Origin: Candidatus Micrarchaeota archaeon
GTDB taxonomy: Archaea > Micrarchaeota > Micrarchaeia > Anstonellales > Bilamarchaeaceae
Direction of reading: 5' to 3'
NCBI GenBank assembly: GCA_038046765.1
Contig: JBBSVN010000011.1
Span: forward strand, 1,152 to 65,151
Length of the DNA stretch: 64,000 nucleotides
The notes under the pieces are model-generated. The model saw only the letters and a program-made list of their open reading frames with translations. It was not told where the DNA came from and made no database searches. A program made the position numbers and the translations under genes. This document shows positions 1-64,000 of the stretch, one piece after another; within the stretch, counting starts at the first letter, position 1, and every line of letters begins with the position of its first letter.

Positions 1-330
1 ATGACAGAACAACCAAAAGTGGAAGTAGCAAGAACAGAAGTGCACACAGTAGGTATGAAAAGAGACGAAAACACCATATACGTAGGAAAAAAGGGAACTA
101 TGGGGTATGTACTAGCTGTTGTAACTCAATTCAATAACAATGCATCAGAAGTAGCTGTTAAAGCTCGTGGCAAATTAATTTCAAGGGCAGTTGATGTAGT
201 TGAAATCGTAAGAAATCGTTTTATGCCAAATTCAACTATAACTGACATAAAAATTAAAACTGAAGAACTTACTTCAGAAGATGGAAGTAAGAACAAAGTT
301 TCTGCAATTGAAATAACTTTAAAGAAATAA
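1..330 (+). CDS. albA: Alba (Sac10b) DNA/RNA-binding protein
   Basis: 109-aa ORF. Core [16 protein letters not shown]...[22 protein letters not shown] matches the Alba family signature (KARG..IS.AVD..EIVRNRF). Confidence 0.9.
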
Positions 331-424
331 ATAATTAGCTTTGTGCATTAAGCCTTGGGCAATGAGCTACGAAACTAATTGGCTCACCGCTCAAGGCTCA
401 CCGCTCATTGCAATTGGTTCTACT
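331..424 (+). repeat. Diverged copy C of the ~105-nt intergenic element (see 20048 and 26905)
   Basis: gtgcattaagccttgggcaatgagctacgaaactaattggctcaccgctcaaggctcaccgctca...ggttctactATGg aligns colinearly with copies A and B. Like them it runs from the upstream stop codon to a tactATGg start context. Confidence 0.6.
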
Positions 425-1042
425 ATGGTCTTAATGCTCGACACGCATGGCGTGCTTTTAACATTGCTCTTTGGTGTAATAATTTACTTCGCGGGAGGTA
501 TGCCTTATTTAGCCTCAATCCTAATTTTTCTTATAATTGCCGTTTCTGTTACCAAATACGAAAATATTGCCAAAAAAGAATTGGGTGTTTACGAACATGA
601 ACGCGGCTGGGAAAATGTTTTTTCAAATGGTTTAATTCCAACTGCTTTGGCAGTTTTAAATCCTTGGCTAGGTTTTATGCCATATGTTTGCTCTATTGCA
701 GCAATAACTGCTGATAAGTTCGGTTCTGAAATCGGGGTCATTGAAAAAAATGCTTTTGATCTTAGGACTTTTAAAACAATCAAATCGGGTAAAAGCGGTG
801 CCGTAAGTGTACTAGGTACCCTTGCTTCATTATCTGGTTCTACGATTGTGGGTTTAAGTGCGATGCTTCTTTTTAACGTAACACCTACTACTGCGTTAAT
901 TATCGGAATAATTGGTTTTCTTGGTTCCTTTGTTGATAGTATCTTTGGGATTTTTGAAGAAATGGGAATCGGTACTAAGGCTACAACAAATTTGGCGTGT
1001 TCGATTGCTGGCGCATTACTTGGGTACTGGTTTTTAAAATAA
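425..1042 (+). CDS. DUF92/TMEM19-family integral membrane protein
   Basis: Polytopic hydrophobic ORF with a KSGKSGAVSVLGTLASLSGS motif typical of DUF92. The tracked start at 341 (TTG) lies inside the repeat element. ATG 425 sits in the same tactATGg context as the L30e and L29 starts, so it is preferred. Confidence 0.6.
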   Translation: MVLMLDTHGVLLTLLFGVIIYFAGGMPYLASILIFLIIAVSVTKYENIAKKELGVYEHERGWENVFSNGLIPTALAVLNPWLGFMPYVCSIAAITADKFGSEIGVIEKNAFDLRTFKTIKSGKSGAVSVLGTLASLSGSTIVGLSAMLLFNVTPTTALIIGIIGFLGSFVDSIFGIFEEMGIGTKATTNLACSIAGALLGYWFLK

Positions 1043-1061
1043 ATTATAATTAATATTTGAT

Positions 1062-1637
1062 ATGACAATTCATAAAACTAATCGAACTGGTCTAAGCTTA
1101 GTACCAAATAATTCTTCTAATCCAAGTCCGCAAAGTTCGGGGAAACCTATGGCTGATAAAAACAAACAAACGGTAAAAATGTCACGTGCAGAAATTATTG
1201 CAATTCTAAAACAACAAGGCAGAAACTGGAACGATGAAGTTGCTGATGTTTTAAAAATTCCTGAATTTGCTTATGTATTAGATGAGTCGGAAACAAGTCG
1301 TTTATTGTTAATTTCAAGCGAAAATAATCTGGATATTGTGCGTACAGTAGCGAACGCAGTTACAATATCCGGAGGATCATTTCCAAAAGAAATCCCAAAA
1401 TATGGAATTGCATTAACTGGTGTTGGAAGTTATACTTACCTTGTTTTTATTGATAGAGAAAAAAGAGTTGTTGATGTAGAAGTTTTATTTAGTTTACATG
1501 CAAAACAAAGGGATCAAGATTGGCAGGATATTGCACAAAAAGTTAAAGATGCAATTACCGAAGCTTCGAAAAATCAAAAAGGAGTTTTAGTAACCGGTGC
1601 TACTTCAAGAAGAATTGCATTTGCCCAAAAAGAATAA
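1062..1637 (+). CDS. Hypothetical protein (191 aa)
   Basis: ORF with no recognisable motif. Convergent with the giant gene; the two stop codons are 6 nt apart. Confidence 0.5.
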   Translation: MTIHKTNRTGLSLVPNNSSNPSPQSSGKPMADKNKQTVKMSRAEIIAILKQQGRNWNDEVADVLKIPEFAYVLDESETSRLLLISSENNLDIVRTVANAVTISGGSFPKEIPKYGIALTGVGSYTYLVFIDREKRVVDVEVLFSLHAKQRDQDWQDIAQKVKDAITEASKNQKGVLVTGATSRRIAFAQKE

Positions 1638-1643
1638 AATTAC

Positions 1644-4600
1644 CTAATCTTCTTCGATTAAGTGTTGAGGAACTTTAGATAATATATCATTCCAAAGCTG
1701 TCCCCCGCTTCCTTTAGAAATTCGTCCAAGGAACTGATAAAATGCTTCTACACCCTCTCTTGCTACGAATTTTGTTCTACCATCAACATAATCGACAGAT
1801 GTTCTAGGATTTCCATTAATCGGCATTCCAAAATTAGCATTATTTATCTCAACTTCGTCTCGGTAAACTTTTTCACCTGCTTCTATGAGGGCTTTTTGCT
1901 CTGGGGTAAGTATTTTTTCAAGACCAATACTTACTGGTTTACCATCATGTTCTTGGAATTTTCGTGCCATCCCAGATGCAAAACTTCCTGTTTTACCAAT
2001 CGAATCATACCACTTTTTAGCCCCTTCTTTTATGTGTTCTGTTGCAAATGCCATTACTTGAGGTATCGAAGAGTTTGTTGTTTTAGCGATTCGATCGAAT
2101 ATTCTATGCATGTCTCCCTTCGCGGACCATTTTACCATGGCGCTAAAATCATGACTGCCATCATACTGCTTAACTGACTGGAAATGGCCTGCTGAATCCA
2201 GGTCAATTCTTCCAAATTTAAAAATCATTTTTCTTCCTGTTGCATCAGTAAATGTTGTGCGCCCTTTACTTTCTAAAAATGTAGCGTCGCTTGGTGAAAC
2301 CTCTAACATCATCGCCCAAAGGTTAAGTTCGTGTCCATCCCATAATCCGCTTGCAAGGCTGCCTGTTTGTGCATATCCCATTTCCTGCCAGAATAAATCA
2401 GGATGCTCTTCCAATATATATTTTAAAATCGGCTCGTCATGCATACTAGTAATATTACTTGCAGATGCAGTCTTAACCTGTATTTTCTTTCCCTCTAGAA
2501 CCAATGATCCTTCAAAATCCTGCATACTCTCCATTAACCCGTATTTTGTTTTTCTTCCTTCGCTAGTAAATTCCAGAGCTTTGCCGCCTGCCTTTGTGAT
2601 GACTTTTGGTGCTGGTATCCCGGCAGTTTTAGCTCCAATAGAACCAAGCTCATCAGCAGTAAGGTCCATTGTTTTTAAGAAAAGAGATTTGATTTTTCCT
2701 TCTGGAGTAATTATCTTAATTTCGTAAGCACCAGTAAGCCCCCCTAGACTAGCAATAGATTCGATTCTACTCTGAGCTGGAATTCCTTCTATTGCACCAG
2801 TTGAGACGTGGTCAGAAAGTTTTCCATTTGTACTAAAATCTAAAATTTTTGAGGTTGATTCTTCACCAGCTATAATTTTAAATCCAAGTTTTCCTTCAAT
2901 AAGTTTATGGAAATTTTCCGTTATTCCTTTGCCCATATAATCTTCGTAAAATTCAACAAATTCGATTTCGCTTATTCCGACCTTTGCTGCAATTTTTTCA
3001 AGTTTTAAATATGTTTGTCCATCGGCAGCGAGTAATGATGCGGTCATAATTTCCTGTCTTTTGTCTAATTCAGCAAGTATTGCTGTTCTTTCTTCCACAG
3101 GTAATTCCAGAAATTTTCTTAGCAGTGCAACCTTTTCTACGTTGTTACTAGCTTTTTTATAATCATCTGCAAATTCATAGGATAATCTTTCATGCGCAGT
3201 TAGTTCGATTACTTTACCTTCTGGAGCAGCAGTATCTCGTGTGGCATCGTCAAATTTACTTTTTTGCCTTATCTTTTCACTAGAAACTACACCAACATCT
3301 TCATACATACCAATTAGTTCTGACCTTGAAACTCCATGTTCATCTGCAAGTTTAATCATTTTTCCAAAGTTAGAAATATAAGTTTCAAGTTTTCTAGCCC
3401 CAATTTCGTTTCCAGATTTTCTTAATTTTGCAACTTCAGTTTGTTGTTGTTCTGGTGAAAGTTCTAGGAATTTTTTAAATTCCCTTAACCTTACTTCTGG
3501 TGCAAATATACCTACAATTAGATTTACTTTAACTTCTTCAACTACGTGTAATACGGGAGCTTTAGTTGGTTCTTCTATATTCCTTTTAGGCGTATCCACA
3601 ATCGTCTGCTCTGGTTCTGGTATTCCACGTATTTTTCTTAGAAACGGATTTAATCCTTCAGTTACTTTTAGACCTTCGAGTCCAGCCATTTTTGGAGCGC
3701 CAATTACTTCTATTATTTTGCCGCTTTCTCTAATGTCTAATAAAATGGTAAATGGTTTGCCCTTTTCAATAATTTGGCTTGATAAAGATTGTGGATTTCC
3801 AAAAGCAAGTATCTTACCTGTTTGAGGGTCATAATATCCATTAACTGCAAGTCTGTCTGATCTTGCATTTCCATCCATTGATTCGGATTTAATCATATCT
3901 CTAAAACTTCCAGTAACTTCCTGTTTTCTAAGGTCAAATATAATTAGTGCATTTTCAAATGCGATCGTATCTGGTGGTCTAGTAAAATGTTCCCTCATCC
4001 TTTTTTGTAGTTCTTCTGGTAATGACCCAACTCTTTTTTCAAATTCTGAACGAGTAAGTAAAATTGGCTTAGCTTTATCTTTAACTGAAGCAGATAAACG
4101 CGGTTCATTGCTTGTTGCTGCATCGGGTCTTAATGTTGGTTCAATTACAGTAGGTTCAAAAACCGCCCCAAGAGTTGCGCTTCCGCGTTCATCACCCGCA
4201 ACAGCTTTTAGTTTTCCTCCGACTTTTTTATAAACTCCTTTTGCGCCTTCGCTTGTTGCAGTTTTAAATGCAGCTCGAGCTGGATGTCCAAGTGGTTGCA
4301 GAGTTGAAAATGCACCAATTATCGCGTCAAATCCGTGACCAGCCTCATACGCTTCAACCGCGTCTTTTAATCCAACAACAGTGCCAGCTGCTAAACTCCC
4401 TACGCCAACAACGCCTTCCAGAGTCTTTGCTCCTTTTATCCCTAAATTTGCTAGTTTTCCAATTCCAGGAGTTGCTAAACCTGCACCAAAAAGAGCAACA
4501 TCAATCGCGCGTACTTTTCCAGTAGTATCATATTGCGCAGCTAAACCTTCTGCACTAGTAGCTAGTCCATAAACAGGAAACGCCATCGAAAGAACGGTGG

Positions 4601-5717
4601 TTGTAGCAGACTTTAAACTCCGGTAAGCTTCGGACGCTTTAATTTCTCTAGCTAAACGAATATCTATTGCTTCGCCATTTGTTTTCCAAAGCGATGCATT
4701 ATCTTCACGTTCAACATTTGTTTTTGCGCTTCTAGCAGTTTGGAAATTTTCAAAAGTACTAAGTGTTGCCTGATACAATACTGCGCGATCCTTTTCGCTA
4801 TCAACAAGAAGATGCGTGTCCTTTACTCTTTCAAAAGTTTTATTTGCGCTTTCAATTTGATTTGCCAAACTAGTTCCAATTTCTTTTCCTTTTGCAAGTG
4901 CGATTAAATACTGTGCCTGAATTTTACAAACTTGTTCTAGATTGATTCCGCCCATTCCATTTTCCAGGATTTTTTCATCTCGCGAAAAGCCATAAGCTAA
5001 ATTTGTAAATGCCTTTGTTATTCTCTGCTCTAAATCTTTTGAAGCATCTGGTACGTAATCAAGAGCGTGGTCTGCAACCATCCGAAAATCAATTGAAACT
5101 CCTTTGAAATAATCTTCTCTTTTCCTTCGTTCAACACTAGATAAAATTCCAGACCAGCGCTCACTTCCCTGAACTTGCAATGCAATATTTTCTACCTCCG
5201 TGCTTTTTGAAATTGCAGCTATTGCAACGCTCCAAGCTGTTGTGTGAAGGACATATTCATCTTTGGTTTTGTCAAAACCCTTATCTCGTACCTGTGCAAC
5301 CTGTCCCTGCGCGTCTTTTATTATTTTATCAAGAAGGGCAATTGATGCAGGATTACTTGTAGCAGATTTCATTTTGGTTGCTTGGTCAATGTAGCCTTGG
5401 GCATTTTGAGTAACGCGAGTAATTGCTGCCGAGTTTATTCCTGCCTGCATTTCTACTCTTAACGCTGCTGTCTTTTCTATAGCTGATTTTGTAATCTCAT
5501 CTGCTTTTTGTATATTTCCTTTTTTATAAAAAGCTAATGCGTTTTCCAATTGACTGCGTAACTCTTGCACTGGTTTAGAAACGCCATTTAATTCACCTAA
5601 TGCTTTAGATACGAATGCGATTTTTTGTTTTAATACCTGTTCATTTGCATTTGCAAGTTTGAAGCTAGGCTTATTAACAGTTAAATCTTCGCCTTCTCCG
5701 ACTTGCCTTAAAACCAA
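1644..5717 (-). CDS. Giant (1357 aa) multi-domain protein of unknown function
   Basis: Single uninterrupted ORF with an apparent TTG start. Order: helical Q/A/K-rich N-terminus, Gly/Ala-rich hydrophobic segment (aa ~373-476), two copies of a ~60-aa helical module (aa ~745-806 and ~865-926), C-terminal globular region with LWDGHELN and GRIDLDSAGH motifs. No N-terminal signal peptide. Confidence 0.8.
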   Translation of the reverse strand: MVLRQVGEGEDLTVNKPSFKLANANEQVLKQKIAFVSKALGELNGVSKPVQELRSQLENALAFYKKGNIQKADEITKSAIEKTAALRVEMQAGINSAAITRVTQNAQGYIDQATKMKSATSNPASIALLDKIIKDAQGQVAQVRDKGFDKTKDEYVLHTTAWSVAIAAISKSTEVENIALQVQGSERWSGILSSVERRKREDYFKGVSIDFRMVADHALDYVPDASKDLEQRITKAFTNLAYGFSRDEKILENGMGGINLEQVCKIQAQYLIALAKGKEIGTSLANQIESANKTFERVKDTHLLVDSEKDRAVLYQATLSTFENFQTARSAKTNVEREDNASLWKTNGEAIDIRLAREIKASEAYRSLKSATTTVLSMAFPVYGLATSAEGLAAQYDTTGKVRAIDVALFGAGLATPGIGKLANLGIKGAKTLEGVVGVGSLAAGTVVGLKDAVEAYEAGHGFDAIIGAFSTLQPLGHPARAAFKTATSEGAKGVYKKVGGKLKAVAGDERGSATLGAVFEPTVIEPTLRPDAATSNEPRLSASVKDKAKPILLTRSEFEKRVGSLPEELQKRMREHFTRPPDTIAFENALIIFDLRKQEVTGSFRDMIKSESMDGNARSDRLAVNGYYDPQTGKILAFGNPQSLSSQIIEKGKPFTILLDIRESGKIIEVIGAPKMAGLEGLKVTEGLNPFLRKIRGIPEPEQTIVDTPKRNIEEPTKAPVLHVVEEVKVNLIVGIFAPEVRLREFKKFLELSPEQQQTEVAKLRKSGNEIGARKLETYISNFGKMIKLADEHGVSRSELIGMYEDVGVVSSEKIRQKSKFDDATRDTAAPEGKVIELTAHERLSYEFADDYKKASNNVEKVALLRKFLELPVEERTAILAELDKRQEIMTASLLAADGQTYLKLEKIAAKVGISEIEFVEFYEDYMGKGITENFHKLIEGKLGFKIIAGEESTSKILDFSTNGKLSDHVSTGAIEGIPAQSRIESIASLGGLTGAYEIKIITPEGKIKSLFLKTMDLTADELGSIGAKTAGIPAPKVITKAGGKALEFTSEGRKTKYGLMESMQDFEGSLVLEGKKIQVKTASASNITSMHDEPILKYILEEHPDLFWQEMGYAQTGSLASGLWDGHELNLWAMMLEVSPSDATFLESKGRTTFTDATGRKMIFKFGRIDLDSAGHFQSVKQYDGSHDFSAMVKWSAKGDMHRIFDRIAKTTNSSIPQVMAFATEHIKEGAKKWYDSIGKTGSFASGMARKFQEHDGKPVSIGLEKILTPEQKALIEAGEKVYRDEVEINNANFGMPINGNPRTSVDYVDGRTKFVAREGVEAFYQFLGRISKGSGGQLWNDILSKVPQHLIEED

Positions 5718-5841
5718 AATAAATCCCTGTTCTTATCTAATAAGGAAATAATTAAGTGTATTTGATATTTAAAAAGAATCTCTGAACTATAATTTGTTAT
5801 AATAATTAGATTTAAAAGGTTAATCTAATAAATACTAGTAC

Positions 5842-7422
5842 ATGACAAAAACCAAAACTTTGAAATACACCGCTTCGCATCCAGTTATTGCTACAATTGC
5901 ATTAGCTTCAACTTTATTTTTTAACAAACCATTATATGCCGAACAATCAAATAATCCTGATGCAGTAAAAACTCAAAAACAACAAGAAATTAAACCATTC
6001 GTAGCAGTTATAAATTTAAAACCATTCTTAGAACAATGTAAACTTAAAGAATGTAAAAAAATTCTCAAAAAAGTCCCTCCAGATAAATTACTAGTGAATA
6101 TTCGATTTGAATATGATTTGGTTAAATCTGCAGTTCATTCTCCAGAAGGATTTTCAGATACTTTTTTCGATTTTCTAGTTTCAAGACTAACTCTTAACGA
6201 TTCTGAAGCAAAACTATTCGCACCAATCTATAATGCGCTTTCAAAATATGTTCTAACATATAATTTTCCAATAATAATTAATCAAATGAAAGAATATCTT
6301 AAAATGCATGAATCGGATATCGCTCCTGCGATAATTGGGTCTAAATCTGTAGTGTCTGGACCGACTGTCCCTGTATCTGCTTCTAAAGAACCAGCAAAAT
6401 CCCTAACTGGTGTGGCTACTAAAGCACCTGTGACAATTCCACCTGTAACTCCACAATTAGTTAATCTAAGAAGAAACGAATTATTTTCATCACGCTTAGC
6501 TGATGGTCGATTTGTTTTAACTAACGAATTTGGAAAAAATGATTGGAAACTTCCTTCTGAACAAGAAGTTGGTTCTACAACTAACCAGACTTCTGTATTA
6601 GTGTGGGCTCTAAACGGTAGAAATCTGCATTTTGGGCTAAACGGATCCTTTGGTTTCTATTCCACAAGTCAGAGTATTAATTCGAATAATTGCAATGGAA
6701 CTTCTGGTTGCATGTCAAGCACAATCGATCCATTTTATGTTTTTGGTGGTGGGCCAGCTCTTAAATTAATTTTAGAACCTGGTTCAGTAAAAATAAAAAC
6801 TTTTGTAAACGTAAATGCGCTTTATCGAACTTCCTTTGGCGTATTAAGTACTGATGAAAATGCAGCATTTACCAGAATGACTCAGGCAATATTTCCTTCA
6901 CGCCTGTTGATTGATTTGGATATTGTTCAAACCATTGGTGCAGGTCAATTAGATATTGGTTTACTAGCTAGAGTTTCCACACAATATTCTTCACTTGTAA
7001 AAGATGCTTCTTTAACTTTGGATATTTCTAAGTGGCATGCTTCAATAGACTATCACGTATCTAATCCACCAGCCGCAAGCGCAAGCGTGGTCGGAACAAT
7101 TGATTTTGAAAATTCAGTCATTCGATCTTTACGAGCTGTAGTTGATTATCGATTTTTAGGACCCCTATCAGTTGGTTTGGGTTTCGATCGGGCATGGTTT
7201 GCAACAAACCCCGTTAATTATAATGGTGCCTTAGCAAGATTACTTGTCCAAATCGGTCCGGTTACTTTGGGTACCGATGGAATATATTATCCAGCAACAA
7301 AGGATTTTGCGATATTTTCTACATTAAATTTTAGCTTTGGGCGTTACTTTGTTGGTAGTAAAGTCTCCAGAAATCCGTTTAATAATTATGGCGTAACAAA
7401 TAATTCACATTTAGTATATTAA
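5842..7422 (+). CDS. Secreted protein with beta-rich, porin-like C-terminal half
   Basis: N-terminal signal-like segment (HPVIATIALASTLFFNKPLYA|EQ). Pro/Val/Thr linker. The C-terminal ~300 aa show alternating hydrophobic/polar strands (LHFGLNGSFGFYS, ALKLILEPGSVKIKTFVNVNALY, RAVVDYRFLGPLSVGLGF). Ends in ...HLVY. Confidence 0.6.
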   Translation: MTKTKTLKYTASHPVIATIALASTLFFNKPLYAEQSNNPDAVKTQKQQEIKPFVAVINLKPFLEQCKLKECKKILKKVPPDKLLVNIRFEYDLVKSAVHSPEGFSDTFFDFLVSRLTLNDSEAKLFAPIYNALSKYVLTYNFPIIINQMKEYLKMHESDIAPAIIGSKSVVSGPTVPVSASKEPAKSLTGVATKAPVTIPPVTPQLVNLRRNELFSSRLADGRFVLTNEFGKNDWKLPSEQEVGSTTNQTSVLVWALNGRNLHFGLNGSFGFYSTSQSINSNNCNGTSGCMSSTIDPFYVFGGGPALKLILEPGSVKIKTFVNVNALYRTSFGVLSTDENAAFTRMTQAIFPSRLLIDLDIVQTIGAGQLDIGLLARVSTQYSSLVKDASLTLDISKWHASIDYHVSNPPAASASVVGTIDFENSVIRSLRAVVDYRFLGPLSVGLGFDRAWFATNPVNYNGALARLLVQIGPVTLGTDGIYYPATKDFAIFSTLNFSFGRYFVGSKVSRNPFNNYGVTNNSHLVY

Positions 7423-7435
7423 AAAGGTATTAGTT

Positions 7436-9199
7436 ATGACAACACTTCGATCATCAAAAGAACAAATTGGAAATCCAGTAATTAGCGCCGCAAAAAGAAC
7501 TTTGAGGGAAGCTGTTCTTGCCTTAGGATTTAGTTCTGCTATTCTTGGTTCTAGTATATTATCTGGTTGTGGCGCAGAAGTTCCAAAAATAACTAGCAGC
7601 AAAACAACATCTAAAAATCCAGATGCAAGTGTTGATGCTTCATTGCCAAAAGATTCACAAGTTTTAGAAGACGCAACAGTTACAAACGATTCAGCAGTTG
7701 ATGCTTTTGATGATGATGGAAATTCATCTGATGCGCAATCATTGGATGCGATGGGAGATGGAACAATCGATGCACAATTAGATGCAATAGATGCACGCGT
7801 TCCAAATGATGCAAGAATGGACGCACGAGCTGATGGCGGAGTTGATGCTTCACGCGATGGTAATATCGATTCACAAATTGATTCAACAGTTGATGGAAGT
7901 AATGATTCAATGACAGATGCAATCGATGCCCCAATTCCAGATGCGAACGATGGTGGTTTAGACGCACGCGACGGTGCAATAATTTCACAAGATCGTGGAA
8001 TTGATTCTAATAATTTTACTGAAGCAGGAATTGATACAGGAATGGATGCACCAATAGATGCAATGACAATTACTCCTGATGCACCAAGTGATGTTTCTGT
8101 ACAACCAATTGACTCAGCACCAGACATGATGGTTACGCCTCCAGATCGGTCAAATCCAAATGATATTTTATCCGTAGATGCTCCAAGAGATATTTTACCT
8201 CCTGATACTTTATCCCCCGATGCAATGGCTGATGCAAGAACTTGTAACAACGTGGTTGCTTCATGGTCAGGTTTTTTACAAGTAACATTTTCAAATCCAA
8301 TTCTAGCAGGGATTACAAAGGAATTAGTGCTTCCTAATTACAATATATATCCTGGTTTCTCGTCAAACTTAAATGAATTAAGAGTTGAAGAAGGTATTTG
8401 CTACGAAGGAACTGGAAATTTTAATTCACATTGGGCTACAACATATAATTCTACGGAAACATTAGTAATGCAAAAAATGCGAACTACTGGAAATAATGTG
8501 TCGGTATATTTTGCAAACCCTGGCGCGATAGATACATCAAATCTGCAAGGAACGTTTGTATTTTTTGATGCATTCCAAAATTCCGTTGCATGGGCTCCAA
8601 TTATTGGAAGAACTGGTTGTACAGTAAGCAATGGGCAAGCAACTTGCCTAATTGGTCAGCAATCATATCTGCAAAATTATTCTGTGCAATCAAGTAATGC
8701 TTCAGGAATTTTAGTTGAATCAATTATTTCTGGAGCGGGTCAGGGAATAGTTGGTTTAGCAAGCGTTGAAGATAATGATATTTATAGCACTGGCGATATT
8801 GTAAATGTTTTTGCAGTAAATAATGCCCCCAATAGCGGTATGATAAATGTTGCAGACCAAACTGGACCTGGAGGTACACAATATAGAACAAATCTAGTTG
8901 GATTACCAAGACCAAGAATGAACTTTAATATATTTGGGGCAGTAAAAACCGATGCAGATACTGCCTATGGAAGGGCGATTGTAAGTGGAATTCCTACAAT
9001 TGTTTCGATAACGAATACTCCAAATCTGCCATCATTTATACCTAGCGGATCAGAAACAATGGTTCCAGTTATAGGGGACACTGGTTTAGGAACTAGTACT
9101 TATACTGGTGGAATTTGGGGCAGGTCAGTTGACGTGCAATCAGTAACTGCTACTGCAACAATAACTTATGTTCCAAGACCAGTTACTTGTAGAGATTAG
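7436..9199 (+). CDS. Putative lipoprotein with a long Asp/Ala low-complexity region
   Basis: Lipobox-like ILSGC after a hydrophobic N-terminus. About 200 aa of D-A-x-x-D / P-D repeats (GATGCA-rich DNA). Then a ~320-aa beta-rich domain. Starts 14 nt after the upstream stop, so probably co-transcribed. Confidence 0.6.
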   Translation: MTTLRSSKEQIGNPVISAAKRTLREAVLALGFSSAILGSSILSGCGAEVPKITSSKTTSKNPDASVDASLPKDSQVLEDATVTNDSAVDAFDDDGNSSDAQSLDAMGDGTIDAQLDAIDARVPNDARMDARADGGVDASRDGNIDSQIDSTVDGSNDSMTDAIDAPIPDANDGGLDARDGAIISQDRGIDSNNFTEAGIDTGMDAPIDAMTITPDAPSDVSVQPIDSAPDMMVTPPDRSNPNDILSVDAPRDILPPDTLSPDAMADARTCNNVVASWSGFLQVTFSNPILAGITKELVLPNYNIYPGFSSNLNELRVEEGICYEGTGNFNSHWATTYNSTETLVMQKMRTTGNNVSVYFANPGAIDTSNLQGTFVFFDAFQNSVAWAPIIGRTGCTVSNGQATCLIGQQSYLQNYSVQSSNASGILVESIISGAGQGIVGLASVEDNDIYSTGDIVNVFAVNNAPNSGMINVADQTGPGGTQYRTNLVGLPRPRMNFNIFGAVKTDADTAYGRAIVSGIPTIVSITNTPNLPSFIPSGSETMVPVIGDTGLGTSTYTGGIWGRSVDVQSVTATATITYVPRPVTCRD

Positions 9200-9285
9200 A
9201 CTCTTCTTTTTAATTCTTTCTTTGGAATATATACTCGTTCAAATTAAAAAAATATTAAAAGTAGCTAAAAGTAGGTCTGATAATT

Positions 9286-9990
9286 ATGAAATGTTTTGTT
9301 TTATGCGGAGGAGAAGGTACAAGGCTTAGGCCATATACATATAGTACTCCAAAGCCAATGCTTCCTATTGCTGGAAAAACAATATTACAATATACAATTG
9401 AAAATCTTAAGCGAAATGGCATCACCGATCTTGTAATTACAATCGGCTACAAAAAAGAACAAATAAAAGAATTCTTTGGAAATGGAAAAGATTTTGGTGT
9501 AAAAATAGAATACTTAGAAGAAGATACTCCAAAAGGAACTGCCGGAGGACTTCTAGAATATAAAGATAAAATTAAGGAAACTTTTGCAGTTGTTATGGGA
9601 GATCAGATTAGCAACGTCGAATTAAAAAAAATAGTTGATCATCATAAAAAACAAAGAAATGTTGCAACACTTGCACTACTTAAAAATAAAATTCCGCTTG
9701 AATATGGAGTCGTAGAAGTAAGAAGTGATGGCACTGTTGAAAAATTTGTTGAAAAACCAGTAATTCAAAATTATATTAATATGGCAATTTATGTCTTCGA
9801 GCCAAAAATATTTGATTACATAAAAGAAAAAGACGATTTTTCAAAACATGTTTTTCCTAAGATGCTAGAACAAAAAGAAAAATTAGGCGCGTACACACTT
9901 GAAGATGCAACCTGGTTTGATGTTGGACGCATTACTGATTACGAAAGATTAAATGAAACTATGAAAATTATGCAACTGGTGAAAAGCTGA
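9286..9990 (+). CDS. Sugar-phosphate nucleotidyltransferase (GlmU/RmlA/ManC-like)
   Basis: N-terminal LCGGEGTRLRPYTYSTPKPMLPIAGK is the G-x-G-T-R-L nucleotidyltransferase signature. Confidence 0.8.
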   Translation: MKCFVLCGGEGTRLRPYTYSTPKPMLPIAGKTILQYTIENLKRNGITDLVITIGYKKEQIKEFFGNGKDFGVKIEYLEEDTPKGTAGGLLEYKDKIKETFAVVMGDQISNVELKKIVDHHKKQRNVATLALLKNKIPLEYGVVEVRSDGTVEKFVEKPVIQNYINMAIYVFEPKIFDYIKEKDDFSKHVFPKMLEQKEKLGAYTLEDATWFDVGRITDYERLNETMKIMQLVKS

Positions 9991-10517
9991 TGGTTACCGT
10001 TGATCCAATCTATTTTTTTGTTTTCGGTGCTTTGTTTTTTCTTTATCACTCAATTAAAAAGATTCAAGAATATTTAAAATATAAAGAAAATGTTTATGCT
10101 GTTCAGGCATTAGGTTTATTTTTGATGGGGGCAGCTATAATGCTCATGTCTTCTCCGTATTATATAATCTACGGGGTGATCGTATTCATTTTAGCGATCT
10201 TAGTTTCTTTGTTTGCTCGCTTTGTTTTAAAACAAGACTTACAAAAAGTGCAAGACAGATATCAGGAACTAAACAAGGAAAGTTTTTTCAATAAATTATC
10301 CCGCAATTTATTCGATCGTGGGCTAACTGGTCAAATTGGATATTTTGTTCTTTCATTATTTTTCTTCACTGTTATTTTTAGTGCATTTGTTATACTTTTC
10401 CCATCTTTATTTACCAATACCTTCCAATACCTGCTTATAGCTTTGTTTTCTGCTTTACTTTCAACAAAATCCGCGCTAGATAGATACAATCGACAAAAAC
10501 AAGTTGAAAAAGCATGA
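9990..10517 (+). CDS. Hypothetical membrane protein
   Basis: Several hydrophobic helices. Start overlaps the upstream stop (TGATG) and the next gene overlaps it by 4 nt, so the three genes are operonic. Confidence 0.5.
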   Translation: MVTVDPIYFFVFGALFFLYHSIKKIQEYLKYKENVYAVQALGLFLMGAAIMLMSSPYYIIYGVIVFILAILVSLFARFVLKQDLQKVQDRYQELNKESFFNKLSRNLFDRGLTGQIGYFVLSLFFFTVIFSAFVILFPSLFTNTFQYLLIALFSALLSTKSALDRYNRQKQVEKA

Positions 10518-11026
10518 AATATCTAGTCCTTTCATTTTTTCTATTTATCGTATCGATAGGATGTGTAAATTTAAATTCAGGGTTTGAAGACAAAGATGTT
10601 TCCTTCCCATGTTCAATTGTTAACTCTACTCAGATTGAGAAACTTTGTGGTATAAACGGAGTTCAATCTATTGAAAATAAAGTTGGTAAATTTTGCATGT
10701 ATTCTAAAGAAAAAAACGGGGAATCAGAATTTTTTATGAACATCATTTTCATTCCAGTTACTGGTTCTTATTACAATGCAAGAAATCAGTTTATAGTTAA
10801 TAATCAGTCCATAAAGTCTATACTCAAAGAAAATCTGGGTTTAGGAGACTCCTCTTTTTTAGTTACTAATATAGATAAAGAAAAAAACGAAACGCTTCAA
10901 ACAAGTTTAGCTATCTTTAAAGGAAATTCTGCATTTACAGTAATTGTTAACAATAATATATGTGCTGACAAAATAAGCGAAATTGGCCAAATTGTATTAG
11001 ATAAATTAAAAAAGAATAAAAAGTGA
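10514..11026 (+). CDS. Hypothetical secreted protein or lipoprotein
   Basis: N-terminal hydrophobic segment ending in SIGC (lipobox-like). No other motif. Confidence 0.5.
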   Translation: MKYLVLSFFLFIVSIGCVNLNSGFEDKDVSFPCSIVNSTQIEKLCGINGVQSIENKVGKFCMYSKEKNGESEFFMNIIFIPVTGSYYNARNQFIVNNQSIKSILKENLGLGDSSFLVTNIDKEKNETLQTSLAIFKGNSAFTVIVNNNICADKISEIGQIVLDKLKKNKK

Positions 11027-11096
11027 ATTGCCCAGTTTCACAAAAGAATTTTAGCCGTTTTTCCAGGTTCGGGCGAATTTTTTTAAGTAGTTTGAA

Positions 11097-12401
11097 TTAT
11101 TTTTCCAAAATCCATTTCCAGACTGGCATTATTTTTATCTTTTTATAATCAGCCCATTTTCCTAGTGGCACATCTTTTGTATACTGGTCTTTGGTTAGAA
11201 TGATGCCATTTTCGATGTTAAGTTCATTCATAGCGTTATTTAATCCCTTAAATTCTCTATCAATATTTTTCTCATCAAGTTTATAACAAACTTGTATTGC
11301 TAGTTCAGCTTTGCCTTTTTTAGAAACTATAAAATCGCACTCCTCTTCATTTTTTGATTTATAATAATTTATGCCTTTATTTTCAATTTCATTTTGTCTT
11401 CTAAATAACTCTAAGAAAACAACATTTTCCAGTATTCTGCCCTGATCTTCTGATTCTTTAGATAGAAAATGAATATATCCTGTATCAAACAAGTATACTT
11501 TTGACTTTGATAATTCGCTTTTTTTGAATGATTTTGAACTTTGTTTAACATACGCAATCATGAAAACATCTTCAAGAGATTTTAAAATCAAATACAAATC
11601 CTCAAGGCTATAAGGTATTTTATTAGATTTAAGATAATTTTCAAATGCAGAAACAGAAAATGTATTGCCAAAGAGATTTAGCATATACTTAATCGTAATC
11701 TCAACTAATTTTATGTTTTTTATTTTGAGTCTTTCAACAATGTCCTTGTAAAGAACTGAATCAAAATAGTTGTTTATAATTTTGTTTTTTAGTTCAAGTA
11801 CATCCGTAGTCGCAATTTCAGGAAAGCCCCCGTATTTAGTATATTCTTCAAAATGCTTTTTAATTTCAAAGACTTGGTCGGTTAATTCAAAATTTTTTCC
11901 AAGAGTTATACCTTTATATTTTAAGTATTCAGAAAATGAAAAAGGTAGAAGCAGATACGGCAATGCCTTTCCTCTAAGAGACGTTGCAATTTCCCTGCTT
12001 AAAAGTTTGGAGTTAGATCCAGTAACCGTAACTTTATATCCTTCGTTTAAAAGAGAAACGATAAAATTTTCCCATCCTGAAACAACCTGTATTTCATCAA
12101 AGAAAAAGATTAATTTTTCTTTTGAAAAGAGCTCTTTAGACAACTCTAGTATTTTTATTAGATCTGCATTAGTTAGTTCAGTTAACAAATGATCTTCAAA
12201 ATTTACTAACACCCAGTCCTTATCTTTACTCTTGCTTATCAAATAGTATAAATAAAATGTTTTACCAGCTCGTCTTGGACCTATTATCACATTTGCTTTT
12301 TTAAGGTCAGTTTCATACACTTGCAGGTCTCGTACAAATATTTGCTGCGGCAATAACTCCCGATATTTGAGAATTACTTTTTTTATGTTATCAATGTCCA
12401 T
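11097..12401 (-). CDS. AAA+ ATPase with C-terminal nuclease-like domain (AAA_14 + DUF4143 / COG1373 type)
   Basis: Walker A IIGPRRAGKT and Walker B LIFFFDEIQ. C-terminal EECDFIVS...LAIQV resembles a PD-(D/E)xK-like core. Paralog at 57339-58547. Confidence 0.7.
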   Translation of the reverse strand: MDIDNIKKVILKYRELLPQQIFVRDLQVYETDLKKANVIIGPRRAGKTFYLYYLISKSKDKDWVLVNFEDHLLTELTNADLIKILELSKELFSKEKLIFFFDEIQVVSGWENFIVSLLNEGYKVTVTGSNSKLLSREIATSLRGKALPYLLLPFSFSEYLKYKGITLGKNFELTDQVFEIKKHFEEYTKYGGFPEIATTDVLELKNKIINNYFDSVLYKDIVERLKIKNIKLVEITIKYMLNLFGNTFSVSAFENYLKSNKIPYSLEDLYLILKSLEDVFMIAYVKQSSKSFKKSELSKSKVYLFDTGYIHFLSKESEDQGRILENVVFLELFRRQNEIENKGINYYKSKNEEECDFIVSKKGKAELAIQVCYKLDEKNIDREFKGLNNAMNELNIENGIILTKDQYTKDVPLGKWADYKKIKIMPVWKWILEK

Positions 12402-12430
12402 AATGTTATTTGGGGAGTAATATTTAAAAG

Positions 12431-12481
12431 CTTACGCATTTGTGTAAGGAAATATATTAATTCCTTACGTTTTTCCGTAAG
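12431..12481. promoter_or_regulatory. Two copies of an 18-bp palindrome, CTTACG-N6-YGTAAG
   Basis: cttacgcatttgtgtaag (12431-12448) and cttacgtttttccgtaag (12464-12481), centres 33 bp apart. They lie upstream of the TATA-like ttttaaatatt of the ATPase gene (minus strand). Confidence 0.4.
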
Positions 12482-12520
12482 AAATATAAAAATTACAAAT
12501 ACAAAAATCCCGTCATATCC

Positions 12521-12550
12521 CTTTTTAAACCTTTTCGTATTTAATTTGTA
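12521..12550 (+). promoter_or_regulatory. Putative RNAP-operon promoter (double TATA-like motif)
   Basis: ctttttaaaccttttcgtatttaatttgtaa lies ~25-50 nt before the rpoH start. Both halves recur upstream of rpl3 (22302-22346). Confidence 0.45.
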
Positions 12551-12573
12551 ATCTACTGATTTTGTTAGCTTAA

Positions 12574-12843
12574 TTGCCGGGTGGTATGTTGGTCAAGAAA
12601 AAAAATTCTGTTGAACTAGACATTTTATCGCATTCTCTTGTTCCTCAAATGAACGTGCTTTCAGAGAAGCAAAAGGAAGAAATGCTTAAACATTACAATA
12701 TAAATGATACTCAACTTCCTCGTATTTTATCTACTGATCCAGTTGTAGCTGTACTTAATGCAAAGACGGGGGATATCATTCATATTAAAAGAAAAGATGT
12801 TACCGCCTCTTACGATAGTTATAGGGTCGTTATAAGTAAATAA
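12574..12843 (+). CDS. rpoH: RNA polymerase subunit H (Rpo5)
   Basis: LSHSLVPQMNVLSEKQKEEMLKHYNI..QLPRILSTDPVV...GDIIHIKR is the RpoH/RPB5 C-terminal domain. First gene of the rpoH-B-A operon. The exact start is ambiguous: tracked TTG or the internal Met 4 codons later. Confidence 0.85.
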   Translation: MPGGMLVKKKNSVELDILSHSLVPQMNVLSEKQKEEMLKHYNINDTQLPRILSTDPVVAVLNAKTGDIIHIKRKDVTASYDSYRVVISK

Positions 12844-12907
12844 TTCTTTATGGTAAAATGTCTTATAAATTATAAATAAAACTTATAGATAAAACAAATA
12901 ATCAAAA

Positions 12908-14371
12908 GTGTTGGTTCATATGGTTGCAGGATTATTAGAAGCTTATTATCGGGATAATACATTGGTAAAGCAGCAGCTTGATTCATACAATAAATTTATC
13001 GAGTTCGGAATCCAGGATGTTATAACTCGGATAGAAAAAATTAAAACAAATGTTGAAGGATTTGAACTTAAGCTTGGAAAAGTCCGAATTGAACAACCAC
13101 GATATTATGAAGTAAAAGGAGGGTATAAACAAATTCTTCCAGTTGAATCCAGATTAAGAAATATTACTTATGCTGCACCCGTTTTTCTAGAAATAATTCC
13201 TATTTTTAATGGAGTTGAAAGACCAACTTATAGCGATGTTTTTATTGGTGAAGTACCTGTAATGGTGAAATCAAAACTTTGTTATTTATCTTCGATGGGC
13301 AAAGAACATTTAATTGAAAATGGTGAAGACCCAGATGATCCAGGCGGATACTTTATTGTAAACGGTAGTGAACGGGTTCTTGTTAGTATCGAAGATCTAG
13401 TTCCAAACAAACTCATGGTAACAAAAGAGAAAAACGGCATGGTTGCTAAAATCTTTTCGACATTCCAAGGATTTAGAGCTAGGTGCGTAGTAGAACGAAG
13501 TAATGATGGTTTATTTACTGTTGAGTTTCCATCTGCTCCATCATCTGTTTCATTAATACAAATTTTACGTGTACTTGGATTAGAAACAAATGCTGAAATT
13601 TCAAAAGCATTTTCGCACTCACGGTTGATCCAAAACGATGTCATACTTAACCTTGAAGTTGAAGAAAGTAAAAATAAGGAAGATGCGACTGAACTTCTAA
13701 GTAAGAGACTTTCTCCTGGTCAGCCATTAGAATTTAGGTTAAATCGAATGGAAAGTTTACTTGATAATTATTTATTACCTCACGTTGGTGTAAAGAAAGA
13801 ACTAAGAATGGAAAAAGTAAAATTCCTCATTCAAATGGCTGAAAGAGCTGTGCGTGTTTCATATAAACAAATTTCAGCTGATGACAAGGACCACTATGCA
13901 AATAAGAGGGTAAAACTAGCAGGGGAACTGATGGAAGAACTCTTTAGGTATGCATTCCAATTCCTGGTAAAAGATTTAGTTTATCAAGCTTCAAGAGCAG
14001 ATGCCAGAGGAAGGCGATTACAAGTTCATACTTTAGTTCGGCAAGATGCAATGGCGGATCGAATTAGATATGCTATGGCAACCGGTAATTGGATTGCTGG
14101 TCAAACAGGTATTTCACAACTTTTAGATCGGGTCAGTTATTTATCAACAATTTCACACTTAAGAAGAATCATTTCGCCACTATCTAAAAAGCATCCGCAC
14201 TTTAAGGCAAGAGATTTACATGGTACTCATGTTATGAGACTTTGTCCAAACGAAACTCCGGAAGGTCCAAGCTGTTCACTAGTTAAGAACTTAAGTGTCA
14301 TGTCTGAAGTTTCTATAGGAATTGACGATGAGCCATTGATGAAATTACTCAAGGCTTTTGATGTTAAATAA
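12908..14371 (+). CDS. rpoB2: RNA polymerase subunit B'' (Rpo2N, N-terminal half of split B)
   Basis: Family-level sequence (GGYFIVNGSERVLVS, ADDKDHYANKR, GPSCSLVKNL) and position upstream of B'. Start GTG 12908 or ATG 12920. Confidence 0.93.
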   Translation: MLVHMVAGLLEAYYRDNTLVKQQLDSYNKFIEFGIQDVITRIEKIKTNVEGFELKLGKVRIEQPRYYEVKGGYKQILPVESRLRNITYAAPVFLEIIPIFNGVERPTYSDVFIGEVPVMVKSKLCYLSSMGKEHLIENGEDPDDPGGYFIVNGSERVLVSIEDLVPNKLMVTKEKNGMVAKIFSTFQGFRARCVVERSNDGLFTVEFPSAPSSVSLIQILRVLGLETNAEISKAFSHSRLIQNDVILNLEVEESKNKEDATELLSKRLSPGQPLEFRLNRMESLLDNYLLPHVGVKKELRMEKVKFLIQMAERAVRVSYKQISADDKDHYANKRVKLAGELMEELFRYAFQFLVKDLVYQASRADARGRRLQVHTLVRQDAMADRIRYAMATGNWIAGQTGISQLLDRVSYLSTISHLRRIISPLSKKHPHFKARDLHGTHVMRLCPNETPEGPSCSLVKNLSVMSEVSIGIDDEPLMKLLKAFDVK

Positions 14372-14420
14372 TTTAGTTTAATTTATCTGCAAGAAAGGTT
14401 AGTTTATACGGTGTTATACT

Positions 14421-16256
14421 ATGGTAAAAAAGAAGAAATCTCCTGATCAAAAAACAACAATTTATCTAAATGGTAGGTTTGTCGGCCAACATAGCGATGG
14501 TGTTAATCTTGCCAAAAGGCTTCGTGAAAAACGAAGATCTAATGAATTAAATCCCCAAGTAAATGTCTATTATAATTCCAAGCTTGATGAACTTCATATC
14601 ATTACTGATAAGGGAAGAGTAAGGAGACCTTTAATCGTAGTTGAAGGTGGAAAATCGAGGCTCGTTCCAGAAATTTTATCAAAATTAAGAAACGGCGATC
14701 TAAACTGGCAACATTTGATTAAATTAGGTGTAATTGAATACTTGGACGCACAAGAAGAAGAGAATTCGTATATTGCACTTAAGGAGGAAGAAATAACTGA
14801 AGAACATACTCATTTTGAACCTGATTCAGCAGCAATGTTTGGTGTAGTTGCAGGTGTACTGCCATATACGGAATATAATTCATCTCCGCGTATTACAATG
14901 GCTTGTGCTATGGCTAAGCAGAGCCTTGGTATGTATGCTATGAATTTTAATCTTCGGTATGATACTCGTGCTTATATTATGTACTACCCTCAGCAACCAA
15001 TGATTCAAACAAGACTTTATAAAGCTCTTGATTTAAAAAACAAAGTTGCAGGACAAAACTGTGTTGTTGCCCTTACAAGTTATTTAGGATACAACATGGC
15101 TGATGCAATTATTGTAAATAAAGCTACAATAGAAAGAGGGATGTCAAGGACTGCTATGTTTAAGACATACGAAACTGAAGAGAGAACTTACCCGGGTGGA
15201 CAGAAGGATAAAATCGAAGCTCCAAATGCAGATGTAGCTGGTTATCGGGGAGAAGAAGCATATAAACATTTAGATGAAGATGGAATTATTTTACCTGGTA
15301 GTTATGTTCATGGAAAAGAAGTATTAGTTGGTAAAACCTCACCACCAAGATTCTTAGAAGAAATATCTGTTTTTGGTGCTGTTGAGGAGAAAAAGCGAGA
15401 AAGTTCGCTTGCATTAAAACCTGGTGAAGTTGGTAGAGTTGACTCGGTTTTAATAACTGAAGGTCCAAGCGGAAATCGTTTGGTGAAGGTTCGAATAAAA
15501 GCAATAAAAGTTCCTGAAATCGGAGATAAACTTGCTTCAAGACACGGACAAAAAGGTGTCATTGGATTACTAGCTAGTCAAGAAGATATGCCATTTACAA
15601 AAGATGGGATTACGCCTGATTTAATCGTTAATCCCCACGCAATACCCAGTAGAATGACTGTAGGTCACTTACTTGAAACCTTAGGTGGCAAAGCTGGAGC
15701 GCTTGGCGGTATGCTTATGGACGGAACTGCATTTAGCGGTAATGTCGAATCAGAATATAAAGAAATATTAAAGAAAAACGGCTTTGACGAATTCGGAGAA
15801 GAAATACTTTATGATGGAGTTAGTGGGAGACAAATCAAAGTAAAAATCTTTATTGGAGTTGTTTACTATCAAAGACTGCATCACTTGGTATCTAACAAGA
15901 TGCACGTTCGAGGTAGAGGTCCAGTTCAATTATTAACTCACCAGCCAACTGAAGGTAGGGCAAGAGAAGGTGGACTTCGTTTCGGGGAAATGGAACGAGA
16001 CTGCCTTATTGGTTTTGGGGCGAGTATGCTCATTAAAGAACGTTTACTTGAAGAGAGTGACAAGACCGTACAGCTTGTTTGCAGTGAATGTGGAAGCGTT
16101 GCAACACATGATTATGCCAGAAATAAAGACATCTGTCCAATCTGTGAAAACGAGGCAGTACAACCTGTTGAAATGAGTTATGCCTTTAAGTTACTCTTGG
16201 ATGAAATAAAATCCTTATACATATTCCCAAGGTTAGTTATGAAAGAAAAAGGATAA
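14421..16256 (+). CDS. rpoB1: RNA polymerase subunit B' (Rpo2C)
   Basis: GDKLASRHGQKGV, NPHAIPSRMTVGHL, GGLRFGEMERDCLI and a C-terminal Zn ribbon CSECG...CPIC. GGTG Shine-Dalgarno sequence upstream. Confidence 0.95.
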   Translation: MVKKKKSPDQKTTIYLNGRFVGQHSDGVNLAKRLREKRRSNELNPQVNVYYNSKLDELHIITDKGRVRRPLIVVEGGKSRLVPEILSKLRNGDLNWQHLIKLGVIEYLDAQEEENSYIALKEEEITEEHTHFEPDSAAMFGVVAGVLPYTEYNSSPRITMACAMAKQSLGMYAMNFNLRYDTRAYIMYYPQQPMIQTRLYKALDLKNKVAGQNCVVALTSYLGYNMADAIIVNKATIERGMSRTAMFKTYETEERTYPGGQKDKIEAPNADVAGYRGEEAYKHLDEDGIILPGSYVHGKEVLVGKTSPPRFLEEISVFGAVEEKKRESSLALKPGEVGRVDSVLITEGPSGNRLVKVRIKAIKVPEIGDKLASRHGQKGVIGLLASQEDMPFTKDGITPDLIVNPHAIPSRMTVGHLLETLGGKAGALGGMLMDGTAFSGNVESEYKEILKKNGFDEFGEEILYDGVSGRQIKVKIFIGVVYYQRLHHLVSNKMHVRGRGPVQLLTHQPTEGRAREGGLRFGEMERDCLIGFGASMLIKERLLEESDKTVQLVCSECGSVATHDYARNKDICPICENEAVQPVEMSYAFKLLLDEIKSLYIFPRLVMKEKG

Positions 16257-16307
16257 TTAAACGTGCCACTTTTTTAAAGTGAGCCTGTCGATAACGAGTT
16301 GATCACG

Positions 16308-18974
16308 ATGATGGAAATTCAAAAAGTTTTGGATAAAATTAAGTTTTCTTTATTCTCGCCAGAAATGGTAAGAAAAATGACTGCTGCAAAAATTGTTGTA
16401 CCTGATACTTATGATGATGATGGTTACCCGATTGATGGCGGTCTAGTTGATACTCGTTTGGGTATCGTAGACCCAGGTCTTAGATGTAAAACCTGTGGCG
16501 GAAGAGTAAAAGAATGTCCTGGTCACTTTGGTCATATTGAATTAATCAGACCAGTTATTCATGTTGAATTTGCAAAACATATCTTGTATGCACTAAAACT
16601 TACATGTTCAAGTTGTCATAAATTAATAGGAAAAGAGAGTATATCTGAAGTTGAAAAAGAAATTGAAGAAACCGAAATTGCAACAACTGCAGTTCCACCT
16701 GTCATTGCAGAAACTCCAATTGCCGATCCATTAATTTCATCTTCTGAAATTGCTGTTGTACCTACAGTTGCTGTTGTATCTGAAAAAGAAATTGCAGCTG
16801 TTGTAAAGCAGGATAGCGAAAAGAAAGAAAAGAAGAAAAGAAAAACTGTCAAAAAATGTTCACGATGCGACAGTGTTTTGCCAGATATAAAATTCTTAAA
16901 ACCAACTACGTTCTATAAGGACAAGGAAGTAATGCTCCCAACTGAAATAAAAGATTGGTTAAGTGCAATTTCTGATGAAGATTTAAGGCAACTTGGTTTT
17001 GACCCAAATTTGTCTAGGATTGAATGGGGAATTATAACTGTATTGCCTGTTCCGCCAGTTAATGTAAGACCAAGTATTACTCTTGAAACTGGTGAACGAA
17101 GCGAAGATGATTTAACTCACAAACTTGTTGATATTATTAGGATAAATCAGAAGTTAGAAGCTAATATTAATGCAGGAGCACCGCAGCTTATTATCGAGGA
17201 TTTATGGGAATTATTACAATACCATATTACTACCTACTTCAATAATGAAACTGCAAATATCCCTCCAGCGAGACACCGAAGTGGAAGACCATTAAAAACA
17301 CTTGCCCAGCGTCTTAAGGGTAAGGAAGGTCGTTTCCGATATAATTTATCTGGTAAGCGTGTTAACTTTTCAGCCCGTACTGTAATTTCACCAGACCCAA
17401 GATTAACTATTAATCAGGTCGGAGTTCCAGTTGATATTGCAAAAGAATTAACAATTCCAATTACAGTTACTGACTGGAACATTGAAGAATGTAAAAAGTA
17501 CATTCTCTCTCCAGGTTATCCAAAAGTAACTTATATTCTTAGGCCAGATGGAAAGAGGGTAAAAGTAGGGGACGAAGACACTCTTAAAAAAGAACTTGCC
17601 GAAAATCTTAAAATCGGTCAGATTATTGAAAGACAACTTGTAGATGGCGATATTGTACTATTTAATCGTCAGCCAAGTCTTCATAGAATATCTATGATGG
17701 CTCATAATGTAAAAATAATGTCTGGAAGAACATTCCGTCTTAATCCAATCGTAGTCCCGCCATACAACGCAGATTTTGACGGAGACGAAATGAATCTTCA
17801 CGTTATACAAACCGAAGAAGCACAGGCAGAGGCAAAATATTTAATGAAAGTTGAAGGACAAATTCTTTCTCCAAGGCATGGTCACGCTATAATTAAGCCA
17901 CAAGAAGATCATGTTTCAGGTCTATACTTTTTAACTAAAGAAGGTTCGGAATTTAGTGTTGAAGAAGCATCTAACCTTCTTTATGCAATTGGAATTTATG
18001 ATTTACCTGAACCAGATAAAAAAGGGAAATACTCTGGAAAATTGCTTTTCTCGCAGATACTTCCAAAAGATATCTCTGCAAAAATACAATCCAAACTTGG
18101 TGAAGAAATTCTTATCAAAAATGGTATGCTATTAAAAGGAGCAATTGAAAGTAAGGCAATTGAAAGTGAAGTCTTAGAAAAAATATTTGTTATGCACGGT
18201 CCAGAATATACTAGTGAATTTTTAACAAAAGCTACACGACTTGCGCTACAAAGCATTACTCAACATGGACTTAGTGTTTCAATTAGAGATTATACTATCT
18301 CAAAGAAAGGTGACGAGAGTATCAAAAAAGTACTTGACAAGATGAATCGTGAAATTGATAACTTAATTATGCAGTATCGGAACAAGACATTAGAACGGTC
18401 TCCTGGTGTTAGCATAAAAGAAACTTTGGAATCCTCGATTGTTCAAATTACATCAAGAATAAGAGATGAAGTTGGTAAAGTCGTTGAAGACGATTTAACA
18501 ATTGCCAATTCATCAATTATCATGGCAAAAATTGGGGCTAGGGGTAGTTTACTTAATGCTATTCAGATGAGTGCACTTGTTGCTCAGCAAACTGTTAGAA
18601 ATAAGCGAATAAAAAGAGGTTATCGCGGAAGATTTTTACCATACTTTAAAGCAGGAGTATTAACTGCAAAAGAACGTGGATTTGTATTTTCTTCATTTAG
18701 GAAAGGTATGACTCCTTACGAATTTATTGCACACGCAGTTGGTGGTAGAGAAGCCCTTGTTAACACAGCAATTAGAACTGCACGTTCTGGTTACATGCAA
18801 AGAAGACTGATTAACGCACTTCAAGACTTAGTTGTATACGAAGATATGACTGTTCGAAATGCTGACCTAAGTATTGTTCAGTTCATTTATGGAGGCGATG
18901 CATGCGATCCAATGTTATCAAGTAAATCTGAGGTTGTTGATACTGCAAAGCAAGATGATGTTGATACTGCATAA
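16308..18974 (+). CDS. rpoA1: RNA polymerase subunit A' (Rpo1N)
   Basis: CKTCGG...[22 protein letters not shown] and the [10 protein letters not shown] catalytic motif. ATG 16308 preferred over the tracked TTG 16299. Contains a low-complexity insertion between the second pair of Cys doublets. Confidence 0.95.
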
Positions 18975-18988
18975 ATTTATTGGTGATT

Positions 18989-20047
18989 ATGATGACTATT
19001 CAAACTAAGAAAAATGCTATTGCGCCTTTTGAGGCCGTTGGGGTAATTAGTGCACAAAGTATTGGTGAACCTGGTACACAGATGACGATGCGTACTTTCC
19101 ACTATGCTGGTGTTGCTGAACACGTACCAACTGGTTTACCACGGTTAATTGAAATTGTCGATGCTAAAAAAGAACCTAAAAAGGCAATTATTGACATCTA
19201 CTTAAAAAGTTCACATGCAAAAAGCCAGAGCGAAGCAGAAAGCGTAGCAAAAGAACTTGGTGCAGTTTTCGTAAGCGAAGTCGCGCGAGTAGAAGATGAT
19301 CTTTTAAATAGAACCATCATGCTAACTTATAGCGAAAAAGATGGGAAGTCCTTGGGTGTAAGCTTTGCTGCTCTAAGAAAATCTATTGAAAAAATTTCAA
19401 CAGACATAAAAGTAAACGAGCCAAAAATTCTTATAAAAGTTGCTCCTGAAAAGAAAAAAGATGGAGTTGAAAAAGAAATCAATGCAAAATATGTAAGAAA
19501 ACTTGCAAATAAAATAAAATTTTATCTTGTTAAGGGAGTTGAAGGTATTCTTAAACCTGTTGTTATTCGATCTGATAAAGAATATTTCATACGTGCAGCA
19601 GGAAGCAATATTCTAGGTGCAGTAACGCACAGTGCAGTTGATGCTAAAAGAATCTATACAAATAATATTAAGGCAATAGAAAAACTCTTTGGCATTGAAG
19701 CAGCTAGAAATGCAATCATTAAGGAAATTCAGGATGTTATGGATATGCAGAAACTTTACGTTGATATTAGACATATTATGCTTATTGCAGATGCAATGAC
19801 TTATGCTGGTGAAATAAAATCTATTGGAAGACACGGTTTATCTGGTGAAAAAGTCGGTGTCCTAGGAAGGGCAGCATTCGAAGAAACTGTAAAGCATTTA
19901 ATAAATGCAAGTGTCTTTGCTCAAGATGATAAATTAATTGGTGTAACTGAAAACATCATCGTTGGTCAGACTGTTCCAGTTGGTACTGGAAGAATTAAAC
20001 TTATGATGAAAACTAAAAAAGCAAAAGAATCAAAAGAAAAAGAATAA
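18989..20047 (+). CDS. rpoA2: RNA polymerase subunit A'' (Rpo1C)
   Basis: [22 protein letters not shown] (trigger-loop region) and ...[13 protein letters not shown] 18989 follows a GGTGAT Shine-Dalgarno sequence. Confidence 0.95.
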
Positions 20048-20154
20048 TTATTAGCCATGGGCATTGTACCTTGGGCTAGTGAGCCACGACTCATAACGTG
20101 TTGCTCAATCGCACAAGGCTCATCGCTCAAAGCTAAAATTGTGGTGTTTATACT
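20048..20154 (+). repeat. Copy A of the ~105-nt intergenic element (between the rpoA2 stop and the rpl30e start)
   Basis: Near-colinear with 26905-27015. A 43-nt identical run, gctcatcgctcaaagctaaaattgtggtgtttatactatggca (20118-20160 = 26979-27021), extends into the first two codons of the downstream gene. Confidence 0.85.
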
Positions 20155-20691
20155 ATGGCAAAAAAGAAATCAGAAAAGGAAGATAAGAAGATAAAAGAAC
20201 AAACGCTCGAAGATGCAGCAAAAGTTGCAGTTACATCTGATGACGAAGAATCTGATGAAACTAAGCAAGAAACAGAAGAGACATCTGAAGAATCTACAGA
20301 AGAGTCCGCTCCTGCAGAAGAAGCAGAAGAAAAACCAAAGAAACAAAAGCGCGTAATAAAAATAAGAAAAAGTAAAAAAGAGCGCGAAAATCCACTGTCT
20401 ATTGCAATTAGGCTTGCGGTTGAAAGCGGTAAAGTTGAATATGGATCAAAAGCCGCATTAAAAGACGCATTACTAGGAAATGCAAAAGCCTTCATTGTGG
20501 CAACCCGTGCACCATCAGCCATAAGGGAAAGTATGGAAAACTACTGTAAATTATCAAATACTCCTATAATTCCTTTTGATGGTACTCCTTTAGAGCTTGG
20601 AGTTGCATGCGGTAAACCATTCAACGTTGCAGTATTTACCATATATGATGCAGGTGCATCAAGCATAATGGAGCTTACTAAAAAGAAATAA
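20155..20691 (+). CDS. rpl30e: Ribosomal protein L30e with a ~78-aa acidic/lysine-rich N-terminal extension
   Basis: C-terminal ~100 aa (LAVESGKVEYGSKAALKDALLGNAKAFIVA...PFDGTPLELGVACGKPFNVAV) are L30e. It sits in the canonical position after rpoA2. Confidence 0.88.
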   Translation: MAKKKSEKEDKKIKEQTLEDAAKVAVTSDDEESDETKQETEETSEESTEESAPAEEAEEKPKKQKRVIKIRKSKKERENPLSIAIRLAVESGKVEYGSKAALKDALLGNAKAFIVATRAPSAIRESMENYCKLSNTPIIPFDGTPLELGVACGKPFNVAVFTIYDAGASSIMELTKKK

Positions 20692-20731
20692 CTAAATTTA
20701 ATTTATTTTATTTTTTATTTTGGTTTTTAAC

Positions 20732-21172
20732 ATGGCCCGGGAAATTACACAAGAAGATATGTTCTATTTTTCAGAATTTGAAAAATGTACGCGAGTTATG
20801 CCACTTGATTATTTGCAAACAGAAACAGCGATGTTTTTTATTGTTGAAATAAAGGACTTAGGCAAGGCAATAGGAAAGGAAGCTACAAATATCCAAAAAC
20901 TTTCTAAAATGTTTAAAAAGCGTATTTTTGTAATTGGAGACTTTAACGATGTTGAAATGTTTTTAAGAGCATTTTTCCCAGGTATTACGATAATTCACAT
21001 TGAAGTTAGGAACATTATGGGACAAAATAATGTTGTTATGACTGTTGCTGAAGAACATCGTGGTCTTGCAATTGGAAAGAACGGTGAAAAGATTAAGGCT
21101 GCTAAAACTTTACTTGAAACGAGGTTTAAATCTGCATTAACGCTAAGAACTGGGAAAGCCGCGCAGATATAG
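20732..21172 (+). CDS. nusA: Archaeal NusA-like protein (two KH domains)
   Basis: GKAIGKEATNIQKL and GLAIGKNGEKIKAAK (GxxG KH motifs). Canonical position after L30e. ATG 20732 preferred over TTG 20720. Confidence 0.85.
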   Translation: MAREITQEDMFYFSEFEKCTRVMPLDYLQTETAMFFIVEIKDLGKAIGKEATNIQKLSKMFKKRIFVIGDFNDVEMFLRAFFPGITIIHIEVRNIMGQNNVVMTVAEEHRGLAIGKNGEKIKAAKTLLETRFKSALTLRTGKAAQI

Positions 21173-21194
21173 ATATTATATATTTTGCTTTCGT

Positions 21195-21830
21195 ATGATT
21201 TTCATGTCAATTGAAAAAACTTCCAATCAAATAATTTTAACTAATAAAAACACCAAGATTTTTTTAATTATTGCTGGTTTGTTTTCTATTTTGGTAGGTA
21301 TCTTTTTACTGGTTAAATTAAGCACCACAGAGCTTTTTTTCCAGTTTTTATTGATTGGCACTTCGTTAATTATTTTGGGTGTAATCTGTTTAATCAGTGC
21401 AGAAAAGAAGCTTATTGTTCTAAATAAATCGGACAAATCCATAACTTTTTCTAGTCAAAAAATATTTACAAAATTTTCAAAAACATATCAAATGAAAGAA
21501 GTCAAAGAAGTTCTTTTAATCAAATCTTTTTATAAAGATTTTTCCGAGTATGGTCCGTATTTTGTTTGTGAATATAAACTAATTTTTATCTTAAGAAATC
21601 AGGAGAAGTTACCATTAGAAGTAAATTATTTTCATTTAGGATTCATTATTCTTAACAAAACTTCTTTTGTAAATACTAATAAAGAAAAATTAATAAATTG
21701 TAAAGAACTAGTTGATTCTATTGGTGTACCTCTAATAATTTCAGAAACGTTTGGTGATCAAGCAGGAGTGGAGTTAACTAATAAAGATAAATTACACATT
21801 AGCATGTTTCTAAATAAAAATAACATCTAG
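21195..21830 (+). CDS. Hypothetical membrane protein
   Basis: Two N-terminal hydrophobic helices. No recognisable motif. Confidence 0.5.
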   Translation: MIFMSIEKTSNQIILTNKNTKIFLIIAGLFSILVGIFLLVKLSTTELFFQFLLIGTSLIILGVICLISAEKKLIVLNKSDKSITFSSQKIFTKFSKTYQMKEVKEVLLIKSFYKDFSEYGPYFVCEYKLIFILRNQEKLPLEVNYFHLGFIILNKTSFVNTNKEKLINCKELVDSIGVPLIISETFGDQAGVELTNKDKLHISMFLNKNNI

Positions 21831-22234
21831 TAAAAATTATACGCTCTTTCTAAAATATCTTTTGCATTTTTATGCGTTAATCTTTCCAAAGAATCCTGAT
21901 AATTTAACCATTCGTATCCAATGTGTTCGTGAGAAATTTTTACTTTTTTTTCTTTAGTTTCTGCTAAAAAATAAACTACTTGTTTATGCATTGTTTTTCC
22001 ACCACGCCTATAAAAATATTGCATTTTATCGCAAAAACCTTCTACAAATTCTATTTTTTTAATTCCAGTTTCTTCGGTTAGTTCGCGAATTGCGGCGTCC
22101 TTTTCGCTCTCACTATTTTCAATATGTCCTTTTGGAAAATCCCAGTGTCCAGACTGGTAGTGTAAAAGAAGATACTTTCGTAATTTGTCTTCTAGTCTAA
22201 AAAGTACAATTCCTGCTGAAAATTCGTCTGGCAT
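21827..22234 (-). CDS. NUDIX hydrolase
   Basis: NUDIX box GHWDFPKGHIENSESEKDAAIRELTEETGI (GX5EX7REUXEEXGU). Confidence 0.88.
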   Translation of the reverse strand: MPDEFSAGIVLFRLEDKLRKYLLLHYQSGHWDFPKGHIENSESEKDAAIRELTEETGIKKIEFVEGFCDKMQYFYRRGGKTMHKQVVYFLAETKEKKVKISHEHIGYEWLNYQDSLERLTHKNAKDILERAYNFY

Positions 22235-22301
22235 AAGTAAAAATCAAAATCGAATTATTTAAATTAACACGTGTCAATAGTTAAATTAGGTTATATTCTT
22301 T

Positions 22302-22346
22302 CTTTTTAAACCTTTCGTCAGTTTCAAAACGAAACGTATTTAAATA
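22302..22346 (+). promoter_or_regulatory. Putative promoter of the L3 operon
   Basis: ctttttaaacctttcgt ... cgtatttaaata. Both halves match the rpoH upstream motif. The TATA-like tatttaaata lies ~100 nt before the ATG, which implies a ~75-nt leader. Confidence 0.45.
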
Positions 22347-22447
22347 CAAGCTTTCATTTTAATAGTCTACTTAATTTTAATTTGGCATCCCAGAGATTAA
22401 TCTTGGGCAATGCAAGAAATTAAAGTAACTTTAATTTGTGATTTATT

Positions 22448-23389
22448 ATGACAGACATTAATCGACCACGAAGAGGTACAATGGGTGTTAGACCCAGAAA
22501 GCGAGCAGAATCTCAAAACGCAAGAGTATTCTGGCAGGATTCATCTGCAAAGCGAGTTTTAGGTTTTGCAGGGTATAAAGTTGGTATGACAACTGTTTCT
22601 TATATTGACAATAGTGAATCTCCAACAAAAGGTCAGGAAATTACATTGGGAGGTACAATCATCGAAATTCCTCCAATGCACGTTTATGGAGTTCGTTTTT
22701 ACAATGATCAACAATCACTTGGAGATACTTTAGTAACTGATGAAAAAGTTCTTAAAATGTTAAACATGAAAAAGTTTGAAGGTAAGGAACCAGCTATGAA
22801 TCAAGTTACTCAAGTTCGATTACTTGCATTTACCGAACCAGCAAAAACTTCGATGGCAAAAAAACACATTGAAAGAATGGAAATTGCTGTTGGTGGAAAA
22901 GATGCATCTGAAAAAATAGAATATGCAAAATCTCTTTTAGGCAAACCGCTTTTAATGAAAGATGTATTTAAAGCAGGAGACTTTGTTGATATCATTGCAA
23001 TTACAAAAGGTAAAGGATGGCAAGGAGCTGTTAAAAGATTCGGTATTGCTAAACAAAGAAGAAAAGCAACCGGAAAAGTAAGACACGTAGGTACTTTGGG
23101 TCAATGGCATCCAGCTTATGTTTTATATACCGTTCCTCAAGCCGGTCAAACTGGTTATCATAAGAGAACTGAATTTAGCAAACAAATCATAAAGATGGGC
23201 GAAAACGTAGATGATGTAAATCCAAAAGACGGTTTCCCACAATATGGTTTTGTAAAAAATAATTATGTAATAATTAAAGGTTCAGTAGCTGGACCAAGTA
23301 AAAGATTGGTAAAGCTTCGTTTATCTATTAGACGACCAACAGGAAAGGAAATAAAATCAACCTTTGTATCTGTTGCTCCGAAACATTAA
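22448..23389 (+). CDS. rpl3: Ribosomal protein L3
   Basis: PRRGTMGVRPRKRA..., GKGWQGAVKRFG. First gene of the S10-like block. Confidence 0.95.
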   Translation: MTDINRPRRGTMGVRPRKRAESQNARVFWQDSSAKRVLGFAGYKVGMTTVSYIDNSESPTKGQEITLGGTIIEIPPMHVYGVRFYNDQQSLGDTLVTDEKVLKMLNMKKFEGKEPAMNQVTQVRLLAFTEPAKTSMAKKHIERMEIAVGGKDASEKIEYAKSLLGKPLLMKDVFKAGDFVDIIAITKGKGWQGAVKRFGIAKQRRKATGKVRHVGTLGQWHPAYVLYTVPQAGQTGYHKRTEFSKQIIKMGENVDDVNPKDGFPQYGFVKNNYVIIKGSVAGPSKRLVKLRLSIRRPTGKEIKSTFVSVAPKH

Positions 23390-23404
23390 TTTGGTGAATA
23401 ATAC

Positions 23405-24154
23405 ATGAAAACTAACGTATACTCTCTTGATGCTAAGGTAGTAAAGCAATTGGATCTACCATCTCCATTATTTGGAGAAGCTCCACGCGATGATTTAATC
23501 AAGCGTGCAGTTCTAAGTGATGAAAGTAAAGAATACCAGCCAAAAGGTAGCTATAGGATGGCTGGTTTAGAAACCAGTGCCCGTTATGTTGGTCGAAAAG
23601 AAATTTTTGCCAGTGTAAAGAACAAAGGTATTCCGCACTTGCCACACGAAGTTTTACCAAAGGGAGGTTTAGGTAAAGTAAAGCGTGTTCCACATGCAGT
23701 TAAAGGTAGAAGAGCACACCCACCCAAGCCTCAAAAAATAATTATTGAACAAATGAATAAAAAAGAGTATTCTAAAGCAATTCGCTCTGCGCTTTCTGCA
23801 AGTACTATAAATGCGCTTGTATCAAAAAGGCACAGCATGAAAATAGATATGCCACTTCCGCTTGTTTTTGAAAATTCATTTGAAAAAATGTTAAAAACAA
23901 AAGATTTTGTAAAAACTTTCGATTTATTAAAACTATCTGCAATGATGCAGCGATCAAAAGAAAAGGGTTCAAAATCAGCATTAGTTATTTTAGATGGCAA
24001 TACCTCAAAACATGCTGCAAATAATTTGCCTGGTTTTGATGTTGTAAATGTCAAGAACCTTAGGGTAAAGGATTTAGCTCCTGGTTGCTTTGCGGGAAGA
24101 ATGGTCATTTTTTCTGAAAATTCCTTTAAGAAATTAAGCGAGATGGTGGTTTAA
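23405..24154 (+). CDS. rpl4: Ribosomal protein L4
   Basis: Family sequence and conserved order L3-L4-L23-L2. GGTG Shine-Dalgarno sequence. Confidence 0.92.
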   Translation: MKTNVYSLDAKVVKQLDLPSPLFGEAPRDDLIKRAVLSDESKEYQPKGSYRMAGLETSARYVGRKEIFASVKNKGIPHLPHEVLPKGGLGKVKRVPHAVKGRRAHPPKPQKIIIEQMNKKEYSKAIRSALSASTINALVSKRHSMKIDMPLPLVFENSFEKMLKTKDFVKTFDLLKLSAMMQRSKEKGSKSALVILDGNTSKHAANNLPGFDVVNVKNLRVKDLAPGCFAGRMVIFSENSFKKLSEMVV

Positions 24155-24156
24155 AT

Positions 24157-24405
24157 ATGATACTTTTAGCTCCAATAAATACTGAAAAAAGCATTTCAAA
24201 AGTAAGTTTGGAAAACTCCATTGTTTTCGAAGTTGATATGAAAGCAGAAAGAGATGATGTAAAATCAGAAGTCGAAAGACTTTTTGGTGTAAAAGTAGCT
24301 AAAGTTAATATTCTTATAACTCCAAAAGGTAAAAAGAGGGCAGTCGTAAGATTAGCTAAAGGATCTAAAGCAGAAGATATTACAACAAAATTAAAAATGG
24401 CTTAA
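24157..24405 (+). CDS. rpl23: Ribosomal protein L23
   Basis: 82 aa, ...NSIVFEVDMKA.. DVKSEVERLFGVKVAKVN. Conserved order. Confidence 0.92.
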   Translation: MILLAPINTEKSISKVSLENSIVFEVDMKAERDDVKSEVERLFGVKVAKVNILITPKGKKRAVVRLAKGSKAEDITTKLKMA

Positions 24406-24439
24406 TGTTAATTTATGAATTAAATTTATTGTGGTTTTT

Positions 24440-25192
24440 ATGGGAAAGCATTTAAAGCAACAAAGACGAGGAAAAGGTACTCCAAGATATAAATCACCAT
24501 CACACAAATGGAAGGTCGATTTACATTACAGAAATTACGATGACGTTGAAAAAACGGGCGTACTTCGTGCAAAAGTAATGGGCTTTTTAGATGATCCGGT
24601 TCGAGATTCTCTCGTAATGATGGTCAAATACGACAATGGGGAAGAAGGTGTTCTTTTAGCTCCAGAAGGAATCGCAGTAGGCGATTACATCGAAGTAGGT
24701 TCACAAGCAAAATTAATTAGCGGAAGTGTTCTTCCATTATACAGAATTCCTGATGGCGCTTACATATTCAATGTTGAAAAAAACCCTGGAGATGGTGGCA
24801 AAATGGTTCGCGCAAGCGGTAGTTACGCCAACGTTGTTTCAAGGGAAGGCGAATTAGTTTATGTTAAATTACCAAGTAAACAATCACTTGCTCTTTCAAA
24901 CGAATGCCGAGTACAATTAGGTGTTGTTGCAGGAGCTGGAAAGAAAGAAAAACCGCTTCTAAGAGCAGGAAATGCTTTTTACAAAATGAAGGCAAGACAC
25001 AGGCTATGGCCTAGATTAAGAGGTGTCCACATGGCAGCTTACAACCACCCACACGGAGGAAAGCAGCACCACGTCGGTAAACCAACAACAGTAGCCAGAA
25101 GTACTCCTCCGGGAGGAAAAGTCGGTCATATTGCAGCTAGAACTACTGGAAGGAAAAAGACCAAAAAAGTTCAAACAGGTGAAAATAAATGA
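24440..25192 (+). CDS. rpl2: Ribosomal protein L2
   Basis: RGVHMAAYNHPHGGKQHHVGKPTTV motif. ATG 24440 follows GTGGT; the tracked GTG 24431 is probably the Shine-Dalgarno sequence itself. Confidence 0.95.
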   Translation: MGKHLKQQRRGKGTPRYKSPSHKWKVDLHYRNYDDVEKTGVLRAKVMGFLDDPVRDSLVMMVKYDNGEEGVLLAPEGIAVGDYIEVGSQAKLISGSVLPLYRIPDGAYIFNVEKNPGDGGKMVRASGSYANVVSREGELVYVKLPSKQSLALSNECRVQLGVVAGAGKKEKPLLRAGNAFYKMKARHRLWPRLRGVHMAAYNHPHGGKQHHVGKPTTVARSTPPGGKVGHIAARTTGRKKTKKVQTGENK

Positions 25193-25584
25193 GGGTTAAT
25201 ACTTACAAAGGAGTAGACGAGGATAAAGTTAAATCCATTCCAATGGATGATTTTCTTAAAATGACCTCTAGTAGGAACAGAAGAACCTTCGCTAGACTCA
25301 AAAATAATCCTAAATTAAAATCTTTCATGGAAAAAGTCAAGGCAGTACTTTTAAAGAATCCAAAGAAGGTCATAAAAACTCATGTTCGAGATGCAATAAT
25401 TATTCCTGAATGGGTAGGTCTTAAATTTGGCGTTCACAATGGAAAAGATTTTAAACCTGTTGAAATCACTTTTGACAAGGTAGGCAGAAGATTGGGTGAT
25501 TTTTCACACACAACTTCAAGAGTTTTACACTCTGGTCCTGGTGTCGGTGCTACAAGAGGTAGTAAGTTCGTTCCATTAAAGTAG
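25189..25584 (+). CDS. rps19: Ribosomal protein S19
   Basis: GLKFGVHNGKDFKPVEI...GDFSHT. ATGA overlap with the L2 stop. Confidence 0.95.
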   Translation: MRVNTYKGVDEDKVKSIPMDDFLKMTSSRNRRTFARLKNNPKLKSFMEKVKAVLLKNPKKVIKTHVRDAIIIPEWVGLKFGVHNGKDFKPVEITFDKVGRRLGDFSHTTSRVLHSGPGVGATRGSKFVPLK

Positions 25585-25600
25585 TTTAAGAACGGTGATT

Positions 25601-26212
25601 ATGTTGCAATACTACAGTTTTAATGTAAAACCTGAAGAAAAAGATTCATATGCTTTTGCAAGACTTGAAGAAATAGATGCTTCAACACGAACACTAGCAG
25701 AAGTATGCGGAAGAATCCGGAACAAAAATGCTGCCTGGGCAGTTGCGTTTTTACAAAGTGCAAGCGAGGGTAAAATTCCTATTGCATTTAAAAAACACAA
25801 CACAAAAATGGGTCATCGAAGAGAACTAGGTGGTTCAAAGGGAAGATATCCTAAGAAATGTGCTGGGATTGTTCTAGAACTTCTAAATAGTGCAATTGCA
25901 AATGCTAAAATGAAAAATCTTGGAGAAAATTTAACTATCATACATACCAGTGCAACAGTTAAGGCAAGATATCCAAGAATGTCTCCAAAAGGTAAAAAAA
26001 TGCGTTCTGCAATCTCAACTTCAAGAATTGAAATGATTTTAAAAGGAGTAGCGCAACCAAAAGTTGAAAAAGTTGAAAAAGTAGCTACAGAAAAGACAGT
26101 TCCTTCAAAAGAACATGCAAAAGAAGTTAAAGCAACATCTGTTCACACAGCTGAACCTAAAAAAGAAGTTGCTCAAACAAAATCATCTTTAAAACCTAAA
26201 GTTAAGAACTAA
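25601..26212 (+). CDS. rpl22: Ribosomal protein L22 with a Lys/Glu-rich C-terminal tail
   Basis: Family sequence and order. ATG 25601 follows a GGTG Shine-Dalgarno sequence. Confidence 0.9.
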   Translation: MLQYYSFNVKPEEKDSYAFARLEEIDASTRTLAEVCGRIRNKNAAWAVAFLQSASEGKIPIAFKKHNTKMGHRRELGGSKGRYPKKCAGIVLELLNSAIANAKMKNLGENLTIIHTSATVKARYPRMSPKGKKMRSAISTSRIEMILKGVAQPKVEKVEKVATEKTVPSKEHAKEVKATSVHTAEPKKEVAQTKSSLKPKVKN

Positions 26213-26223
26213 TTGGTGATACT

Positions 26224-26904
26224 TTGACAAACAAACCCGATCTAATGAAATTTATCGAAGAACCTTATGATAAATACAGATTAATGAAATATTTGGAAGA
26301 AAAACTCGACCGAGCAGGTTTAGCAAATGTCGATGTACAAAGAACACCTCAACTTACTAGAATCTTACTTCAAGTTTTAAATCCAGCCAGAGTAATTGGT
26401 AAAAAAGGAAGATTAATCGATGAATTAACTCACGATATAAAAGAAGAATTTGGTATTAAAGATCCACAAATCAGTGTTTCTGAAGTAGTTAATCCTGCAT
26501 TAGAACCAAGAATCATTGGAAAAAGAGCAGCAAAATACATTGAAATGGGTAAGAAAGTTCGGTCAGTACTTCACTTCTTTTTAAGGGATATCTTAAAAGC
26601 AGGTGCAATGGGTGCTGAAATTGTAGCTAGCGGTAAAATTGGTCAAAAAGGAGCAAGAGCAAAAACTCTTCGTGTCTCAGCAGGTTACATTCCAAAAGCA
26701 GGAGATGTGGCTAACCTTGTAAGGGTAGCTCACATTGCAGCTAAAACAAGAAGCGGTATTATTGGTATTTTGGTTAGAATTGTACCACCCGGAACTGTTT
26801 TCCCAGATAAAATCATTGTATCAGCAGTTCCACTACCTAAGGTAGTTGAAGCAGCTGAAGCTCCAGATACAGTTTCAAAAGTACCTGAAGCTAAGGCAGA
26901 ATAA
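26224..26904 (+). CDS. rps3: Ribosomal protein S3
   Basis: KH-domain IGKKGRLIDELT and GAEIVASGKIGQKGARAK. TTG start 7 nt after GGTGAT. Confidence 0.93.
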   Translation: MTNKPDLMKFIEEPYDKYRLMKYLEEKLDRAGLANVDVQRTPQLTRILLQVLNPARVIGKKGRLIDELTHDIKEEFGIKDPQISVSEVVNPALEPRIIGKRAAKYIEMGKKVRSVLHFFLRDILKAGAMGAEIVASGKIGQKGARAKTLRVSAGYIPKAGDVANLVRVAHIAAKTRSGIIGILVRIVPPGTVFPDKIIVSAVPLPKVVEAAEAPDTVSKVPEAKAE

Positions 26905-27015
26905 TAATTATTTAAGCAATGGGCAATGTGCCTTGCGCTAGTGAGTCACGAAACAATAAACTGGCTCAAGAGCACAAAGCTCATCGCTCAAAGCTAAAAT
27001 TGTGGTGTTTATACT
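26905..27015 (+). repeat. Copy B of the ~105-nt intergenic element (between the rps3 stop and the rpl29 start)
   Basis: See copy A. It separates S3 from L29, which are normally adjacent. Confidence 0.85.
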
Positions 27016-27222
27016 ATGGCAGTTTTAAAAGCTAATGATGTTAAAAAACTTTCAAAAGATCAAATTATTGCAAAGATTGCAGAAATGCACAAACTTCTTT
27101 TAGAACTTGAAGGAGAAGGCAAAAGAGAAAAAAGTGGATCCGTAAAACAAGCTATTGCAAGATTAAAGACGCATTATGCAGAGTTAATGTCTAAGGAAGA
27201 AGCTGCAAAGTCAAAGAAGTAA
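27016..27222 (+). CDS. rpl29: Ribosomal protein L29
   Basis: 68-aa helical protein, LSKDQIIAKIAEMHKLLLEL. Conserved position after S3. Confidence 0.9.
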   Translation: MAVLKANDVKKLSKDQIIAKIAEMHKLLLELEGEGKREKSGSVKQAIARLKTHYAELMSKEEAAKSKK

Positions 27223-27288
27223 ATTCAATAATTTGCATCTAAATTAGTTTTCTAATTTTCTTTTTGGTTAAAAGCGTAACAATTATAT

Positions 27289-27648
27289 ATGCCAAATGAC
27301 ATAATAAAACTACAAAATAAAATAAATTTAGGTGAATACTCGTTGGGAGATATCTGTAATAAATGTGGAATGATTAAAGATTTGTGTGTTTGTGAAGTCC
27401 TAGAAAAACAGGCTGTCGCAAAGATAAAAATTTATACTACTACTAAGAAGTTTAAAAAACTTGTAACTGTTATTGAAGGAATAGATGCTCAGCATCTAAG
27501 CGAAGTAGCTAGCGCACTCAAACATAAATTAGCTTGTGGAGGAACTGCAAAAAATAACGTAATCGTATTGCAAGGAAATCACAAGAGGAATATCGCGCCA
27601 ATTCTAGAAAAGCTGGGCTATGTAAAAGAAGCGATTGAAGTTAGGTAA
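27289..27648 (+). CDS. Translation initiation factor aIF1 (SUI1)
   Basis: N-terminal C-x2-C...C-x-C Zn knuckle and the SUI1 core KKLVTVIEGI...LKHKLACGGTAKNNVIVLQGNH. Confidence 0.9.
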   Translation: MPNDIIKLQNKINLGEYSLGDICNKCGMIKDLCVCEVLEKQAVAKIKIYTTTKKFKKLVTVIEGIDAQHLSEVASALKHKLACGGTAKNNVIVLQGNHKRNIAPILEKLGYVKEAIEVR

Positions 27649-27696
27649 ACTATATTCTACTTTTTATATTTTTTAAAAACGAAGTTTTTAGAAAAG

Positions 27697-27745
27697 CTAG
27701 TGAACGACCCAGTTCACTGGATTTTTATTTTTTATTATTCTTATT
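27697..27745 (+). terminator. Hairpin plus oligo-T terminator module (copy 1)
   Basis: ctagtgaac-gaccca-gttcactgg (9-bp stem including one G-U pair) followed by atttttattttttatt. Shares GCTAGTG...CACTGGATTTTTATTT with 35781-35820. Confidence 0.6.
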
Positions 27746-27846
27746 TTTTACCAAGATTCGAACGCTTCGAATTAGCTAAATGCTACAAATCCAAACAAAA
27801 AAACAAATCAATGCGCTTCGGGCTGCGTAATTTTTATTTTTATCTT

Positions 27847-28749
27847 TTATAATCTCGCTATTTGCATATACATTTCCATCGCATTTTGTCTTTGTTCTGG
27901 TCTTTTGGACAATCCTTGACTAATTATATCTTTTAATTTTCTTGGTACTCCCGGTGTATTCAACAATAAGGGTTCCTCTGTTCTTATTTTTTTCTGGATG
28001 TCCTCGCCTCTTGCTGCTTTAAATGGGTTTACTCCATGCGCTAATCGGTGAATTAAAATTGCAGTTGGAAATATATCTGTCTTGGCTGTTACGATTGTAC
28101 TTGGGTTTGCTTCTGGCGCTGCATAACCCATGTGCCCGACTACATCATCATGCCTGGTCAAGTTTCTGTTTACCTGCATAAATCTAGGATCTTTAAAATC
28201 TTGTACCTGTGCGTCTACAGTTAAACAAGACGCACTCCAGTCAAATAATCTAATTTCATCTCCCTCTGTTCTAAACAAATTCGTTGGATGAATATCTCTA
28301 TGTGTTACACCTAAACTATGTATTGTGATAAGTACTTCGAGTAGTTCTAGTATCGATCTTCTAGTCTGTCTCCAACTTACCCTAAGTCCTTTTTCCAATT
28401 GTTTCTGCAATGTGGGAGTTTTAACTAATTCCATTGCAACAAATCGTATTCCATCCAAAACTCCTTCATCAAAAGTAGCTACAATTCCTCGATGTGCAGG
28501 CAGTGATAATGATATTAATGCACTTCTTCTAAATCTTGCTTGAGATGTTGTTTGATTTGCCAAATAAAATTTTTCTAAAATAAATTTTACTGCAAGTTCG
28601 ATGTTTCCAGAAGTTGCCCGAAAAATTTTACCCATTGCGCCTTCGCCTAGCGTTCCCTGTAATTCGAATAATCTGCCGCTTATTCTTAACCTCGCTCCTG
28701 GTTTTAGCTTTGAGAAATCTTGATCAGAATTTATTCTAGCTATTGCCAT
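27847..28749 (-). CDS. Hanks-type Ser/Thr protein kinase (catalytic domain only)
   Basis: G-loop GEGAMGKIF, AVKF lysine, catalytic loop HRDIHPTNL, DWS in place of DFG, AAPE, distal KRPEQR. Opposite strand inside the r-protein cluster. Confidence 0.85.
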   Translation of the reverse strand: MAIARINSDQDFSKLKPGARLRISGRLFELQGTLGEGAMGKIFRATSGNIELAVKFILEKFYLANQTTSQARFRRSALISLSLPAHRGIVATFDEGVLDGIRFVAMELVKTPTLQKQLEKGLRVSWRQTRRSILELLEVLITIHSLGVTHRDIHPTNLFRTEGDEIRLFDWSASCLTVDAQVQDFKDPRFMQVNRNLTRHDDVVGHMGYAAPEANPSTIVTAKTDIFPTAILIHRLAHGVNPFKAARGEDIQKKIRTEEPLLLNTPGVPRKLKDIISQGLSKRPEQRQNAMEMYMQIARL

Positions 28750-28842
28750 GTTATAAATAGTGTATACTAATATTAAAAAAACTACCGATTAAGCTACGGT
28801 ACACCTGCTACTTTAAATATGCTCATTTTCTATTAATTAATA

Positions 28843-29130
28843 ATGCGAACTTCAAAAAATTTAATCTATCACGCTCTAATTAGTCTAGAAGTTGAAGTTG
28901 TCAATTCATCAGATAAAAAATTAATCGGTTTAAAAGGGATAGTTGTTGATGAGACAAAAAATCTTTTAATAATAAACGTACAAAAAACGAAAGACAGCCA
29001 ACCGAAGAGTTTAAAAATACAAAAAATTTCTTCGACGTTCAAGTTTTGCCTGGAAAATAATCAGTTTGTAATTATCCAAGGCAACGATATTTGCTTTAGG
29101 CCAGAAGAAAGAGCAAAGAAGCTAATGTAG
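28843..29130 (+). CDS. rnp1: RNase P protein component 1 (Rpp29/Pop4)
   Basis: GLKGIVVDETKNLLII motif. Canonical position before S17. Confidence 0.85.
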   Translation: MRTSKNLIYHALISLEVEVVNSSDKKLIGLKGIVVDETKNLLIINVQKTKDSQPKSLKIQKISSTFKFCLENNQFVIIQGNDICFRPEERAKKLM

Positions 29131-29277
29131 GCTTTATAAATCTTTCTTATCAATAAACATTAATCTAATAATTACGAACACCTTGATTGGTTAAATCAAT
29201 TCCTTTCAAGATTTGTCTTATCCTAATAAATAAGGCGATAGTTTTTCAAAATTTAGAAGATTCATTTAGGTGTATCT

Positions 29278-29571
29278 ATGGTTGAACAATGTACTGATAA
29301 AAACTGTTACAAGCACGGTGTCATAAGCGTAAGGGGTGCACGAGTAAGCGGTGTAGTTGTGAGTGGAAAAGCTAAAAACACAGTTATCGTTGAAAGGAGC
29401 ATTACTAAATTCTTGTCCAAATATAAAAGAAGAGCAAAAGGAAGTTCGAGAATTCCCGCTCACAATCCATTATGTATCAACGCAAAAGTTGGCGATGTAG
29501 TTGACTTGGGCGAAACAAGAAAAATAAGCAGAACCAAAGCATGGACTGTTTTAGGTATTTCACAAAAGTAA
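29278..29571 (+). CDS. rps17: Ribosomal protein S17
   Basis: GKAKNTVIVER...HNPLCINAKVGDVVDLGETRKISRTKAW. Confidence 0.93.
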   Translation: MVEQCTDKNCYKHGVISVRGARVSGVVVSGKAKNTVIVERSITKFLSKYKRRAKGSSRIPAHNPLCINAKVGDVVDLGETRKISRTKAWTVLGISQK

Positions 29572-29589
29572 AACGATTGGTGTTGATTT

Positions 29590-29988
29590 ATGAAGGGACT
29601 AACAGCAAAAATATCGAAGCCTTTGACAAAAGGTTCTATTGTTGTTTGCAACGATAATAGTGGAGCTAAAGAATTAATGATTATTGGTGCTATCGGAATA
29701 CGTGGTGTAAGATCAAGATACCCCTCCGTTGGTATTGGTAGTATTATAATTACGTCTGTTCGAAAAGGAAATCCGGATATGGTAAAAAAAGTCGTTCGGG
29801 CACTTATCGTAAGACAGAAAAAAGAATTTAGAAGAGCAAGCGGATTAAGAATAAGTTTTGAAGATAATGCAGCCGTTTTAATTACTGAAGACGGTTTACC
29901 AGTTGGAACAGAAATTAAGGGCGTTGTAGCAAGAGAAGTAGCCGAAAGGTTTCCAAAAGTTGCAGCAATAGCACCAGGAGTTATCTAG
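29590..29988 (+). CDS. rpl14: Ribosomal protein L14
   Basis: CNDNSGAKELMIIG... FEDNAAVLI...AREV. Confidence 0.95.
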   Translation: MKGLTAKISKPLTKGSIVVCNDNSGAKELMIIGAIGIRGVRSRYPSVGIGSIIITSVRKGNPDMVKKVVRALIVRQKKEFRRASGLRISFEDNAAVLITEDGLPVGTEIKGVVAREVAERFPKVAAIAPGVI

Positions 29989-30000
29989 AGTTGATTAAAA

Positions 30001-30444
30001 ATGCGCAAACGAAGCGAACGAAAATTTAGGTTTACGGCAAAATTACATGAAAAGAAGAATTTCCTTCACGTCCACACTTCAAAAGATGTTCGTGCAAATA
30101 TGGCGAAAAAATCTAGGAGTGTTTTGGTCAACAAAGGAGACACTGTAAAAGTTATGCGGGGTTCTTTTAGTGGCAAAACCGGAAAAGTACTTGATGTTGA
30201 TTATCTTAAATCAACCGTACATGTCGAAGGTGTGTTTAGAAAAAATGCACGAGGTAAGGAAGTTTTAATCAGACTTCAACCAAGTAATTTACTATTAACT
30301 CAACTTAATTCAACAAAAGATCGTGCAAAATTGCTTAAGGCAGGTGTTAAAATAGCTGCACAGGCAGAGAAACATGAAAAAGTAACAACATCTAATGTTG
30401 TTCACGTTGAAAATCAGGTAAATGATTCTGGGGTAAAAAAATAA
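30001..30444 (+). CDS. rpl24: Ribosomal protein L24
   Basis: KOW motif KGDTVKVMRGSFSGKTGKV. Conserved order. Confidence 0.9.
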   Translation: MRKRSERKFRFTAKLHEKKNFLHVHTSKDVRANMAKKSRSVLVNKGDTVKVMRGSFSGKTGKVLDVDYLKSTVHVEGVFRKNARGKEVLIRLQPSNLLLTQLNSTKDRAKLLKAGVKIAAQAEKHEKVTTSNVVHVENQVNDSGVKK

Positions 30445-30465
30445 TATTAATTTAATGGTGGTTAT

Positions 30466-31170
30466 GTGGCAAAACGAGGAGGAAGCTCTCATTCAAAAAG
30501 AATATCTTCACCAAAAAGTATTCCAATACAAAATAAGAAAGATTCAAAATGGCTATTAAAGGCATTTCCAGGTCCGCATTCAGGAGATCATGGTTTGGCA
30601 CTAACGGTTCTTTTAAGGGACGTTTTACATGTTGCAAAAACAGCCAAAGAAGCTAAAATGATCCTTAATTCAAAGGGTGTACTTGTCGACAATAAAGTTC
30701 GGGTAAAACCCGCATTTCCGATAGGGTTTATGGATGTGATCTCATTTCCAAAAATCAAAAAATACTATCGAATTGTATTAGATCACAAAGGGCGATTAGC
30801 AACAAAAGAGATTTCAAAAGAAGAATCAACAGTAAAATTATCGAAGGTTGTTAATAAACTTTCAAGGAACGGCAAAATTTTCATAACTACTCACGATGGG
30901 AAAACATTTTCCACTGATCAAAAACTAAATGTTGGCGATAGTGTTGTATTTGACATAACTTCATCCACATGCAAAGAAGTTTTACATGCTAAAGAAGGTG
31001 CAAAATGTCTTATCACCGAAGGTAAACACGTCGGCTCTATTGCATTACTAAAAAGTATTATCGAAAGAAAAGAAGGTAAACGAAACGAAGCACAACTAAC
31101 TTCTCCAGAAGGGGATTTTGTTACAATTGTAGATTACGTTTTTATCATTAATGATTCTTTTAAGGTGTAA
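30466..31170 (+). CDS. rps4e: Ribosomal protein S4e
   Basis: GSSHSKRISSPK..., FPIGFMDVISF. GTG start after GGTGGT. Confidence 0.93.
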   Translation: MAKRGGSSHSKRISSPKSIPIQNKKDSKWLLKAFPGPHSGDHGLALTVLLRDVLHVAKTAKEAKMILNSKGVLVDNKVRVKPAFPIGFMDVISFPKIKKYYRIVLDHKGRLATKEISKEESTVKLSKVVNKLSRNGKIFITTHDGKTFSTDQKLNVGDSVVFDITSSTCKEVLHAKEGAKCLITEGKHVGSIALLKSIIERKEGKRNEAQLTSPEGDFVTIVDYVFIINDSFKV

Positions 31171-31174
31171 ACTA

Positions 31175-31678
31175 ATGACGGACATGCGAGAAATATTGAT
31201 TGAAAAAGTTACTGTTAATATTGGTGTAGGTAGTCCTGGTGAAAGATTGGATTATGCCAAGGAGTTAATAGAAAAACTATCTGGTGCAACGGCAGTAATG
31301 ACTCTTGCAAAAAAGAGAAATCCGGTGTGGAAACTAAGAAAAGGTCTTCCAATCGGTGTTAAACTTACACTAAGGAAAAAAATTGCAGTGGCATTTTTAG
31401 AAAAGTCACTTATTGCAAAAAGAAGGGTAATAAAGCCAAGCTGTTTTGATAACGAAGGTAATTTTAGCTTTGGTGTTCCAGAGTATATCGATTTTCCAGG
31501 TGCAAAATACGATCCTAAAATTGGTATGTTCGGTTTTGATGTTTGTGTAACTCTAACAAGAAGAGGAGAAAGAGTAAGTCAGAGAAGAGTTAAGAAAACG
31601 AAAATCGGTAAAAAACATAAAATAACAAAAGACGAAGCGATTGAATTTGTTAAAAAATTTAACGTTAAATTAGAATAA
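31175..31678 (+). CDS. rpl5: Ribosomal protein L5
   Basis: KVTVNIGVG..., GNFSFGVPEYIDFPG. ATG 31175 after AAGGTG is preferred over the tracked 31151, which overlaps the S4e end. Confidence 0.93.
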   Translation: MTDMREILIEKVTVNIGVGSPGERLDYAKELIEKLSGATAVMTLAKKRNPVWKLRKGLPIGVKLTLRKKIAVAFLEKSLIAKRRVIKPSCFDNEGNFSFGVPEYIDFPGAKYDPKIGMFGFDVCVTLTRRGERVSQRRVKKTKIGKKHKITKDEAIEFVKKFNVKLE

Positions 31679-31695
31679 ATTACAAACGTGATACG

Positions 31696-31860
31696 ATGGC
31701 ATTAGTTTCTTTGGAAGAAAAATTTAAAGGAAAAGCTTTCCGAATGTGCAGATCTTGCGGTAACGCAAGAGGCTTAATTAGGAAATACGATCTTCGTCTA
31801 TGCAGACGTTGCTTTAGGGAAATAGGTCCAAGTATTGGGTTTAAAAAATACGGTGAATAA
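31696..31860 (+). CDS. rps14: Ribosomal protein S14 (Zn type, 54 aa)
   Basis: Not in the ORF track (<60 aa). My translation: MALVSLEEKFKGKAFRMCRSCGNARGLIRKYDLRLCRRCFREIGPSIGFKKYGE, with CxxC...CxxC. Lies between L5 and S8. Confidence 0.9.
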   Translation: MALVSLEEKFKGKAFRMCRSCGNARGLIRKYDLRLCRRCFREIGPSIGFKKYGE

Positions 31861-31862
31861 AA

Positions 31863-32249
31863 ATGGCCATTGATACTCTCTCAGATGCTTTAAATACGAT
31901 TAAGACCCACGAATTTGTTGGAAGAAAAGATTGCAAGGTTAAGGCAAGTAAGCTAACAAAGAGTGTTCTTGATGTTTTGAAGGATCAAGGTTATGTAAAA
32001 GACTTTAAATTTGTTGATGATAAACGCGGAGGATACTTCCAGTTAGTCCTTGATGGCAGAATAAATGACTGCAAGGTCATTAAACCACGTTTGCCAGTTA
32101 AATGCAAGGATTTACCAAAATTAGAACAGCAATTTATCCCTGGTGTGGGTGTAGGTATGGTAATACTTTCTACTCCTCAAGGTATTATGACAAATGCTGA
32201 AGCAGAGAAAAAACAGATTGGCGGAAGATTAATCGCTTATGTTTACTAA
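31863..32249 (+). CDS. rps8: Ribosomal protein S8
   Basis: DTLSDALNTIKT..., ILSTPQGIMT. Conserved order. Confidence 0.95.
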   Translation: MAIDTLSDALNTIKTHEFVGRKDCKVKASKLTKSVLDVLKDQGYVKDFKFVDDKRGGYFQLVLDGRINDCKVIKPRLPVKCKDLPKLEQQFIPGVGVGMVILSTPQGIMTNAEAEKKQIGGRLIAYVY

Positions 32250-32260
32250 ATGGTGTACTT

Positions 32261-32746
32261 ATGTTAGAAATTCCACAAGACGTTCAGGTTAAGTATGAAA
32301 ATAATTTGCTTTCTGTAAAGGGCAAATTAGGAGAAGTAATACGAAAAATTGATCTAAATACTCAAGTTACTCTTGATTCAAAAAGCGTTACATTCGCATC
32401 AAAAACCAAAGCTTTAACATATACTCACGAAGCACATTTAAAAAATGCCTTTTTAGGGGTTACGGTAGGTTACAAGAAAAAACTTAAGATGATTTACGCA
32501 CACTTTCCTATGACAATTGAAATCAAGGGAAAAGATATTGCGATCAAAAACTTCTTAGGTGAAAAACAACCCAGAAAGGCAATTATACGGGGCAATGTCA
32601 AGATGGAAGTAAAAGGTCAAGAAGTTTTCATATCTGGCTGTGATAAAGAAGCAGTCGGTGCAACAATTTCAAACATCCGTACAGCTCTAAAAATAAAGTA
32701 CAAAGATAGTCGAGTATTCCAAGATGGACTTTACGTAATTGAATAA
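32261..32746 (+). CDS. rpl6: Ribosomal protein L6
   Basis: Family sequence (..YAHFPMTIEIKG.., DSRVFQDGLYV) and order. Confidence 0.93.
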   Translation: MLEIPQDVQVKYENNLLSVKGKLGEVIRKIDLNTQVTLDSKSVTFASKTKALTYTHEAHLKNAFLGVTVGYKKKLKMIYAHFPMTIEIKGKDIAIKNFLGEKQPRKAIIRGNVKMEVKGQEVFISGCDKEAVGATISNIRTALKIKYKDSRVFQDGLYVIE

Positions 32747-32767
32747 ATAGCGCATGGTGTTGATTTT

Positions 32768-33109
32768 ATGATGAAGAAAAGAAGTAAACCAAGATTCACT
32801 GTAATGAACTATGGTTTTAGGAAGCAAGTCAAAAAGAGCTGGAGAAAGCCAAGAGGAGTAGACAATAAGAAGAGAATAAGGAAAGCATTTGCTGGCGCTT
32901 TACCAAAAATTGGTTATGGCAATTCGCATGTTGTAAAATACACTCACCCAACTGGAAAGATGGAAGTTTTAGTTCGAAATCTTTCTGATATCGAAAGCGC
33001 AAAGGGCAAAATGGTGTGTATAAGAATTGCTTCAAATGTGGGAGCTAAAAAAAGAGCAGTCATACTTAATATGGCAAAGGAATTCAAACTCAAGGTACTT
33101 AATGCATAA
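32768..33109 (+). CDS. rpl32e: Ribosomal protein L32e
   Basis: SWRKPRGVDNKKR motif. Conserved order. Confidence 0.92.
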   Translation: MMKKRSKPRFTVMNYGFRKQVKKSWRKPRGVDNKKRIRKAFAGALPKIGYGNSHVVKYTHPTGKMEVLVRNLSDIESAKGKMVCIRIASNVGAKKRAVILNMAKEFKLKVLNA

Positions 33110-33125
33110 ATTGTTGTGATTTTAT

Positions 33126-33563
33126 ATGTCAGTTAAAACTGTTAGACGATTGGCCGCGGATATCCTCGGTGTTGGACAAAGTAGGGTAAAAATTAACCCA
33201 TTACAAATTAAAAGGGCAGAAGAAGCTTTGACACGAAAAGATGTCGAACATCTTATTGGCGACGGTGTACTTGTAAAGCTTCCTATTTCGGGGAGAAAGA
33301 CAAAGGAAAAGAAAAAAAATAGAAAGGCAAAAGGAGAAGGAAACCGACGTGGTGAAAGGTCGACAGAAAGAAAAAGACGATGGATGCAAACTGTTCGGTC
33401 ACAAAGAAAATATTTGCTAGAACTTCTTGATTCAAAATCTATTGATCGTAAGGTAAGACGATCAATGTATGGGAAAGTTAAAAGTGGTCTCTTCAAATCC
33501 AAAAAATCACTTTATACATATTTGAAGGAAAATCATATGTTAAATGAAAAATTGGCAGAATAA
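33126..33563 (+). CDS. rpl19e: Ribosomal protein L19e
   Basis: VRRLAADILGVGQSRVKI... and a basic helical tail. Conserved order. Confidence 0.92.
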   Translation: MSVKTVRRLAADILGVGQSRVKINPLQIKRAEEALTRKDVEHLIGDGVLVKLPISGRKTKEKKKNRKAKGEGNRRGERSTERKRRWMQTVRSQRKYLLELLDSKSIDRKVRRSMYGKVKSGLFKSKKSLYTYLKENHMLNEKLAE

Positions 33564-33597
33564 ATTCAAAATAAATTTATGGTAAATAAGTGATTTT

Positions 33598-34095
33598 ATG
33601 ACACAAGCAAAAACACCAAAATATGTTGTTCATTTTCGTAGGAGAAGAGAAGGCGTAACCAATTATGCAAAAAGATTGGGGTTAATCAAAGGTGCAACCA
33701 CAAGAATGGTTGTAAGAAAATCCAACAAATCCGTATTGGTTCAGTTTGTTGATTTTGATCCAAAGGGCGATTTGACAAGGCTTAGCGTTACTTCACAAAA
33801 ATTGTCTAAAGATTTTTCATGGCCTTCTAAGAGAAATACTCTTACTGCATATTTGACTGGTTTACTAGCTGGAAAAATGGCACAAAAGAAAAAAATATCT
33901 GAATTTATTTTGGATATGGGTATGATTACTCCAAGTAAAGGTAGTATTGTTTTCGCTGCACTTAAGGGCGCAGTAGATGCGGGTCTTAAAACAAATTATC
34001 AAGAATCAAAAATTGCAATGGATAAAATTTCAAAACCAGCGGAAACTATTGCTGCTACTTTCGACAAAGTTAAAAAGCAAATAATGGGGATGTAA
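33598..34095 (+). CDS. rpl18: Ribosomal protein L18
   Basis: RRRREGVTNYAKRL...RMVVRKSNKSVLVQ. Confidence 0.93.
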   Translation: MTQAKTPKYVVHFRRRREGVTNYAKRLGLIKGATTRMVVRKSNKSVLVQFVDFDPKGDLTRLSVTSQKLSKDFSWPSKRNTLTAYLTGLLAGKMAQKKKISEFILDMGMITPSKGSIVFAALKGAVDAGLKTNYQESKIAMDKISKPAETIAATFDKVKKQIMGM

Positions 34096-34119
34096 CTTTA
34101 GTATTATGGTGATACTTAT

Positions 34120-34740
34120 ATGGCAGAAAAATTAAGAACAATATCTAAAGAAGATTGGTCTCCTAGAACCAAAATGGGTCAAATGGTCAAAAGTGGAGAG
34201 ATTAGTAGTATTGATCAAATCTTTGACATGGGAAAACCCGTTATTGAACCAGAAGTTGTCGATGTATTACTACCAACTCTTGAATCAGAAACTTTAGATG
34301 TCCGGACAACGCAGCGTGTTACTGATAGCGGTAAACGAACTCAATTCCGGGTTGTTGTCGTTGTAGGAGACAGAAATGGTCATGTTAGTATCGGAGTTGG
34401 TAAAAGTGATGAAATGAAACCAGCTTTGGATTATGCCATGCGAAATGCAAAAAAATCGATGATTAGCGTTCGAACTGGCTGTGGAAGCTGGGAATGCAAA
34501 TGTTCTATAAAACATTCTCTTCCTGAAAAAACCGTTGGTAAAGAAGGAAGTACTGTTGTTACTATGAAACCAGCTCCAAGAGGTCTTGGTCTAGCAGCAA
34601 ACAAGGTAGTAAGAAAAGTTTTAACTATGGCAGGAGTTAAGGATGTATGGAGCTTCTCAACTGGTGGCAGTAATGTTTATAATACTGCTATGGCTGCAAT
34701 TTACGCTCTAGATAATTTAAATAAAATTAAGACTCGTTAG
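34120..34740 (+). CDS. rps5: Ribosomal protein S5
   Basis: TQRVTDSGKRTQFRVVVVVGDRNGHVSIGVGK, APRGLGLAA. Confidence 0.95.
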   Translation: MAEKLRTISKEDWSPRTKMGQMVKSGEISSIDQIFDMGKPVIEPEVVDVLLPTLESETLDVRTTQRVTDSGKRTQFRVVVVVGDRNGHVSIGVGKSDEMKPALDYAMRNAKKSMISVRTGCGSWECKCSIKHSLPEKTVGKEGSTVVTMKPAPRGLGLAANKVVRKVLTMAGVKDVWSFSTGGSNVYNTAMAAIYALDNLNKIKTR

Positions 34741-34748
34741 TGGTTTAT

Positions 34749-35282
34749 ATGAAAACATCTACAAATACAATAACCAAAAAATCCGATCCAAAAGTAAAGG
34801 GCGCTAAAGTAGAAAAAGTTAGCGGACCAGTTACAAAATCATCTGTGGGTAATATCTTATTAATTTTAAGGATAAGGGGTATTAGAAGCATGGCTCCAAG
34901 GACCAAAAAAACCTTAGAATTTATGAGGCTCAATAAACCAAATCATTGTGTTATTTCGGAGGAAACACCTTATTTAAGGGGTATGATTAACCTTGTAAAA
35001 GATTATGTCGCATTTGGGAATGTTAACGAACAAACAATCACAAAAATTTTAACAAGCAAAGGAGAATTAAATGGTCAAAAAATAAGTAAGACTATGACTG
35101 CAGACCAGATTGCAAAAATTTCAAAGGAAATATTCTCAGGTAAAAAAACAAAAGAATTTGTTAATCCTGTATTTAGATTACATCCACCAAGAAAAGGTTA
35201 TAAAGACATAAAAAAACCATATCCTCTTGGTGATTTAGGTAAACGAGATGATCTTGATACATTTATACTTAAATTATTATAA
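34749..35282 (+). CDS. rpl30: Ribosomal protein L30 (uL30)
   Basis: ILRIRGIRSMAPRTKKTLEFMRLNK. ATG 34749 after GTGGT is preferred over the tracked GTG 34740. Confidence 0.9.
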   Translation: MKTSTNTITKKSDPKVKGAKVEKVSGPVTKSSVGNILLILRIRGIRSMAPRTKKTLEFMRLNKPNHCVISEETPYLRGMINLVKDYVAFGNVNEQTITKILTSKGELNGQKISKTMTADQIAKISKEIFSGKKTKEFVNPVFRLHPPRKGYKDIKKPYPLGDLGKRDDLDTFILKLL

Positions 35283-35314
35283 TATTTTTATGAATATATA
35301 ATGAGTTGATACTT

Positions 35315-35749
35315 ATGGTAAGACGAAAAGAAAGACAGAAAAAAGGCTATTTAGGCAGAAGAAGTTTCGGTCGCGGTAATGTTAAAAACAGGCGTGGAAG
35401 TGGTAACCGCGGTGGACGTGGTCAAGCTGGACTTCATAAGCACAAGTATACCTGGACTGTTAAATTCGATCCAGATCATTTTGGAAAACATGGTTTTGTT
35501 CGAGTCAATCAAAAATCTTATGAAAGCATAAATCTTTTCGAAATAAATCGAAAAGCATTGCTTGAGCAATTAGAGAAAAAAGATGGTAAATTCCATTTTG
35601 ATTTTGATGGCAAAATCTTAGGTAGTGGAAAAATAAATTTCCCAATTGCAATTAAGGCATTGTCTTGGAGCAAGAGCGCAGAGGAAAAAGTGAAACAAGC
35701 CGGAGGACAAATGTTGGTTTTGGTACCAACAACCCCTACTAAGAAATAA
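35315..35749 (+). CDS. rpl15: Ribosomal protein L15
   Basis: GRGNVKNRRGSGNRGGRGQAGLHKHK. ATG 35315 preferred over TTG 35306. Confidence 0.93.
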   Translation: MVRRKERQKKGYLGRRSFGRGNVKNRRGSGNRGGRGQAGLHKHKYTWTVKFDPDHFGKHGFVRVNQKSYESINLFEINRKALLEQLEKKDGKFHFDFDGKILGSGKINFPIAIKALSWSKSAEEKVKQAGGQMLVLVPTTPTKK

Positions 35750-35780
35750 TTTTTATTTATTTCCATCAACAGATGGATAG

Positions 35781-35820
35781 CTAGTGGCATCAGTCACTGG
35801 ATTTTTATTTATTTTTATTT
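35781..35820 (+). terminator. Hairpin plus oligo-T terminator module (copy 2)
   Basis: ctagtg-gcatcagt-cactgg followed by atttttatttatttttattt, directly after the L15 stop. Confidence 0.55.
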
Positions 35821-35867
35821 AATTTTATCTAATTTATCTTAATCTAATTTTAAACTAGGTGTAATAT

Positions 35868-36536
35868 TTGGGTTATCCTGCAAGTATTTGGATTTTTAAT
35901 CAAATGCAAGTTCAACAACTTTTAGATGAATTAAAAGATTTTGGTAAGCAAAAATTCCTTAGTACTTATGCTAAAGAAATTCAATCTGCGTTTAAAGAAA
36001 AGTATGGTGTTAAGGACTTCGAAACTGATATTGATCTTTACTTTTCAAGCGAAGAAGTGCAAGATGGATCAAGTTTAATTATCGATATGTTAAAATTGAG
36101 TGGGGCAAAACGTATTGACCTAAGCGAATTTAATTATTTCCAATATAAAACTGGATTTTATCAAGCTATCGAACGTGATTTTAACGAAAAACATAATTCG
36201 AAATTTTTTCCAGCATTCAAACTATTTACCAATTTGTTTCGGTGGGATCATAATGAACGAATTTTTGGTCTAACAATATTAGATGACGTTGCATCGATCC
36301 AAGGGTTTGTTGATACTAAAAGCGTAAACGATGGCGCTACAGAAGCCATAAGTATGCTATCTGAACTTAAAATAATAAAAAGTAATAAGTTACTCTTTAC
36401 CAATGATGGTTGGAATGATTTTGGAGCAGTAGATTCGTTTAAAGTTGAAATCTATAAAATTGCCCGAGACAAAATATATATCTCAATAAAAGAAGCAATG
36501 GAAAAAGAAATGGCATTACTTTTATGTACTTTGTAG
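35868..36536 (+). CDS. Hypothetical protein (222 aa) between rpl15 and secY
   Basis: ORF with a TTG start 6 nt after AGGTG. No recognisable motif. Has its own upstream terminator, and a downstream TATA-like box precedes secY. Confidence 0.5.
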   Translation: MGYPASIWIFNQMQVQQLLDELKDFGKQKFLSTYAKEIQSAFKEKYGVKDFETDIDLYFSSEEVQDGSSLIIDMLKLSGAKRIDLSEFNYFQYKTGFYQAIERDFNEKHNSKFFPAFKLFTNLFRWDHNERIFGLTILDDVASIQGFVDTKSVNDGATEAISMLSELKIIKSNKLLFTNDGWNDFGAVDSFKVEIYKIARDKIYISIKEAMEKEMALLLCTL

Positions 36537-36622
36537 ATATATTTAAAAATATATGAATAGTTATCTTATAACTAATTCATTAGAACATACTAATTAAAAT
36601 TTTCTTTGAGGTTTAGGATTTT

Positions 36623-38017
36623 ATGAGCAATGCCATAATTGATTTTCTGCACAACGTAGCAAAAGTTCTTCCGGAAGTAAAAAACCCGGTAAAACCTCCA
36701 AGTACACAAGAAAGATTGATGTGGACAGGAATTGCACTTCTTATATTCTTTTTAATGTACCATGTCTCAGCTTTTGGTATTGTTGACCAAAGTTCTGGAT
36801 TTAATTTTTTACAGACAATTACTGCCAGTAGGATCGGAAGTCTTATCACTATTGGTATTGGTCCAATCGTTTTAGCTAGTATTTTCTTACAACTTTTTGT
36901 CGGAGCCGGCTTAATAAAACTTGATCTTCAAAATCCCGCTGATAAACAAAAGTTCCAGGAGGTACAAAAAATTCTCGGTATTCTTCTGGCATTTTTAGAA
37001 TCAACGCTTTTTGTTATTGGTGCAAATCAAACTGGGCTTTTATTAACTCCTGTTTTAGGAAGTCTTACTGTTCCGTTGGTAATTCTACAAATTTCATTAG
37101 GTTCAATTATCCTGCTTTATCTTGACGAAATTGTATCTAAATATGGTCTAGGTAGCGGAATAAGTTTATTTATCGCGGCAGGTGTGTCCTTAGCAATTAT
37201 TGCTGGAGTAGTTGGCTTAATTTTTGGACCAAGCGGTGTAATAAATACTGTTCAGGATGGTGGAGCTCAAGCAATACCAAATACACTTATAATTCTATTA
37301 CCTCTTTTGTTTACTGTATTGGTCTTTTTTGCAGCTGTTTATGCTGAGGGAATGAAAGTCGAAATTCCGGTGGCATTTGAGCGGGCGCGTGGGATTGTGC
37401 CAAAACTACCTTTGAAATTTTTATATGTTTCAAACATTCCTGTTATTTTTGCTCAGGCGTTTATCCAAAGCGTAGTTCTGATGTCCTCAATTGCGTTAGC
37501 GGGTAATACGGGGCTTAACTGGCTCGCTTCATTTGGGCCAAATAATTCAATTGATGATGGTATTTTATACTTTATAACTCCTGTGCGGGTTCCTTTAGCA
37601 CAACTTCTGGTTGTTTCAACTCCTGTATTTAACATCCCAGAAATCGTTCATGCGGTTGTTTATGTTTTGTTTTTGTCAATCTCATCTATTTTATTTGGTA
37701 TGTTTTGGGTAGAAACTTCAAATATGGATGCTAAAAGCGTAGCTGGTCAATTAACTAAAAGTGGAATGCAAATTCCTGGTTTTAGAAGAGACCCAAGACT
37801 CTTAGAAACAATTCTAAATAAACATATACTTCCTTTGACAATTGTGGGTAGTTTTAGTGTTGGTTTCTTGGCAGGTACTGCCGATTTACTTGGTGCACTT
37901 GGTACTGGTACAGGTATTTTACTTACTGTTGGTATCCTGTATAAGATGTATGAACAGATGGAGCAGATGAATATGTTTGATTTGTACCCGATCTTAGGAA
38001 AGATTGCTGGTGACTAA
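36623..38017 (+). CDS. secY: Preprotein translocase subunit SecY
   Basis: 10-TM protein. ...ITASRIGSLITIGIGPIV..., LDEIVSKYGLGSGISLFI. Canonical position. Confidence 0.95.
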   Translation: MSNAIIDFLHNVAKVLPEVKNPVKPPSTQERLMWTGIALLIFFLMYHVSAFGIVDQSSGFNFLQTITASRIGSLITIGIGPIVLASIFLQLFVGAGLIKLDLQNPADKQKFQEVQKILGILLAFLESTLFVIGANQTGLLLTPVLGSLTVPLVILQISLGSIILLYLDEIVSKYGLGSGISLFIAAGVSLAIIAGVVGLIFGPSGVINTVQDGGAQAIPNTLIILLPLLFTVLVFFAAVYAEGMKVEIPVAFERARGIVPKLPLKFLYVSNIPVIFAQAFIQSVVLMSSIALAGNTGLNWLASFGPNNSIDDGILYFITPVRVPLAQLLVVSTPVFNIPEIVHAVVYVLFLSISSILFGMFWVETSNMDAKSVAGQLTKSGMQIPGFRRDPRLLETILNKHILPLTIVGSFSVGFLAGTADLLGALGTGTGILLTVGILYKMYEQMEQMNMFDLYPILGKIAGD

Positions 38018-38098
38018 GTTGAAATATTCTGTTTCTTTATTTTCTAAGATTTTTTTGTTTTTTCTATTTTAAGTTTTTCTTATTTGTTTTCTTTTCCA
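38018..38098 (+). terminator. Pyrimidine/oligo-T-rich tract after secY
   Basis: ctgtttctttattttctaagatttttttgttttttctattttaagtttttcttatttgttttcttttcc contains multiple T runs, as expected for archaeal termination. Confidence 0.4.
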
Positions 38099-38527
38099 CG
38101 GCTGGCAAAGTTGATCTCCATGATGTTGAACTTCTTATTTATCCTATCTGGGTTAGTAATTCCTAGCATCGTTTACTAGTCATATTCTCAGAAAATTCGG
38201 CCTTCTTAATCTATAATTTTTTGACAATTTGGGAGATTTACTGGAATATTTAGAAAATTCAACGGGCGTTAAGATAAAATATTCTGTTGGCGGAGGATAT
38301 TATTTTAAGGATTAATTTCTTAGTTCGATAACAATAAAAATACAATTTACTAATTATTTTTCATGCCTAAATCCACTAACTACTTAGTCGTTTCAAATTC
38401 TGAACTTAAAAAGATAAAAAAATTAAGATTAGCCGCTCTAAAAAAAATATCGTGAAGGTAAAACAATAAACATTAATGATTTATGTGCTCAATTAATTAA
38501 ATTCAATAATTTCGAGGTGTTTATAAT

Positions 38528-39064
38528 ATGATTATCGTTATGGGGTTACCTGGAGCAGGAAAGAGTACTTTACTTAAATCATTACAAGCTAAATTAAGCG
38601 ACTATACGTTCCTCAATTACGGAGACCTGATGTTTGAAATAGAAAAGGAAAAAAACTGGGTACAAAATAGAGATGAGATGAGAAAACTTCCAATCGAAAA
38701 ACAAAAACAAGTTCAGGAACTAGTTGCAAAAAAATTGTCAAAAGAAAAAGGAAAAGTACTTCTAGATACTCACTGCGCTGTTTCCACTCCAAACGGATAT
38801 TATCCAGGGTTACCATTTAGTTTTCTAAAAGGTTTAACTGTTGAAAAATTAATTTATGTTACTGCCAGCGTTCAGGAAATCATACAACGAAGGCAGAATG
38901 ATTCAACACGCGTACGAGATGTAGATAATGTAGCTGAGCATGATGATGTGAATAAGAATTTTCTAGCGGCATATTCTGCTTTTACTGGTGCCCCCTGTAC
39001 AATAATTCATAATAAAGAAGGGAAGTTAGACGAAAGCGTTGAAAAAATGATGAAATTGCTTTAA
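38528..39064 (+). CDS. adkA: Archaeal-type adenylate kinase
   Basis: P-loop MGLPGAGKST. About 180 aa. Position after secY. AGGTG Shine-Dalgarno sequence. Confidence 0.85.
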   Translation: MIIVMGLPGAGKSTLLKSLQAKLSDYTFLNYGDLMFEIEKEKNWVQNRDEMRKLPIEKQKQVQELVAKKLSKEKGKVLLDTHCAVSTPNGYYPGLPFSFLKGLTVEKLIYVTASVQEIIQRRQNDSTRVRDVDNVAEHDDVNKNFLAAYSAFTGAPCTIIHNKEGKLDESVEKMMKLL

Positions 39065-39117
39065 TTTCTCTTCTTGTGACACTTTCTTAAATATCTTTGC
39101 ACATCTAATCCTATGTT

Positions 39118-39654
39118 ATGGCAACTAGTGAAATCTGCTTAAGATTAGACGATCCGTTTGCATCTGTAGTTGATGACCTAAGAAATTCTTCATCTGAGGT
39201 TCGGTCACAAGCTGCAAGAATGCTTGGCGAAACTGCAAATCCTGCTTATTTGAAACCGTTACTTGCATCATTAGCTACGACTACTAATCAAGTTGTTGTA
39301 GAGTTAATTGAACCAATAAAAGAGACTGATTTTCGAATATCTGCTCAATTTGCAATAATTGCCATATTTCAAAAATCTGATTCTCTAAGTGATTTGCAAG
39401 AGTTTAAATTGCATTTATTAAGCGCAAAAGAAACTTCTAAATCTGATAAGAAACTTAAAAATGACTCGGATTTTCTTTCCAGAGTCGATTCTCTTATTGG
39501 ATTTTTAGATCAAAGAATAAACTTGTTATCTAGTTTACATACAGCTACCGACACATCTAATTTATCTGTTTTACGCTTAAGAAATTCTAGAGTAGTTCAC
39601 GCCACCATATTTCCTCGAGCCCCTAGATTGGCTGCTATAGGTGCAAATAAATAA
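39118..39654 (+). CDS. Hypothetical protein, possibly with a HEAT-like repeat
   Basis: SSSEVRSQAARMLGETANPAYLKPLL resembles a HEAT/PBS-lyase repeat. Otherwise unassignable. Confidence 0.4.
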   Translation: MATSEICLRLDDPFASVVDDLRNSSSEVRSQAARMLGETANPAYLKPLLASLATTTNQVVVELIEPIKETDFRISAQFAIIAIFQKSDSLSDLQEFKLHLLSAKETSKSDKKLKNDSDFLSRVDSLIGFLDQRINLLSSLHTATDTSNLSVLRLRNSRVVHATIFPRAPRLAAIGANK

Positions 39655-39675
39655 CTTTTCTTACTAATTCTTTTT

Positions 39676-40962
39676 ATGATTGATATTCAAATCCTAAGGT
39701 CGAATCCTGAATTTGTAAAAGATGCACTAAAATTACGTAATGCACATGCTGACATTTTTGTTACTCTAGAGAAGATAATCTCTATAGATCAAAACTGGCG
39801 TAAAGTAAAAAAAGAAGAAGAACTTCTAAGGGCAGATCGAAACAAACTTACTATGGAGATCGCCTCATTAAAAAAAGCAGGAAAAATTGGAAAAGAAGTT
39901 GATCATTTAATCGAAAAATCTGGTATAGTTTCAACACGAATAAAAGAAATTGCACAAGAAACCGCAAAATTGGAAGAAGAAATAAAACAGCATTCATTTT
40001 ATATTCCAAACATAATTGACAAAAGTGTTACAAAAGGAACTAGCGATAAGGACAACGTTGTTGTAAAAACTCACGGTAAACCCGGCAAACACGCTAAAGA
40101 TGTTTTGGATCATCACGTCTTAGGTGAAAAAACAGGCTGGATCGATTTTGATCGTGGTGTAAAACTCGCAGGCCACAGATTTTCTGTTCTATCTGGTCCC
40201 GTTGCAAAACTCGAGCGTGCGTTAATTAATTTTATGCTTAATCTACAAACTACAAACGGATACAGTGAAATGTGTGTTCCGCATTTAGTTAATACTCAAA
40301 CGATTACAAGTACTGGTCACTTACCAAAATTTGCAGAACAGCTTTATAAATGCCCAGATGACGGGCTTTGGTTAATCCCAACAGCAGAAGTTCCTTTAAC
40401 TGGTTTTTATGCTAATGAAATTTTAGAAGAAAAAAATCTTCCAACTAAGTTATGTGCTTATACTCCCTCTTATAGGCGAGAAGCTGGCGAGTACGGAAGA
40501 GATATTAAAGGACTAATCAGACAACATCAATTTGACAAAGTCGAACTAGTAAAACTCTGTACTCCTGAATCTAGTTTTAGTGAATTAGAATCTCTTGTTC
40601 GTGATGCGGAATCTGTTCTTCAAGCTCTTGAATTGCCCTACAGGGTAATTGAACTTTGCACTGCAGATACTGGATTTGCAAGTGCTAAAACATACGATCT
40701 GGAAGTATGGCTTCCAAGTCAAGATACTTATCGGGAAATTTCTTCATGCTCTAACTGTACTGATTTTCAGGCACGGCGTGCTAACATAAAATATCGGGCA
40801 AAAGACGGTGTTAAATTCGTGCACACTTTAAACGGGTCTGGGTTAGCTGTTGGAAGAACATTGATCGCAATTTTGGAAAACTATCAGGATAAAGCGCGTG
40901 GGGTAATCACCATCCCAAAAGTTCTACAAGATTACATGCAAGAGGAAGAAATAAAATTCTAA
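39676..40962 (+). CDS. serS: Seryl-tRNA synthetase
   Basis: N-terminal coiled-coil arm and class II motifs (GHRFSVLSG, YRREAGEYGRDIKGLIRQHQF, TLNGSGLAVGRTLIAILEN). Confidence 0.95.
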   Translation: MIDIQILRSNPEFVKDALKLRNAHADIFVTLEKIISIDQNWRKVKKEEELLRADRNKLTMEIASLKKAGKIGKEVDHLIEKSGIVSTRIKEIAQETAKLEEEIKQHSFYIPNIIDKSVTKGTSDKDNVVVKTHGKPGKHAKDVLDHHVLGEKTGWIDFDRGVKLAGHRFSVLSGPVAKLERALINFMLNLQTTNGYSEMCVPHLVNTQTITSTGHLPKFAEQLYKCPDDGLWLIPTAEVPLTGFYANEILEEKNLPTKLCAYTPSYRREAGEYGRDIKGLIRQHQFDKVELVKLCTPESSFSELESLVRDAESVLQALELPYRVIELCTADTGFASAKTYDLEVWLPSQDTYREISSCSNCTDFQARRANIKYRAKDGVKFVHTLNGSGLAVGRTLIAILENYQDKARGVITIPKVLQDYMQEEEIKF

Positions 40963-41001
40963 AAACGAGCCCATTAAATATTCTATCTGTTAATAAACAA
41001 T

Positions 41002-41700
41002 ATGAATTTTTTGTTTAGAAAACCTAATGCCGAATATTACTATGATGATCAATTTCTCTATGCCAAAAAGGGGGATGAAGTTTACAAACTTGCACTTTTT
41101 GACCAGCATTTTTATAAACTAAGATTAGTCGATGGAATTGCTATTTTAGAAATCGATGGTCTAAGGATGCATTTAGTTAAGGAATTTAAAACTCCTCTTG
41201 AATATTCGCAAGAAGTAGTGAAAAATCTAAAAATTAATGAAGTCGATGTCGTTTTTGATACCTGTTTAGGTTTAGGCTACACTGCACTTGAAGCGAGCAA
41301 ATTCGCACAGCACATTGTTACCTGTGAAATTAGTCAGGCTGTTCTTAGCCTTGCAAAATGGAATCCTTGGAGTAATGGGTTATTTGAGAATGAAAAAATA
41401 GATATTTTTGAAGCAGATTCAAGCGAAAAAATAAATGAATTTGAAACTGGTTCTTTTAGTGTAATTATTCATGACCCACCAAGATTGACTACTGCAGAAA
41501 GTTTATATTCATTAATCTTTTATAAAGAGCTTTATCGTGTTTTGAAAAAAGGTGGAAGGTTATTCCATTATGTGGGTTCTCTTGGCTCGAAAAACAAGGG
41601 GCGTTCAATAGAAAAAGAAGTTGCTAAAAGACTTGAAAGCGCTGGTTTTAAACAGATAAAATATAATCGAAAATTACAGGGATTGTTTGCGCAAAAATAA
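41002..41700 (+). CDS. Class I SAM-dependent methyltransferase (DPPR motif)
   Basis: VFDTCLGLGYTALEA (motif I-like) and IIHDPPR (N-methyltransferase motif IV-like). Substrate unknown. Confidence 0.6.
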   Translation: MNFLFRKPNAEYYYDDQFLYAKKGDEVYKLALFDQHFYKLRLVDGIAILEIDGLRMHLVKEFKTPLEYSQEVVKNLKINEVDVVFDTCLGLGYTALEASKFAQHIVTCEISQAVLSLAKWNPWSNGLFENEKIDIFEADSSEKINEFETGSFSVIIHDPPRLTTAESLYSLIFYKELYRVLKKGGRLFHYVGSLGSKNKGRSIEKEVAKRLESAGFKQIKYNRKLQGLFAQK

Positions 41701-41704
41701 TGCT

Positions 41705-42370
41705 CTATCCAATTGCTTTTGCGATTATTATATAGCTGTCTCCCTCTGTTGTTCGGTCATTATACTGTTCTTTTGTGAGCACTTTAAACGAACCCTCTCT
41801 TTTAATTATCTCAATCATTCTTTCTACTTCTGCTTCATAATAACACGTAATCATTAAAGGAGCATTTGGTTTTACACAGTGATAAAGTTCTGCAAGTATT
41901 TTTTCATATACTTTTGGTATTTTTAAAACGTGTGGGTGGCGCATTAAGGCCAAGTCAAAAGTTTCTTTATCTTCTATTACACCAGCTCGAACTAACTCGC
42001 TATATAATTTTATTGCATTTCCGCTAATTATTTTATGTACTATATCCGCACCAGTTAATCTGTCATCTGTTATCCTTAACAAATCTCTAGCTGTTAGTGT
42101 TACTTCGTAATCAATGTCGATACCAACTATTTTTACTTTATGACTCCAACCAATCATTGCTAAGTAATGTCCAAATGTTGCTAATTCTGGTGCGCCTCCG
42201 CAGCCTATGTCTATTGCCATTGTTTTTTCTCTTCGCTCTCCAAAGACTTCTCTAGTTAAATATTTTTGAAATAGTTTAAGGAAATGTTCATTTCTTTGCT
42301 TTATGCTTGGACTATGAACTGGCTTATAATTTGTCATATTTTTCACACTGTTGCTAAAATAAATACTCAT
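41705..42370 (-). CDS. Class I SAM-dependent methyltransferase
   Basis: AIDIGCGGAPE (motif I) and VGIDID (motif II). Confidence 0.6.
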   Translation of the reverse strand: MSIYFSNSVKNMTNYKPVHSPSIKQRNEHFLKLFQKYLTREVFGERREKTMAIDIGCGGAPELATFGHYLAMIGWSHKVKIVGIDIDYEVTLTARDLLRITDDRLTGADIVHKIISGNAIKLYSELVRAGVIEDKETFDLALMRHPHVLKIPKVYEKILAELYHCVKPNAPLMITCYYEAEVERMIEIIKREGSFKVLTKEQYNDRTTEGDSYIIIAKAIG

Positions 42371-42566
42371 CTATACTATTCCCATTAAATCATGCGAACT
42401 ACCTGTATTCGAACGCGTCAATCGCGCTGCTAGTGAAGTTGTTACTCCTAATAAATTCGCCCGTATCAGTTAATTAGTCGGTTTGGTATAATCTATACTC
42501 TATGTTATAAATAGTGTTACGAATTGCTTTTAAATGTTGGTTTATGTGAACAAGTATCAGCTAATC

Positions 42567-43745
42567 TCAATAAGCATCAATAAATTCGCCATTCTCATAA
42601 ACCAGTTTTCCTTTATACATCGTTCGTACATTTTTGCCTTTAAGTAGTTTTCCTTCAAATGGCGACCATTTACATTTTGTTTCTAGTTCATTTCCTTTAA
42701 CGACCCATTCTTTTTTAAGGTCTATAAATGCAAGATTTGCGTAATACCCGCTTTCAATTCTACCAATATGGGGTAAGTTAAATATCTTAGCTGGATTCTC
42801 GCTCATTCTGCCTGCTATCCAGTTTATGTTCATTAATCGTTTATTATAAGCATCAAGCATTAAGCTTAAACTTGTTTCTAGTCCTGGGAAACCTGCTGCG
42901 CCCGCTCTTTTTTCTTCAAGCGTATGTGGTGCATGATCAGTTGCAATACAATCAATATCATCTAGTTTATTCCATAAATCTTTTCTTTCTTCTTCAGTTC
43001 GTAGGTGAGGGTGAACACCTGATAATTTGCCTAATTGTTCCTGGTCTTTAGTTGATAAAAATAAATGGTGTGGTGCAACTTCATTAGTGTTTCCAGTTCG
43101 TTTAGTAATATCAATTTGTTTTCTTGTTGGAGTGTGAGCTAAATGTATTTTTCGTTTGCATTTTTGTGCGATGCTACATACTTTTTCAACATCATTATCC
43201 TCTGCATGAACAACTATTTTCTTATTAAAATTAAGCATATGTTTTTCTATTATTTTTTCATCAGTAATGCATAAATCTTGTGCCTGCGTTGTTTTAAACA
43301 TGTAAAGTTTTAGCGAATTTGGGTTTGCTTGTTTTATTTCATTAAAATTATTATTCGTACAGCCAAAATGAAATCTTACATCGCATAATGCCTTTTCTGC
43401 TGCCCATTCTTCTTTCTCTTCTAATCTATCTAGTGTAACTGTTGGTTTTGTGTTATTTGGCATATCCATTACTGTAGTTATACCGCCAGCTAATGCTGCT
43501 CTGGTTCCGCTAGTAAAATCTTCTTTATATGTCTGACCTGGATCTCTTAAATGAACATGGACATCGATTAGTCCGGGTAGAACTAGCAATCCTTTTGCAT
43601 CTATAATTTCTGTCGCCATTCGCAAATCATGTTTTTGCGTGTGACCTATACCTAAGATTCGATCTTTTTCAATGAATATGTCTTCTTCTATAAACTGGTT
43701 TTTGAAAAAGATTTTTCCGTTTGTAATAATTTTCATAGTAATCAA
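42567..43745 (-). CDS. pyrC: Dihydroorotase-family cyclic amidohydrolase
   Basis: GLIDVHVHLRDPGQTYKEDFTSGTRAALAGGITTVMDMPN and ...ATDHAPH. Typical of DHOase/allantoinase. Confidence 0.8.
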   Translation of the reverse strand: MITMKIITNGKIFFKNQFIEEDIFIEKDRILGIGHTQKHDLRMATEIIDAKGLLVLPGLIDVHVHLRDPGQTYKEDFTSGTRAALAGGITTVMDMPNNTKPTVTLDRLEEKEEWAAEKALCDVRFHFGCTNNNFNEIKQANPNSLKLYMFKTTQAQDLCITDEKIIEKHMLNFNKKIVVHAEDNDVEKVCSIAQKCKRKIHLAHTPTRKQIDITKRTGNTNEVAPHHLFLSTKDQEQLGKLSGVHPHLRTEEERKDLWNKLDDIDCIATDHAPHTLEEKRAGAAGFPGLETSLSLMLDAYNKRLMNINWIAGRMSENPAKIFNLPHIGRIESGYYANLAFIDLKKEWVVKGNELETKCKWSPFEGKLLKGKNVRTMYKGKLVYENGEFIDAY

Positions 43746-43876
43746 TACTCTATTAATGAAGCGAAAAAGAATAAAAAGTAATTCAATTGGTTAAAATGTA
43801 AAAAAGAAGAAAAAGAAAACACAAGAACAAAAAATTAGAAAGAAAAAAAGAAAATAAACGAAGAAAGAAATCTAAT
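43746..43876 (-). terminator. Oligo-T/pyrimidine-rich tract downstream of EF-2 (minus strand)
   Basis: The plus strand is an A/G-only run (aaaaagaagaaaaagaaaac...agaaagaaaaaaagaaaataaacgaagaaagaaa), which gives T-run clusters on the coding strand. Confidence 0.4.
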
Positions 43877-46069
43877 TTAAGCTTCTAAGAATTCCTGTGG
43901 TGTTGGTGGGTCTGGTTTATCTCCCTTCCTTTCACGAACCTGTCTAACTGTTTTAGGAACCAAATCCTTTGGCATCATATGATACCCAGCATATTCCTGG
44001 TACCAAATTGCCCTGCCTTGAGTTACACCACGTAATTTATTACTAAATCCGAACATGTCTGCTACAGGTAGTAATGTGTTAACTGTTGCGTTTTCTCCTT
44101 CTTGTTGCATATCTAATAATTGACCTCGCATACCGTTACTCATGTTAATTACATCTCCTGCATAATCCTGCAAAGTTTGTATTAACACTTTTTGCTTTGG
44201 TTCTAACAATGTAGTTCCTGCAATTAACATTGCTGCGTATATCGGTCTTTTTATTGTTGGGATCATTTGTGCTGGTCCTCTATGTATGTTATCTTCGTGC
44301 AAGAACGCATCTGTTAAAGTTACTTTTATTCCAGTTACTCTTTCTTTAGCTAATGGTCCTTTGTCCATTGCCTCTTCAAAACCTTGGACTAAAAGTTCTT
44401 CTATTTCATTTAAGTTTTGGATACCCTTTGTTCCGTTTATGAACATACTTCTGCTGTATATGTCATAAATGTTTCTTGCTTCTTCTCTTTCTAAACCTAG
44501 AGACACTAATTTTTCCCAAACTTCTCGTCCTTTGGGTTTACCATTTGGTATTTCTCCATCATCAATTGCTTTTAAAATTTCTGGGCTTAGGGGTTCAACA
44601 GTTACTTTTAATCGGTTATGTTTATTTGGAGATTTTCCTTCTACAACTGGTGACTTACCTATTATTGTTTCCCGATAAACAACTAATGGCGGAGAAGTCG
44701 TTATTTCTACTTTCTTTTCCTTGCTTATTTTGTATTCGATAATTTCTAGGTGTAATTCTCCCATACCGCTAATTAAGTGCTCGCCCGTATCCTGGTTTAA
44801 TTCCACTCTTAAAGTTGGGTCTTCTTTCGAAATCGATCTTAATACTTCAATTAATTTAGCAAGTTCCTTGTTATTTTTCGCTTCAATCGATTTTGTAACT
44901 ACTGGTTCTGAATAGTGTGTAATCTTTTCGAAAGGTTCAACAATTTCAGAACTTATCGTTTCTCCCACGTATAAGTCTTTTAATCCAACAATCGCACCGA
45001 TGTTTCCTGCAATTATTTTTTCTGCAGCTACTCTATCTGGTCCCATGTAAATTCCGATTTGCTGTACTTTAGCAAATACTTTTTTGGAGTTAATATATAT
45101 CTGGTCGCTTTTTACTACTTTTCCTGAAAATAATCTTATTAATCCGACTTCTCCAGCATGTTCATCATAAACAACTCCTACGCATACTCCGATTGTTTTT
45201 CCATTTGGATCACAGCTAAGCATCATTTTTGCCTGTTCACTTTCTAAATCTCCTTTCCATAGGACTGGGATACGATAAGCTTGCGCAAATTTCGGGTTTG
45301 GTAAATGTGTAATGATCATCTCTAAGAGAACTTCATCTAAGGGTGATTTTGCAACTAATCCTGCGTGGTCTTCTTTTGCGCAGTAATCATAAATATCCTT
45401 AAAAGTAATGTTGAATTTTTTCATTGCTTTTATGCTAACTGCCCATTTATTGTAAGCGCTACCAAAAGCTACGTTTCCTTTATCAACTTTAATCATCCAC
45501 TCATCTTTTTTATCTGCTGGAGCGTTCGCTTCGATAATTTTATTTACTGTGTGGATTACCTTAAGTAATTTTTCCTGCATTGCAACGGGATCTAATTTTA
45601 ATTCGTTAATTAACCTATCAATTTTGTTAATGAATAAAACTGGTTTTGCCCTTTCTTTTAATGCCTGTCTTAATACTGTTTCAGTTTGGGGCATAACACC
45701 TTCTACGCTGTCAACTACCAGCGTAATTCCGTCAACTGCTCTCATTGCCCTTGTTACGTGTCCTCCAAAGTCTACGTGGCCTGGTGTATCAATTAAGTTA
45801 ATTAGATAATCCTTTCCTTCAAATAAGAATCCTAATGAAATGTTTGCAGCTTTAATCGTAATTCCTCTCGCCTGTTCTTGCACATCAAAATCCATTACTC
45901 TTTGTTGACCTGCTAATTCCTTGTTAATTAAACCCGCTCGAGCTACTAATGAATCCGTTAAGGTTGTTTTTCCGTGATCGACGTGAGCAACAATTGCGAC
46001 GTTCCTGATTTGTTCAACCGTTTCCATTAATTTTTGTACTTCGTCTACTACAAATTCCTTTCGTACCAT
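43877..46069 (-). CDS. fusA: Translation elongation factor 2 (aEF-2)
   Basis: AHVDHGKTTL, DTPGHVDF, NKIDR G-motifs. 730 aa. C-terminal diphthamide-loop-like HEDNIHRGPAQ. Confidence 0.95.
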   Translation of the reverse strand: MVRKEFVVDEVQKLMETVEQIRNVAIVAHVDHGKTTLTDSLVARAGLINKELAGQQRVMDFDVQEQARGITIKAANISLGFLFEGKDYLINLIDTPGHVDFGGHVTRAMRAVDGITLVVDSVEGVMPQTETVLRQALKERAKPVLFINKIDRLINELKLDPVAMQEKLLKVIHTVNKIIEANAPADKKDEWMIKVDKGNVAFGSAYNKWAVSIKAMKKFNITFKDIYDYCAKEDHAGLVAKSPLDEVLLEMIITHLPNPKFAQAYRIPVLWKGDLESEQAKMMLSCDPNGKTIGVCVGVVYDEHAGEVGLIRLFSGKVVKSDQIYINSKKVFAKVQQIGIYMGPDRVAAEKIIAGNIGAIVGLKDLYVGETISSEIVEPFEKITHYSEPVVTKSIEAKNNKELAKLIEVLRSISKEDPTLRVELNQDTGEHLISGMGELHLEIIEYKISKEKKVEITTSPPLVVYRETIIGKSPVVEGKSPNKHNRLKVTVEPLSPEILKAIDDGEIPNGKPKGREVWEKLVSLGLEREEARNIYDIYSRSMFINGTKGIQNLNEIEELLVQGFEEAMDKGPLAKERVTGIKVTLTDAFLHEDNIHRGPAQMIPTIKRPIYAAMLIAGTTLLEPKQKVLIQTLQDYAGDVINMSNGMRGQLLDMQQEGENATVNTLLPVADMFGFSNKLRGVTQGRAIWYQEYAGYHMMPKDLVPKTVRQVRERKGDKPDPPTPQEFLEA

Positions 46070-46130
46070 GTTTGTTTCACCAATTTTAATATTTTAGATT
46101 GATTTATATTTTTAAATTTAGAAATATTTA

Positions 46131-46319
46131 GAACCAACTAAGCTCTCTTCATTCTACTTACTTAGAATTAGCGCAATGGTTCTAAATGTCGCGAAGAATC
46201 GTCTTCGCGATCATGCTCGAGAAGCGCACTAGACTTCTCGACATAGATCGAGACCGAATCTACAACTTCAACGAAGTTGGAGAGCTAGTAAATGGTTATC
46301 CTGTTCACTAGAATTTTTT
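46131..46319 (+). ncRNA. Candidate structured ncRNA (GC-rich multi-hairpin island); identity unknown
   Basis: TATA-like tttaaattt ~25 nt upstream. Perfect stems 46189-97/46202-10 (9 bp), 46217-24/46234-41 (8 bp), 46244-48/46258-62 (5 bp), 46263-69/46273-79 (7 bp). Possible closing helix agctctc/gagagct. Terminal hairpin 46285-46311 followed by T6. Strand inferred from the terminator. Confidence 0.35.
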
Positions 46320-46408
46320 CTGTTTCGAGATAGCAAAAACTAGCATTTAGGCTAATTTGCACTTATTAGTTATCATAAGTAAAGAATATAAACGTTTTTA
46401 AAGCTCTT

Positions 46409-46654
46409 ATGCGAAGCTTTTTTATGAAACATGGAGTCTTAGCTTTAATGGTATTTGGACTAGTAATTACTTCCCTGTTTGTTGTGCTTGTTGCACATGG
46501 GGATATAACATTGGATCAAATATATGCCGATTCAAATGATTCTATTAACCTATCTAATCAAACAAGTATGCAATTAGAGATTAGCTATTGTTTTTCCAAC
46601 ATAGATTGCCATAATGGTCAGTTATGTAATTTTACTACGGGTGTCTGTGGTTAA
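46409..46654 (+). CDS. Small secreted/membrane protein with a Cys-rich tail
   Basis: N-terminal hydrophobic helix. C-terminal CFSNIDCHNGQLCNFTTGVCG. TATA-like box ~25 nt upstream. Confidence 0.45.
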   Translation: MRSFFMKHGVLALMVFGLVITSLFVVLVAHGDITLDQIYADSNDSINLSNQTSMQLEISYCFSNIDCHNGQLCNFTTGVCG

Positions 46655-46666
46655 TTAATTATGGAT

Positions 46667-47347
46667 CTATTCCTCCCCTATCTGCTCTTCTACTAAAATA
46701 GGGTTTATATGCTGTTCTGGTTCTTCCACTCCTCCAATTTCGTTTTGACTAGTCGTATCTATATTAGCTAAAACTTCGCCAACAGTTTCCCCCTTACTCC
46801 CCTCTTGTATTTCAATTGTTTCTGTAAGTTGGCTCAGGTTTTCGTCTTCAGGTTCTTTTGATTCATCTTCTTTTTCAACCGTTACTAAACTAACCATCAT
46901 TCTAGGCCCCATATAATATCCGTGTGTTGCTGGTGATACATCAAACTGAGAAAGCAGTTCTATTTTCTCTTCATTATTTTCATTACCTGTGTGTTCCTCA
47001 TTAATGTTAGCATCGATTGCAGATACAGGCATTTCATCTGTTGTCTTAATATTTTTTCTAAGTTCTCTTAGAATTTCTCTCAGTTTTAATATATTTTTAT
47101 CTTTTTCTTTTACTGGTTTATCTTGTAAAATATATTTAGAAAAAGGATTGCTTGTTTTCGTTTTTTCTCTAAAATTTCTCAATTCTATAGTTTCTGTCAT
47201 TGTTTTTCTTTCTTTAAAATAATTGGTAGTCAGATAAACGCAACTAAGTAGTCCAAAAACACAAGCGCACTTTCCTGTTTTTTTCATTGCAGGGTATTGC
47301 CTCAACGCGTAAATAAAAATCTGCGTCCCATCTGTTATGTGCCACAC
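46667..47347 (-). CDS. Hypothetical acidic protein with an N-terminal hydrophobic segment
   Basis: ORF only. Start uncertain (an internal Met precedes the KKTGKCACVFGLLSCVYL helix). Confidence 0.4.
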   Translation of the reverse strand: MWHITDGTQIFIYALRQYPAMKKTGKCACVFGLLSCVYLTTNYFKERKTMTETIELRNFREKTKTSNPFSKYILQDKPVKEKDKNILKLREILRELRKNIKTTDEMPVSAIDANINEEHTGNENNEEKIELLSQFDVSPATHGYYMGPRMMVSLVTVEKEDESKEPEDENLSQLTETIEIQEGSKGETVGEVLANIDTTSQNEIGGVEEPEQHINPILVEEQIGEE

Positions 47348-47400
47348 GTTCTAAGTGTAAAGTTTTAAAATACAAGTGAGTAATCACATTCGTGATCTAA

Positions 47401-49038
47401 ATGTCCGACAATAAACTAAAAAATAAAAATGCTCAAAATGAAGTTGGTGCAGAACATACATTTCATGGCCAGGGAACAGTTAAATTTATTGAAAAAGAAA
47501 CCAAAAAAGTTGATGTCTGGCGTGTTAAACCTTATATGTGCAAAACAAAAATTATTGATATAAAGACTGGCACAAGAGTCGTTATGCTTAATGAAACTGA
47601 AGCAAAGGAGCACGATATTTATTCTGGTTTTAGAACTGAAATCGAATATGATCATAGCAAATATGTTGCAATTGTCGATACTACAAAAGAGCTCGTGCAA
47701 CCTGGTGAAATAGGTATTTTTTCTGATACTGCGGATGAATTAGGGATAAAAAAAGGTCAGAAAATTAATGTCTTACATATGAATCGTCCATCTTCACTTG
47801 AGTACATCAGAAAAAAAATGGATGGGGTTAGTTTGAGTACAGAAGAAATCAATACTATAGTAAAAGACATTATGGATGGAAAACTAAGCGAAGTTGAAAC
47901 TTCAGCTTGGGTATCTTCTGTTTACATAAAAGGATTAAGTGATGATGAAATTATTTCATTAACTGATGCCACGGTAAATTCGGGCGAACAACTAAACTTA
48001 GGAAAAGGTCCTATTTGCGATAAACATTGCGTTGGCGGAGTCGCCGGTAATCGTACTACTATGGTTATTGTTCCAATAATTGCGGCAGCTAAAGCATATA
48101 TTCCAAAAACATCGTCTCGGTCTATTACTAGTGCCGCAGGTACTGCAGATACGATGGAAGTTCTAGCTGATGTTACATTTAATATTGATGAACTCAAAAG
48201 TATCGTAAAAAAATCTTATGGATGCATTGTCTGGGGAGGCGGATTAAAACTCGCTCCTGTAGATGATAAATTAATTAGAATAAGGCATCCGCTTTCACTA
48301 GACCCTGAAGGGATGCTTTTAGCTAGTATTTTAGGAAAGAAAAAAAGCGTTGGGGCGCAGTATGTAATAATCGATATTCCTGTTGGTCGAAGTGCGAAAG
48401 TTCCATTTATCGAACGCGGTCAAGAATTAGCCAAACATTTTTTAAAAATTGGCGACCGAATCGGAATGAAAATTGAGGCATTAATTACCGATGGTGCTGA
48501 ACCTGTTGGAAATGGAATCGGTCCTGGTTTAGAATGTCGCGATGTATTTGAAGTTTTAGAAGGAAAAGGGCCAGAAGATTTAAGGCATAAAAGCTGTATG
48601 ATGGCTGGAAAACTGCTTGAATTATCTGGTAAATGTGAAAAAAACCTGGGTTATGATATTGCAGCTAATCTTATTGACAATGGAAAAGCATTATCTAAAA
48701 TGCGTGAAATTGTCGAACTTCAAGGCGGCAGTAAAACTGTAAAATCAAATGACATGCCTATTGGAAAATACACTTATGATTTTACTGCATCGCAAAGCGG
48801 TCAGATATTCCATATTGACAATAAAACGATGTCTAAAATTGCCCGAATTGCGGGAGCACCAACCGATAAAGGCGCAGGTGTTTATCTATATAAAGTTCGA
48901 GGAGATCGAGTAGACAAAGGACAAAAAGTCTTTACAATACACGCAGAGAGCGAACAAAAACTAGGTTTTGCAATAAAAGCCTTAAGCGCCTTAGAACCGA
49001 TTGAAATGAGAAAGATGCTACTTGGGACGATGGTTTAA
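47401..49038 (+). CDS. deoA: AMP phosphorylase / thymidine phosphorylase family protein
   Basis: DKHCVGGVAGNRTT, SSRSITSAAGTADTME, GPGLECRD motifs. The extra N-terminal domain is typical of archaeal AMP phosphorylase. Confidence 0.85.
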   Translation: MSDNKLKNKNAQNEVGAEHTFHGQGTVKFIEKETKKVDVWRVKPYMCKTKIIDIKTGTRVVMLNETEAKEHDIYSGFRTEIEYDHSKYVAIVDTTKELVQPGEIGIFSDTADELGIKKGQKINVLHMNRPSSLEYIRKKMDGVSLSTEEINTIVKDIMDGKLSEVETSAWVSSVYIKGLSDDEIISLTDATVNSGEQLNLGKGPICDKHCVGGVAGNRTTMVIVPIIAAAKAYIPKTSSRSITSAAGTADTMEVLADVTFNIDELKSIVKKSYGCIVWGGGLKLAPVDDKLIRIRHPLSLDPEGMLLASILGKKKSVGAQYVIIDIPVGRSAKVPFIERGQELAKHFLKIGDRIGMKIEALITDGAEPVGNGIGPGLECRDVFEVLEGKGPEDLRHKSCMMAGKLLELSGKCEKNLGYDIAANLIDNGKALSKMREIVELQGGSKTVKSNDMPIGKYTYDFTASQSGQIFHIDNKTMSKIARIAGAPTDKGAGVYLYKVRGDRVDKGQKVFTIHAESEQKLGFAIKALSALEPIEMRKMLLGTMV

Positions 49039-49046
49039 TCTTTTGG

Positions 49047-49826
49047 TTAATCTGTTCGTTTGAATCTTTCTTCCTTTCTTCTTTTTTGATCTAATCTTGT
49101 TTCTGTATCTACTCTTGCCATTGCAACTCGAGTATATGTAAGCTCGCTAAATACCATGCCAAACTCAAGACCTTTTTGACGCATCTTTCCTCTAAGTAAT
49201 TCCCTTAATTTAACGATTGTGCTAGAATATTCAAATTCTGTTGGTATATCTGCAGAACTTAATCTTACTAAATTAATTAAGATATCAATTCCATTTTTCT
49301 TGCACCATCTAATTGCAACAAATTCGTCGAATTTGTTTCGATCTAACAAAGAAGCTTCAATTGAAGAAGCAAGAAGTTTTATCTGGCCAATACTGCAATC
49401 TTTCTCAGTTATACTCTTTCTTTTTTTTGTAGCCAATTCAAAATGTATTGCCTCGTCAACTACTAGTTTACCCATCCCAAGGCGAAGTCCCTTTTCTTCA
49501 AGCGCAGGTAAAACTAACTTTTCTGTTCTTGGTCCAAAGAATCCGGGGAGTTTGTCGCGTGCATCTTGTACATCTCTAATTATCGTGACAAATGATTTGA
49601 CGTCCGTTATTCCTGCTCTTTTACAAGCTGCAATCAATTGTTCCTGATTCGACTGAGTCATACCTTTTAAATCGCGAACAAATCTTTCAATCGGTATGCT
49701 AAGTGCTGATTCTAAACTGGCTAATTCATGGGCTTGTGGTTTGATCATTAGGTTCGCAGGGAAGGCCGGCATTTTTTCTTTAGTTTTTCCTCTTGTGCTA
49801 TAAGTTAGGCTAGTCATAAATATCAC
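49047..49826 (-). CDS. Hypothetical protein (259 aa)
   Basis: ORF only. Internally repetitive helical segments. Basic C-terminus. Confidence 0.45.
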   Translation of the reverse strand: MIFMTSLTYSTRGKTKEKMPAFPANLMIKPQAHELASLESALSIPIERFVRDLKGMTQSNQEQLIAACKRAGITDVKSFVTIIRDVQDARDKLPGFFGPRTEKLVLPALEEKGLRLGMGKLVVDEAIHFELATKKRKSITEKDCSIGQIKLLASSIEASLLDRNKFDEFVAIRWCKKNGIDILINLVRLSSADIPTEFEYSSTIVKLRELLRGKMRQKGLEFGMVFSELTYTRVAMARVDTETRLDQKRRKEERFKRTD

Positions 49827-49828
49827 AT

Positions 49829-49860
49829 GTTTAGTATTCGAATAGTTTAGTATTAGAATA
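49829..49860. promoter_or_regulatory. Tandem 16-bp direct repeat just upstream of the 49047-49826 gene
   Basis: gtttagtattcgaata followed by gtttagtattagaata (15/16 identical), beginning 3 nt upstream of the minus-strand start codon. Confidence 0.4.
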
Positions 49861-49951
49861 AGGTATAATCTGTTTTTTAAATATGCGCTTTTAAACTTTA
49901 TTAATCACAAAATGGTAAAAAAAGAAAACTCAGAAAAATTATGCTAATTAT

Positions 49952-50596
49952 TTATGCTTCTGCCTTCTGATATGCATAATGTACTCGGTGTACAAATGTA
50001 ATAATCGAAAGCACCGCAGTTAGAAACAAGTCCGTTAAGAACAAGTTCGAGTATCCGAACACAAAGAACATAAGTGCAAGCAATAGAAGTATGCTTCTTT
50101 CTGTTCTTTCGAGTATTCCTGGCATACATAATGCTTCGTTGTGTTTTATTATTTGGGAGTGCTCTGCATACGCTTTTACAAACGCAGTCATAACTGTTCC
50201 GAAAAATAGTATTGCTAAAAGTAATAACTGTGTTGTGGAATCAGTCGTAAATTTAAATAAAGCCAATATCAGGAAAAATTCAACTAATCTGTCGCTTATT
50301 CCATCTAAAAATGCGCCCTTTTTGCTAACTAGATTTTTTTCTCTTGCAACTGCTCCATCGATCGCATCAAACAAAAACGCCAATAAGAATAAAGAAAGTG
50401 CGTAGTACTTTGCAATGTTGTCAAGTGGGTTAAAAATAACATAACCAAGCAGCGCGAGAATTACACTAAGTATTGTAATCGCGGTTGGGTGTAATGGTAC
50501 CCATGCAAATATTTTTCCTAAAATTCCAGAAGTTTTTTTTGCTGCATCCGATGATTTTAACATAAAATCAAAACACCTGTGTTGTATAATAATCAA
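49952..50596 (-). CDS. CDP-alcohol phosphatidyltransferase (archaetidylinositol-phosphate synthase-like)
   Basis: DAIDGAVAREKNLVSKKGAFLDGISDR matches DG-x2-AR-x8-G-x3-D-x3-D. Multi-TM. 4-nt overlap with the upstream inositol-phosphate synthase gene. Confidence 0.8.
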   Translation of the reverse strand: MIIIQHRCFDFMLKSSDAAKKTSGILGKIFAWVPLHPTAITILSVILALLGYVIFNPLDNIAKYYALSLFLLAFLFDAIDGAVAREKNLVSKKGAFLDGISDRLVEFFLILALFKFTTDSTTQLLLLAILFFGTVMTAFVKAYAEHSQIIKHNEALCMPGILERTERSILLLLALMFFVFGYSNLFLTDLFLTAVLSIITFVHRVHYAYQKAEA

Positions 50597-51711
50597 TCAT
50601 TTCGTTTGCCATTTATAAAATCTTCTAGCGCTTGCTTTGCCTCACTATCCGTCATTTGTAGTGGTGGATGCTTCATTAAATATGCGCTCGCGGAGACAAG
50701 TGGACCTCCAATCTTGCGGTCAAGTGCAATTCTCGCACATCTTATTGCATCAACAACAATGCCTGCACTGTTTGCTTTATCATCAACTTCCAATCGAACT
50801 TCCATGTTGTATGGCATATTAGCCCACATTCGTCCTTCTATGCGCATGAACATTAATTTTGTGTTTCCTAAAAATGGGACAAAATCGCTTGGACCAACAT
50901 ATATCTTATCATCTGGCAAACGCTCCGAAAGTTGTGACTGTACGCTTTCAGTTTTTGATATTTTTTTACTAACCAGTCTATCCTGCTCTTTCATATTTAA
51001 AAAATCGGTGTTTCCTCCAACATTAATTTGGTATGTTTTTTCAATTTTTGTTCCACGCGCGTCGCAGAGTTTAGCTAAAGTTCGGTGGACAATTGTTGCC
51101 CCAACTTGCCCCTTTATGTCATCACCAACTACGGGTATATTAGCATTCTTGAATTTTGCGCCCCAAATCTGGTCTGAAGCTATAAATGAGGGCATACAAT
51201 CTACAAATGCGATTCCTGTATCCAGACAAATCTGTGCCCAGAATTTTGTTGCCTTCTCTGAACCAACTGGTAAATATGAAACTAAAATTTCCGCGCCACT
51301 ACTTTTGAGTACGGCCTTTATCTGCGAAGTTAGTTCCTCATCTGTCTTTGTGCTTTTTATGGGGTTAATTTTATTTTCTACCCAAAGACCTACGCCATCT
51401 AAAATTGGTGATTCATATACTAATGCATCTGTTTTTGGCATTTTTTCCTGAGGTATCCAGTTGATCATGTTTGGTTCCTGATAAATCGCTTCATTTATTT
51501 TCTTACCTATCTTATTTTCTCCAACATCAAATCCGCAAACAAATTGGATGTCATGTATTGTATAACCTCCAACTTTTTCGTGCATTATACCAATAACTTG
51601 CTGCGAAGGGTTCTGCCTGTAATATTCTATGCCCTGAATTAAACCCGAAAAACAGTTTCCAACTCCCACAACTGCGCATTTAATTTTTTTATTATTTTTA
51701 GTGTTATTCAT
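50593..51711 (-). CDS. ino1: myo-Inositol-1-phosphate synthase (archaeal short form)
   Basis: VVGVGNC (NAD site), GATIVHRTLAKL, INVGGNTDFLNM, SKKISKTESV. GGAGGG Shine-Dalgarno sequence upstream. Confidence 0.88.
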   Translation of the reverse strand: MNNTKNNKKIKCAVVGVGNCFSGLIQGIEYYRQNPSQQVIGIMHEKVGGYTIHDIQFVCGFDVGENKIGKKINEAIYQEPNMINWIPQEKMPKTDALVYESPILDGVGLWVENKINPIKSTKTDEELTSQIKAVLKSSGAEILVSYLPVGSEKATKFWAQICLDTGIAFVDCMPSFIASDQIWGAKFKNANIPVVGDDIKGQVGATIVHRTLAKLCDARGTKIEKTYQINVGGNTDFLNMKEQDRLVSKKISKTESVQSQLSERLPDDKIYVGPSDFVPFLGNTKLMFMRIEGRMWANMPYNMEVRLEVDDKANSAGIVVDAIRCARIALDRKIGGPLVSASAYLMKHPPLQMTDSEAKQALEDFINGKRND

Positions 51712-51841
51712 GTTAGTCCCTCCGATTTCTTTGATTGTGTCTTGTATTATACTAATTGTTATATATTTAATAAGTTATTAAATAGTTCCTATTTTTTCGC
51801 AGTACCTTTATCCTTTTAAATATTGTCTTATTTTGATATAC

Positions 51842-54800
51842 ATGAATTTTCATTCACCTAAATTTTATGTTTTCTTTCTATTTATACTGTTGATCAGTAC
51901 TTCTTTTTCACTAGATTTTTTTGTAAATAAATCTGTTTGTACTTATGGCGGCGTTAACGTAGGCATAAATTCCAATCAGACCATTTCACAAGTTTTAATC
52001 GATGCTGCAACTCGTGGGCTTCCGGGGGACAATATATTTATTTGTAACGAATCTGGCATGGTGTATAACGAATCTGTTTTAGTAAATTTTTCCGTGAACC
52101 TTTTTGGTACTAATCTAATTAACCCTCCCAATATAACTAATCCTGGTTCGGACTTATTTTCCGTATTCAATATTACTGTTCCTAATGTAAATTTCACTAA
52201 CTTGTCTATTAATACAAGTACGTCAAACGGTATCTCTATTATTAGTACGTATGGGACGAACATCAATAATACAAATATAACCTCCTTCAATGGAATTGGT
52301 GTCAATATCAGTTTCGCTGAAAATGTTACTTTGGGTGCAATCTACGTAAATGGTACCACTTCATACGCTATATATGTAAATAATAGTAATTCCACTTATA
52401 TCAAAAACAGTAAAATAAACAATATAACTCTAGCTGGAATTACACTTGAAAAATCCAATAATAGTTGGGTAGAAAATAATACTATGCGAAACATAAGTAA
52501 TTCTGCTGCAATTAATGTTTCAGGACTAACCAAGAACAATACCTTTGCTAATAATTCGATTTCCAATGTTTCTTATGGCATATATCTAGGTGCAACAGCC
52601 ATAAATAGTACTATTGTCAATAATACGCTTTCAAATGGTAGCTACTACGCAATTGCAGTTTATGGCGGGGGAGAAATAAATATTACTAATAACAGCATCT
52701 ACGATTTTAATGCTTCAAACTTAGGTATTGGTCTTTATGCCGTAGCAAATTCATATAAAATTCTTTTTGCGAACAATAATGTTTTCAATAGTTCTCTTTA
52801 TGGGATTCAAATTGATCAGACGACTGCCAGCATAATTGAGAATAATACGGTAGTGAATAGTACGAATGATGGGATACGTGTAAGTACAGAAACTGGTGGA
52901 AATAATCTTCTTAAAAATAATACTGTTCATAGATTTGGTAATAATGGGATTCTAATCTCAACGAGCGATAATAACCTAACTAACAATTGGATAAATGGTA
53001 CATCGGATTCTATTGGCGATGGAATTGTTATATCTGGAGTTAATCGAAACATTCTCCTGAATAATACAATTACAAATATTAGCCGAAGAGCAATATGGTT
53101 TGATGGCGCAAATCGAAGTGCAATTATTAATAATACGATATATTCAGCTGATCCTGGCCTCTACCTAAACAATGACGCAAACAATAACAACATTACCAAT
53201 AATACTATTTACAATACCACTTACGGTGCGTATCTGGACACTTTGTCTGATGTTAATAATATAACTAATAACCTGGTCAGAGATAATCAAATCGGCATTT
53301 TCCTAAATTCTGTTTTTGGCAGGTCGGGAAATGTTTTTATAATTAATAATACTCTTAACAATAACACTATCTTCGGCATAAATCTTACTTCTTCATTAAA
53401 CATTACTCTATTTAACAATGTACTCTCGAATAGTACTATCGGACTATCTGTTGGCGTCAATTCTAACAATAACAACATTACAAATAATACGGTGTATAAC
53501 AGCTCCCAAGGATTTTTATTTTTCAATAATAATAATAATACTGTTCTGAATAATACTGCAGCAAACAACACTCTTTTAGGTTTCAATTTTACTTCTGTTT
53601 TTAACAGTTCGATACAAAATAATACTGCAATAAATCTGACATACGGTTTAGTTCTTAGTAATAGCGGGAATAATTCTATAAATCGAAATACTCTTTATAA
53701 TCTTACACGCGGCATATCCTTGCAAGTAAGCGAGAATAATAGTATAACCAACAATACTGTTTCTAATAGTACAGAGTACGGCTATTATCTCTTATCAAGT
53801 AGTAACAATACTATCTCAAATAATACTGCAAAAAACCTTTCTATCTATGGTTTTGTTATTGAAAATTCAAAAGAAATTAATCTAAGTTATAACAATGCAA
53901 CTAATAATTCCCGGGCACAGTATTTTTTAATTAATTCCAACGCAACTTTTACTTCTAACAATTATGCGAGCAATGGTTCTGCGAATTCTTTAGATATTAA
54001 TCTAAGTAATTCTACATTAAGTACAAGGTCAGTAAGTGCATTAAATAATCTTACTACGGAATATCTTTCAATTACTTTTGAGCAGGCTACTAATGCCAGT
54101 TTTAAAACTATTATACGTGGTGATACGGGTATTACAATTAATGCTGATGAAGCTTGTGATAGTGGTCAATGTAATATCGTTACTACTAATGCATATGTAG
54201 TAAATATCAGTGATGTGGTTAGTGAACCAGTTATATCTCACTTGGGTATTTTTGTTGAAGCTAGTAGGATTGCAGGAATTGATACGAGTACTCTTTATAT
54301 GGCCAAATTTAGTAGTTTTTGGACCTTATCTAGTCCTGCAACTCTTAGTGCAGATACTTTGATAACTTCAAATAATCCAATAACCAGTCATGGTTATTAT
54401 GCTCCTTCAAGATATACTCCTAATCCAACTAGGGATTCTAGTTCAAGTTCATCATCAAGTAGTTCTTCACATGATGTAACTACAGAAGAACCTGCTGAAG
54501 AAACACACATCGAACAAGTGAACCAAGAAATTCCCCCTCCGGTAGAAACGAAAAACGATAGTAGCATTCCGCCCGTAGTATTAAATATCACTCCACAAAA
54601 TTTCTGCGGGGATGGTGCATGTGAATACTTTCGCGGTGAAACGATAACTACGTGCCGCAAGGATTGCGGATATTTGTGTGGTAATGGTGTCATTGATAAA
54701 GGAGAAACTTGCGATGGTAGTGATCTTGCTAGTCAAACTTGTAAAACGCAAGGTTACGGCGGAGGAACATTATACTGTAGTGGTTGTACTTCATTTTCAT

Positions 54801-55573
54801 TTAATTCATGTACTCCTCTAGTGATCCAAGATTGTAATATTTATTCTAGTTCCTTTGGTTATATTGGTCAAAATCAACTTGTCAAAATATTGGATAAACA
54901 AAACAAAGCCTGCCAGGATTATTCTGTAAAACTTGTTTCACCTGATGGAAATTTTACAAATAAAACTACTAATGAATATGGTATTGCAGACTTCCTATTA
55001 GACCAAAAAGGTATTTATAAAATCTATCTAATTGATTCAAAAGGTTACATAATTCGTGCTAGTGCCTTGGAATCTATTGAAAAGAAAGCAAGTTTAGACG
55101 AATGCGACATTACAACAGATAGCGATGCCGTTATTGGTAGTTATCATAAAATCCACTTGTCTGCAGGTGATAAACCTTGTGTTGGAGTCCTATTATCAAT
55201 AACTACTCCTAAAAAAGATATTGATACACAGAAAACTGACGAAAAAGGACAGGCAGTTATTCCATTAAAAAGTACTGGTGAATACTTGGTTTCCTTGGTA
55301 TCTTCAGATGGTAAGGTTATAAAGTCTAAAAATATCAATGTTGTATCAGTTACTACAGAAACTAAAAAAGCCAAAGAAACCAAATCAATCCTGCCTAATA
55401 TTGAATCAATACTAGTTCCATCAAAACAAACGTCCTTATCTACTATATCTAGTTCTAGTATCAACTATGGTCAAATTGTATTTGTAATCGCTACATTTTT
55501 GTTTGTTGTATTTGGCTTAAAAAGGGTTTTAGATCAAAAACCAAAAAATAAAAAATATAAATTTAACAATTAA
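51842..55573 (+). CDS. Large surface protein: parallel beta-helix (PbH1/NosD-like) repeats, Ser-run, Cys-rich modules, Ig-like domains, C-terminal TM anchor
   Basis: Signal-like N-terminus. Long array of ~22-aa repeats (NNT..N.S..GI.L..S.NN.I) dense in N-x-S/T sequons. S11 run near 54437-54469. CGDGACE..C..DC and CGNGVIDKGETCDG modules at 54601-54813. C-terminal IVFVIATFLFVVFGL plus a basic tail. ATG 51842 lies ~25 nt after a TATA-like box. Confidence 0.8.
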   Translation: MNFHSPKFYVFFLFILLISTSFSLDFFVNKSVCTYGGVNVGINSNQTISQVLIDAATRGLPGDNIFICNESGMVYNESVLVNFSVNLFGTNLINPPNITNPGSDLFSVFNITVPNVNFTNLSINTSTSNGISIISTYGTNINNTNITSFNGIGVNISFAENVTLGAIYVNGTTSYAIYVNNSNSTYIKNSKINNITLAGITLEKSNNSWVENNTMRNISNSAAINVSGLTKNNTFANNSISNVSYGIYLGATAINSTIVNNTLSNGSYYAIAVYGGGEINITNNSIYDFNASNLGIGLYAVANSYKILFANNNVFNSSLYGIQIDQTTASIIENNTVVNSTNDGIRVSTETGGNNLLKNNTVHRFGNNGILISTSDNNLTNNWINGTSDSIGDGIVISGVNRNILLNNTITNISRRAIWFDGANRSAIINNTIYSADPGLYLNNDANNNNITNNTIYNTTYGAYLDTLSDVNNITNNLVRDNQIGIFLNSVFGRSGNVFIINNTLNNNTIFGINLTSSLNITLFNNVLSNSTIGLSVGVNSNNNNITNNTVYNSSQGFLFFNNNNNTVLNNTAANNTLLGFNFTSVFNSSIQNNTAINLTYGLVLSNSGNNSINRNTLYNLTRGISLQVSENNSITNNTVSNSTEYGYYLLSSSNNTISNNTAKNLSIYGFVIENSKEINLSYNNATNNSRAQYFLINSNATFTSNNYASNGSANSLDINLSNSTLSTRSVSALNNLTTEYLSITFEQATNASFKTIIRGDTGITINADEACDSGQCNIVTTNAYVVNISDVVSEPVISHLGIFVEASRIAGIDTSTLYMAKFSSFWTLSSPATLSADTLITSNNPITSHGYYAPSRYTPNPTRDSSSSSSSSSSSHDVTTEEPAEETHIEQVNQEIPPPVETKNDSSIPPVVLNITPQNFCGDGACEYFRGETITTCRKDCGYLCGNGVIDKGETCDGSDLASQTCKTQGYGGGTLYCSGCTSFSFNSCTPLVIQDCNIYSSSFGYIGQNQLVKILDKQNKACQDYSVKLVSPDGNFTNKTTNEYGIADFLLDQKGIYKIYLIDSKGYIIRASALESIEKKASLDECDITTDSDAVIGSYHKIHLSAGDKPCVGVLLSITTPKKDIDTQKTDEKGQAVIPLKSTGEYLVSLVSSDGKVIKSKNINVVSVTTETKKAKETKSILPNIESILVPSKQTSLSTISSSSINYGQIVFVIATFLFVVFGLKRVLDQKPKNKKYKFNN

Positions 55574-55641
55574 GCCATGGTTAGTAACAAACACCTACAA
55601 ATAAACGTTATCTATTTATTTATTCTTAGTATATTATTGTT

Positions 55642-56382
55642 ATGATTCCCGAGCTTGCAGAGCTACTTAAAACATCAATTGAACAATCTTTGGAAGATAA
55701 AGTTGCCGTTGCTTTTTCTGGAGGCGTTGATAGTTCTTTAATTGCATACGTTGCAAAACAGAATTGCGAAGTAGGTCTTTTTACCTGCGGAACTCCTATT
55801 AGTGAAGATTTAGTTTACGCAGAGCGTGTAGCCTCTGCTATGAAACTACCTCTAAATAAACATATTTTTGAAGATTCACAAATACTTGGGATTTATGAAA
55901 AATGTCAAAAAATATGTCCTGGTGATTTACTTAAGGTTGAACTTTTAGTTCCTGTTTATAAAGTTTGTGAAATGGCAAAAGAAAAAGGATTTACGACTAT
56001 GCTTTTTGGTTCGGCAAGTGAAGAATTATTTGTTGGATATGAACGATATTATACTTATCTTGCAGAAGGAAAAGATTTAGATGCCATTTTAAAAGATGAA
56101 TATAAAACGCTAAAGAGCAGGGACATGAATGCTACTGAAAGAGTATGTCGTTATTTTGGAATTAAAGCTCGTTTTCCATTTTATAATAAAGATTTAGCTG
56201 ATTTTGTTTTTGCTGTTCCGCTTGAACTTCGTATGGAAGATCGTGAGTTAAAAAAAGGTTTAATTAGAGAGGCATCAAAATTGCTTGGTCTAACAGAAAT
56301 TGCGATAAATCGAAAGAAAAGAGCAATGCAGTATGGGAGCGGTATTCATAAGGTATTACTTAGGCATGAACGGAGTTTTTGA
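55642..56382 (+). CDS. PP-loop ATP pyrophosphatase (asparagine-synthase-C-terminal-domain-like)
   Basis: VAVAFSGGVDSSLIA (SGGxDS PP-loop). No glutaminase domain. Confidence 0.7.
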   Translation: MIPELAELLKTSIEQSLEDKVAVAFSGGVDSSLIAYVAKQNCEVGLFTCGTPISEDLVYAERVASAMKLPLNKHIFEDSQILGIYEKCQKICPGDLLKVELLVPVYKVCEMAKEKGFTTMLFGSASEELFVGYERYYTYLAEGKDLDAILKDEYKTLKSRDMNATERVCRYFGIKARFPFYNKDLADFVFAVPLELRMEDRELKKGLIREASKLLGLTEIAINRKKRAMQYGSGIHKVLLRHERSF

Positions 56383-56442
56383 TGCGTTTTGGGATATCGA
56401 AAGTCTTAAATAACTAACCAAACACTATCTATAACGAATTCT

Positions 56443-57261
56443 ATGGAACCAAAAACTAAAACACCTTCAAAGCTAGTTATTCCTGTTACGCGTACTGTTG
56501 CAGAACGCATTGGTGCTACTGCTTTTGCTGATAGTTTTGTTGTTGGATTACTCGAAGGAATAGAGCGTAGAGTTGCAAAAGGCGAATCAGAAGAACTTGT
56601 TATTAGCGAAACCCATGAAAGATTACGTGCATTTGGGCGTGGAATAGTAACTGGTGAATTAACTACAATGTCCTTAGGTTATAGTGTTGCACAAGTTCCA
56701 AAAGAAAAAACTTTACAAGAGCGGACTTTGGAAAATTTACGATTGTATTCTGTTGGTGTTGTTTGGGGAAAAATGCCTAAGGATAGGCTAGATTTTAGTG
56801 TAGTTTCTAGTTTTCTTGGAAGAGAAGTTCCACAAGAATTAATGGACGATTTTGGTAATCCTATAAATGTTAGAAATTATCATTACTCAGTTACACAACT
56901 AATATCTAATAAATTAAAAGAACGAGATCGTGGGGAATATCGTGGAGAAATTTTCTCTAAAAACACGGGATATGTAACCCTCCATCTCAATCCTTCTGGT
57001 GCGTTCTCATTATTTGGATTTCATGTTATGACTAATGTTCATGATCATTGCGGTAGACCAACTGACTTTACTGTTGCTATAAAATTAGATTCAAAATTCT
57101 TAAGAGATATTTTTGATTCAATACGAACAAATCCAAGATTTATCGAAGTTGTTTTCCATTTATTATTTCCTAACTTAGACATGGTTAAATTATTGATAAA
57201 AGATAAACTTGTTGTCTTATACGAAGACAATCGATTCGATTTAGTCTATCCAAACGTGTAA
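56443..57261 (+). CDS. Hypothetical protein (272 aa)
   Basis: ORF only. No recognisable motif. Confidence 0.45.
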   Translation: MEPKTKTPSKLVIPVTRTVAERIGATAFADSFVVGLLEGIERRVAKGESEELVISETHERLRAFGRGIVTGELTTMSLGYSVAQVPKEKTLQERTLENLRLYSVGVVWGKMPKDRLDFSVVSSFLGREVPQELMDDFGNPINVRNYHYSVTQLISNKLKERDRGEYRGEIFSKNTGYVTLHLNPSGAFSLFGFHVMTNVHDHCGRPTDFTVAIKLDSKFLRDIFDSIRTNPRFIEVVFHLLFPNLDMVKLLIKDKLVVLYEDNRFDLVYPNV

Positions 57262-57275
57262 TTATTTATCCAAAG

Positions 57276-57343
57276 TTTCTAACCTATAGTTCACAAATTC
57301 CTTAAAGTTTCTAACCTATAATAGAGAAACTATTTGAATTAGT
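57276..57343. repeat. Direct repeat R1 (68 nt) flanking the ATPase cassette
   Basis: The 35-nt core tttctaacctatagttcacaaattccttaaagttt (57276-57310) is identical to 58576-58610. The next ~33 nt are similar. It ends at the ATPase stop codon. Confidence 0.85.
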
Positions 57344-58547
57344 ATAAAAAACCAAAAAGATAAAGCGGAATCTCATTCTTTTCAATAGTCAAACTTTCTT
57401 TTACTAAATAAGCATTTTTCTTTCCTTTAAGCTGATCCCAGCCCTTGCTTGGTCCACCTATTTCGAATATGTAATTCCCTACTGCAAAATCAGGTGTTCT
57501 TCTCTCTGCTCCTGTTTTAATGTATTGTGCTTCTTTAACGTGCTGGATAAAAAAATCCTCCCTCAACCCACCTTCAGAAGGTTTGATTCCATAGTTTTGA
57601 CAAAGTGCGCTTCTAAATGAGAGTGGCATTAGAATTTTATCCTCGCTTCTTATTACCTTATGTCCTGCGCCCTGGGGTGGAATTATATAAAGTAATCCTG
57701 CAAGTGACAATATGTTTACTGCTTCTTTTGTGAATTTTATACTTCTACCAATACTAGATGACAATCCAGAATAACTTAATTCCCCAGGCGAAGAAGTTGC
57801 TATAAATTTTATTATCTTAAAAGCAGCATCAATATAATGGATATCTATGCTATGAAGAATCTCTAAGTCATATCTGACTATTCGTTCAATTATGTTCATA
57901 TATACGTCTTGCCTGTTTTGAAAAAAACTTGCGGGCAGTCCGTGTTTGCTGATATACTCTTCGAAATCACTTTTATAAGCGATTACCCATTTTGACAATT
58001 CCTGCCTTTTCGTTTCATTTAGTATTTCTTCAATAGTTACCTTTTGTATGTGCTTTCCAGTTTTGAAAATTAGATACTCTCTAAATGAAAGCGGTCTGAT
58101 TTCAAATAACATTGCACGCCTTGAGAGTTCTGAACCCCTTGTTCGAAGTGCTGCTGCTGAAGAGCCTGTTAAAACTAATTTTGTCGTTGTCTGATCATAA
58201 AATATTTTAGCGTCCTTTTCCCAGTTCGGTATCGCATGTACTTCATCTACTAATATTAATTTATATCCAATTTTATCACAATAGTTTAATATCTCTAGAA
58301 AATCTACGGCGTATTTAAGTATCACATCTCCACTCAAATAAATTGAATTATTTGTAATTTTTGAAAGTCTAACTAGAATTGTTGTTTTTCCAACTCCGCG
58401 AAGCCCATGAATAACAAATAGTCCGCTATTATTTTGAGATATTTTTTCAACTATTTCTGCGCTACTTTCCCTTATCTTTTCTATCTGGGCTTTTTCTGCT
58501 ATTTTAGAAGATGCAGCAACTATGTTTGAAAATATAAATTCGTCCAT
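57339..58547 (-). CDS. AAA+ ATPase with C-terminal nuclease-like domain (AAA_14 + DUF4143 type), paralog of 11097-12401
   Basis: Walker A IHGLRGVGKTT and Walker B LILVDEVH. C-terminal RRTPDFAV...IFEIGGPSK resembles a PD-(D/E)xK-like core. Confidence 0.7.
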   Translation of the reverse strand: MDEFIFSNIVAASSKIAEKAQIEKIRESSAEIVEKISQNNSGLFVIHGLRGVGKTTILVRLSKITNNSIYLSGDVILKYAVDFLEILNYCDKIGYKLILVDEVHAIPNWEKDAKIFYDQTTTKLVLTGSSAAALRTRGSELSRRAMLFEIRPLSFREYLIFKTGKHIQKVTIEEILNETKRQELSKWVIAYKSDFEEYISKHGLPASFFQNRQDVYMNIIERIVRYDLEILHSIDIHYIDAAFKIIKFIATSSPGELSYSGLSSSIGRSIKFTKEAVNILSLAGLLYIIPPQGAGHKVIRSEDKILMPLSFRSALCQNYGIKPSEGGLREDFFIQHVKEAQYIKTGAERRTPDFAVGNYIFEIGGPSKGWDQLKGKKNAYLVKESLTIEKNEIPLYLFGFLY

Positions 58548-58575
58548 ATCTATAATTAGAACCGAAACCTTTAAA

Positions 58576-58643
58576 TTTCTAACCTATAGTTCACAAATTC
58601 CTTAAAGTTTGTAACATTTAGTAGAGAAATTATTCAGATCAGT
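58576..58643. repeat. Direct repeat R2 (68 nt)
   Basis: See R1. It ends at the stop codon of the FlaI-like ATPase gene. Confidence 0.85.
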
Positions 58644-60936
58644 CTTTCTCCTTAGGATTCTCCCTTAATCTTCTAGCTTCTAGTTCCTCCTTAATTATGT
58701 CCTTAAACATCGGTTCCCATTTCTTCCACGCGTCTTTAAAGTCGATTTGTCCATGATCCTTTTCTAAACTAGCTAAAAGTTTGTTGGCATAAGAATTGCA
58801 TTTAAGTACAAAATCAAGTTCAAGAAGTATTTTGTCTTTCATTTCCTTACTTGCAATATAAATATCATAGTACATTTTTCCCTTGAAAAATGCCTGCATT
58901 ATGTATTGCTCCGGTGAAATTCCTGTTTCTTCACTTCTTCTTAAAAGTGCGGGAGGTACAAATGCAATGTCCAAATCTTTTTGTAATTTTCCAATGTCAA
59001 CTTTACTAAAATCAGTCATGCTTGCTTCGGGGTTACGAAGGAACTTACACTCTGTTTGACAGCTATCAATATCCTCGCCTCGTCTAAATCTAAATGTTTC
59101 AGTAAACTTTTTCTCTTCAATGTCACTTTGGTATTCATAACCTAGTACTCTGTAAACTCTTCCTCGTCTTCCGAACCTAAGTTTCTTTAAGAAAGTATAT
59201 CTATCCGTTGCATACATACTTGCTGCAGGAATTCCAAAGACTAATTCTAATCTATCTTGTACATCTCGCAGCGATTCGGCGTGCAAATTGTAAAGCAGGA
59301 AAACCCCTGGTTGAGTATTAAGAAGGTTAATTATACCTTGGACTCCTGATCTGGATCGAACTTCGTTTATAATTAATGCCGCGTCTCCCATCCTTAATAA
59401 TACGTTCGCCATTGTAACTAGGTCAAGTTCTGGTGTTATTACTCCTTCCTTTTCTGCGCCTCGAACTCTGGCGGCTCCAATGTGGAATCCTCTTTTTCTA
59501 AACGCCCGAACTGGTATTTCTTCAATGTCCTGAATCGGTAAAATCCTTTTCCTAGTTCCTATCGCAGAAATTTTTGCTGCAGTAAACATCGTCTTTCCGA
59601 CTCCTTTAAGTCCAAGCACTGCTTCGCTACAACCCAAACTTACTAGTACATCATCGTATCCAGCAAAAAATGGCGTGAAACTTCTTAATGATATATATTG
59701 CGGGTAAGTAAAAGGCTCTTCTTTCATTATTCTTAGCGCGCATTTTAATTCTTCGAATGTCGCTGGCGGTCTTTGTAAACTGCAACGCATGCTAAGCCTT
59801 TTTATTACTGTATCCATAAATGGGTTTGATTCATCAAACTTCTTTGTAGCTTTTGTTGTTAGCGTAATGTTCCTAAAAACTCGTTCTAATAATTCCCGGT
59901 TATATCGATATAATGTATGGCAAAGCCCAAACTTAGCGTGTTCAATATATATCGGCGAGTTTTCACTATCTATATAAATATCTGTAATGTTTTCCTTGTC
60001 AAGCGCGATATTTTCTATAAACGAACCAAAACCAACTACCCAGGATGCTGCTTCCCTACCCATTGCGAGGGCTTCTTTTGGTGTTATTGCAATTCCTTGT
60101 AAAACTGCCTGATCCAGAAAATAGTTTCGATACTCTCTGGTTTTTGCATCCATCAATATTTCCCATTCGACATTTTCAAAGGATTCTTTTATCTGTTCAT
60201 TTATTACTCGTTTTAGTAGCGCAATCAATTCTGGTTTTAAGCTTTCTATTACTGGATTCTTCTGTACGTACAAATATGCTTCTGCTCCAGGTATCTCATA
60301 AAGTTGAACACTTAAGTCAAATGGTAAATCGTAACTGGCCTCCGCAGTCTTAATTTTTTGTGCAGTTGAAGGAATTTCTAATGAAATGGAACTGACAAAA
60401 AATAAGCTCTTTAAACCAGTTAGTGAAAGAAATGCCGCCCGCAAATCGCCTGTCTTTTTTACAAGAGTGTAAAGTTTTGCCCCAATAAATCTTTTTAATA
60501 TTCCGTTTACCCAAGCCTTAAATGTCTGGTAACCGTTCATATACAATGATTTCTCAGGTGGTTCTTCCTTATATGCTGCAAGATCTTTTTCTGCACCACT
60601 GGGGTTTACCATCATGTTCTCGTAAAATTTACGAATAAGTTTTCTTCTGTTTTCATATTGTGGATCTTGTTTTAACCCGTATATATCTTCTCTTAAAAGT
60701 AATAATTCGATTTGTTTAATTATCGCAGTATACTCTGTTAAAAAACTTGTTTTTTGTTCGTCAAGTTCTATTACTATTTCTTCCTCGTATCGGATTGTTT
60801 TTATGGGTACTTCCTGGGTTACTAAGTCCTTTAAGTGAGCGTTTAAAAATTCAGGTGATGCAAATTCGTAGGGGCACTTTGACAAATCAACTATTGCTCT
60901 GTTTCCTTCTAGATAAAGATTACACATAACTAGCAT
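58639..60936 (-). CDS. Divergent type II/IV secretion-family ATPase (FlaI/VirB11/PilB-like) with long N- and C-terminal extensions
   Basis: Walker A GLKGVGKTMF, Walker B-like DAALIINEVRS, His-box-like LLYNLHAES. 765 aa, with ~430 aa before the P-loop. Confidence 0.65.
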   Translation of the reverse strand: MLVMCNLYLEGNRAIVDLSKCPYEFASPEFLNAHLKDLVTQEVPIKTIRYEEEIVIELDEQKTSFLTEYTAIIKQIELLLLREDIYGLKQDPQYENRRKLIRKFYENMMVNPSGAEKDLAAYKEEPPEKSLYMNGYQTFKAWVNGILKRFIGAKLYTLVKKTGDLRAAFLSLTGLKSLFFVSSISLEIPSTAQKIKTAEASYDLPFDLSVQLYEIPGAEAYLYVQKNPVIESLKPELIALLKRVINEQIKESFENVEWEILMDAKTREYRNYFLDQAVLQGIAITPKEALAMGREAASWVVGFGSFIENIALDKENITDIYIDSENSPIYIEHAKFGLCHTLYRYNRELLERVFRNITLTTKATKKFDESNPFMDTVIKRLSMRCSLQRPPATFEELKCALRIMKEEPFTYPQYISLRSFTPFFAGYDDVLVSLGCSEAVLGLKGVGKTMFTAAKISAIGTRKRILPIQDIEEIPVRAFRKRGFHIGAARVRGAEKEGVITPELDLVTMANVLLRMGDAALIINEVRSRSGVQGIINLLNTQPGVFLLYNLHAESLRDVQDRLELVFGIPAASMYATDRYTFLKKLRFGRRGRVYRVLGYEYQSDIEEKKFTETFRFRRGEDIDSCQTECKFLRNPEASMTDFSKVDIGKLQKDLDIAFVPPALLRRSEETGISPEQYIMQAFFKGKMYYDIYIASKEMKDKILLELDFVLKCNSYANKLLASLEKDHGQIDFKDAWKKWEPMFKDIIKEELEARRLRENPKEKD

Positions 60937-60991
60937 AATCGTTTATGGTTTTTAAATTTAGCTAGTAATATAATGAACTCGCTACTTGATA

Positions 60992-61669
60992 CTACTTGGT
61001 ACAATTTGGATAAAATCCGGTAGTTTTTTCTGACATAAAAAGTTCTGCCATGAAAGGTAGCTTACAGGATGAAGTCAACATCACAGTGTCTTCATTTGCT
61101 GAGCGCTCAAATTCGACTGGTACGACTATATGGCTAGCGTCGTCTTCTAAAAATTCCATGTGCATATAAAATGGCTGGTTATATTTTACAATCTTATATT
61201 CAGTGTCAAATTCATTTGCTATTTTTATGTAAAATCCGTCTTCTAGCTTCGTCATATGCTTCGGTATGTCAATTATGCTGGTTTTATAATCATCAAAATC
61301 AAAAGTAAAATTTTCCCGGCTAAAAGAAGTTCCTCTTTGCAGTTCATATCTTACTTCGGGTACTTTTGCGTCTGCAAAAATATTCTCTTTTATTTCTGCT
61401 TCCTGCAGCATTGTGAGTTTTTCCCTAAGTTCTTGTCTATTTTTCCAAAAGTTTTCAAATTTCTTTTTACTTTCGTTTGCTTTACTTGCAGCTGTTTGCG
61501 AAGTTTTTAAACTAAATGTTGCATTTGTTTTAATAATCTCATCTTTGCATGGTCTAATTGAAAATCCAAAAACAGCAAGACTGGCAACTAGAGGTAGCAT
61601 GTACCTAAACAATTTTTTTGACTTGCTTGGTTCGTTTTTAGCACTTCTTGTATTTTCCCTTTCTCTCAT
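60992..61669 (-). CDS. Hypothetical membrane-anchored protein
   Basis: N-terminal basic stretch plus the hydrophobic helix LFRYMLPLVASLAVFGFSI. Directly upstream of the ATPase on the same strand. Confidence 0.45.
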   Translation of the reverse strand: MRERENTRSAKNEPSKSKKLFRYMLPLVASLAVFGFSIRPCKDEIIKTNATFSLKTSQTAASKANESKKKFENFWKNRQELREKLTMLQEAEIKENIFADAKVPEVRYELQRGTSFSRENFTFDFDDYKTSIIDIPKHMTKLEDGFYIKIANEFDTEYKIVKYNQPFYMHMEFLEDDASHIVVPVEFERSANEDTVMLTSSCKLPFMAELFMSEKTTGFYPNCTK

Positions 61670-61755
61670 AATATTATATTAATAATAACTACTTAAAAAT
61701 CTAACTAAATTACGAAATTCGTAAACTTTATTAATACTGTCGTCTAATTTAAACT

Positions 61756-62187
61756 ATGAAAATTGATGATATTGATAGGAAAATTATTTCGCTTCTAAAA
61801 ATAAATTCCAGAATTAGCAACGTTGAACTTGCAAAAGAAGTCAATCTAACTGAAGGAGCAGTAAGAAGAAGAATCGAACAACTTCTAAATAATAAAATAA
61901 TTAGAAATTTTACAATCGATGTCGATGAACATGAAGAAAACTTTGCTGTTGTAATGGTAAAAGCAAAGGCAGAGACAAAAAAAATGATGCATGATATTAT
62001 CTCTCTTAATCTTGTGAAAGAAGCATATGAAATTTCAGGGGATTATGACGGTTGCATAATAATAAGTGCAGAAAATTTAGAGGCTATTGATACTAAAATC
62101 GATAAGATCAGGCATCTTAAAAGCGTTAAGGATACAAAAACTTTTATTAGTTTGAAAAAATATTCACATTTTATTCATCTCATATAA
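61756..62187 (+). CDS. lrp: Lrp/AsnC-family transcriptional regulator
   Basis: N-terminal HTH DDIDRKIISLLKINSRISNVELAKEVNLTEGAVRRRIEQL followed by a RAM-like domain. Confidence 0.85.
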   Translation: MKIDDIDRKIISLLKINSRISNVELAKEVNLTEGAVRRRIEQLLNNKIIRNFTIDVDEHEENFAVVMVKAKAETKKMMHDIISLNLVKEAYEISGDYDGCIIISAENLEAIDTKIDKIRHLKSVKDTKTFISLKKYSHFIHLI

Positions 62188-62236
62188 TTTTGCTCTGACC
62201 GATTTATTTATAAATCTCGTTTTCCTTTTTATTGCT

Positions 62237-64000
62237 ATGAATTCTTTTAAATTACTTTTTGGTTTATTGTTTTTGTTTGTAATTTTGGCAGGCACAAGCT
62301 CTGCAACTTTATGGTTTGTAAACACCACTTCTTGTAGTAGTTATGGTGCTAACTCCACAAATTCTAACAGTACTCTTGTTGATGGTGTAGCCATGGCTGC
62401 AGCGAGAGGGCTTCCTGGAGATACCTTAATGGTATGTAACGAATCTGGATTTTATATTGGAGGAGCAAACATCAATTTTTCAATAAATGTATATGGTATT
62501 GGGCGTGTTGAAGCGGTAAATATATCTAGTCATCCTGGTGAAGGAAACGCCGTATTAAATATAACTGCAATTAATGTAAATATCACAAATTTATCAATTA
62601 ATTCATCTGCTGTTCCAGGTATAGTTATTGATGGAAAAACTACCTCTGCTGTTGGTGTTAATATCAACAATACGAACATATCTATAGCGGGAGCTTCCTA
62701 CGGTCTTTCTATTAATTTTACTGAAAACGTTACCTTAGGTTCCCTAGGTCTCAATCGTTCTTCAAGTAAGTATCTAGTATTTATAAATAACAGTAATATC
62801 ACTAACATAAGAAACAGTATTCTTTCTTCTACAATGGGAGGTATTTTACTTACAAACAGTAACAATAGTCTTATTGAAAATAATCTTATTGGAAACCTTA
62901 CATTTACTGACGCGGGGTTAGTTGGTCTGGGTATTGAAATAAATGGGTCTACAAAAAACAATACTATCGAGAATAATACTATTTATAACAATACTTACGG
63001 TGTTTATGCGTATAGTATGGCTAACAGTACATTAAGAAATAATAGTATATTCAACGGTACTTACTACGGGGTATTATTAATCACTGGTGCAGATAACAAT
63101 ATTACTTCTAATAGGATCTATACATATCCTCCATTTGGGGTTGGGATATACCTTCAGGGAAATTCTTATCTTAATTTCATAACTAATAATCGAATTGAAA
63201 ATCAGTCAAATACTGGTATTATTCTAAGTACTAGTACCAGAAACGTAATCGATAATAATACAATCTTTAATACTACTAGTAACGGCATTAATATTGGTGA
63301 TGAAACTGGTGGTAACAATAATATAACTAATAATACAATCATTTTTGGCGGAAATAATGGTATTCTAATTACTACTGCTGCTAACAATGTTTCCAACAAT
63401 CTTATAAATCGTAGCGGATCAGGTGGTGATGGTTTAGTAATATCTGGTCTTGTTGGAAGAAATCTTCTGATAAATAATACTGTAGTTAATATAAGTCGTA
63501 GGGGTATTTGGCTCGATAGTGCTTTAAGAAGTGCAGTTATAAATAATACTGTATCTGATGCTGCACCTGGTATTTACCTTGCCGGGGGCGTAACAAACAT
63601 CAATGTTTCAAATAATACTATTCTTAATAGTACTTTCGGTATTTATTACGATGCTACTGGTGGTGCAGGCATTGATAGTAATAATTTTACAAACAACGTA
63701 ATTAGGGGCAACGGGCAAGGTATTCTGTTAGATTCTATTTGGGCCCCTTCTCAAAATGTTTTTATTGTCAATAACACTGTGGATAATAACACTATTGGTA
63801 TTAACTTAACCAATTCATTCAATATCACTGTATTCAATAATGTAGTGACAAACAACACCTTTGGTATATCTGTAGGTGCCAATTCAAATGAGAACAATAT
63901 TACAAATAATACTGCTACAAATAACAGCCAGGGGTTCTTCTTTTTCAATAACAATAATAACACAGTAGTAAACAATACTGCTGCAAACAATACCTTTGCT
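62237..64000 (+). CDS. Second parallel beta-helix surface protein (5' partial; runs off the window)
   Basis: Not in the ORF track because there is no stop in the window. My translation from ATG 62237 is open for 588 codons. It is colinear with 51842-55573 (ARGLPGD..CNESG, NLSIN.S, FTENVTLG, then the NNT repeat array). TATA-like tttataaat ~25 nt upstream. Confidence 0.8.
   Translation, partial: MNSFKLLFGLLFLFVILAGTSSATLWFVNTTSCSSYGANSTNSNSTLVDGVAMAAARGLPGDTLMVCNESGFYIGGANINFSINVYGIGRVEAVNISSHPGEGNAVLNITAINVNITNLSINSSAVPGIVIDGKTTSAVGVNINNTNISIAGASYGLSINFTENVTLGSLGLNRSSSKYLVFINNSNITNIRNSILSSTMGGILLTNSNNSLIENNLIGNLTFTDAGLVGLGIEINGSTKNNTIENNTIYNNTYGVYAYSMANSTLRNNSIFNGTYYGVLLITGADNNITSNRIYTYPPFGVGIYLQGNSYLNFITNNRIENQSNTGIILSTSTRNVIDNNTIFNTTSNGINIGDETGGNNNITNNTIIFGGNNGILITTAANNVSNNLINRSGSGGDGLVISGLVGRNLLINNTVVNISRRGIWLDSALRSAVINNTVSDAAPGIYLAGGVTNINVSNNTILNSTFGIYYDATGGAGIDSNNFTNNVIRGNGQGILLDSIWAPSQNVFIVNNTVDNNTIGINLTNSFNITVFNNVVTNNTFGISVGANSNENNITNNTATNNSQGFFFFNNNNNTVVNNTAANNTFA

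Follow-up and report, generated by a model that had tools for sequence, protein, structure and literature searches.

A modular giant of Micrarchaeota with a predicted kinase-like C-terminal domain and a candidate antidote encoded beside it

Judged by its sequence and its relatives, a 1357-residue protein of a Candidatus Micrarchaeota archaeon is a real member of an undescribed, Micrarchaeota-only family of modular, often gigantic proteins. Its C-terminal part, which we call module C, is, on the strength of a structure prediction, a divergent protein-kinase-like domain that has kept its catalytic residues. On balance we think it probable, if only just, that the giant is a polymorphic, modular protein of the effector or toxin type, with the kinase fold as its warhead and an antidote-like partner encoded next door. 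Its export, its target and its contact with a host are presumed here.

The giant and its surroundings

We analyzed a stretch of 64,000 nucleotides, referred to here as the window, for which an earlier sequence-only reading was available (features in Table 1). ORF calling across the whole window agrees with that reading that the giant is the largest open frame. A protein from a Candidatus Micrarchaeota MAG at NCBI, AABX38_06325, is identical to it, and the probability of a 1357-codon open frame arising by chance in DNA of the same composition is about 3e-43. The earlier reading recognized no family. This holds at the level of sequence, where searches of Pfam, NCBIfam, PHROGs, PADLOC and PDB sequences returned no match to the giant, but not for the C-terminal part, which has a protein-kinase-like fold. 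Also correct were the AT-rich spacer of 124 bp and the lack of a signal peptide: by hydropathy, the N terminus has no hydrophobic stretch. Pfam and NCBIfam found no recognized trafficking or secretion domain or signal (Sec, TPS, PAAR, LXG and others) in the giant, and no secretion machinery adjoins its gene. The surroundings are those of an ordinary chromosome, with DUF92, nucleotidyl transferase and RNA polymerase genes.

Table 1. Features of the giant's locus, in window coordinates
Feature	Position	Strand	Basis or remark
Partner gene, 191 aa	1062-1637	+	Convergent; 6 bp from the giant's stop codon
Giant ORF, 1357 aa	1644-5717	-	TTG start; stop codon 1644-1646
Module C and helical C-terminal extension, aa 974-1350	1668-2798	-	AF2, Foldseek, alignment
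R2, leader in its usual place just upstream of module C, aa 866-927	2937-3122	-	Homologue comparison
R1, extra copy of the ~60-aa leader, aa 746-806	3300-3482	-	Self-alignment
Module B, aa 528-701	3615-4136	-	Occurs in 18 other proteins; AF2
Gly/Ala-rich block, aa 373-476	4290-4601	-	Homologue alignment, block HMM
Helical-looking part of module A, aa 102-372	4602-5414	-	phmmer; helicity from appearance
N-terminal stretch outside all homologue matches, aa 1-101	5415-5717	-	phmmer, hydropathy
Divergent intergenic spacer, 124 bp, AT-rich	5718-5841	.	Presumed promoter of the giant gene, from sequence
Beta-rich protein gene	5842-7422		Divergent from the giant; signal-peptide-like N terminus, by eye
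Lipoprotein gene	7436-9199		On the far side of the spacer from the giant; lipobox-like N terminus, by eye; DUF2341

A family of recombined modules

An exhaustive HMMER search collected 64 relatives, of which 55 match at E <= 1e-10, and all 17 that carry a taxon name are Micrarchaeota, Micrarchaeia or Bilamarchaeaceae. Single MAGs of these small-genome archaea encode at least two to three family proteins. Module C occurs in 45 homologous proteins, in some of them two or three times, and the family's proteins, some with two to three module C copies, reach 7300 aa. Three regions of the giant each have their own set of matching proteins, and the matches lie at differing positions. Other members carry other enzyme modules, namely a Pfam HopA1 domain in P0039 (E = 2.8e-20) and a Metallophos domain in P0031. 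The HopA1-type family first became known through a secreted type III effector of bacteria, and its homologues include CaoY, a characterized phospho-Ser/Thr lyase (PMC9486802). The modular, effector-like architecture proposed from the sequence alone was thus well seen: each delimited part is conserved separately and recurs, recombined, in other Micrarchaeota proteins, and the C-terminal half is exchanged between close strains. Genes of toxin–antitoxin or abortive-infection type (AbiEi/AbiEii, ParE, PIN, RHH) are frequent in the neighborhoods of relatives, and just upstream of the giant in 8 of 13 loci lies a gene for a helical protein of ~100 aa.

The relatively constant N-terminal region of the giant spans aa ~102-493 and ends in a conserved, amphipathic Gly/Ala-rich block. 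Local phmmer matches to homologues begin at ~aa 102, and module A, the family's constant N-terminal region, matches near the N termini of P0004, P0025, P0026, P0027, P0037 and P0039. Alanine, lysine and glutamine make up 12%, 9% and 6% of aa 1-372. Comparison showed that the first 101 residues do not represent a fusion with the small helical protein encoded upstream in other loci. The Gly/Ala-rich block (17.6% Ala, 16.7% Gly) is the element shared most widely within the family; its HMM also matches P0022, P0015, P0043, P0008, P0038, P0023, P0009 and P0048, and the alignment shows P.YG, QY..TGKV, AG, GxGTVxG and DAI..AF..L.PLGH to be conserved. It is weakly hydrophobic, since its maximal Kyte–Doolittle hydropathy over 19 residues is 1.49, and it forms no classical transmembrane helix, since its summed Hessa-type energy is positive (+5.3 kcal/mol in the giant, +1.7 to +5.9 in homologues). 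Nor does the block hold more GxxxGxxxG zipper patterns than chance would give (2 observed against 2.1 expected, P = 0.63). The description of the block as Gly/Ala-rich and weakly hydrophobic is borne out; it is too weakly hydrophobic to count as a transmembrane anchor, and a strict glycine-zipper pattern finds no support. Hydropathy, Hessa-type sums and zipper count all speak against an integral membrane protein or glycine-zipper segment.

Module B is a mobile domain of ~170 aa, found at varied positions in its other hosts and marked by the motifs HF..P, ESxGGNAG and NGYYDPxTGxIxAFGN. Its confident AF2 model (pLDDT 86, pTM 0.75) has no known fold match: the best Foldseek hit in the PDB has E = 0.69, and searches of PDB sequences and Pfam gave none. 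An OspF/SpvC/HopA1-type phospholyase was tried as an identity for module B and dropped, with no lyase among the PDB fold matches and no Pfam match. The internally duplicated module of about 60 residues noticed from sequence is real. R1 and R2 are 33% identical across 61 ungapped residues, and their local alignment score of 75 compares with 49 for the best of 2000 shuffles (z = 10). In at least 14 homologues, an R-like element lies ~50-110 aa upstream of module C.

A kinase-like fold at the C terminus

The AF2 model of aa 960-1357 (pLDDT 90.5, pTM 0.90) bears out the globular C-terminal part expected from the sequence. It is bilobal, with a beta-sheet and helix C in the N-lobe and a helical C-lobe, the architecture of the protein-kinase-like fold. 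All of the top 50 Foldseek matches in the PDB are kinase-fold proteins (ATR, mTOR, PI3K-delta, Vps34, Rio1/2 and others), and in BFVD ~40 of the top 50 are annotated as kinases; protein or lipid kinases thus account for almost the whole of these 100 matches. Match probabilities in the two databases reach 0.98-1.00, and the absolute scores are low (E about 1e-3, TM 0.25-0.36).

The catalytic residues fall in canonical protein-kinase-like order and in the expected secondary-structure places. A glycine loop, GGLTGAY (G992-Y998), joins strands 1 and 2 of the model; K1015, the beta3 lysine, sits at the end of strand 3; the catalytic loop D1127/H1129/N1132 (D-x-H-x-x-N) comes after a long C-lobe helix; and the metal-binding D1172 comes after the last strand, with D1174 nearby. 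Among 12 aligned module C sequences, which are 25-36% identical to the window's protein, D1127, N1132, D1172 and D1174 are invariant and K1015 and H1129 at least 90% conserved. Sequence models are silent: aa 925-1357 match no Pfam family at E <= 10, PF00454 (PI3K/PI4K) included, a module C profile finds nothing among PDB sequences, and no kinase-family sequence model matches.

A partner gene that travels with module C

The product of the gene convergent with the giant is soluble and basic (pI 9.2). The gene forms one edge of the locus delimited in the sequence-only reading (1062-9199), which passed it over. Among 13 independent loci, a homologue of this partner holds the same convergent position in all nine that have module C and in none of the four that do not (Fisher P = 0.0014). 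One locus, L010, has two full copies and one partial copy of module C and three partner genes in tandem. Loci L009 and L014 share 98.7-99.2% identity in the flanks on either side and over the first ~783 codons of the giant, and are unrelated over the remainder of the giant and the convergent gene. Over aa 1-807, P0015 and P0043 share 96% identity; beyond this they are unrelated, and their flanking DNA is about 99% identical. The cassette swap is a feature of the homologues rather than of the window locus. Searches of Pfam and PDB sequences with the partner gave no significant match, and its best HTH-like match, BlaI, is insignificant at E = 0.23. From gene order and sequence we regard the partner as a candidate for module C's cognate antidote or regulator. 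Because it is basic and has a possible HTH-like stretch (that insignificant BlaI match), it could be a regulator or a substrate instead.

Known systems that the family resembles

The closest parallels are the polymorphic toxin systems of bacteria, such as CdiA-CT/CdiI, Rhs and the LXG/T7SS toxins (Zhang et al. 2012, PMC3482391). Shared with them are a constant N-terminal part followed by variable C-terminal enzymatic modules, the replacement between close strains, in homologues, of the C-terminal module along with the small gene beside it, and tandem arrays of the small gene, as in L010. Our family differs in being archaeal and restricted to Micrarchaeota, in the giant's lack of known trafficking domains or a signal peptide, and in a kinase-fold warhead whose toxicity and immunity are putative. 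It differs, too, in the convergent small gene. Immunity genes are normally co-directional and co-transcribed. LXG toxins have small helical partner proteins, which the ~100-aa upstream protein of 8 of 13 loci resembles; this is a resemblance only.

The multi-effector MARTX toxins and the large clostridial toxins TcdA/TcdB are very large single polypeptides in which several enzymatic effector modules stand behind a Gly-rich, weakly hydrophobic translocation region, and the family's members of up to 7300 aa likewise string several modules together. Unlike these toxins, the family lacks a processing domain of the cysteine-protease type, MARTX repeats and receptor-binding repeats, and the Pfam TcdA_TcdB_pore match in two of nine block sequences (E = 0.35) is not significant.

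Kinase-like folds serve as toxins or effectors in HipA, Legionella LegK and LepB, OspG, NleH and HopBF1, with which module C may be compared. HipA has a PI3/4-kinase-like fold and is neutralized by a small partner protein encoded alongside; module C also resembles PI3/4-kinases in fold and has a small partner gene adjacent. Unlike HipA, it forms the end of a modular giant, is preceded by a leader of its own (R) and is extended by helices at its C terminus; HipA is absent from its top 50 fold matches, and it has no HipA_C Pfam match. Its best structural matches are PI3K/PI4K/PIKK and the RIO atypical kinases. The PI3K/PI4K signature is a DRHxxN-type catalytic loop, with His at +2, and an IDFG-type metal-binding motif. 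Module C has the D-x-H-x-x-N loop, His at +2, followed by an I-D-x-D/G motif; its WDGHELN and RIDLD resemble the PI3K/PI4K motifs, with the Arg and Phe-Gly not conserved. It departs from all these kinases in its low TM scores and its lack of an HMM match; its N-lobe contains a large beta insertion, beta7 and beta8 are separated by a helix, and FAT, FATC or helical accessory domains are absent.

The SPEARE proteins of Nanohaloarchaea, like ours, are giants of DPANN symbionts, and a role in mediating host interaction has been proposed for them (Hamm et al. 2019; PMC10266531). Their features are a Sec signal peptide, repeats of the Ig-like or fibronectin-like kind and an ATPase domain resembling VirB4 (PMC10266531), all of which the giant lacks, and the exhaustive HMMER search found no sequence relationship between them.

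What the giant may do

In the effector or toxin reading, which we narrowly favor, the N-terminal region with its weakly hydrophobic block would associate with, or insert into, a membrane at the site of contact with a host or competitor, and from there would deliver cargo. The exchangeable cargo follows that region in order: module B, then R, duplicated in the giant, then module C. Within a cell, module C would use ATP to phosphorylate its target, a protein or lipid. In the producer, the partner would bind module C and hold it inactive, as an immunity or antidote protein. Several points weigh against this. The giant has no signal peptide, recognized trafficking or secretion domain or adjoining secretion machinery; the block is less hydrophobic than a standard transmembrane segment; the partner is convergent, unlike usual immunity genes, and, being basic and perhaps HTH-like, may be a regulator or substrate. 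Fold scores are weak and no kinase sequence model matches, the swap is seen in homologues only, the independent loci number 13, and the window is ordinary chromosome.

The missing export signal, together with a kinase's need for cytoplasmic ATP, would suit a self-directed conflict module of toxin–antitoxin or abortive-infection type, which we hold to be unlikely. Here the giant would stay in the Micrarchaeota cell with the partner as antitoxin restraining the kinase domain, until phage attack or stress released it to phosphorylate the cell's own targets, much as with HipA under HipB. Tight kinase–partner linkage and strain-level swapping are also typical of defense genes, AbiEi/AbiEii, ParE, PIN and RHH genes are among the neighbors, and the partner, a small basic protein, has a possible, not significant, HTH-like stretch. 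Yet no PADLOC model matches. The constant N-terminal region, 500-800 aa long and bearing a conserved amphipathic block, and proteins of up to 7300 aa with several different enzyme modules in tandem are foreign to known toxins of this type and typical of delivered multi-effector toxins. In addition, a sibling's HopA1-type module is of the kind first known from a secreted bacterial type III effector (PMC9486802). Ordinary signaling by a membrane-associated regulatory kinase, with the 191-aa neighbor as substrate or transcriptional regulator, would fit the housekeeping surroundings (DUF92, nucleotidyl transferase, RNA polymerase), the conserved catalytic residues and the conserved pairing with one small basic protein. 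We consider it quite improbable: each small genome has several divergent copies, modules are freely shuffled, the C-terminal half and the neighboring gene are replaced between 99%-identical strains, and there is no orthologue beyond one phylum. Housekeeping signaling genes do not show such copy number, shuffling, cassette replacement or restriction to a phylum.

The sequence-only reading had joined the giant, the divergent beta-rich secreted protein and the lipoprotein in a cell-surface or host-contact system. The divergent layout across the spacer, the signal-peptide-like and lipobox-like N termini of the neighbors (by eye) and the lipoprotein's DUF2341 speak for such a trio. Neither neighbor, however, has a homologue in any related locus fetched, the genes upstream of the giant differ in every one, and the giant itself, without a signal peptide, ends in an ATP-dependent enzyme fold. 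Because synteny is lacking, the trio is largely refuted, and we give it very little credence; because a kinase requires ATP, a purely cell-surface role is improbable for module C. Least credible of all is a virus or mobile-element remnant, that is, a tape-measure-like or injected phage protein with the Gly-rich segment for membrane insertion. Large size, the Gly/Ala-rich block and some weak, insignificant PHROG matches (best E = 0.11) recall one, but no PHROG match is significant, tblastn of module C against 50,697 phage records and 72,556 plasmids found no relative, and capsid, terminase, portal and integrase genes are absent nearby in the window and the fetched loci.

A bolder proposal, which we rate as unlikely, is that the family is the cargo of a previously unknown, Sec-independent route from Micrarchaeota episymbionts into the cytoplasm of the host archaeon. 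What is carried would be the kinase-fold module together with unknown folds, module B among them. The membrane would be crossed by means of the conserved N-terminal region and its amphipathic Gly-rich block. The small helical protein encoded upstream in 8 of 13 loci would serve as an accessory factor, and the partner would act in self-protection. If this were true, these would be the first identified DPANN effector proteins, and through them one could begin to learn how hosts are manipulated by DPANN cells.

A giant protein made of modules

The largest ORF of the window, a rank that the ORF calls confirmed, encodes a protein of 1357 aa that we call the giant. The identical product appears in the NCBI annotation of the same MAG as 'hypothetical protein AABX38_06325, Candidatus Micrarchaeota archaeon', and the chance probability of a stop-free run this long, at this DNA composition, is ~3e-43. 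We queried family libraries with the whole giant, with five of its sub-segments and with alignments of its Gly/Ala block, its module B and the product of a convergent neighbour (the partner). None of these queries gave a significant match in Pfam, NCBIfam, PHROGs, PADLOC or PDB sequences. Several weak matches were insignificant and went unused (TcdA_TcdB_pore E = 0.35, PT-TG E = 0.21, V-ATPase proteolipid E >= 2.8, BlaI E = 0.23, and a PADLOC cyclase E = 0.006 at 14 bits). The sequence-only reading had recognised no family, which stands at the level of sequence, where no library matches, but not at that of structure, where the C-terminal module is predicted to have a kinase-like fold.

A word-indexed homology search with the whole giant returned only the giant itself, and one with an alignment of module C returned no match. 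Because this kind of search was insufficient, it took exhaustive HMMER (query aa 158-1357, 1.84 billion representative proteins) to bring the relatives to light: 64 of them, 55 at E <= 1e-10. All 17 that carry a taxon name are assigned to Micrarchaeota, Micrarchaeia or Bilamarchaeaceae. Profile scans of genomes and metagenomes yielded only duplicates or same-protein-cluster versions of known loci, and we found no description of the family in searchable papers on Micrarchaeota and DPANN archaea.

Local mapping upheld the proposed modular architecture, with separate regions of the giant matching separate sets of proteins (see the table). Module A ends in the block (aa 373-476), which is Gly/Ala-rich and weakly hydrophobic as had been described (A 17.6%, G 16.7%, maximum KD19 = 1.49) and has the conserved motifs QY..TGKV, GxGTVxG and PLGH. 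Beyond the six other proteins with module A, the block can be recognised in eight or more further proteins, N-terminal to all else in every case. The suggested glycine zipper fared less well, since its pattern shows no enrichment; a classical transmembrane anchor is likewise unsupported, the block being too polar for a standard transmembrane helix in the giant and its homologues. The internal duplication is real (33% identity over 61 ungapped residues, z = 10 vs shuffles). As the repeated element, R, is found ahead of module C in 14 relatives or more, we regard it as the leader of module C, of which the giant has one additional copy.

As far as its members are named, the family is restricted to one phylum. 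Proteins bearing module C run to 7300 aa, such giants number at least two to three within single MAGs, and tens of kilobases of each small genome are spent on them. In one sibling giant, P0039, Pfam detects HopA1 (E = 2.8e-20); a second contains a phosphoesterase domain of the calcineurin-like type. The characterised phospho-Ser/Thr lyase CaoY is among the HopA1 homologues, and the pairing of lyase and kinase in P0039 recalls lanthipeptide dehydration enzymes (PMC9486802). It was because P0039 carries HopA1, together with the lyase-kinase logic of lanthipeptide synthetases, that an OspF/HopA1-like lyase was considered for module B. A confident model (pLDDT 86) with no fold match (best E = 0.69) led us to reject the idea, and module B is a domain of unknown function without a known fold match.

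Features of the giant (amino acid positions), of the window and of loci of its relatives (L-numbers; P-numbers are individual relatives)
Feature	Source	Position (strand)	Observation
Module A	Giant	aa ~102-493	Near N-terminus in six other proteins
Module B	Giant	aa 528-701	18 proteins; position varies, polar motifs invariant
Element R, two copies	Giant	aa 746-806, 866-927	~50-110 aa upstream of module C in relatives
Module C	Giant	aa ~974-1350	45 proteins; mostly near C-terminus, at times 2-3 copies
Partner gene	Window	1062-1637 (+)	191 aa
Giant	Window	1644-5717 (-)	TTG start
Beta-rich protein	Window	5842-7422
Lipoprotein-like protein	Window	7436-9199 (+)	DUF2341 (E = 1e-5); long D/A/S-rich low-complexity stretch
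Antisense ORF	Window	7411-8250 (-)	279 aa, over the D/A/S-rich stretch
AAA_14 ATPase	Window	11097-12401 (-)	Also DUF4143
rpoB, rpoA', rpoA''	Window	12908-20047 (+)	rpoB in two ORFs (12908-14371, 14421-16256)
Second-largest ORF	Window	51833-55573 (+)	1246 aa; Beta_helix E = 5.8e-49, NosD E = 1.4e-35
AAA_14 ATPase	Window	57339-58547 (-)
Weak type II/IV secretion ATPase match	Window	58639-60936 (-)	765 aa; T2SSE E = 3e-5
MCM helicase gene	L001	1081-4506 (-)	Adjoins P0006 locus; intein with LAGLIDADG domain
Upstream helical protein	L002	4075-4356
Upstream helical protein	L003	2196-2588
Upstream helical protein	L006	953-1270
Upstream helical protein	L007	5710-5985
Upstream helical protein	L008	3664-3999
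Upstream helical protein	L009	3405-3671
Upstream helical protein	L010	3673-4008
Upstream helical protein	L014	2724-2990
Second helical copy and start of another large ORF	L003	7310-8526 (+)	Right after partner gene
P0039	L006	1277-5788	Module A, HopA1 (aa 809-970), partial module C (aa 1188-1350)
Three tandem partner paralogues	L010	22415-23871 (-)	Behind P0003 (6140 aa)
Two back-to-back giant ORFs	L015	1-15003	>2699 aa; the next, 3193 aa, has module B and Metallophos
RHH+PIN	L002	1964-2604
PIN_5	L007	12255-12830
AbiEi/AbiEii	L008	16568-17793
ParE	L009	2854-3102

A kinase-like fold

That the C-terminal part is globular was borne out by a model of module C with pLDDT 90.5 and pTM 0.90, built from a 12-sequence alignment. 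With Foldseek, the top 50 PDB matches all have the kinase fold (ATR, mTOR, PI3K, Vps34, DNA-PK, Rio1/2, sugar kinases and eukaryotic protein kinases), and among viral predicted structures about 40 of the best 50 matches carry kinase annotations. The probabilities rise to 0.98-1.00, yet E values lie around 1e-3 and TM scores between 0.25 and 0.36. The residues tell the same story. The loop between strands 1 and 2 reads GGLTGAY, K1015 sits at the end of strand 3, G-x-W-D1127-G-H1129-x-x-N1132 follows the long C-lobe helix, and G-R-I-D1172-x-D1174 comes after the last strand. Across sequences otherwise only 25-36% identical to the giant, each of these residues is either invariant or conserved to at least 90%. 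A His at +2 from the catalytic Asp is the signature of the PI3K/PIKK kinases. No kinase HMM matches module C. Since fold and residues agree and no HMM matches, we assign it to the kinase-like fold class and to no named family: on its model, module C is a kinase-like fold whose catalytic set is intact.

The partner gene and cassette exchange

The giant's most faithful neighbour is the partner gene, convergent with it and 6 bp from its stop codon. The product is basic (pI ~9) and soluble, and no family library recognises it. Partner homologues stand tail-to-tail with the giant in nine of nine independent loci with module C (HMM E 1e-14 to 1e-70), at spacings from a 9-bp overlap to a 32-bp gap, and are missing from all four loci whose giants are without it (Fisher P = 0.0014, 13 loci). 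The partner is also present beside P0003, which has little or no detectable block, and beside P0039. Even copy numbers agree, P0003 having two full modules C and a partial one, with three partner genes behind it. As three of the four giants without module C keep the block, the idea of the partner as a chaperone of that block was dropped.

Exchange of these genes shows in two near-identical strains (loci L009 and L014). Their DNA is 98.7-99.2% identical in both flanks and across the first ~783 codons of the giant, and at the protein level identity is 96% over aa 1-807. The sequence between the conserved stretches shows no relationship. In one strain, R and module C are present and a partner homologue comes next; in the other, module B and further sequence take their place, and the gene that comes next, of 180 aa, is unrelated. 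The pattern implies that the C-terminal half of the giant and the convergent small gene were exchanged as a single unit, and replacement of this kind is the defining behaviour of polymorphic toxin/immunity systems (PMC3482391).

After the giants of L015 (Candidatus Bilamarchaeum dharawalense) come four small genes in convergent orientation. Two are paralogues of each other and none is of the partner family; they may be cognate genes for other modules. The layout of L003 suggests tandem cassettes. Directly upstream of the giant, in eight of 13 loci (the window and L001 not among them), lies a conserved helical protein of 90-130 aa. Some copies have a W-x-G/A turn (e.g., 'AWDGAK') that recalls WXG100-type helical hairpins, a resemblance only. 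Its fusion into the giant's N-terminus was ruled out.

Effector, toxin or something else

The window is ordinary archaeal chromosome, with split rpoB, rpoA'/A'', SecY and EF-2, and its whole 64 kb gave no tRNA and no Rfam match. Module C found no match in phage and plasmid collections; a viral or plasmid origin was set aside, and we give the notion of a viral remnant scarcely any credence. Hardly better placed, and very improbable, is the surface system first suggested, of giant, beta-rich protein and lipoprotein: neither of the latter two has a homologue among the related loci examined, and upstream genes vary between all loci. The antisense ORF over the lipoprotein gene is most likely an artefact of repetitive composition. 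Farther off, the second-largest ORF encodes a right-handed beta-helix/NosD-type product, probably a surface protein, with no link to the giant seen; the secretion ATPase match, ~53 kb away from the giant, narrowly misses the Pfam cut-off. The window has two AAA_14 ATPases, and proteins of this type are common in variable regions.

Module shuffling, multiple copies and the joint replacement of warhead and partner are genetic hallmarks of conflict systems. We lean, if only slightly, towards the giant being a polymorphic effector or toxin aimed at a host, a competitor or the producer itself; that it is instead a housekeeping signalling kinase seems to us unlikely. The main rival, to which we give a real if minor chance, is a self-directed system akin to toxin-antitoxin or abortive infection. 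It would fit a giant without any export signal (the signal peptide is absent, as first noted) and the TA and Abi genes that often flank family loci; it sits less comfortably with so large a constant N-terminal region, with giants of multiple modules and with the absence of any PADLOC match. The effector or toxin reading is itself weakened because the partner's orientation is convergent, absolute fold scores are weak, few loci were examined, and the swap was seen in relatives and not at the window locus. Under it, module C would phosphorylate a target within a cell, the partner would neutralise or regulate module C in the producer, and the amphipathic block and the rest of the constant N-terminal region would serve membrane association or delivery.

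Comparisons help to place the family. It behaves much like bacterial polymorphic toxins, and its giant members resemble MARTX-type multi-effector toxins, but the trafficking, processing and repeat domains of those toxins are all absent. Module C and its partner recall the kinase and small-partner logic of HipA/HipB, although there is neither a sequence nor a top-ranking fold relationship. The SPEARE giants of nanohaloarchaea are unrelated; they combine a signal peptide and Ig-like repeats with a VirB4-like ATPase (PMC10266531). What is new lies in the constant region, in the families of warhead and partner, and in module B; the overall logic is familiar.

Significance

We know of no effector proteins from DPANN archaea such as Micrarchaeota, and the question at stake is how these archaea exploit their hosts. 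The warhead is an enzyme fold with a testable activity, and the handles are to be found in module C with and without its partner and in point mutants of K1015, D1127 and D1172. Module B and the partner add two more domains without known fold or family, and the conserved N-terminal region may represent a new mode of trafficking. Should the system prove self-directed and TA-like, it would still enlarge the short list of archaeal conflict systems by a new toxin of the kinase fold together with its antidote.

Follow-up and report, generated by a model that had tools for sequence, protein, structure and literature searches.

A hairpin-rich island upstream of the EF-2 gene of a Micrarchaeota archaeon is probably a diverged MITE copy carrying a nested twin-hairpin module

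The hairpin-dense island in the spacer upstream of the EF-2 gene of a Candidatus Micrarchaeota archaeon, contained in the 64,000-nt stretch of DNA analyzed here (the window), was found likely to be a MITE of the IS630/Tc1-mariner type, in the form of a diverged copy that is probably no longer mobile, belonging to a repeat family here called type A. The proposal of a discrete novel ncRNA gene at this locus, made in a sequence-only reading, was not supported; the island is one of many dispersed, TA-flanked copies with inverted-repeat ends, which some congeners have and others lack at orthologous sites. The copy also carries a nested twin-hairpin (TH) module, which precise presence/absence in a tRNA intron of two relatives suggests to be mobile in its own right.

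The spacer comprises 339 nt, from EF-2 (43877–46069, minus strand) to the next open reading frames. All the stems of the sequence-only reading were found at, or at most one base from, the places given for them, i.e. tcgcgaaga (46189) with tcttcgcga (46202), tcgagaag (46217) with cttctcga (46234), tagat (46244) with atcta (46258), caacttc (46263) with gaagttg (46273), attcta (46151) with tagaat (46163) and the long-range helix agctctc (46141) with gagagct (46280), as was the TATA-like tttaaattt, starting at 46111. The tagat/atcta stem was, however, lacking in other copies, where its bases form part of a conserved AUAGA-UCGAG helix. The island had been considered GC-rich and was so in relation to the rest of the spacer (G+C of 0.40 in 46124–46336, 0.21 in the remainder and 0.35 in the whole window), but was no different from coding DNA. 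The plus strand of 46131–46319 folded at −61.7 kcal/mol as compared to −38.8 ± 3.9 kcal/mol for shuffled sequences (z = −5.93, with 0 of 200 shuffles as good), and the minus strand also folded beyond its shuffles (z = −3.44). Such dense stems are explained by an element being built of inverted repeats.

In agreement with the view that no known RNA family is represented, scanning the window with Rfam 15 gave nothing at gathering score and only chance-level matches at E up to 10, with the best sub-threshold matches (snoR24 with 21.9 bits versus 38, and others) falling outside the island, and ARAGORN found neither a tRNA nor a tmRNA in the window. When the AUG, CAUG and AUAGA words were compared by eye with the consensus motifs of H/ACA, C/D-box, K-turn and hammerhead RNAs, none fitted, and a BHB intron or split-tRNA leader was discarded because no tRNA-like exons flank the element. 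To the right of the element lies an 81-codon open reading frame (46409–46654, plus strand) with a hydrophobic N-terminus and a Cys-containing tail, for which no Pfam match was found.

Searching the assembly and 40 relatives at the DNA level gave several partial matches to the central part of the island within the same genome. A covariance model (R1) was made from the aligned longer copies and used with cmsearch, whereupon a full type A match was obtained at 46124–46336 on the plus strand of the window (131.2 bits, E ≈ 1e-29, model positions 1–161), as compared to only 43 bits for the reverse strand of the same copy. Since this match covers 213 nt, the extent first assigned to the island (46131–46319) was too short by 17 nt at its end point; the T6 run that had been taken as that end is present (46314–46319) but lies inside the closing helix 46248–54/46322–28 of the last hairpin, HP3. 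About 10 copies of type A were found in this genome, R1 giving 28 matches with both strands counted, and among 99 genomes of the same Micrarchaeota family 40 had R1 matches, with 0 to 28 or more per genome. A 105-nt repeat at 20048–20154 of the window, also considered as a possible relative of type A, belonged to a different family.

Copies of type A begin with AUAUAC, a first hairpin (HP0, NGAACCAA..UUGGUUCN) and GUAU, have twin hairpins in the middle, and continue with AUAGA, the hairpin HP3 (UCGAG..CUCGG) and GAUAU. Single-stranded words were also kept among the copies, namely UAAGUAAUNCCGAUU in the HP0 loop, and AUAGA/GAUAU with tandem G·A. In the window copy, HP0 (46124–46188, plus strand) has the left terminal repeat AUAUUUAGAACCA paired with the internal UGGUUCUAAAUG, and an inner CUAAG/CUUAG stem. 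In HP3 (46243–46333, plus strand), the right terminal repeat base-pairs with an internal inverted copy of itself, AUAGA and UCGAGAC (46248–54) being matched by GUUUCGA (46322–28) and GAUAG. The expanded form of HP3, also seen in copies of four relatives (G408 L043, G013 L002, G304 L105 and G015 L072), here holds an inner hairpin CAACUUC-AAC-GAAGUUG (46263–46279, plus strand) followed by a conserved GAGAG (46280–84), and thereafter a terminator-like CUAGU...CACUAG-AA-U6 (46285–46319, plus strand). Sequence homologous to the hairpin with its GAGAG (46263–46284) was found in G013 L002 and G408 L043, while the module at 46285–46319 was not called in a simple terminator scan. The word CACT[AG]GA[AT]TTTT occurs in 17 copies in the genome, several of them after a complementary CTAGTG arm; those in the window are at 27715–27726, 35795–35806, 46306–46317 and 51909–51920, with 13 more elsewhere in the genome. 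It sits behind genes as well as within type A and type C repeats, and could represent either the terminator that this organism generally uses or another small mobile hairpin.

We next consider the borders of the element. A TA was found at the left end (46125–46126 in the window) in 22 of 22 copies, and a U-A at the right end (46331–46332) likewise in 22 of 22, making these dinucleotides a candidate target-site duplication. The body between them, with bounds drawn in analogy to the filled and empty sites described below, would be 204 bp (46127–46330, plus strand), which is below the approximately 300 bp of MITEs, with no conserved open reading frame and no coding frame of its own. In the consensus of 22 copies, AUAUACUGAACCAACUA at the left matched AUAUCCCGAGCCAAAUA, the reverse complement of the right end, at 13 of 17 positions, whereas the terminal inverted repeats of the window copy itself are degenerate (about 9 of 14, as judged by eye). 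It is the pairing of each end with an internal inverted copy that gives rise to HP0 and HP3.

The comparison of filled and empty sites concerns loci of G304 and the congeneric G013, rather than the locus of the window. Upstream of rpl18e, with flanks 91% identical between G304 (L100) and G013 (C11), the empty site of G013 reads CTCTTCA-TA-AATT and the filled site of G304 reads TTTCCA-TA-[159-nt element]-TA-AATT. In the gap between the aIF-1A and aIF-2beta genes, the element was present in G304 together with some extra sequence and was absent in G013. The two genomes thus differed in presence of the element at both of the two loci that could be compared, with orthologous flanks not being found for a third locus attempted. 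In the genome of the window, 14 copies had unrelated housekeeping genes as neighbors. The 5′ flanks of the type A copies were unrelated and the TATA-like word of the window was not common to other copies; with nothing shared upstream, there is no common promoter.

That the stems would be kept by compensatory change in related sequences held true among 22 full copies of type A, in which 94.5% of the stem cells pair and 26 of 42 pairs were changed on both sides, with no shuffle or slid register approaching the observed stem pairing. In helix 1 (HP0), both partners had changed in 6 of 13 pairs and 92.9% of cells were paired in these copies, with corresponding values of 8 of 9 and 97.4% for helix 2 (TH hairpin 1), 4 of 7 and 96.5% for helix 3 (TH hairpin 2) and 8 of 13 and 92.9% for helix 4 (HP3). 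With three fixed positions set aside, one of which arises from the insert itself, there were 8 G·U and 14 A·C cells. G·U thus showed no excess over A·C, and the stems pair equally well on either strand, which would be expected of DNA palindromes but not of an RNA under selection. The six full copies of this genome were only 57–71% identical to each other and are therefore old, but pairing is retained at about 96% of their stem positions, which would not be predicted by plain neutral decay of a dead transposon. Possible explanations are that diversification of the family took place in active lineages and preceded these insertions, that a process at the DNA level keeps the arms matched, or that the fold is under selection. 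Flank matches were also looked for in order to find an orthologous filled/filled pair with compensatory change in place, but none was found.

The TH module in the middle of the window copy is a 55-nt 5′-GUC...GAC-3′ segment (46188–46242, plus strand) located between an AT at 46186–87 and another at 46243–44. It is composed of hairpin 1, UCGCGAAGA-AUCG-UCUUCGCGA (46189–46210), a linker UCAUGC (46211–46216) of the form N-CAUG-N, the CATG of which was invariant in alignment A2 and in all TH copies listed, and hairpin 2, UCGAGAAG-loop-CUUCUCGA (46217–46241), all on the plus strand. The recurring unit is AUG-UCNNGAA..UUCNNGA-N-CAUG-N-UCNNGAA..UUCNNGA-CAU, having a conserved stem sequence (TCNNGAACGA) with free variation solely at the two inner NN pairs, which vary by copy with complementarity kept. 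Its junction TCNNGA-N-CATG-N-TCNNGA (TCNNGANCATGNTCNNGA) had 11 occurrences in this genome and as many as 12 in certain genomes of its taxonomic family, with approximately none elsewhere in the phylum and approximately none using reversed-pattern controls. A gene-free array of 1.3 kb was also seen (G000:C8:57200-58530), containing at least eight TCNNGA-type hairpins with CATG linkers, where some hairpins are nested and the loops are mutually complementary (ACCAGCAGGG / CCCUCUGGU).

Type A copies lacking the TH module read ..GGUUCAGUAUAGAU.. (C1:5052, C12:66871 and C16:25870 of this genome, and L043 of G408), while those having it read ..GUAU[GUC..GAC]AUAGAU.., so that a plain GUAUAG becomes GUAU[GUC..GAC]AUAG at the insert. 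The module was furthermore found within the HP0 loop or HP3 and in either orientation (L108, L075 and L109), in repeat families other than type A, and by itself at the tips of unrelated helices. In the D-loop intron of tRNA-Lys(CUU) within genus g14, having flanks 85–90% identical, G304 without the module reads GTTTC-AT-CGAAAAG, whereas G013 reads GTTTC-AT-[ GTCAAGAACG..56 nt..GTTCATGAC ]-AT-CGAAAAG. It is this precise presence or absence that indicates TH to be a mobile unit in its own right, which would enter at an A-T step either with duplication of AT or by blunt insertion between A and T.

An origin from a tRNA intron or split tRNA was considered because ARAGORN finds only 12 tRNAs and one TH copy lies in the tRNA-Lys intron. 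This idea was rejected, since the other tRNA introns of the genome are without the motif, the window copy is without exons, and the copy in G013 is an insert inside the intron and not a boundary of it. With regard to the tRNA genes as such, the 12 found by ARAGORN in this 1.5-Mb assembly can be set beside approximately 16 intact T-arms, and the visible genes are interrupted by non-canonical introns, such as those of the D-loop region or within the T-loop (as in G000:C6:18100-18290); most tRNA genes are probably interrupted and undetected. The tRNA-Lys(CUU) gene also has a T-loop insert of about 100 nt (GGTTCAAA|...|TCCCTTC) in G304 (L150, on C20) that is not found in G013 (L037, on C3), showing that the content of tRNA introns varies within the genus.

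With regards to a possible source of transposase, an IS630-family insertion sequence was found in the relative G015 (L138, 1419–2706), encoding HTH_29/32/33 and DDE_3 domains and having the TA-flanked ends TACCATTCCAACTAA and TACCAAAACAATTAA. The end of this element agreed with the left end of type A (TACTGAACCAACTAA) at 12 of 17 positions, with types B and D being closer. Only 3 of 99 genomes had DDE_3, as compared to 40 having the repeats, and the link to this transposase thereby rests on the similarity of the ends and not on co-occurrence. Neither DDE_3 (IS630-type) nor Y1_Tnp (PF01797) was found in this 90%-complete assembly.

Three further types of repeats were noted. Type B has two hairpins, CTATACCGAACCAAC..GTTGGTTCG and ATACCAAAACAAC..GTTGTTTTGGTAT, and is found at G000:C5:22480-22700 and G000:C14:60-290 as well as in G019 (L114) and G406 (L126), with ends closely matching those of the IS630-family element of G015. 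Type C (G000:C15:7690-7890, G000:C6:114930-115300 and G000:C4:110560-110780) has a perfect 13-bp inverted pair, TTTGAAAAATGCC / GGCATTTTTCAAA, in the C15 copy, with the C6 and C4 copies showing the GGCATTTTTCAAA end, and it also bears TH modules and the CTAGTG..CACT hairpin. Type D, of about 100 bp (G000:C7:82280-82400 and G000:C1:1310-1430), starts with TATACCATTCCAACTAAATTACGCAAATTAAT, which differs very little from the left end of the G015 element.

Taken as a MITE, the window copy would read TA, HP0, the nested 55-nt TH, an expanded HP3 with two inner hairpins and a U-run, and TA. Elements of type A would have been moved into TA sites by a cut-and-paste mechanism, with an IS630-family DDE transposase acting in trans and with TH as a second and smaller mobile unit inside type A. 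As the assembly has no such transposase, the window copy is most likely a fossil, and we therefore regard it as a composite and probably fossil MITE. None of the evidence requires an RNA function, and any effect on EF-2 or the neighboring genes would be incidental.

Could the repeats instead be a multicopy structured small RNA, possibly a domesticated transposon, transcribed from the plus strand and with its four-domain fold under selection? Such an RNA might be protein-binding or regulatory, or serve as a transcript-end or insulator element. The very strong fold (z = −5.9) would agree with this, as would the pairing of 94.5% of cells with 26 of 42 double changes over 22 copies, the persistence of stems at 57–71% identity in a genome without transposase, the conserved single-stranded words (UAAGUAAUNCCGAUU and AUAGA/GAUAU), the U-run module within the element and a similar copy upstream of EF-2 in G408. 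These features are, however, to be weighed against the lack of an upstream promoter common to the copies, a patchy taxonomic spread with copy numbers from 0 to 28 or more, the differences in presence among congeners, sporadic G·U not being enriched over A·C, modules occurring in both orientations and a U6 run that lies within a closing helix, and we consider an RNA family to be unlikely. A rather improbable possibility is that IS200/IS605 gave rise to TH, and perhaps to the repeat in its entirety, as a REP/PATE-like derivative moved as single-stranded DNA by a hairpin-recognizing Y1 (HUH) transposase. That would fit with the conserved hairpin sequence having free, covarying inner pairs, with insertion without duplication (blunt entry into A^T), and with TH adjoining Y1_Tnp genes in two genomes, being located some 30 nt ahead of the start codon of an IS200-like Y1 gene in G013 (L125, G013:C3:134480-135030) and directly past the stop codon of another in G406 (L126, G406:C61:5120-5760). 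Nonetheless, TH was near only 2 of the 14 tnpA loci examined, for which reason the link to a Y1 transposase was rejected, and the two TnpA proteins at those loci are only 39% identical. Furthermore, the genome of the window as well as G015 and G290 are without Y1_Tnp despite having the repeats (G304 gave only a weak partial match, E 1.3e-9), the 5′ flanks of TH have no conserved target word of 4–5 nt beyond an A, and IS200/IS605 elements have neither the inverted-repeat ends nor the TA duplication of type A.

As an alternative, it had been suggested that the minus strand of the island provides EF-2 mRNA with a structured 5′ leader. The location upstream of EF-2 would fit with this, and the minus strand does fold better than its shuffles (z = −3.4). 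The element, however, begins 55 nt ahead of the start codon of EF-2, past an AT-rich TATA-like stretch, and R1 gave 131 bits for the plus strand against 43 bits for the minus strand. Elements of this kind also lie beside many unrelated genes, while in most relatives EF-2 comes immediately after S7 without an element in between, and the leader is therefore in our view very improbable. A TH-less type A copy in the orientation of that in the window was observed upstream of EF-2 in G408 (L043, on C136, at 440–620), in a gene order of S7, a 176-aa open reading frame, the element and EF-2 on a short contig; G408 holds two EF-2 genes and the bin may be mixed. As the far flank is not orthologous and the identity of the EF-2 DNA is only 75%, synteny at EF-2 was not upheld and common descent of the two copies is at most possible; the G408 copy could nevertheless reflect long retention at the site. 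A gene for a 41-residue protein is scarcely credible. There is an open, ATG-initiated frame at 46186–46311 (plus strand), but it merely crosses the hairpins and has no Pfam match, and the paralogues read ATG TCA TGA or ATG TCG TGA, with in-frame stops coming two to eight codons past the ATG.

A diverged MITE copy thereby being the preferred reading, the immediate consequence is one false candidate fewer among novel archaeal ncRNAs, and the case illustrates that relics of transposons can yield the classic ncRNA signal of AT-rich archaea, i.e. local G+C combined with dense hairpins. It also documents MITE families in the Micrarchaeota, a DPANN lineage with tiny genomes whose mobile DNA has been little described, and brings to light a two-hairpin insert of very small size that comes and goes in a tRNA intron. 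If studied further, TH could reveal how self-folding sites serve as refuges for selfish palindromes, and could help to explain why the tRNA genes of these organisms are so poorly detectable. More speculatively, and with a low probability in our view, either TH may be a new kind of ultra-small archaeal mobile element or type A may have been co-opted by the host as structured RNAs or DNA hairpins. In the former case, TH would enter A-T steps at the tips of hairpins, including those of tRNA introns and of other transposons, and would spread without a recognizable transposase of its own; in the latter, selection on the fold would explain pairing of about 96% at 57–71% identity.

Type A and TH can also be compared with known systems. 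The selfish palindromes known as Rickettsia palindromic elements, reportedly described by Ogata et al. in 2000, are tolerated in functional genes by folding back, which is reminiscent of TH in its tRNA intron; they do, however, insert in frame into protein genes, of which we saw no case with TH or type A. Like the REP/BIME-RAYT systems and palindromes derived from IS200/IS605, the elements studied here form short, conserved, intergenic hairpin clusters, and copies of TH occasionally adjoin Y1 transposase genes. The conserved tetranucleotide and hairpin signature of those systems is nevertheless absent, as is a Y1 gene from this genome, and the outer type A differs further in its terminal inverted repeats and TA duplication. 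With the double-hairpin elements that Paquin, Laforest and Lang are said to have reported in 2000, and with the GC clusters of fungal and other mitochondrial genomes, TH has in common a very short length (55–58 bp), two hairpins, a higher G+C content than its surroundings, locations in spacers, introns and other repeats, polymorphic insertion and no gene of its own. It differs from those in being hosted by an archaeal chromosome and in its GTC...GAC termini, AT flanks, CATG linker and conserved stems (TCNNGAACGA), and the likeness, as with other selfish palindromes, is one of function and not of membership, with no descent implied. The term double-hairpin element is also found in the literature, for example in PMC4478555.

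The closest resemblance was to MITEs of the IS630/Tc1-mariner type. In type A, this includes a size of approximately 110–220 bp, a non-coding nature, imperfect terminal inverted repeats and TA at both ends, as well as many dispersed intergenic copies folding into long hairpins, presence or absence differing among close relatives, and ends that resemble those of an IS630-family insertion sequence of the same lineage. Prokaryotic MITEs that duplicate TA include the Correia elements of Neisseria and the SM-type MITEs of Sulfolobus. Surveys of prokaryotic MITEs have been published as well, an example being bioRxiv 10.1101/2024.01.18.576219. Instead of the one panhandle of MITEs, type A has two separate end hairpins formed via internal inverted copies, and unlike typical MITEs its copies hold a nested second element, its host is a DPANN archaeon with the matching transposase absent from the assembly, and its copies in this genome are old (57–71% identity) yet still paired. 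With these differences noted, type A appears from its sequence features to fit the defining characteristics of TA-duplicating MITEs, with relatives of its host being where a candidate cognate transposase is found.

Follow-up and report, generated by a model that had tools for sequence, protein, structure and literature searches.

In phage lambda the gene of the repressor CI lies between the operator clusters OL and OR, and a long-range loop is formed around the gene. In plasmid P1 the initiator gene is surrounded by iterons (incC-repA-incA), and F likewise has the order iteron-rep-iteron. Insertion of R-M genes with long target duplication was reportedly described by Nobusato in 2000. In such insertions the repeat is target sequence, and the empty site holds a single copy of it (PMC2853133, Furuta 2010). 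PDC-S01, an ATPase fused to a PD-(D/E)xK domain, ranks fourth in frequency among prokaryotic defence candidates and is enriched in Archaea; it is listed as a candidate whose defence function is not yet validated, and it has no known mechanism (PMC12988326). Operators or flanking repeats are unmentioned in the searchable literature on PDC-S01, DUF4143 or COG1373.

The locus analysed here carries a gene of this family between two direct repeats, R1 and R2 (collectively R), in a window of 64 000 nt, that is, the whole stretch of Candidatus Micrarchaeota DNA under study. As in the lambda CI region, a putative regulator gene is placed between clusters of adjacent palindromes (1.3–2.4 kb apart), one of which covers its own promoter; unlike there, the R clusters are directly repeated almost without change, spacers included, an AAA+ ATPase-nuclease takes the place of a small repressor, and looping is a prediction. 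The likeness to R-M insertions lies in the defence-type gene, the lack of a mobility gene and the genome-unique direct repeats of >30 bp, but R appears to travel with the ATPase gene as its putative operator and not to be target-derived. Orc1/Cdc6 has the same architecture of AAA+, lid and C-terminal winged helix, and in the Orc1/Cdc6–ORB and P1/F systems repeated sites also flank or adjoin the gene for their binder, which is a predicted one here; the R-gene-R unit differs from both by an extra nuclease-like domain, palindromic sites and many units per genome. Finally, LTR elements with their solo LTRs and integrase-less CIMEs are also bounded by direct repeats, and the gene-less arrays described below could be products of repeat-by-repeat deletion; the R units, in contrast, have no reverse transcriptase or integrase, and their repeats are predicted protein-binding palindromes of 40–90 nt.

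Anatomy of the repeat unit and predicted fold of its protein

R1 (57273–57343, minus strand) and R2 (58573–58643, minus strand) were assigned by a repeat search to one family of 71 nt with 86 % identity, the starts of the copies being exactly 1300 nt apart. The initial annotation had described a perfect 35-nt repeat at this exact spacing and its extension, with mismatches, to about 68 nt; the former was recovered as such (57276–57310 = 58576–58610), and the latter proved genuine at 71 nt. With up to three mismatches the 35-mer gave 2 matches in the window versus 0 in 100 shuffles. A search of the entire 1.5-Mb assembly returned R1 and R2 as the only copies, and the refuting case named in the initial annotation, a 35-mer spread behind many unrelated genes as a common terminator or intergenic repeat, was not borne out. 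Both repeats had been said to end at minus-strand stop codons. R1 does overlap the stop of the ATPase gene and R2 that of the FlaI-like gene, but strong identity ceases at 57334/58634, and the final 9 nt, which reach both stop codons, match weakly. The R-gene-R order is not an assembly artefact, because it recurs in L075, a separately made long-read assembly from this population (99.07 % identical, 84 indels). L075 is the sole near-identical sequence found, comes from error-prone reads and has the cassette site occupied. Logan contigs of ERR3858128 end within the perfect 35-mer, an expected assembler effect that is uninformative on circles.

Each R is composed of two imperfect 22-nt palindromes, 32–33 nt apart from centre to centre, or about three helical turns. 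In R2, which lies upstream of the ATPase gene, they occupy 58576–58597 and 58608–58629; the strong match (58573–58634) terminates 25 nt ahead of the ATPase ATG, and it is the far end of the copy that overlaps the FlaI-like stop codon. In R1, the downstream copy, the palindromes occupy 57276–57297 and 57308–57329, and the strong match (57273–57334) begins 4 nt past the ATPase stop codon; an internal duplication noticed earlier in R1 is real and represents the left half of these two palindromes. A TATA-like element (58566–58577, minus strand; gene-sense AAATTTAAAGG), read from the sequence, directly follows the proximal palindrome about 20–30 nt ahead of the ATG, a distance that would fit a leaderless archaeal mRNA. 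Every member of the ATPase clade has ATATAAA or TTTAAAG at the equivalent position, and paired sites plus TATA are present upstream of all members, with or without a downstream copy. At least two adjacent palindromic sites thus stand on each side of the ATPase gene, one set overlapping its promoter. R is best read as the gene's own upstream control module, made up of predicted palindromic binding sites, and not as copied neighbour sequence, because orthologues of 64–66 % identity carry homologous R on both sides in unrelated neighbourhoods. Since the palindromic sites are absent elsewhere in the genome, they are predicted to have no regulon. A strict genome-wide scan for palindrome pairs yielded 5 clusters only, at thresholds too strict for listing all operators, and was dropped.

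The gene between the repeats (57339–58547, minus strand) encodes a 402-aa AAA_14 ATPase, which was assigned to PDC-S01 by PADLOC and analysed by using Pfam, AlphaFold and Foldseek. AAA_14 (PF13173) was detected at residues 43–159 (E = 1.3e-22), with GLRGVGKTT as Walker A and an invariant D101-E102; the PADLOC model PDLC04787 matched with E = 1.1e-21, covering residues 36–291 only. The earlier label "AAA+/DUF4143" was apt for the ATPase domain and for the homology to DUF4143 proteins, as PF13635-bearing proteins align to residues ∼46–402 and hence over the full length; the Pfam DUF4143 model (PF13635) itself stayed silent at E up to 1. The gene thus shares with PDC-S01/COG1373 the AAA_14 domain, the PDC-S01 model match and the full-length homology, but its clade is divergent within PDC-S01 and lacks a Pfam DUF4143 match. 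The C-terminal domain is PD-(D/E)xK-like, with E330, D353 and E362 invariant and K368 nearly so. In the AlphaFold model (pLDDT 91) AAA+, lid and winged helix, a combination known from Orc1/Cdc6 and STAND proteins, are followed by an alpha/beta domain. The best Foldseek match was Sulfolobus Orc1/Cdc6 on origin DNA (2qby_A, E = 6e-8), followed by CED-4, Apaf-1 and Avs; at a TM-score of 0.30, which is low, the modelled likeness to Orc1/Cdc6 is one of domain order and not orthology. The paralogue at 11097–12401 is a typical DUF4143 gene with a full-length PDC-S01 match (1.2e-96), around which no flanking repeat was found.

Recurrence, conservation and insertion status

The neighbourhoods of COG1373-type genes had been proposed as a place to look for similar repeats, and flanking pairs were indeed found at 8 of the 11 AAA_14 paralogues in the genome and in many relatives. 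The eight pairs are specific to their genes and mutually different, 39–91 nt long and ∼86–98 % identical, with Smith–Waterman scores of 30–63.5 versus a shuffle maximum of ∼17. Flank scores of >20 were obtained for 14 of 1166 ORFs (≥150 aa), eight being the AAA_14 genes and three belonging to one other family. The remaining three repeat-flanked ORFs were set aside: two of the repeats hold a ribosome-binding site and start codon, as paralogous genes do at their starts, the third is AT-rich and promoter-like, and paired palindromes occur in none of them.

The upstream copy mostly ends ∼13–44 nt ahead of the ATG, the start of the downstream copy mostly falls in the range from the last 30 nt of the ORF to 35 nt past the stop, and the copy spacing is mostly 1240–1400 nt; a few looser cassettes have repeats further out. 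The cassettes are scattered as single units between housekeeping genes, each with its own repeat sequence, and do not form an attC-bearing array beside IntI as integron gene cassettes do. Copy number is patchy, with 0 to ∼40 per genome even inside one genus. The downstream copy appears not to be essential, because it is present at only ∼20–65 % of the loci in archaeal samples and the nearest sister subclade is without it. Bacteria widely carry the ATPase family without repeats, and in G024 repeats were found at only 1–2 of 30 loci. An unrelated family (SLFN_AlbA_2/HATPase_c_4/HTH) has the same geometry in about half of its cases, with a site layout of its own. Of the flanking repeats 38 were direct and 2 inverted, an orientation from which a duplicating or integrating mechanism would follow for the second copy. 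In a comparison with L077 the R core of our locus seems to be flipped with respect to its gene (36/42 identities, 9/10 in the spacer). This was not taken as firm evidence, the sites being palindromic and the gene-sense layout aligning with the clade as well; the apparent flip as such stays unexplained.

Conservation of both copies was assessed between pairs of loci. In one pair (L027 and L088) the proteins are 79 % identical, the third codon positions 38 % and the far flanks 42–43 %, versus 75 % in the downstream-R region and ∼86 % inside R as counted by eye. In another (L036 and L074) the proteins are 60 % identical, the third positions 44 % and the far flanks 43–45 %, versus ∼90 % for both R copies, again counted by eye. 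Both copies are thus conserved more strongly than neutral sequence where synonymous sites are saturated. Cross-genome conservation stops at the outer edges of R, the far flanks being at random level, and R copies within a genome resemble each other more closely than the same copy does across species (95 % versus 86 %). Mismatches between upstream and downstream copies are rarer in the palindrome arms (27/532 versus 57/529, p = 6e-4); the arm rate ratio of 0.47, versus a simulated null mean of 0.91 and equalled by the lowest of 200 simulations, is a modest effect that is partly biased by the choice of arms.

The 1300-nt unit contains the ATPase ORF alone, and no integrase or recombinase, as a site-specific integrative element with attL and attR would have, was found in it or beside it. 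On one side lies the gene of a FlaI-like/T2SSE ATPase (765 aa; 58639–60936, minus strand), a conserved single-copy neighbour outside the cassette whose stop abuts R2. On the other, an orphan ORF of 272 aa (56443–57261, plus strand), likewise outside the repeat unit, separates the cassette from an AsnS-like gene (Asn_synthase; 55642–56382, plus strand). In at least six relatives the AsnS-like and FlaI-like genes converge directly, with aligned ends ∼50–140 nt apart, which marks the ancestral, unoccupied arrangement; the orphan ORF is missing there too. The earlier proposal that the ATPase gene is an insertion was upheld in this comparison, and the R-gene-R unit as a whole is a lineage-specific insertion. 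Cassettes were missing from the corresponding sites in relatives at the three loci examined, and the gaps that the units occupy are mostly 0–100 nt in relatives, where they lack a two-site element.

An empty site had been sought as a FlaI-like gene followed by a single repeat. The sister genus G004 does have the locus without the ATPase gene, but it holds a lone array of 2–3 sites, whose core agrees with the operator belonging to G004's own member of the clade, encoded on another contig; a second gene-less array was found in L076. A recent copy of G004's own operator region was rejected as the source of its array (alignment score 13 versus a shuffle maximum of 18; only the core is common). A weak direct repeat of 16–29 nt around the G004:C2 gene was disregarded, its score of 13.5 being within the range of shuffled flanks of other loci.

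Interpretation of the flanking modules

We consider it somewhat better than an even chance that the R-gene-R arrangement is a horizontally acquired single-gene unit whose ATPase–winged-helix–nuclease protein binds both flanks, for autorepression upstream and for looping or insulation downstream. Co-variation of sites and protein and the position of the sites suggest that the ATPase would bind the R palindromes as dimers via its winged helix. Binding to upstream R would occlude BRE/TATA and so repress the gene, and binding to downstream R could supply a second anchor for a loop across the 1.3-kb gene in the style of lambda CI at OL/OR. Alternatively, downstream R might be a transcriptional roadblock, shielding an acquired and potentially toxic gene from transcription that enters from its neighbours. 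The second copy would have arisen by the duplicating or integrating mechanism and may have been kept by selection, gene conversion or both. A functional second operator needs neither copied spacers nor a constant direct orientation, and the copied spacers together with the 38:2 orientation thus speak for a mechanical origin that the operator reading leaves unspecified. Direct repeats also invite deletion of the gene between them, a cost for which this model has no explanation.

Doubtful, though compatible with an operator function of the same sites, is the alternative that a minimal self-mobile element has the R copies as its functional termini: the ATPase-nuclease would bind the palindrome pairs and drive an excision in which recombination of R with R releases a 1.3-kb circle with one R. 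It would also promote re-insertion, for example by staggered nicks in the circle's R and subsequent fill-in, so that direct R results at both ends. The prevalence of direct repeats, the coincidence of conservation edges with the outer edges of R amid random flanks, the location of units in gaps that are short in relatives, the patchy copy number, the gene-less arrays in G004 and L076 and the conserved nuclease-like residues would all be in keeping with it, as would the greater likeness of copies within a genome, as if regenerated from one template. Against it, no near-identical cassette pair was found in any genome examined and each R pair has a sequence of its own; bursts are thus not indicated. 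Identical proteins (P0029, P0058) recur in the same context in at least eight and at least five places from different samples, with no recent jumps evident; many family members expand without repeats, as in G024; neither a recombinase nor a nuclease domain is recognised in the SLFN_AlbA_2/HATPase_c_4/HTH family; and no target-site duplication is visible outside R. The initial annotation had raised the idea that the family behaves as a self-mobile or defence-island-type cassette. Discrete single-gene units in unrelated neighbourhoods agree with the cassette part of this idea, self-mobility being a candidate property. Only tentatively do we suggest, for PDC-S01 and independently for the Schlafen/AlbA_2-HATPase-HTH protein, that one site pair could serve both as operator and as recombination end, with a circle of about 1.3 kb whose re-insertion regenerates the pair.

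It is very unlikely that the unit is an integrated mini-replicon with an Orc/Cdc6-like initiator, in which R would supply the iteron- or ORB-like origin and the copy-control sites. The best structural match, to Orc1/Cdc6 on origin DNA, and the direct-oriented site clusters on both sides, the upstream one overlapping the promoter, are what such a replicon would display, but palindromes stand in place of asymmetric iterons, no AT-rich unwinding element came to light, at least eight units of the family coexist in one 1.5-Mb genome, and in bacteria the family is widespread but repeat-free. We know of no free 1.3-kb circles.

Still less probable is the original proposal that the ATPase gene arrived in the 3′ flank of the FlaI-like gene and that this target was duplicated in the process. 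A direct repeat of >30 bp, unique in the genome, around a defence-type gene without a mobility gene is formally the footprint described for R-M genes (PMC2853133). It is set against the clade-wide layout of operator plus TATA, the two-site module standing upstream of all clade members, and against the homologous repeats that flank orthologues beside unrelated genes (L076, L077). In addition, none of 19 relatives has an R-like sequence after the FlaI-like gene, a comparison that is not decisive alone because the relatives are too distant. Target duplication appears largely refuted by these comparisons. That the repeat is a generic terminator or RNA hairpin after both minus-strand genes has next to no probability: both copies begin at stop codons and R can be drawn as a single long imperfect hairpin, but the fold energy is not better than that of shuffles (z = −1.36), the folds of family members differ (z from +0.56 to −4.1), and the reading is refuted by the two copies in the genome and the different sequence at each paralogue.

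Implications for PDC-S01 and single-gene cassettes

PDC-S01 gains from this analysis a testable cis partner, namely a paralogue-specific palindrome pair that travels with the gene, often on both sides. The paired palindromes predict that the winged helix binds DNA sequence-specifically and that the nuclease, which is likely toxic, keeps itself under tight control, and the repeat pair offers a handle on how single-gene cassettes without a recombinase spread between genomes. Recurrence of the same layout in an unrelated family suggests that regulator and effector genes which move horizontally in DPANN archaea may follow it as a general rule of design. If the R copies were the ends of a mobile element, a very common defence candidate would be primarily, or also, a selfish element, and the R-gene-R units, each with a single gene, would form a class of their own, new among minimal mobile elements.

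The repeat pair, its locus and its anatomy

Repeat searching of the window returned one repeat family, with copies at 57273-57343 (R1) and 58573-58643 (R2); they are 71 nt long and 86% identical, and lie exactly 1300 nt apart from start to start, in agreement with the pair claimed by the initial annotation. R1 and R2 share a perfectly matching 35-mer, which at up to three mismatches was matched twice in the window vs 0 times in 100 shuffles; a search of the whole 1.5-Mb, 20-contig assembly returned no copies beyond these two. They flank the gene of a 402 aa AAA_14 ATPase (57339-58547, minus strand), R1 downstream and R2 upstream, to give a repeat-gene-repeat cassette. On one side lies the gene of a T2SSE/FlaI-like ATPase (765 aa; 58639-60936, minus strand) and on the other an AsnS-like gene (55642-56382, plus strand), with an orphan ORF of 272 aa (56443-57261, plus strand) between the latter and the cassette; the ORFs named by the initial annotation, including the ATPase and FlaI-like genes, were found as described. 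Neither Pfam nor NCBIfam matched the orphan ORF, and the fetched loci and the rest of the genome contain no homologue of it.

The repeat-gene-repeat order is also present in a long-read assembly of the same population (L075; 99.07% identity, 84 indels). This contig is collinear with the window only as far as position 61556; its last 2.7 kb (L075:1-2726) had no match in the present assembly and point to either a structural variant or chimerism at the contig end.

Read in gene orientation, most cassettes have roughly 13-44 nt between the end of the upstream copy and the ATG, and a downstream copy whose start falls anywhere from 30 nt before the ORF end to 35 nt past the stop codon. Copy-to-copy spacing is mostly 1240-1400 nt; in a few looser cassettes the copies lie further out on either side. 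Every repeat of the AAA_14 subfamily contains a pair of imperfect palindromes, each about 16-22 nt long and set 32-33 nt apart (57276-57297 and 57308-57329 in R1; 58576-58597 and 58608-58629 in R2). A TATA-like box (TTTAAAG, ATATAAA) immediately follows the upstream copy, about 25 nt before the ATG, and the order site 1, spacer, site 2, TATA was found upstream of all orthologue-clade members read, with or without a downstream copy. RNA folding of the repeat at the subject locus was no better than that of shuffles (z = -1.36) and was inconsistent between family members; the common denominator of the repeats is dyad-symmetric, double-stranded putative binding sites and not a hairpin. In a comparison of 57273-57334 with a related locus (L077:5793-5847), the core (one palindrome and the 10-nt spacer) gave its best match in the opposite orientation to the gene, with 36/42 identities, 9/10 in the spacer. 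In gene sense, too, the layout agrees with that of the clade; either the module or the gene may have been inverted between the two loci.

Association of the repeats with an inserted gene

The closest full-length homologues of the ATPase (64-65% identity), on a 9-kb metagenome contig (L076) and at L077, have neighbourhoods unrelated to the window locus: the former adjoins T2SSF genes, and the latter sits between FtsX-type permease genes and an AbiEii gene. Both are flanked by repeats homologous to R1 and R2, spaced by 1290 and 1291 nt, respectively. No sequence similar to the repeat was found after the FlaI-like gene in 19 relatives (0/19). Since the repeats track the ATPase gene in other contexts and are missing after the FlaI-like gene of the 19 relatives, the proposal of the initial annotation that the 3' flank of the FlaI-like gene had been duplicated around an inserted ATPase gene is not supported. 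The closest published footprint is the "insertion with long target duplication" of restriction-modification genes (PMC2853133), the defining feature of which is that the repeat is the target sequence; at the subject locus the data contradict such a target duplication and agree with an operator reading of the repeats.

Two orthologue pairs were compared by region. Loci L027 and L088 share 79% identity in the protein, 38% at third codon positions (saturated), 42-43% in the far flanks (random level), 75% in the region with the downstream repeat and about 86% (by eye) in the repeat itself; for L036 and L074 the values are 60% (protein), 44% (third positions), 43-45% (far flanks) and about 90% (both repeat copies, by eye). 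Conservation thus does not reach beyond the outer repeat boundaries, and the identity of both copies well exceeds the neutral expectation. The upstream and downstream copies also differ less often in the palindrome arms than outside them (27/532 vs 57/529, Fisher p = 6e-4). When the bias that arises from the choice of arms was simulated, the null rate ratio averaged 0.91 and the minimum of 200 simulated values equalled the observed 0.47; the difference persisted when arms were picked from one copy alone (p = 0.04 and p = 0.003). Both copies are under constraint.

A single orthologue of the FlaI-like gene is present in each of 41 related genomes, and in at least six of these the AsnS-like gene converges directly on it, with aligned ends about 50-140 nt apart; the ATPase cassette and the orphan ORF, a second lineage-specific addition to this convergent gap, were therefore added in this lineage, and the repeat-gene-repeat unit is an insertion. 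Two more cassettes of the genome were tested: the gene of an AAA_14 cassette beside a HerA-like gene is missing at the site in 22/22 relatives, and that of an SLFN-type cassette beside aCPSF1 in 29/29. The next ORF mostly begins within about 100 nt in the downstream flanks examined (14 HerA-side and 13 aCPSF1-side loci), none of which contains a two-site element; the relatives with usable synteny all belong to other genera, so that comparisons with them place the insertions between genes and not at exact empty-site junctions.

Gene-less site arrays were found as well. The closest relative (G004, of the sister genus; FlaI-like protein 75% identical) lacks the ATPase gene in its 410-nt AsnS/FlaI gap, which carries two to three palindromic sites at intervals of about 31 nt, with the sequences TTTGTGCaCTTATAAGaGCA and TTTGTGCCCTTAAAAGGACA (L004:1279-1345; G004:C44:38926-38990), with a TATA-like box and then a short ATGGAT... 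ORF stub 3' of the array. The core TTTGTGCNNTTANAAG has three exact matches in the 1.6-Mb G004 genome, two being the gap sites and the third operator site 1 of G004's own clade member on another contig (C2); the pattern was derived from these three sites, so that its informative part is the lack of any further exact match in G004. Alignment of the rest of the gap with the operator region of the clade member, which belongs to a sister subclade without downstream copies, was not significant (score 13 vs shuffle maximum 18). Either a cassette was lost here and its sites were preserved, or the array is bound in trans. A second gene-less site pair lies at 4835-4888 of L076.

Distribution of the repeat-gene-repeat arrangement

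The upstream flank of each ATPase homologue in the genome was aligned to its own downstream flank. In 8/11 homologues the two flanks share a significant direct repeat of 39-91 nt (scores 30-63.5 vs a shuffle maximum of ~17), and the sequence of the pair differs for each of the eight. Just 14 of the 1166 ORFs with a length of 150 aa or more scored >20 when aligned in the same way as a control: the eight AAA_14 ATPases, three members of a family with SLFN_AlbA_2, HATPase_c_4 and C-terminal HTH domains, and three others. Two of these others were rejected as a ribosome-binding site plus start codon, as with paralogous gene starts, and the remaining one as a promoter-like AT-rich stretch. The pattern also occurs in further genomes from the order, among species-representative genomes and on metagenome contigs. 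It is almost absent from the typical DUF4143 paralogues of a related genome, G024 (1-2/30 loci), and rare among bacterial homologues (4/42); the window paralogue at 11097-12401, a typical PDC-S01/DUF4143 gene (PADLOC E = 1e-96), has no flanking repeat, its flank alignment being at chance level (score 10).

ATPase copies per genome range from 0 to about 40, even inside one genus. In G024 (1.0 Mb) some 40 AAA_14 genes take up roughly 5% of the DNA; G002 (0.9 Mb, same genus) has 0 matches to the subject ATPase at E <= 0.001. Three consecutive AAA_14 genes lie at L076:58-6263, the first and third flanked by their own repeat pairs (58-95/1469-1506 and 4907-4973/6197-6263) and the second with an upstream two-site element only (2868-2925).

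The SLFN-type proteins (about 420-440 aa) are unrelated to AAA_14 and show the same repeat-gene-repeat geometry at L251:1418-2826 (= C7:29648-31056 of this genome), C4:139192-140641 and C4:184263-185701, that is, at 3/5 of their genes in this genome; two surveys of relatives scored 10/24 and 13/26 loci as repeat-flanked, counts that include a few matches of another repeat type. Their repeats, unlike those of AAA_14, consist of tandem half-sites followed by inverted copies of them, and domain searching of the proteins returned no recognised nuclease or recombinase domain.

The encoded protein and the proposed working of the module

An AlphaFold model of the ATPase from a 49-sequence alignment (pLDDT 91) had Sulfolobus Orc1/Cdc6 on origin DNA as its top Foldseek match in the PDB, followed by CED-4, Apaf-1, Avs, ORC, RuvB, RFC and MuB. 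Because TM-scores are low, the likeness of the model to these proteins is one of domain order (AAA+, lid, winged helix) and not of orthology. E330, D353 and E362 of the C-terminal alpha/beta domain are invariant in the alignment and K368 is nearly so; this residue pattern fits the assignment of DUF4143 to PD-(D/E)xK (PMC3424549). PADLOC classes the protein as PDC-S01, which is reported to rank fourth in frequency among putative defence candidates of prokaryotes and to be enriched in Archaea (PMC12988326).

Each gene has its own palindrome pair against the promoter, and many have a near-exact direct copy of the pair at the stop codon. The winged helix of the encoded protein probably recognises the sites as dimers, and an occupied proximal site would block TBP/TFB, resulting in autorepression. 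No paper was found that describes operators, or repeats on either side of the gene, for DUF4143, COG1373 or PDC-S01. The origin of the second copy falls outside an explanation by operators and anchors: of the repeat pairs at the family loci tested, 38 are direct and two inverted, the spacers are duplicated along with the sites, and copies within a genome resemble each other more than the same copy does between species, so that some process of duplication or integration, or gene conversion, or the two together, must be at work. That the repeats also serve as ends for cassette excision and re-insertion is the main alternative and seems rather unlikely; near-identical cassette copies were found within none of the genomes examined, identical proteins keep a stable genomic context across samples, and the SLFN-type family is without a recognised enzyme domain of the appropriate kind.

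The downstream pair probably serves as a second anchor for the same protein, and could do so in two ways. Lambda CI loops DNA between OL and OR, and this serves as the model for a loop that might form between the two repeat copies around the ATPase gene. Alternatively, the downstream pair might act as a roadblock, which would insulate a recently arrived gene of potential toxicity against transcription from its surroundings.
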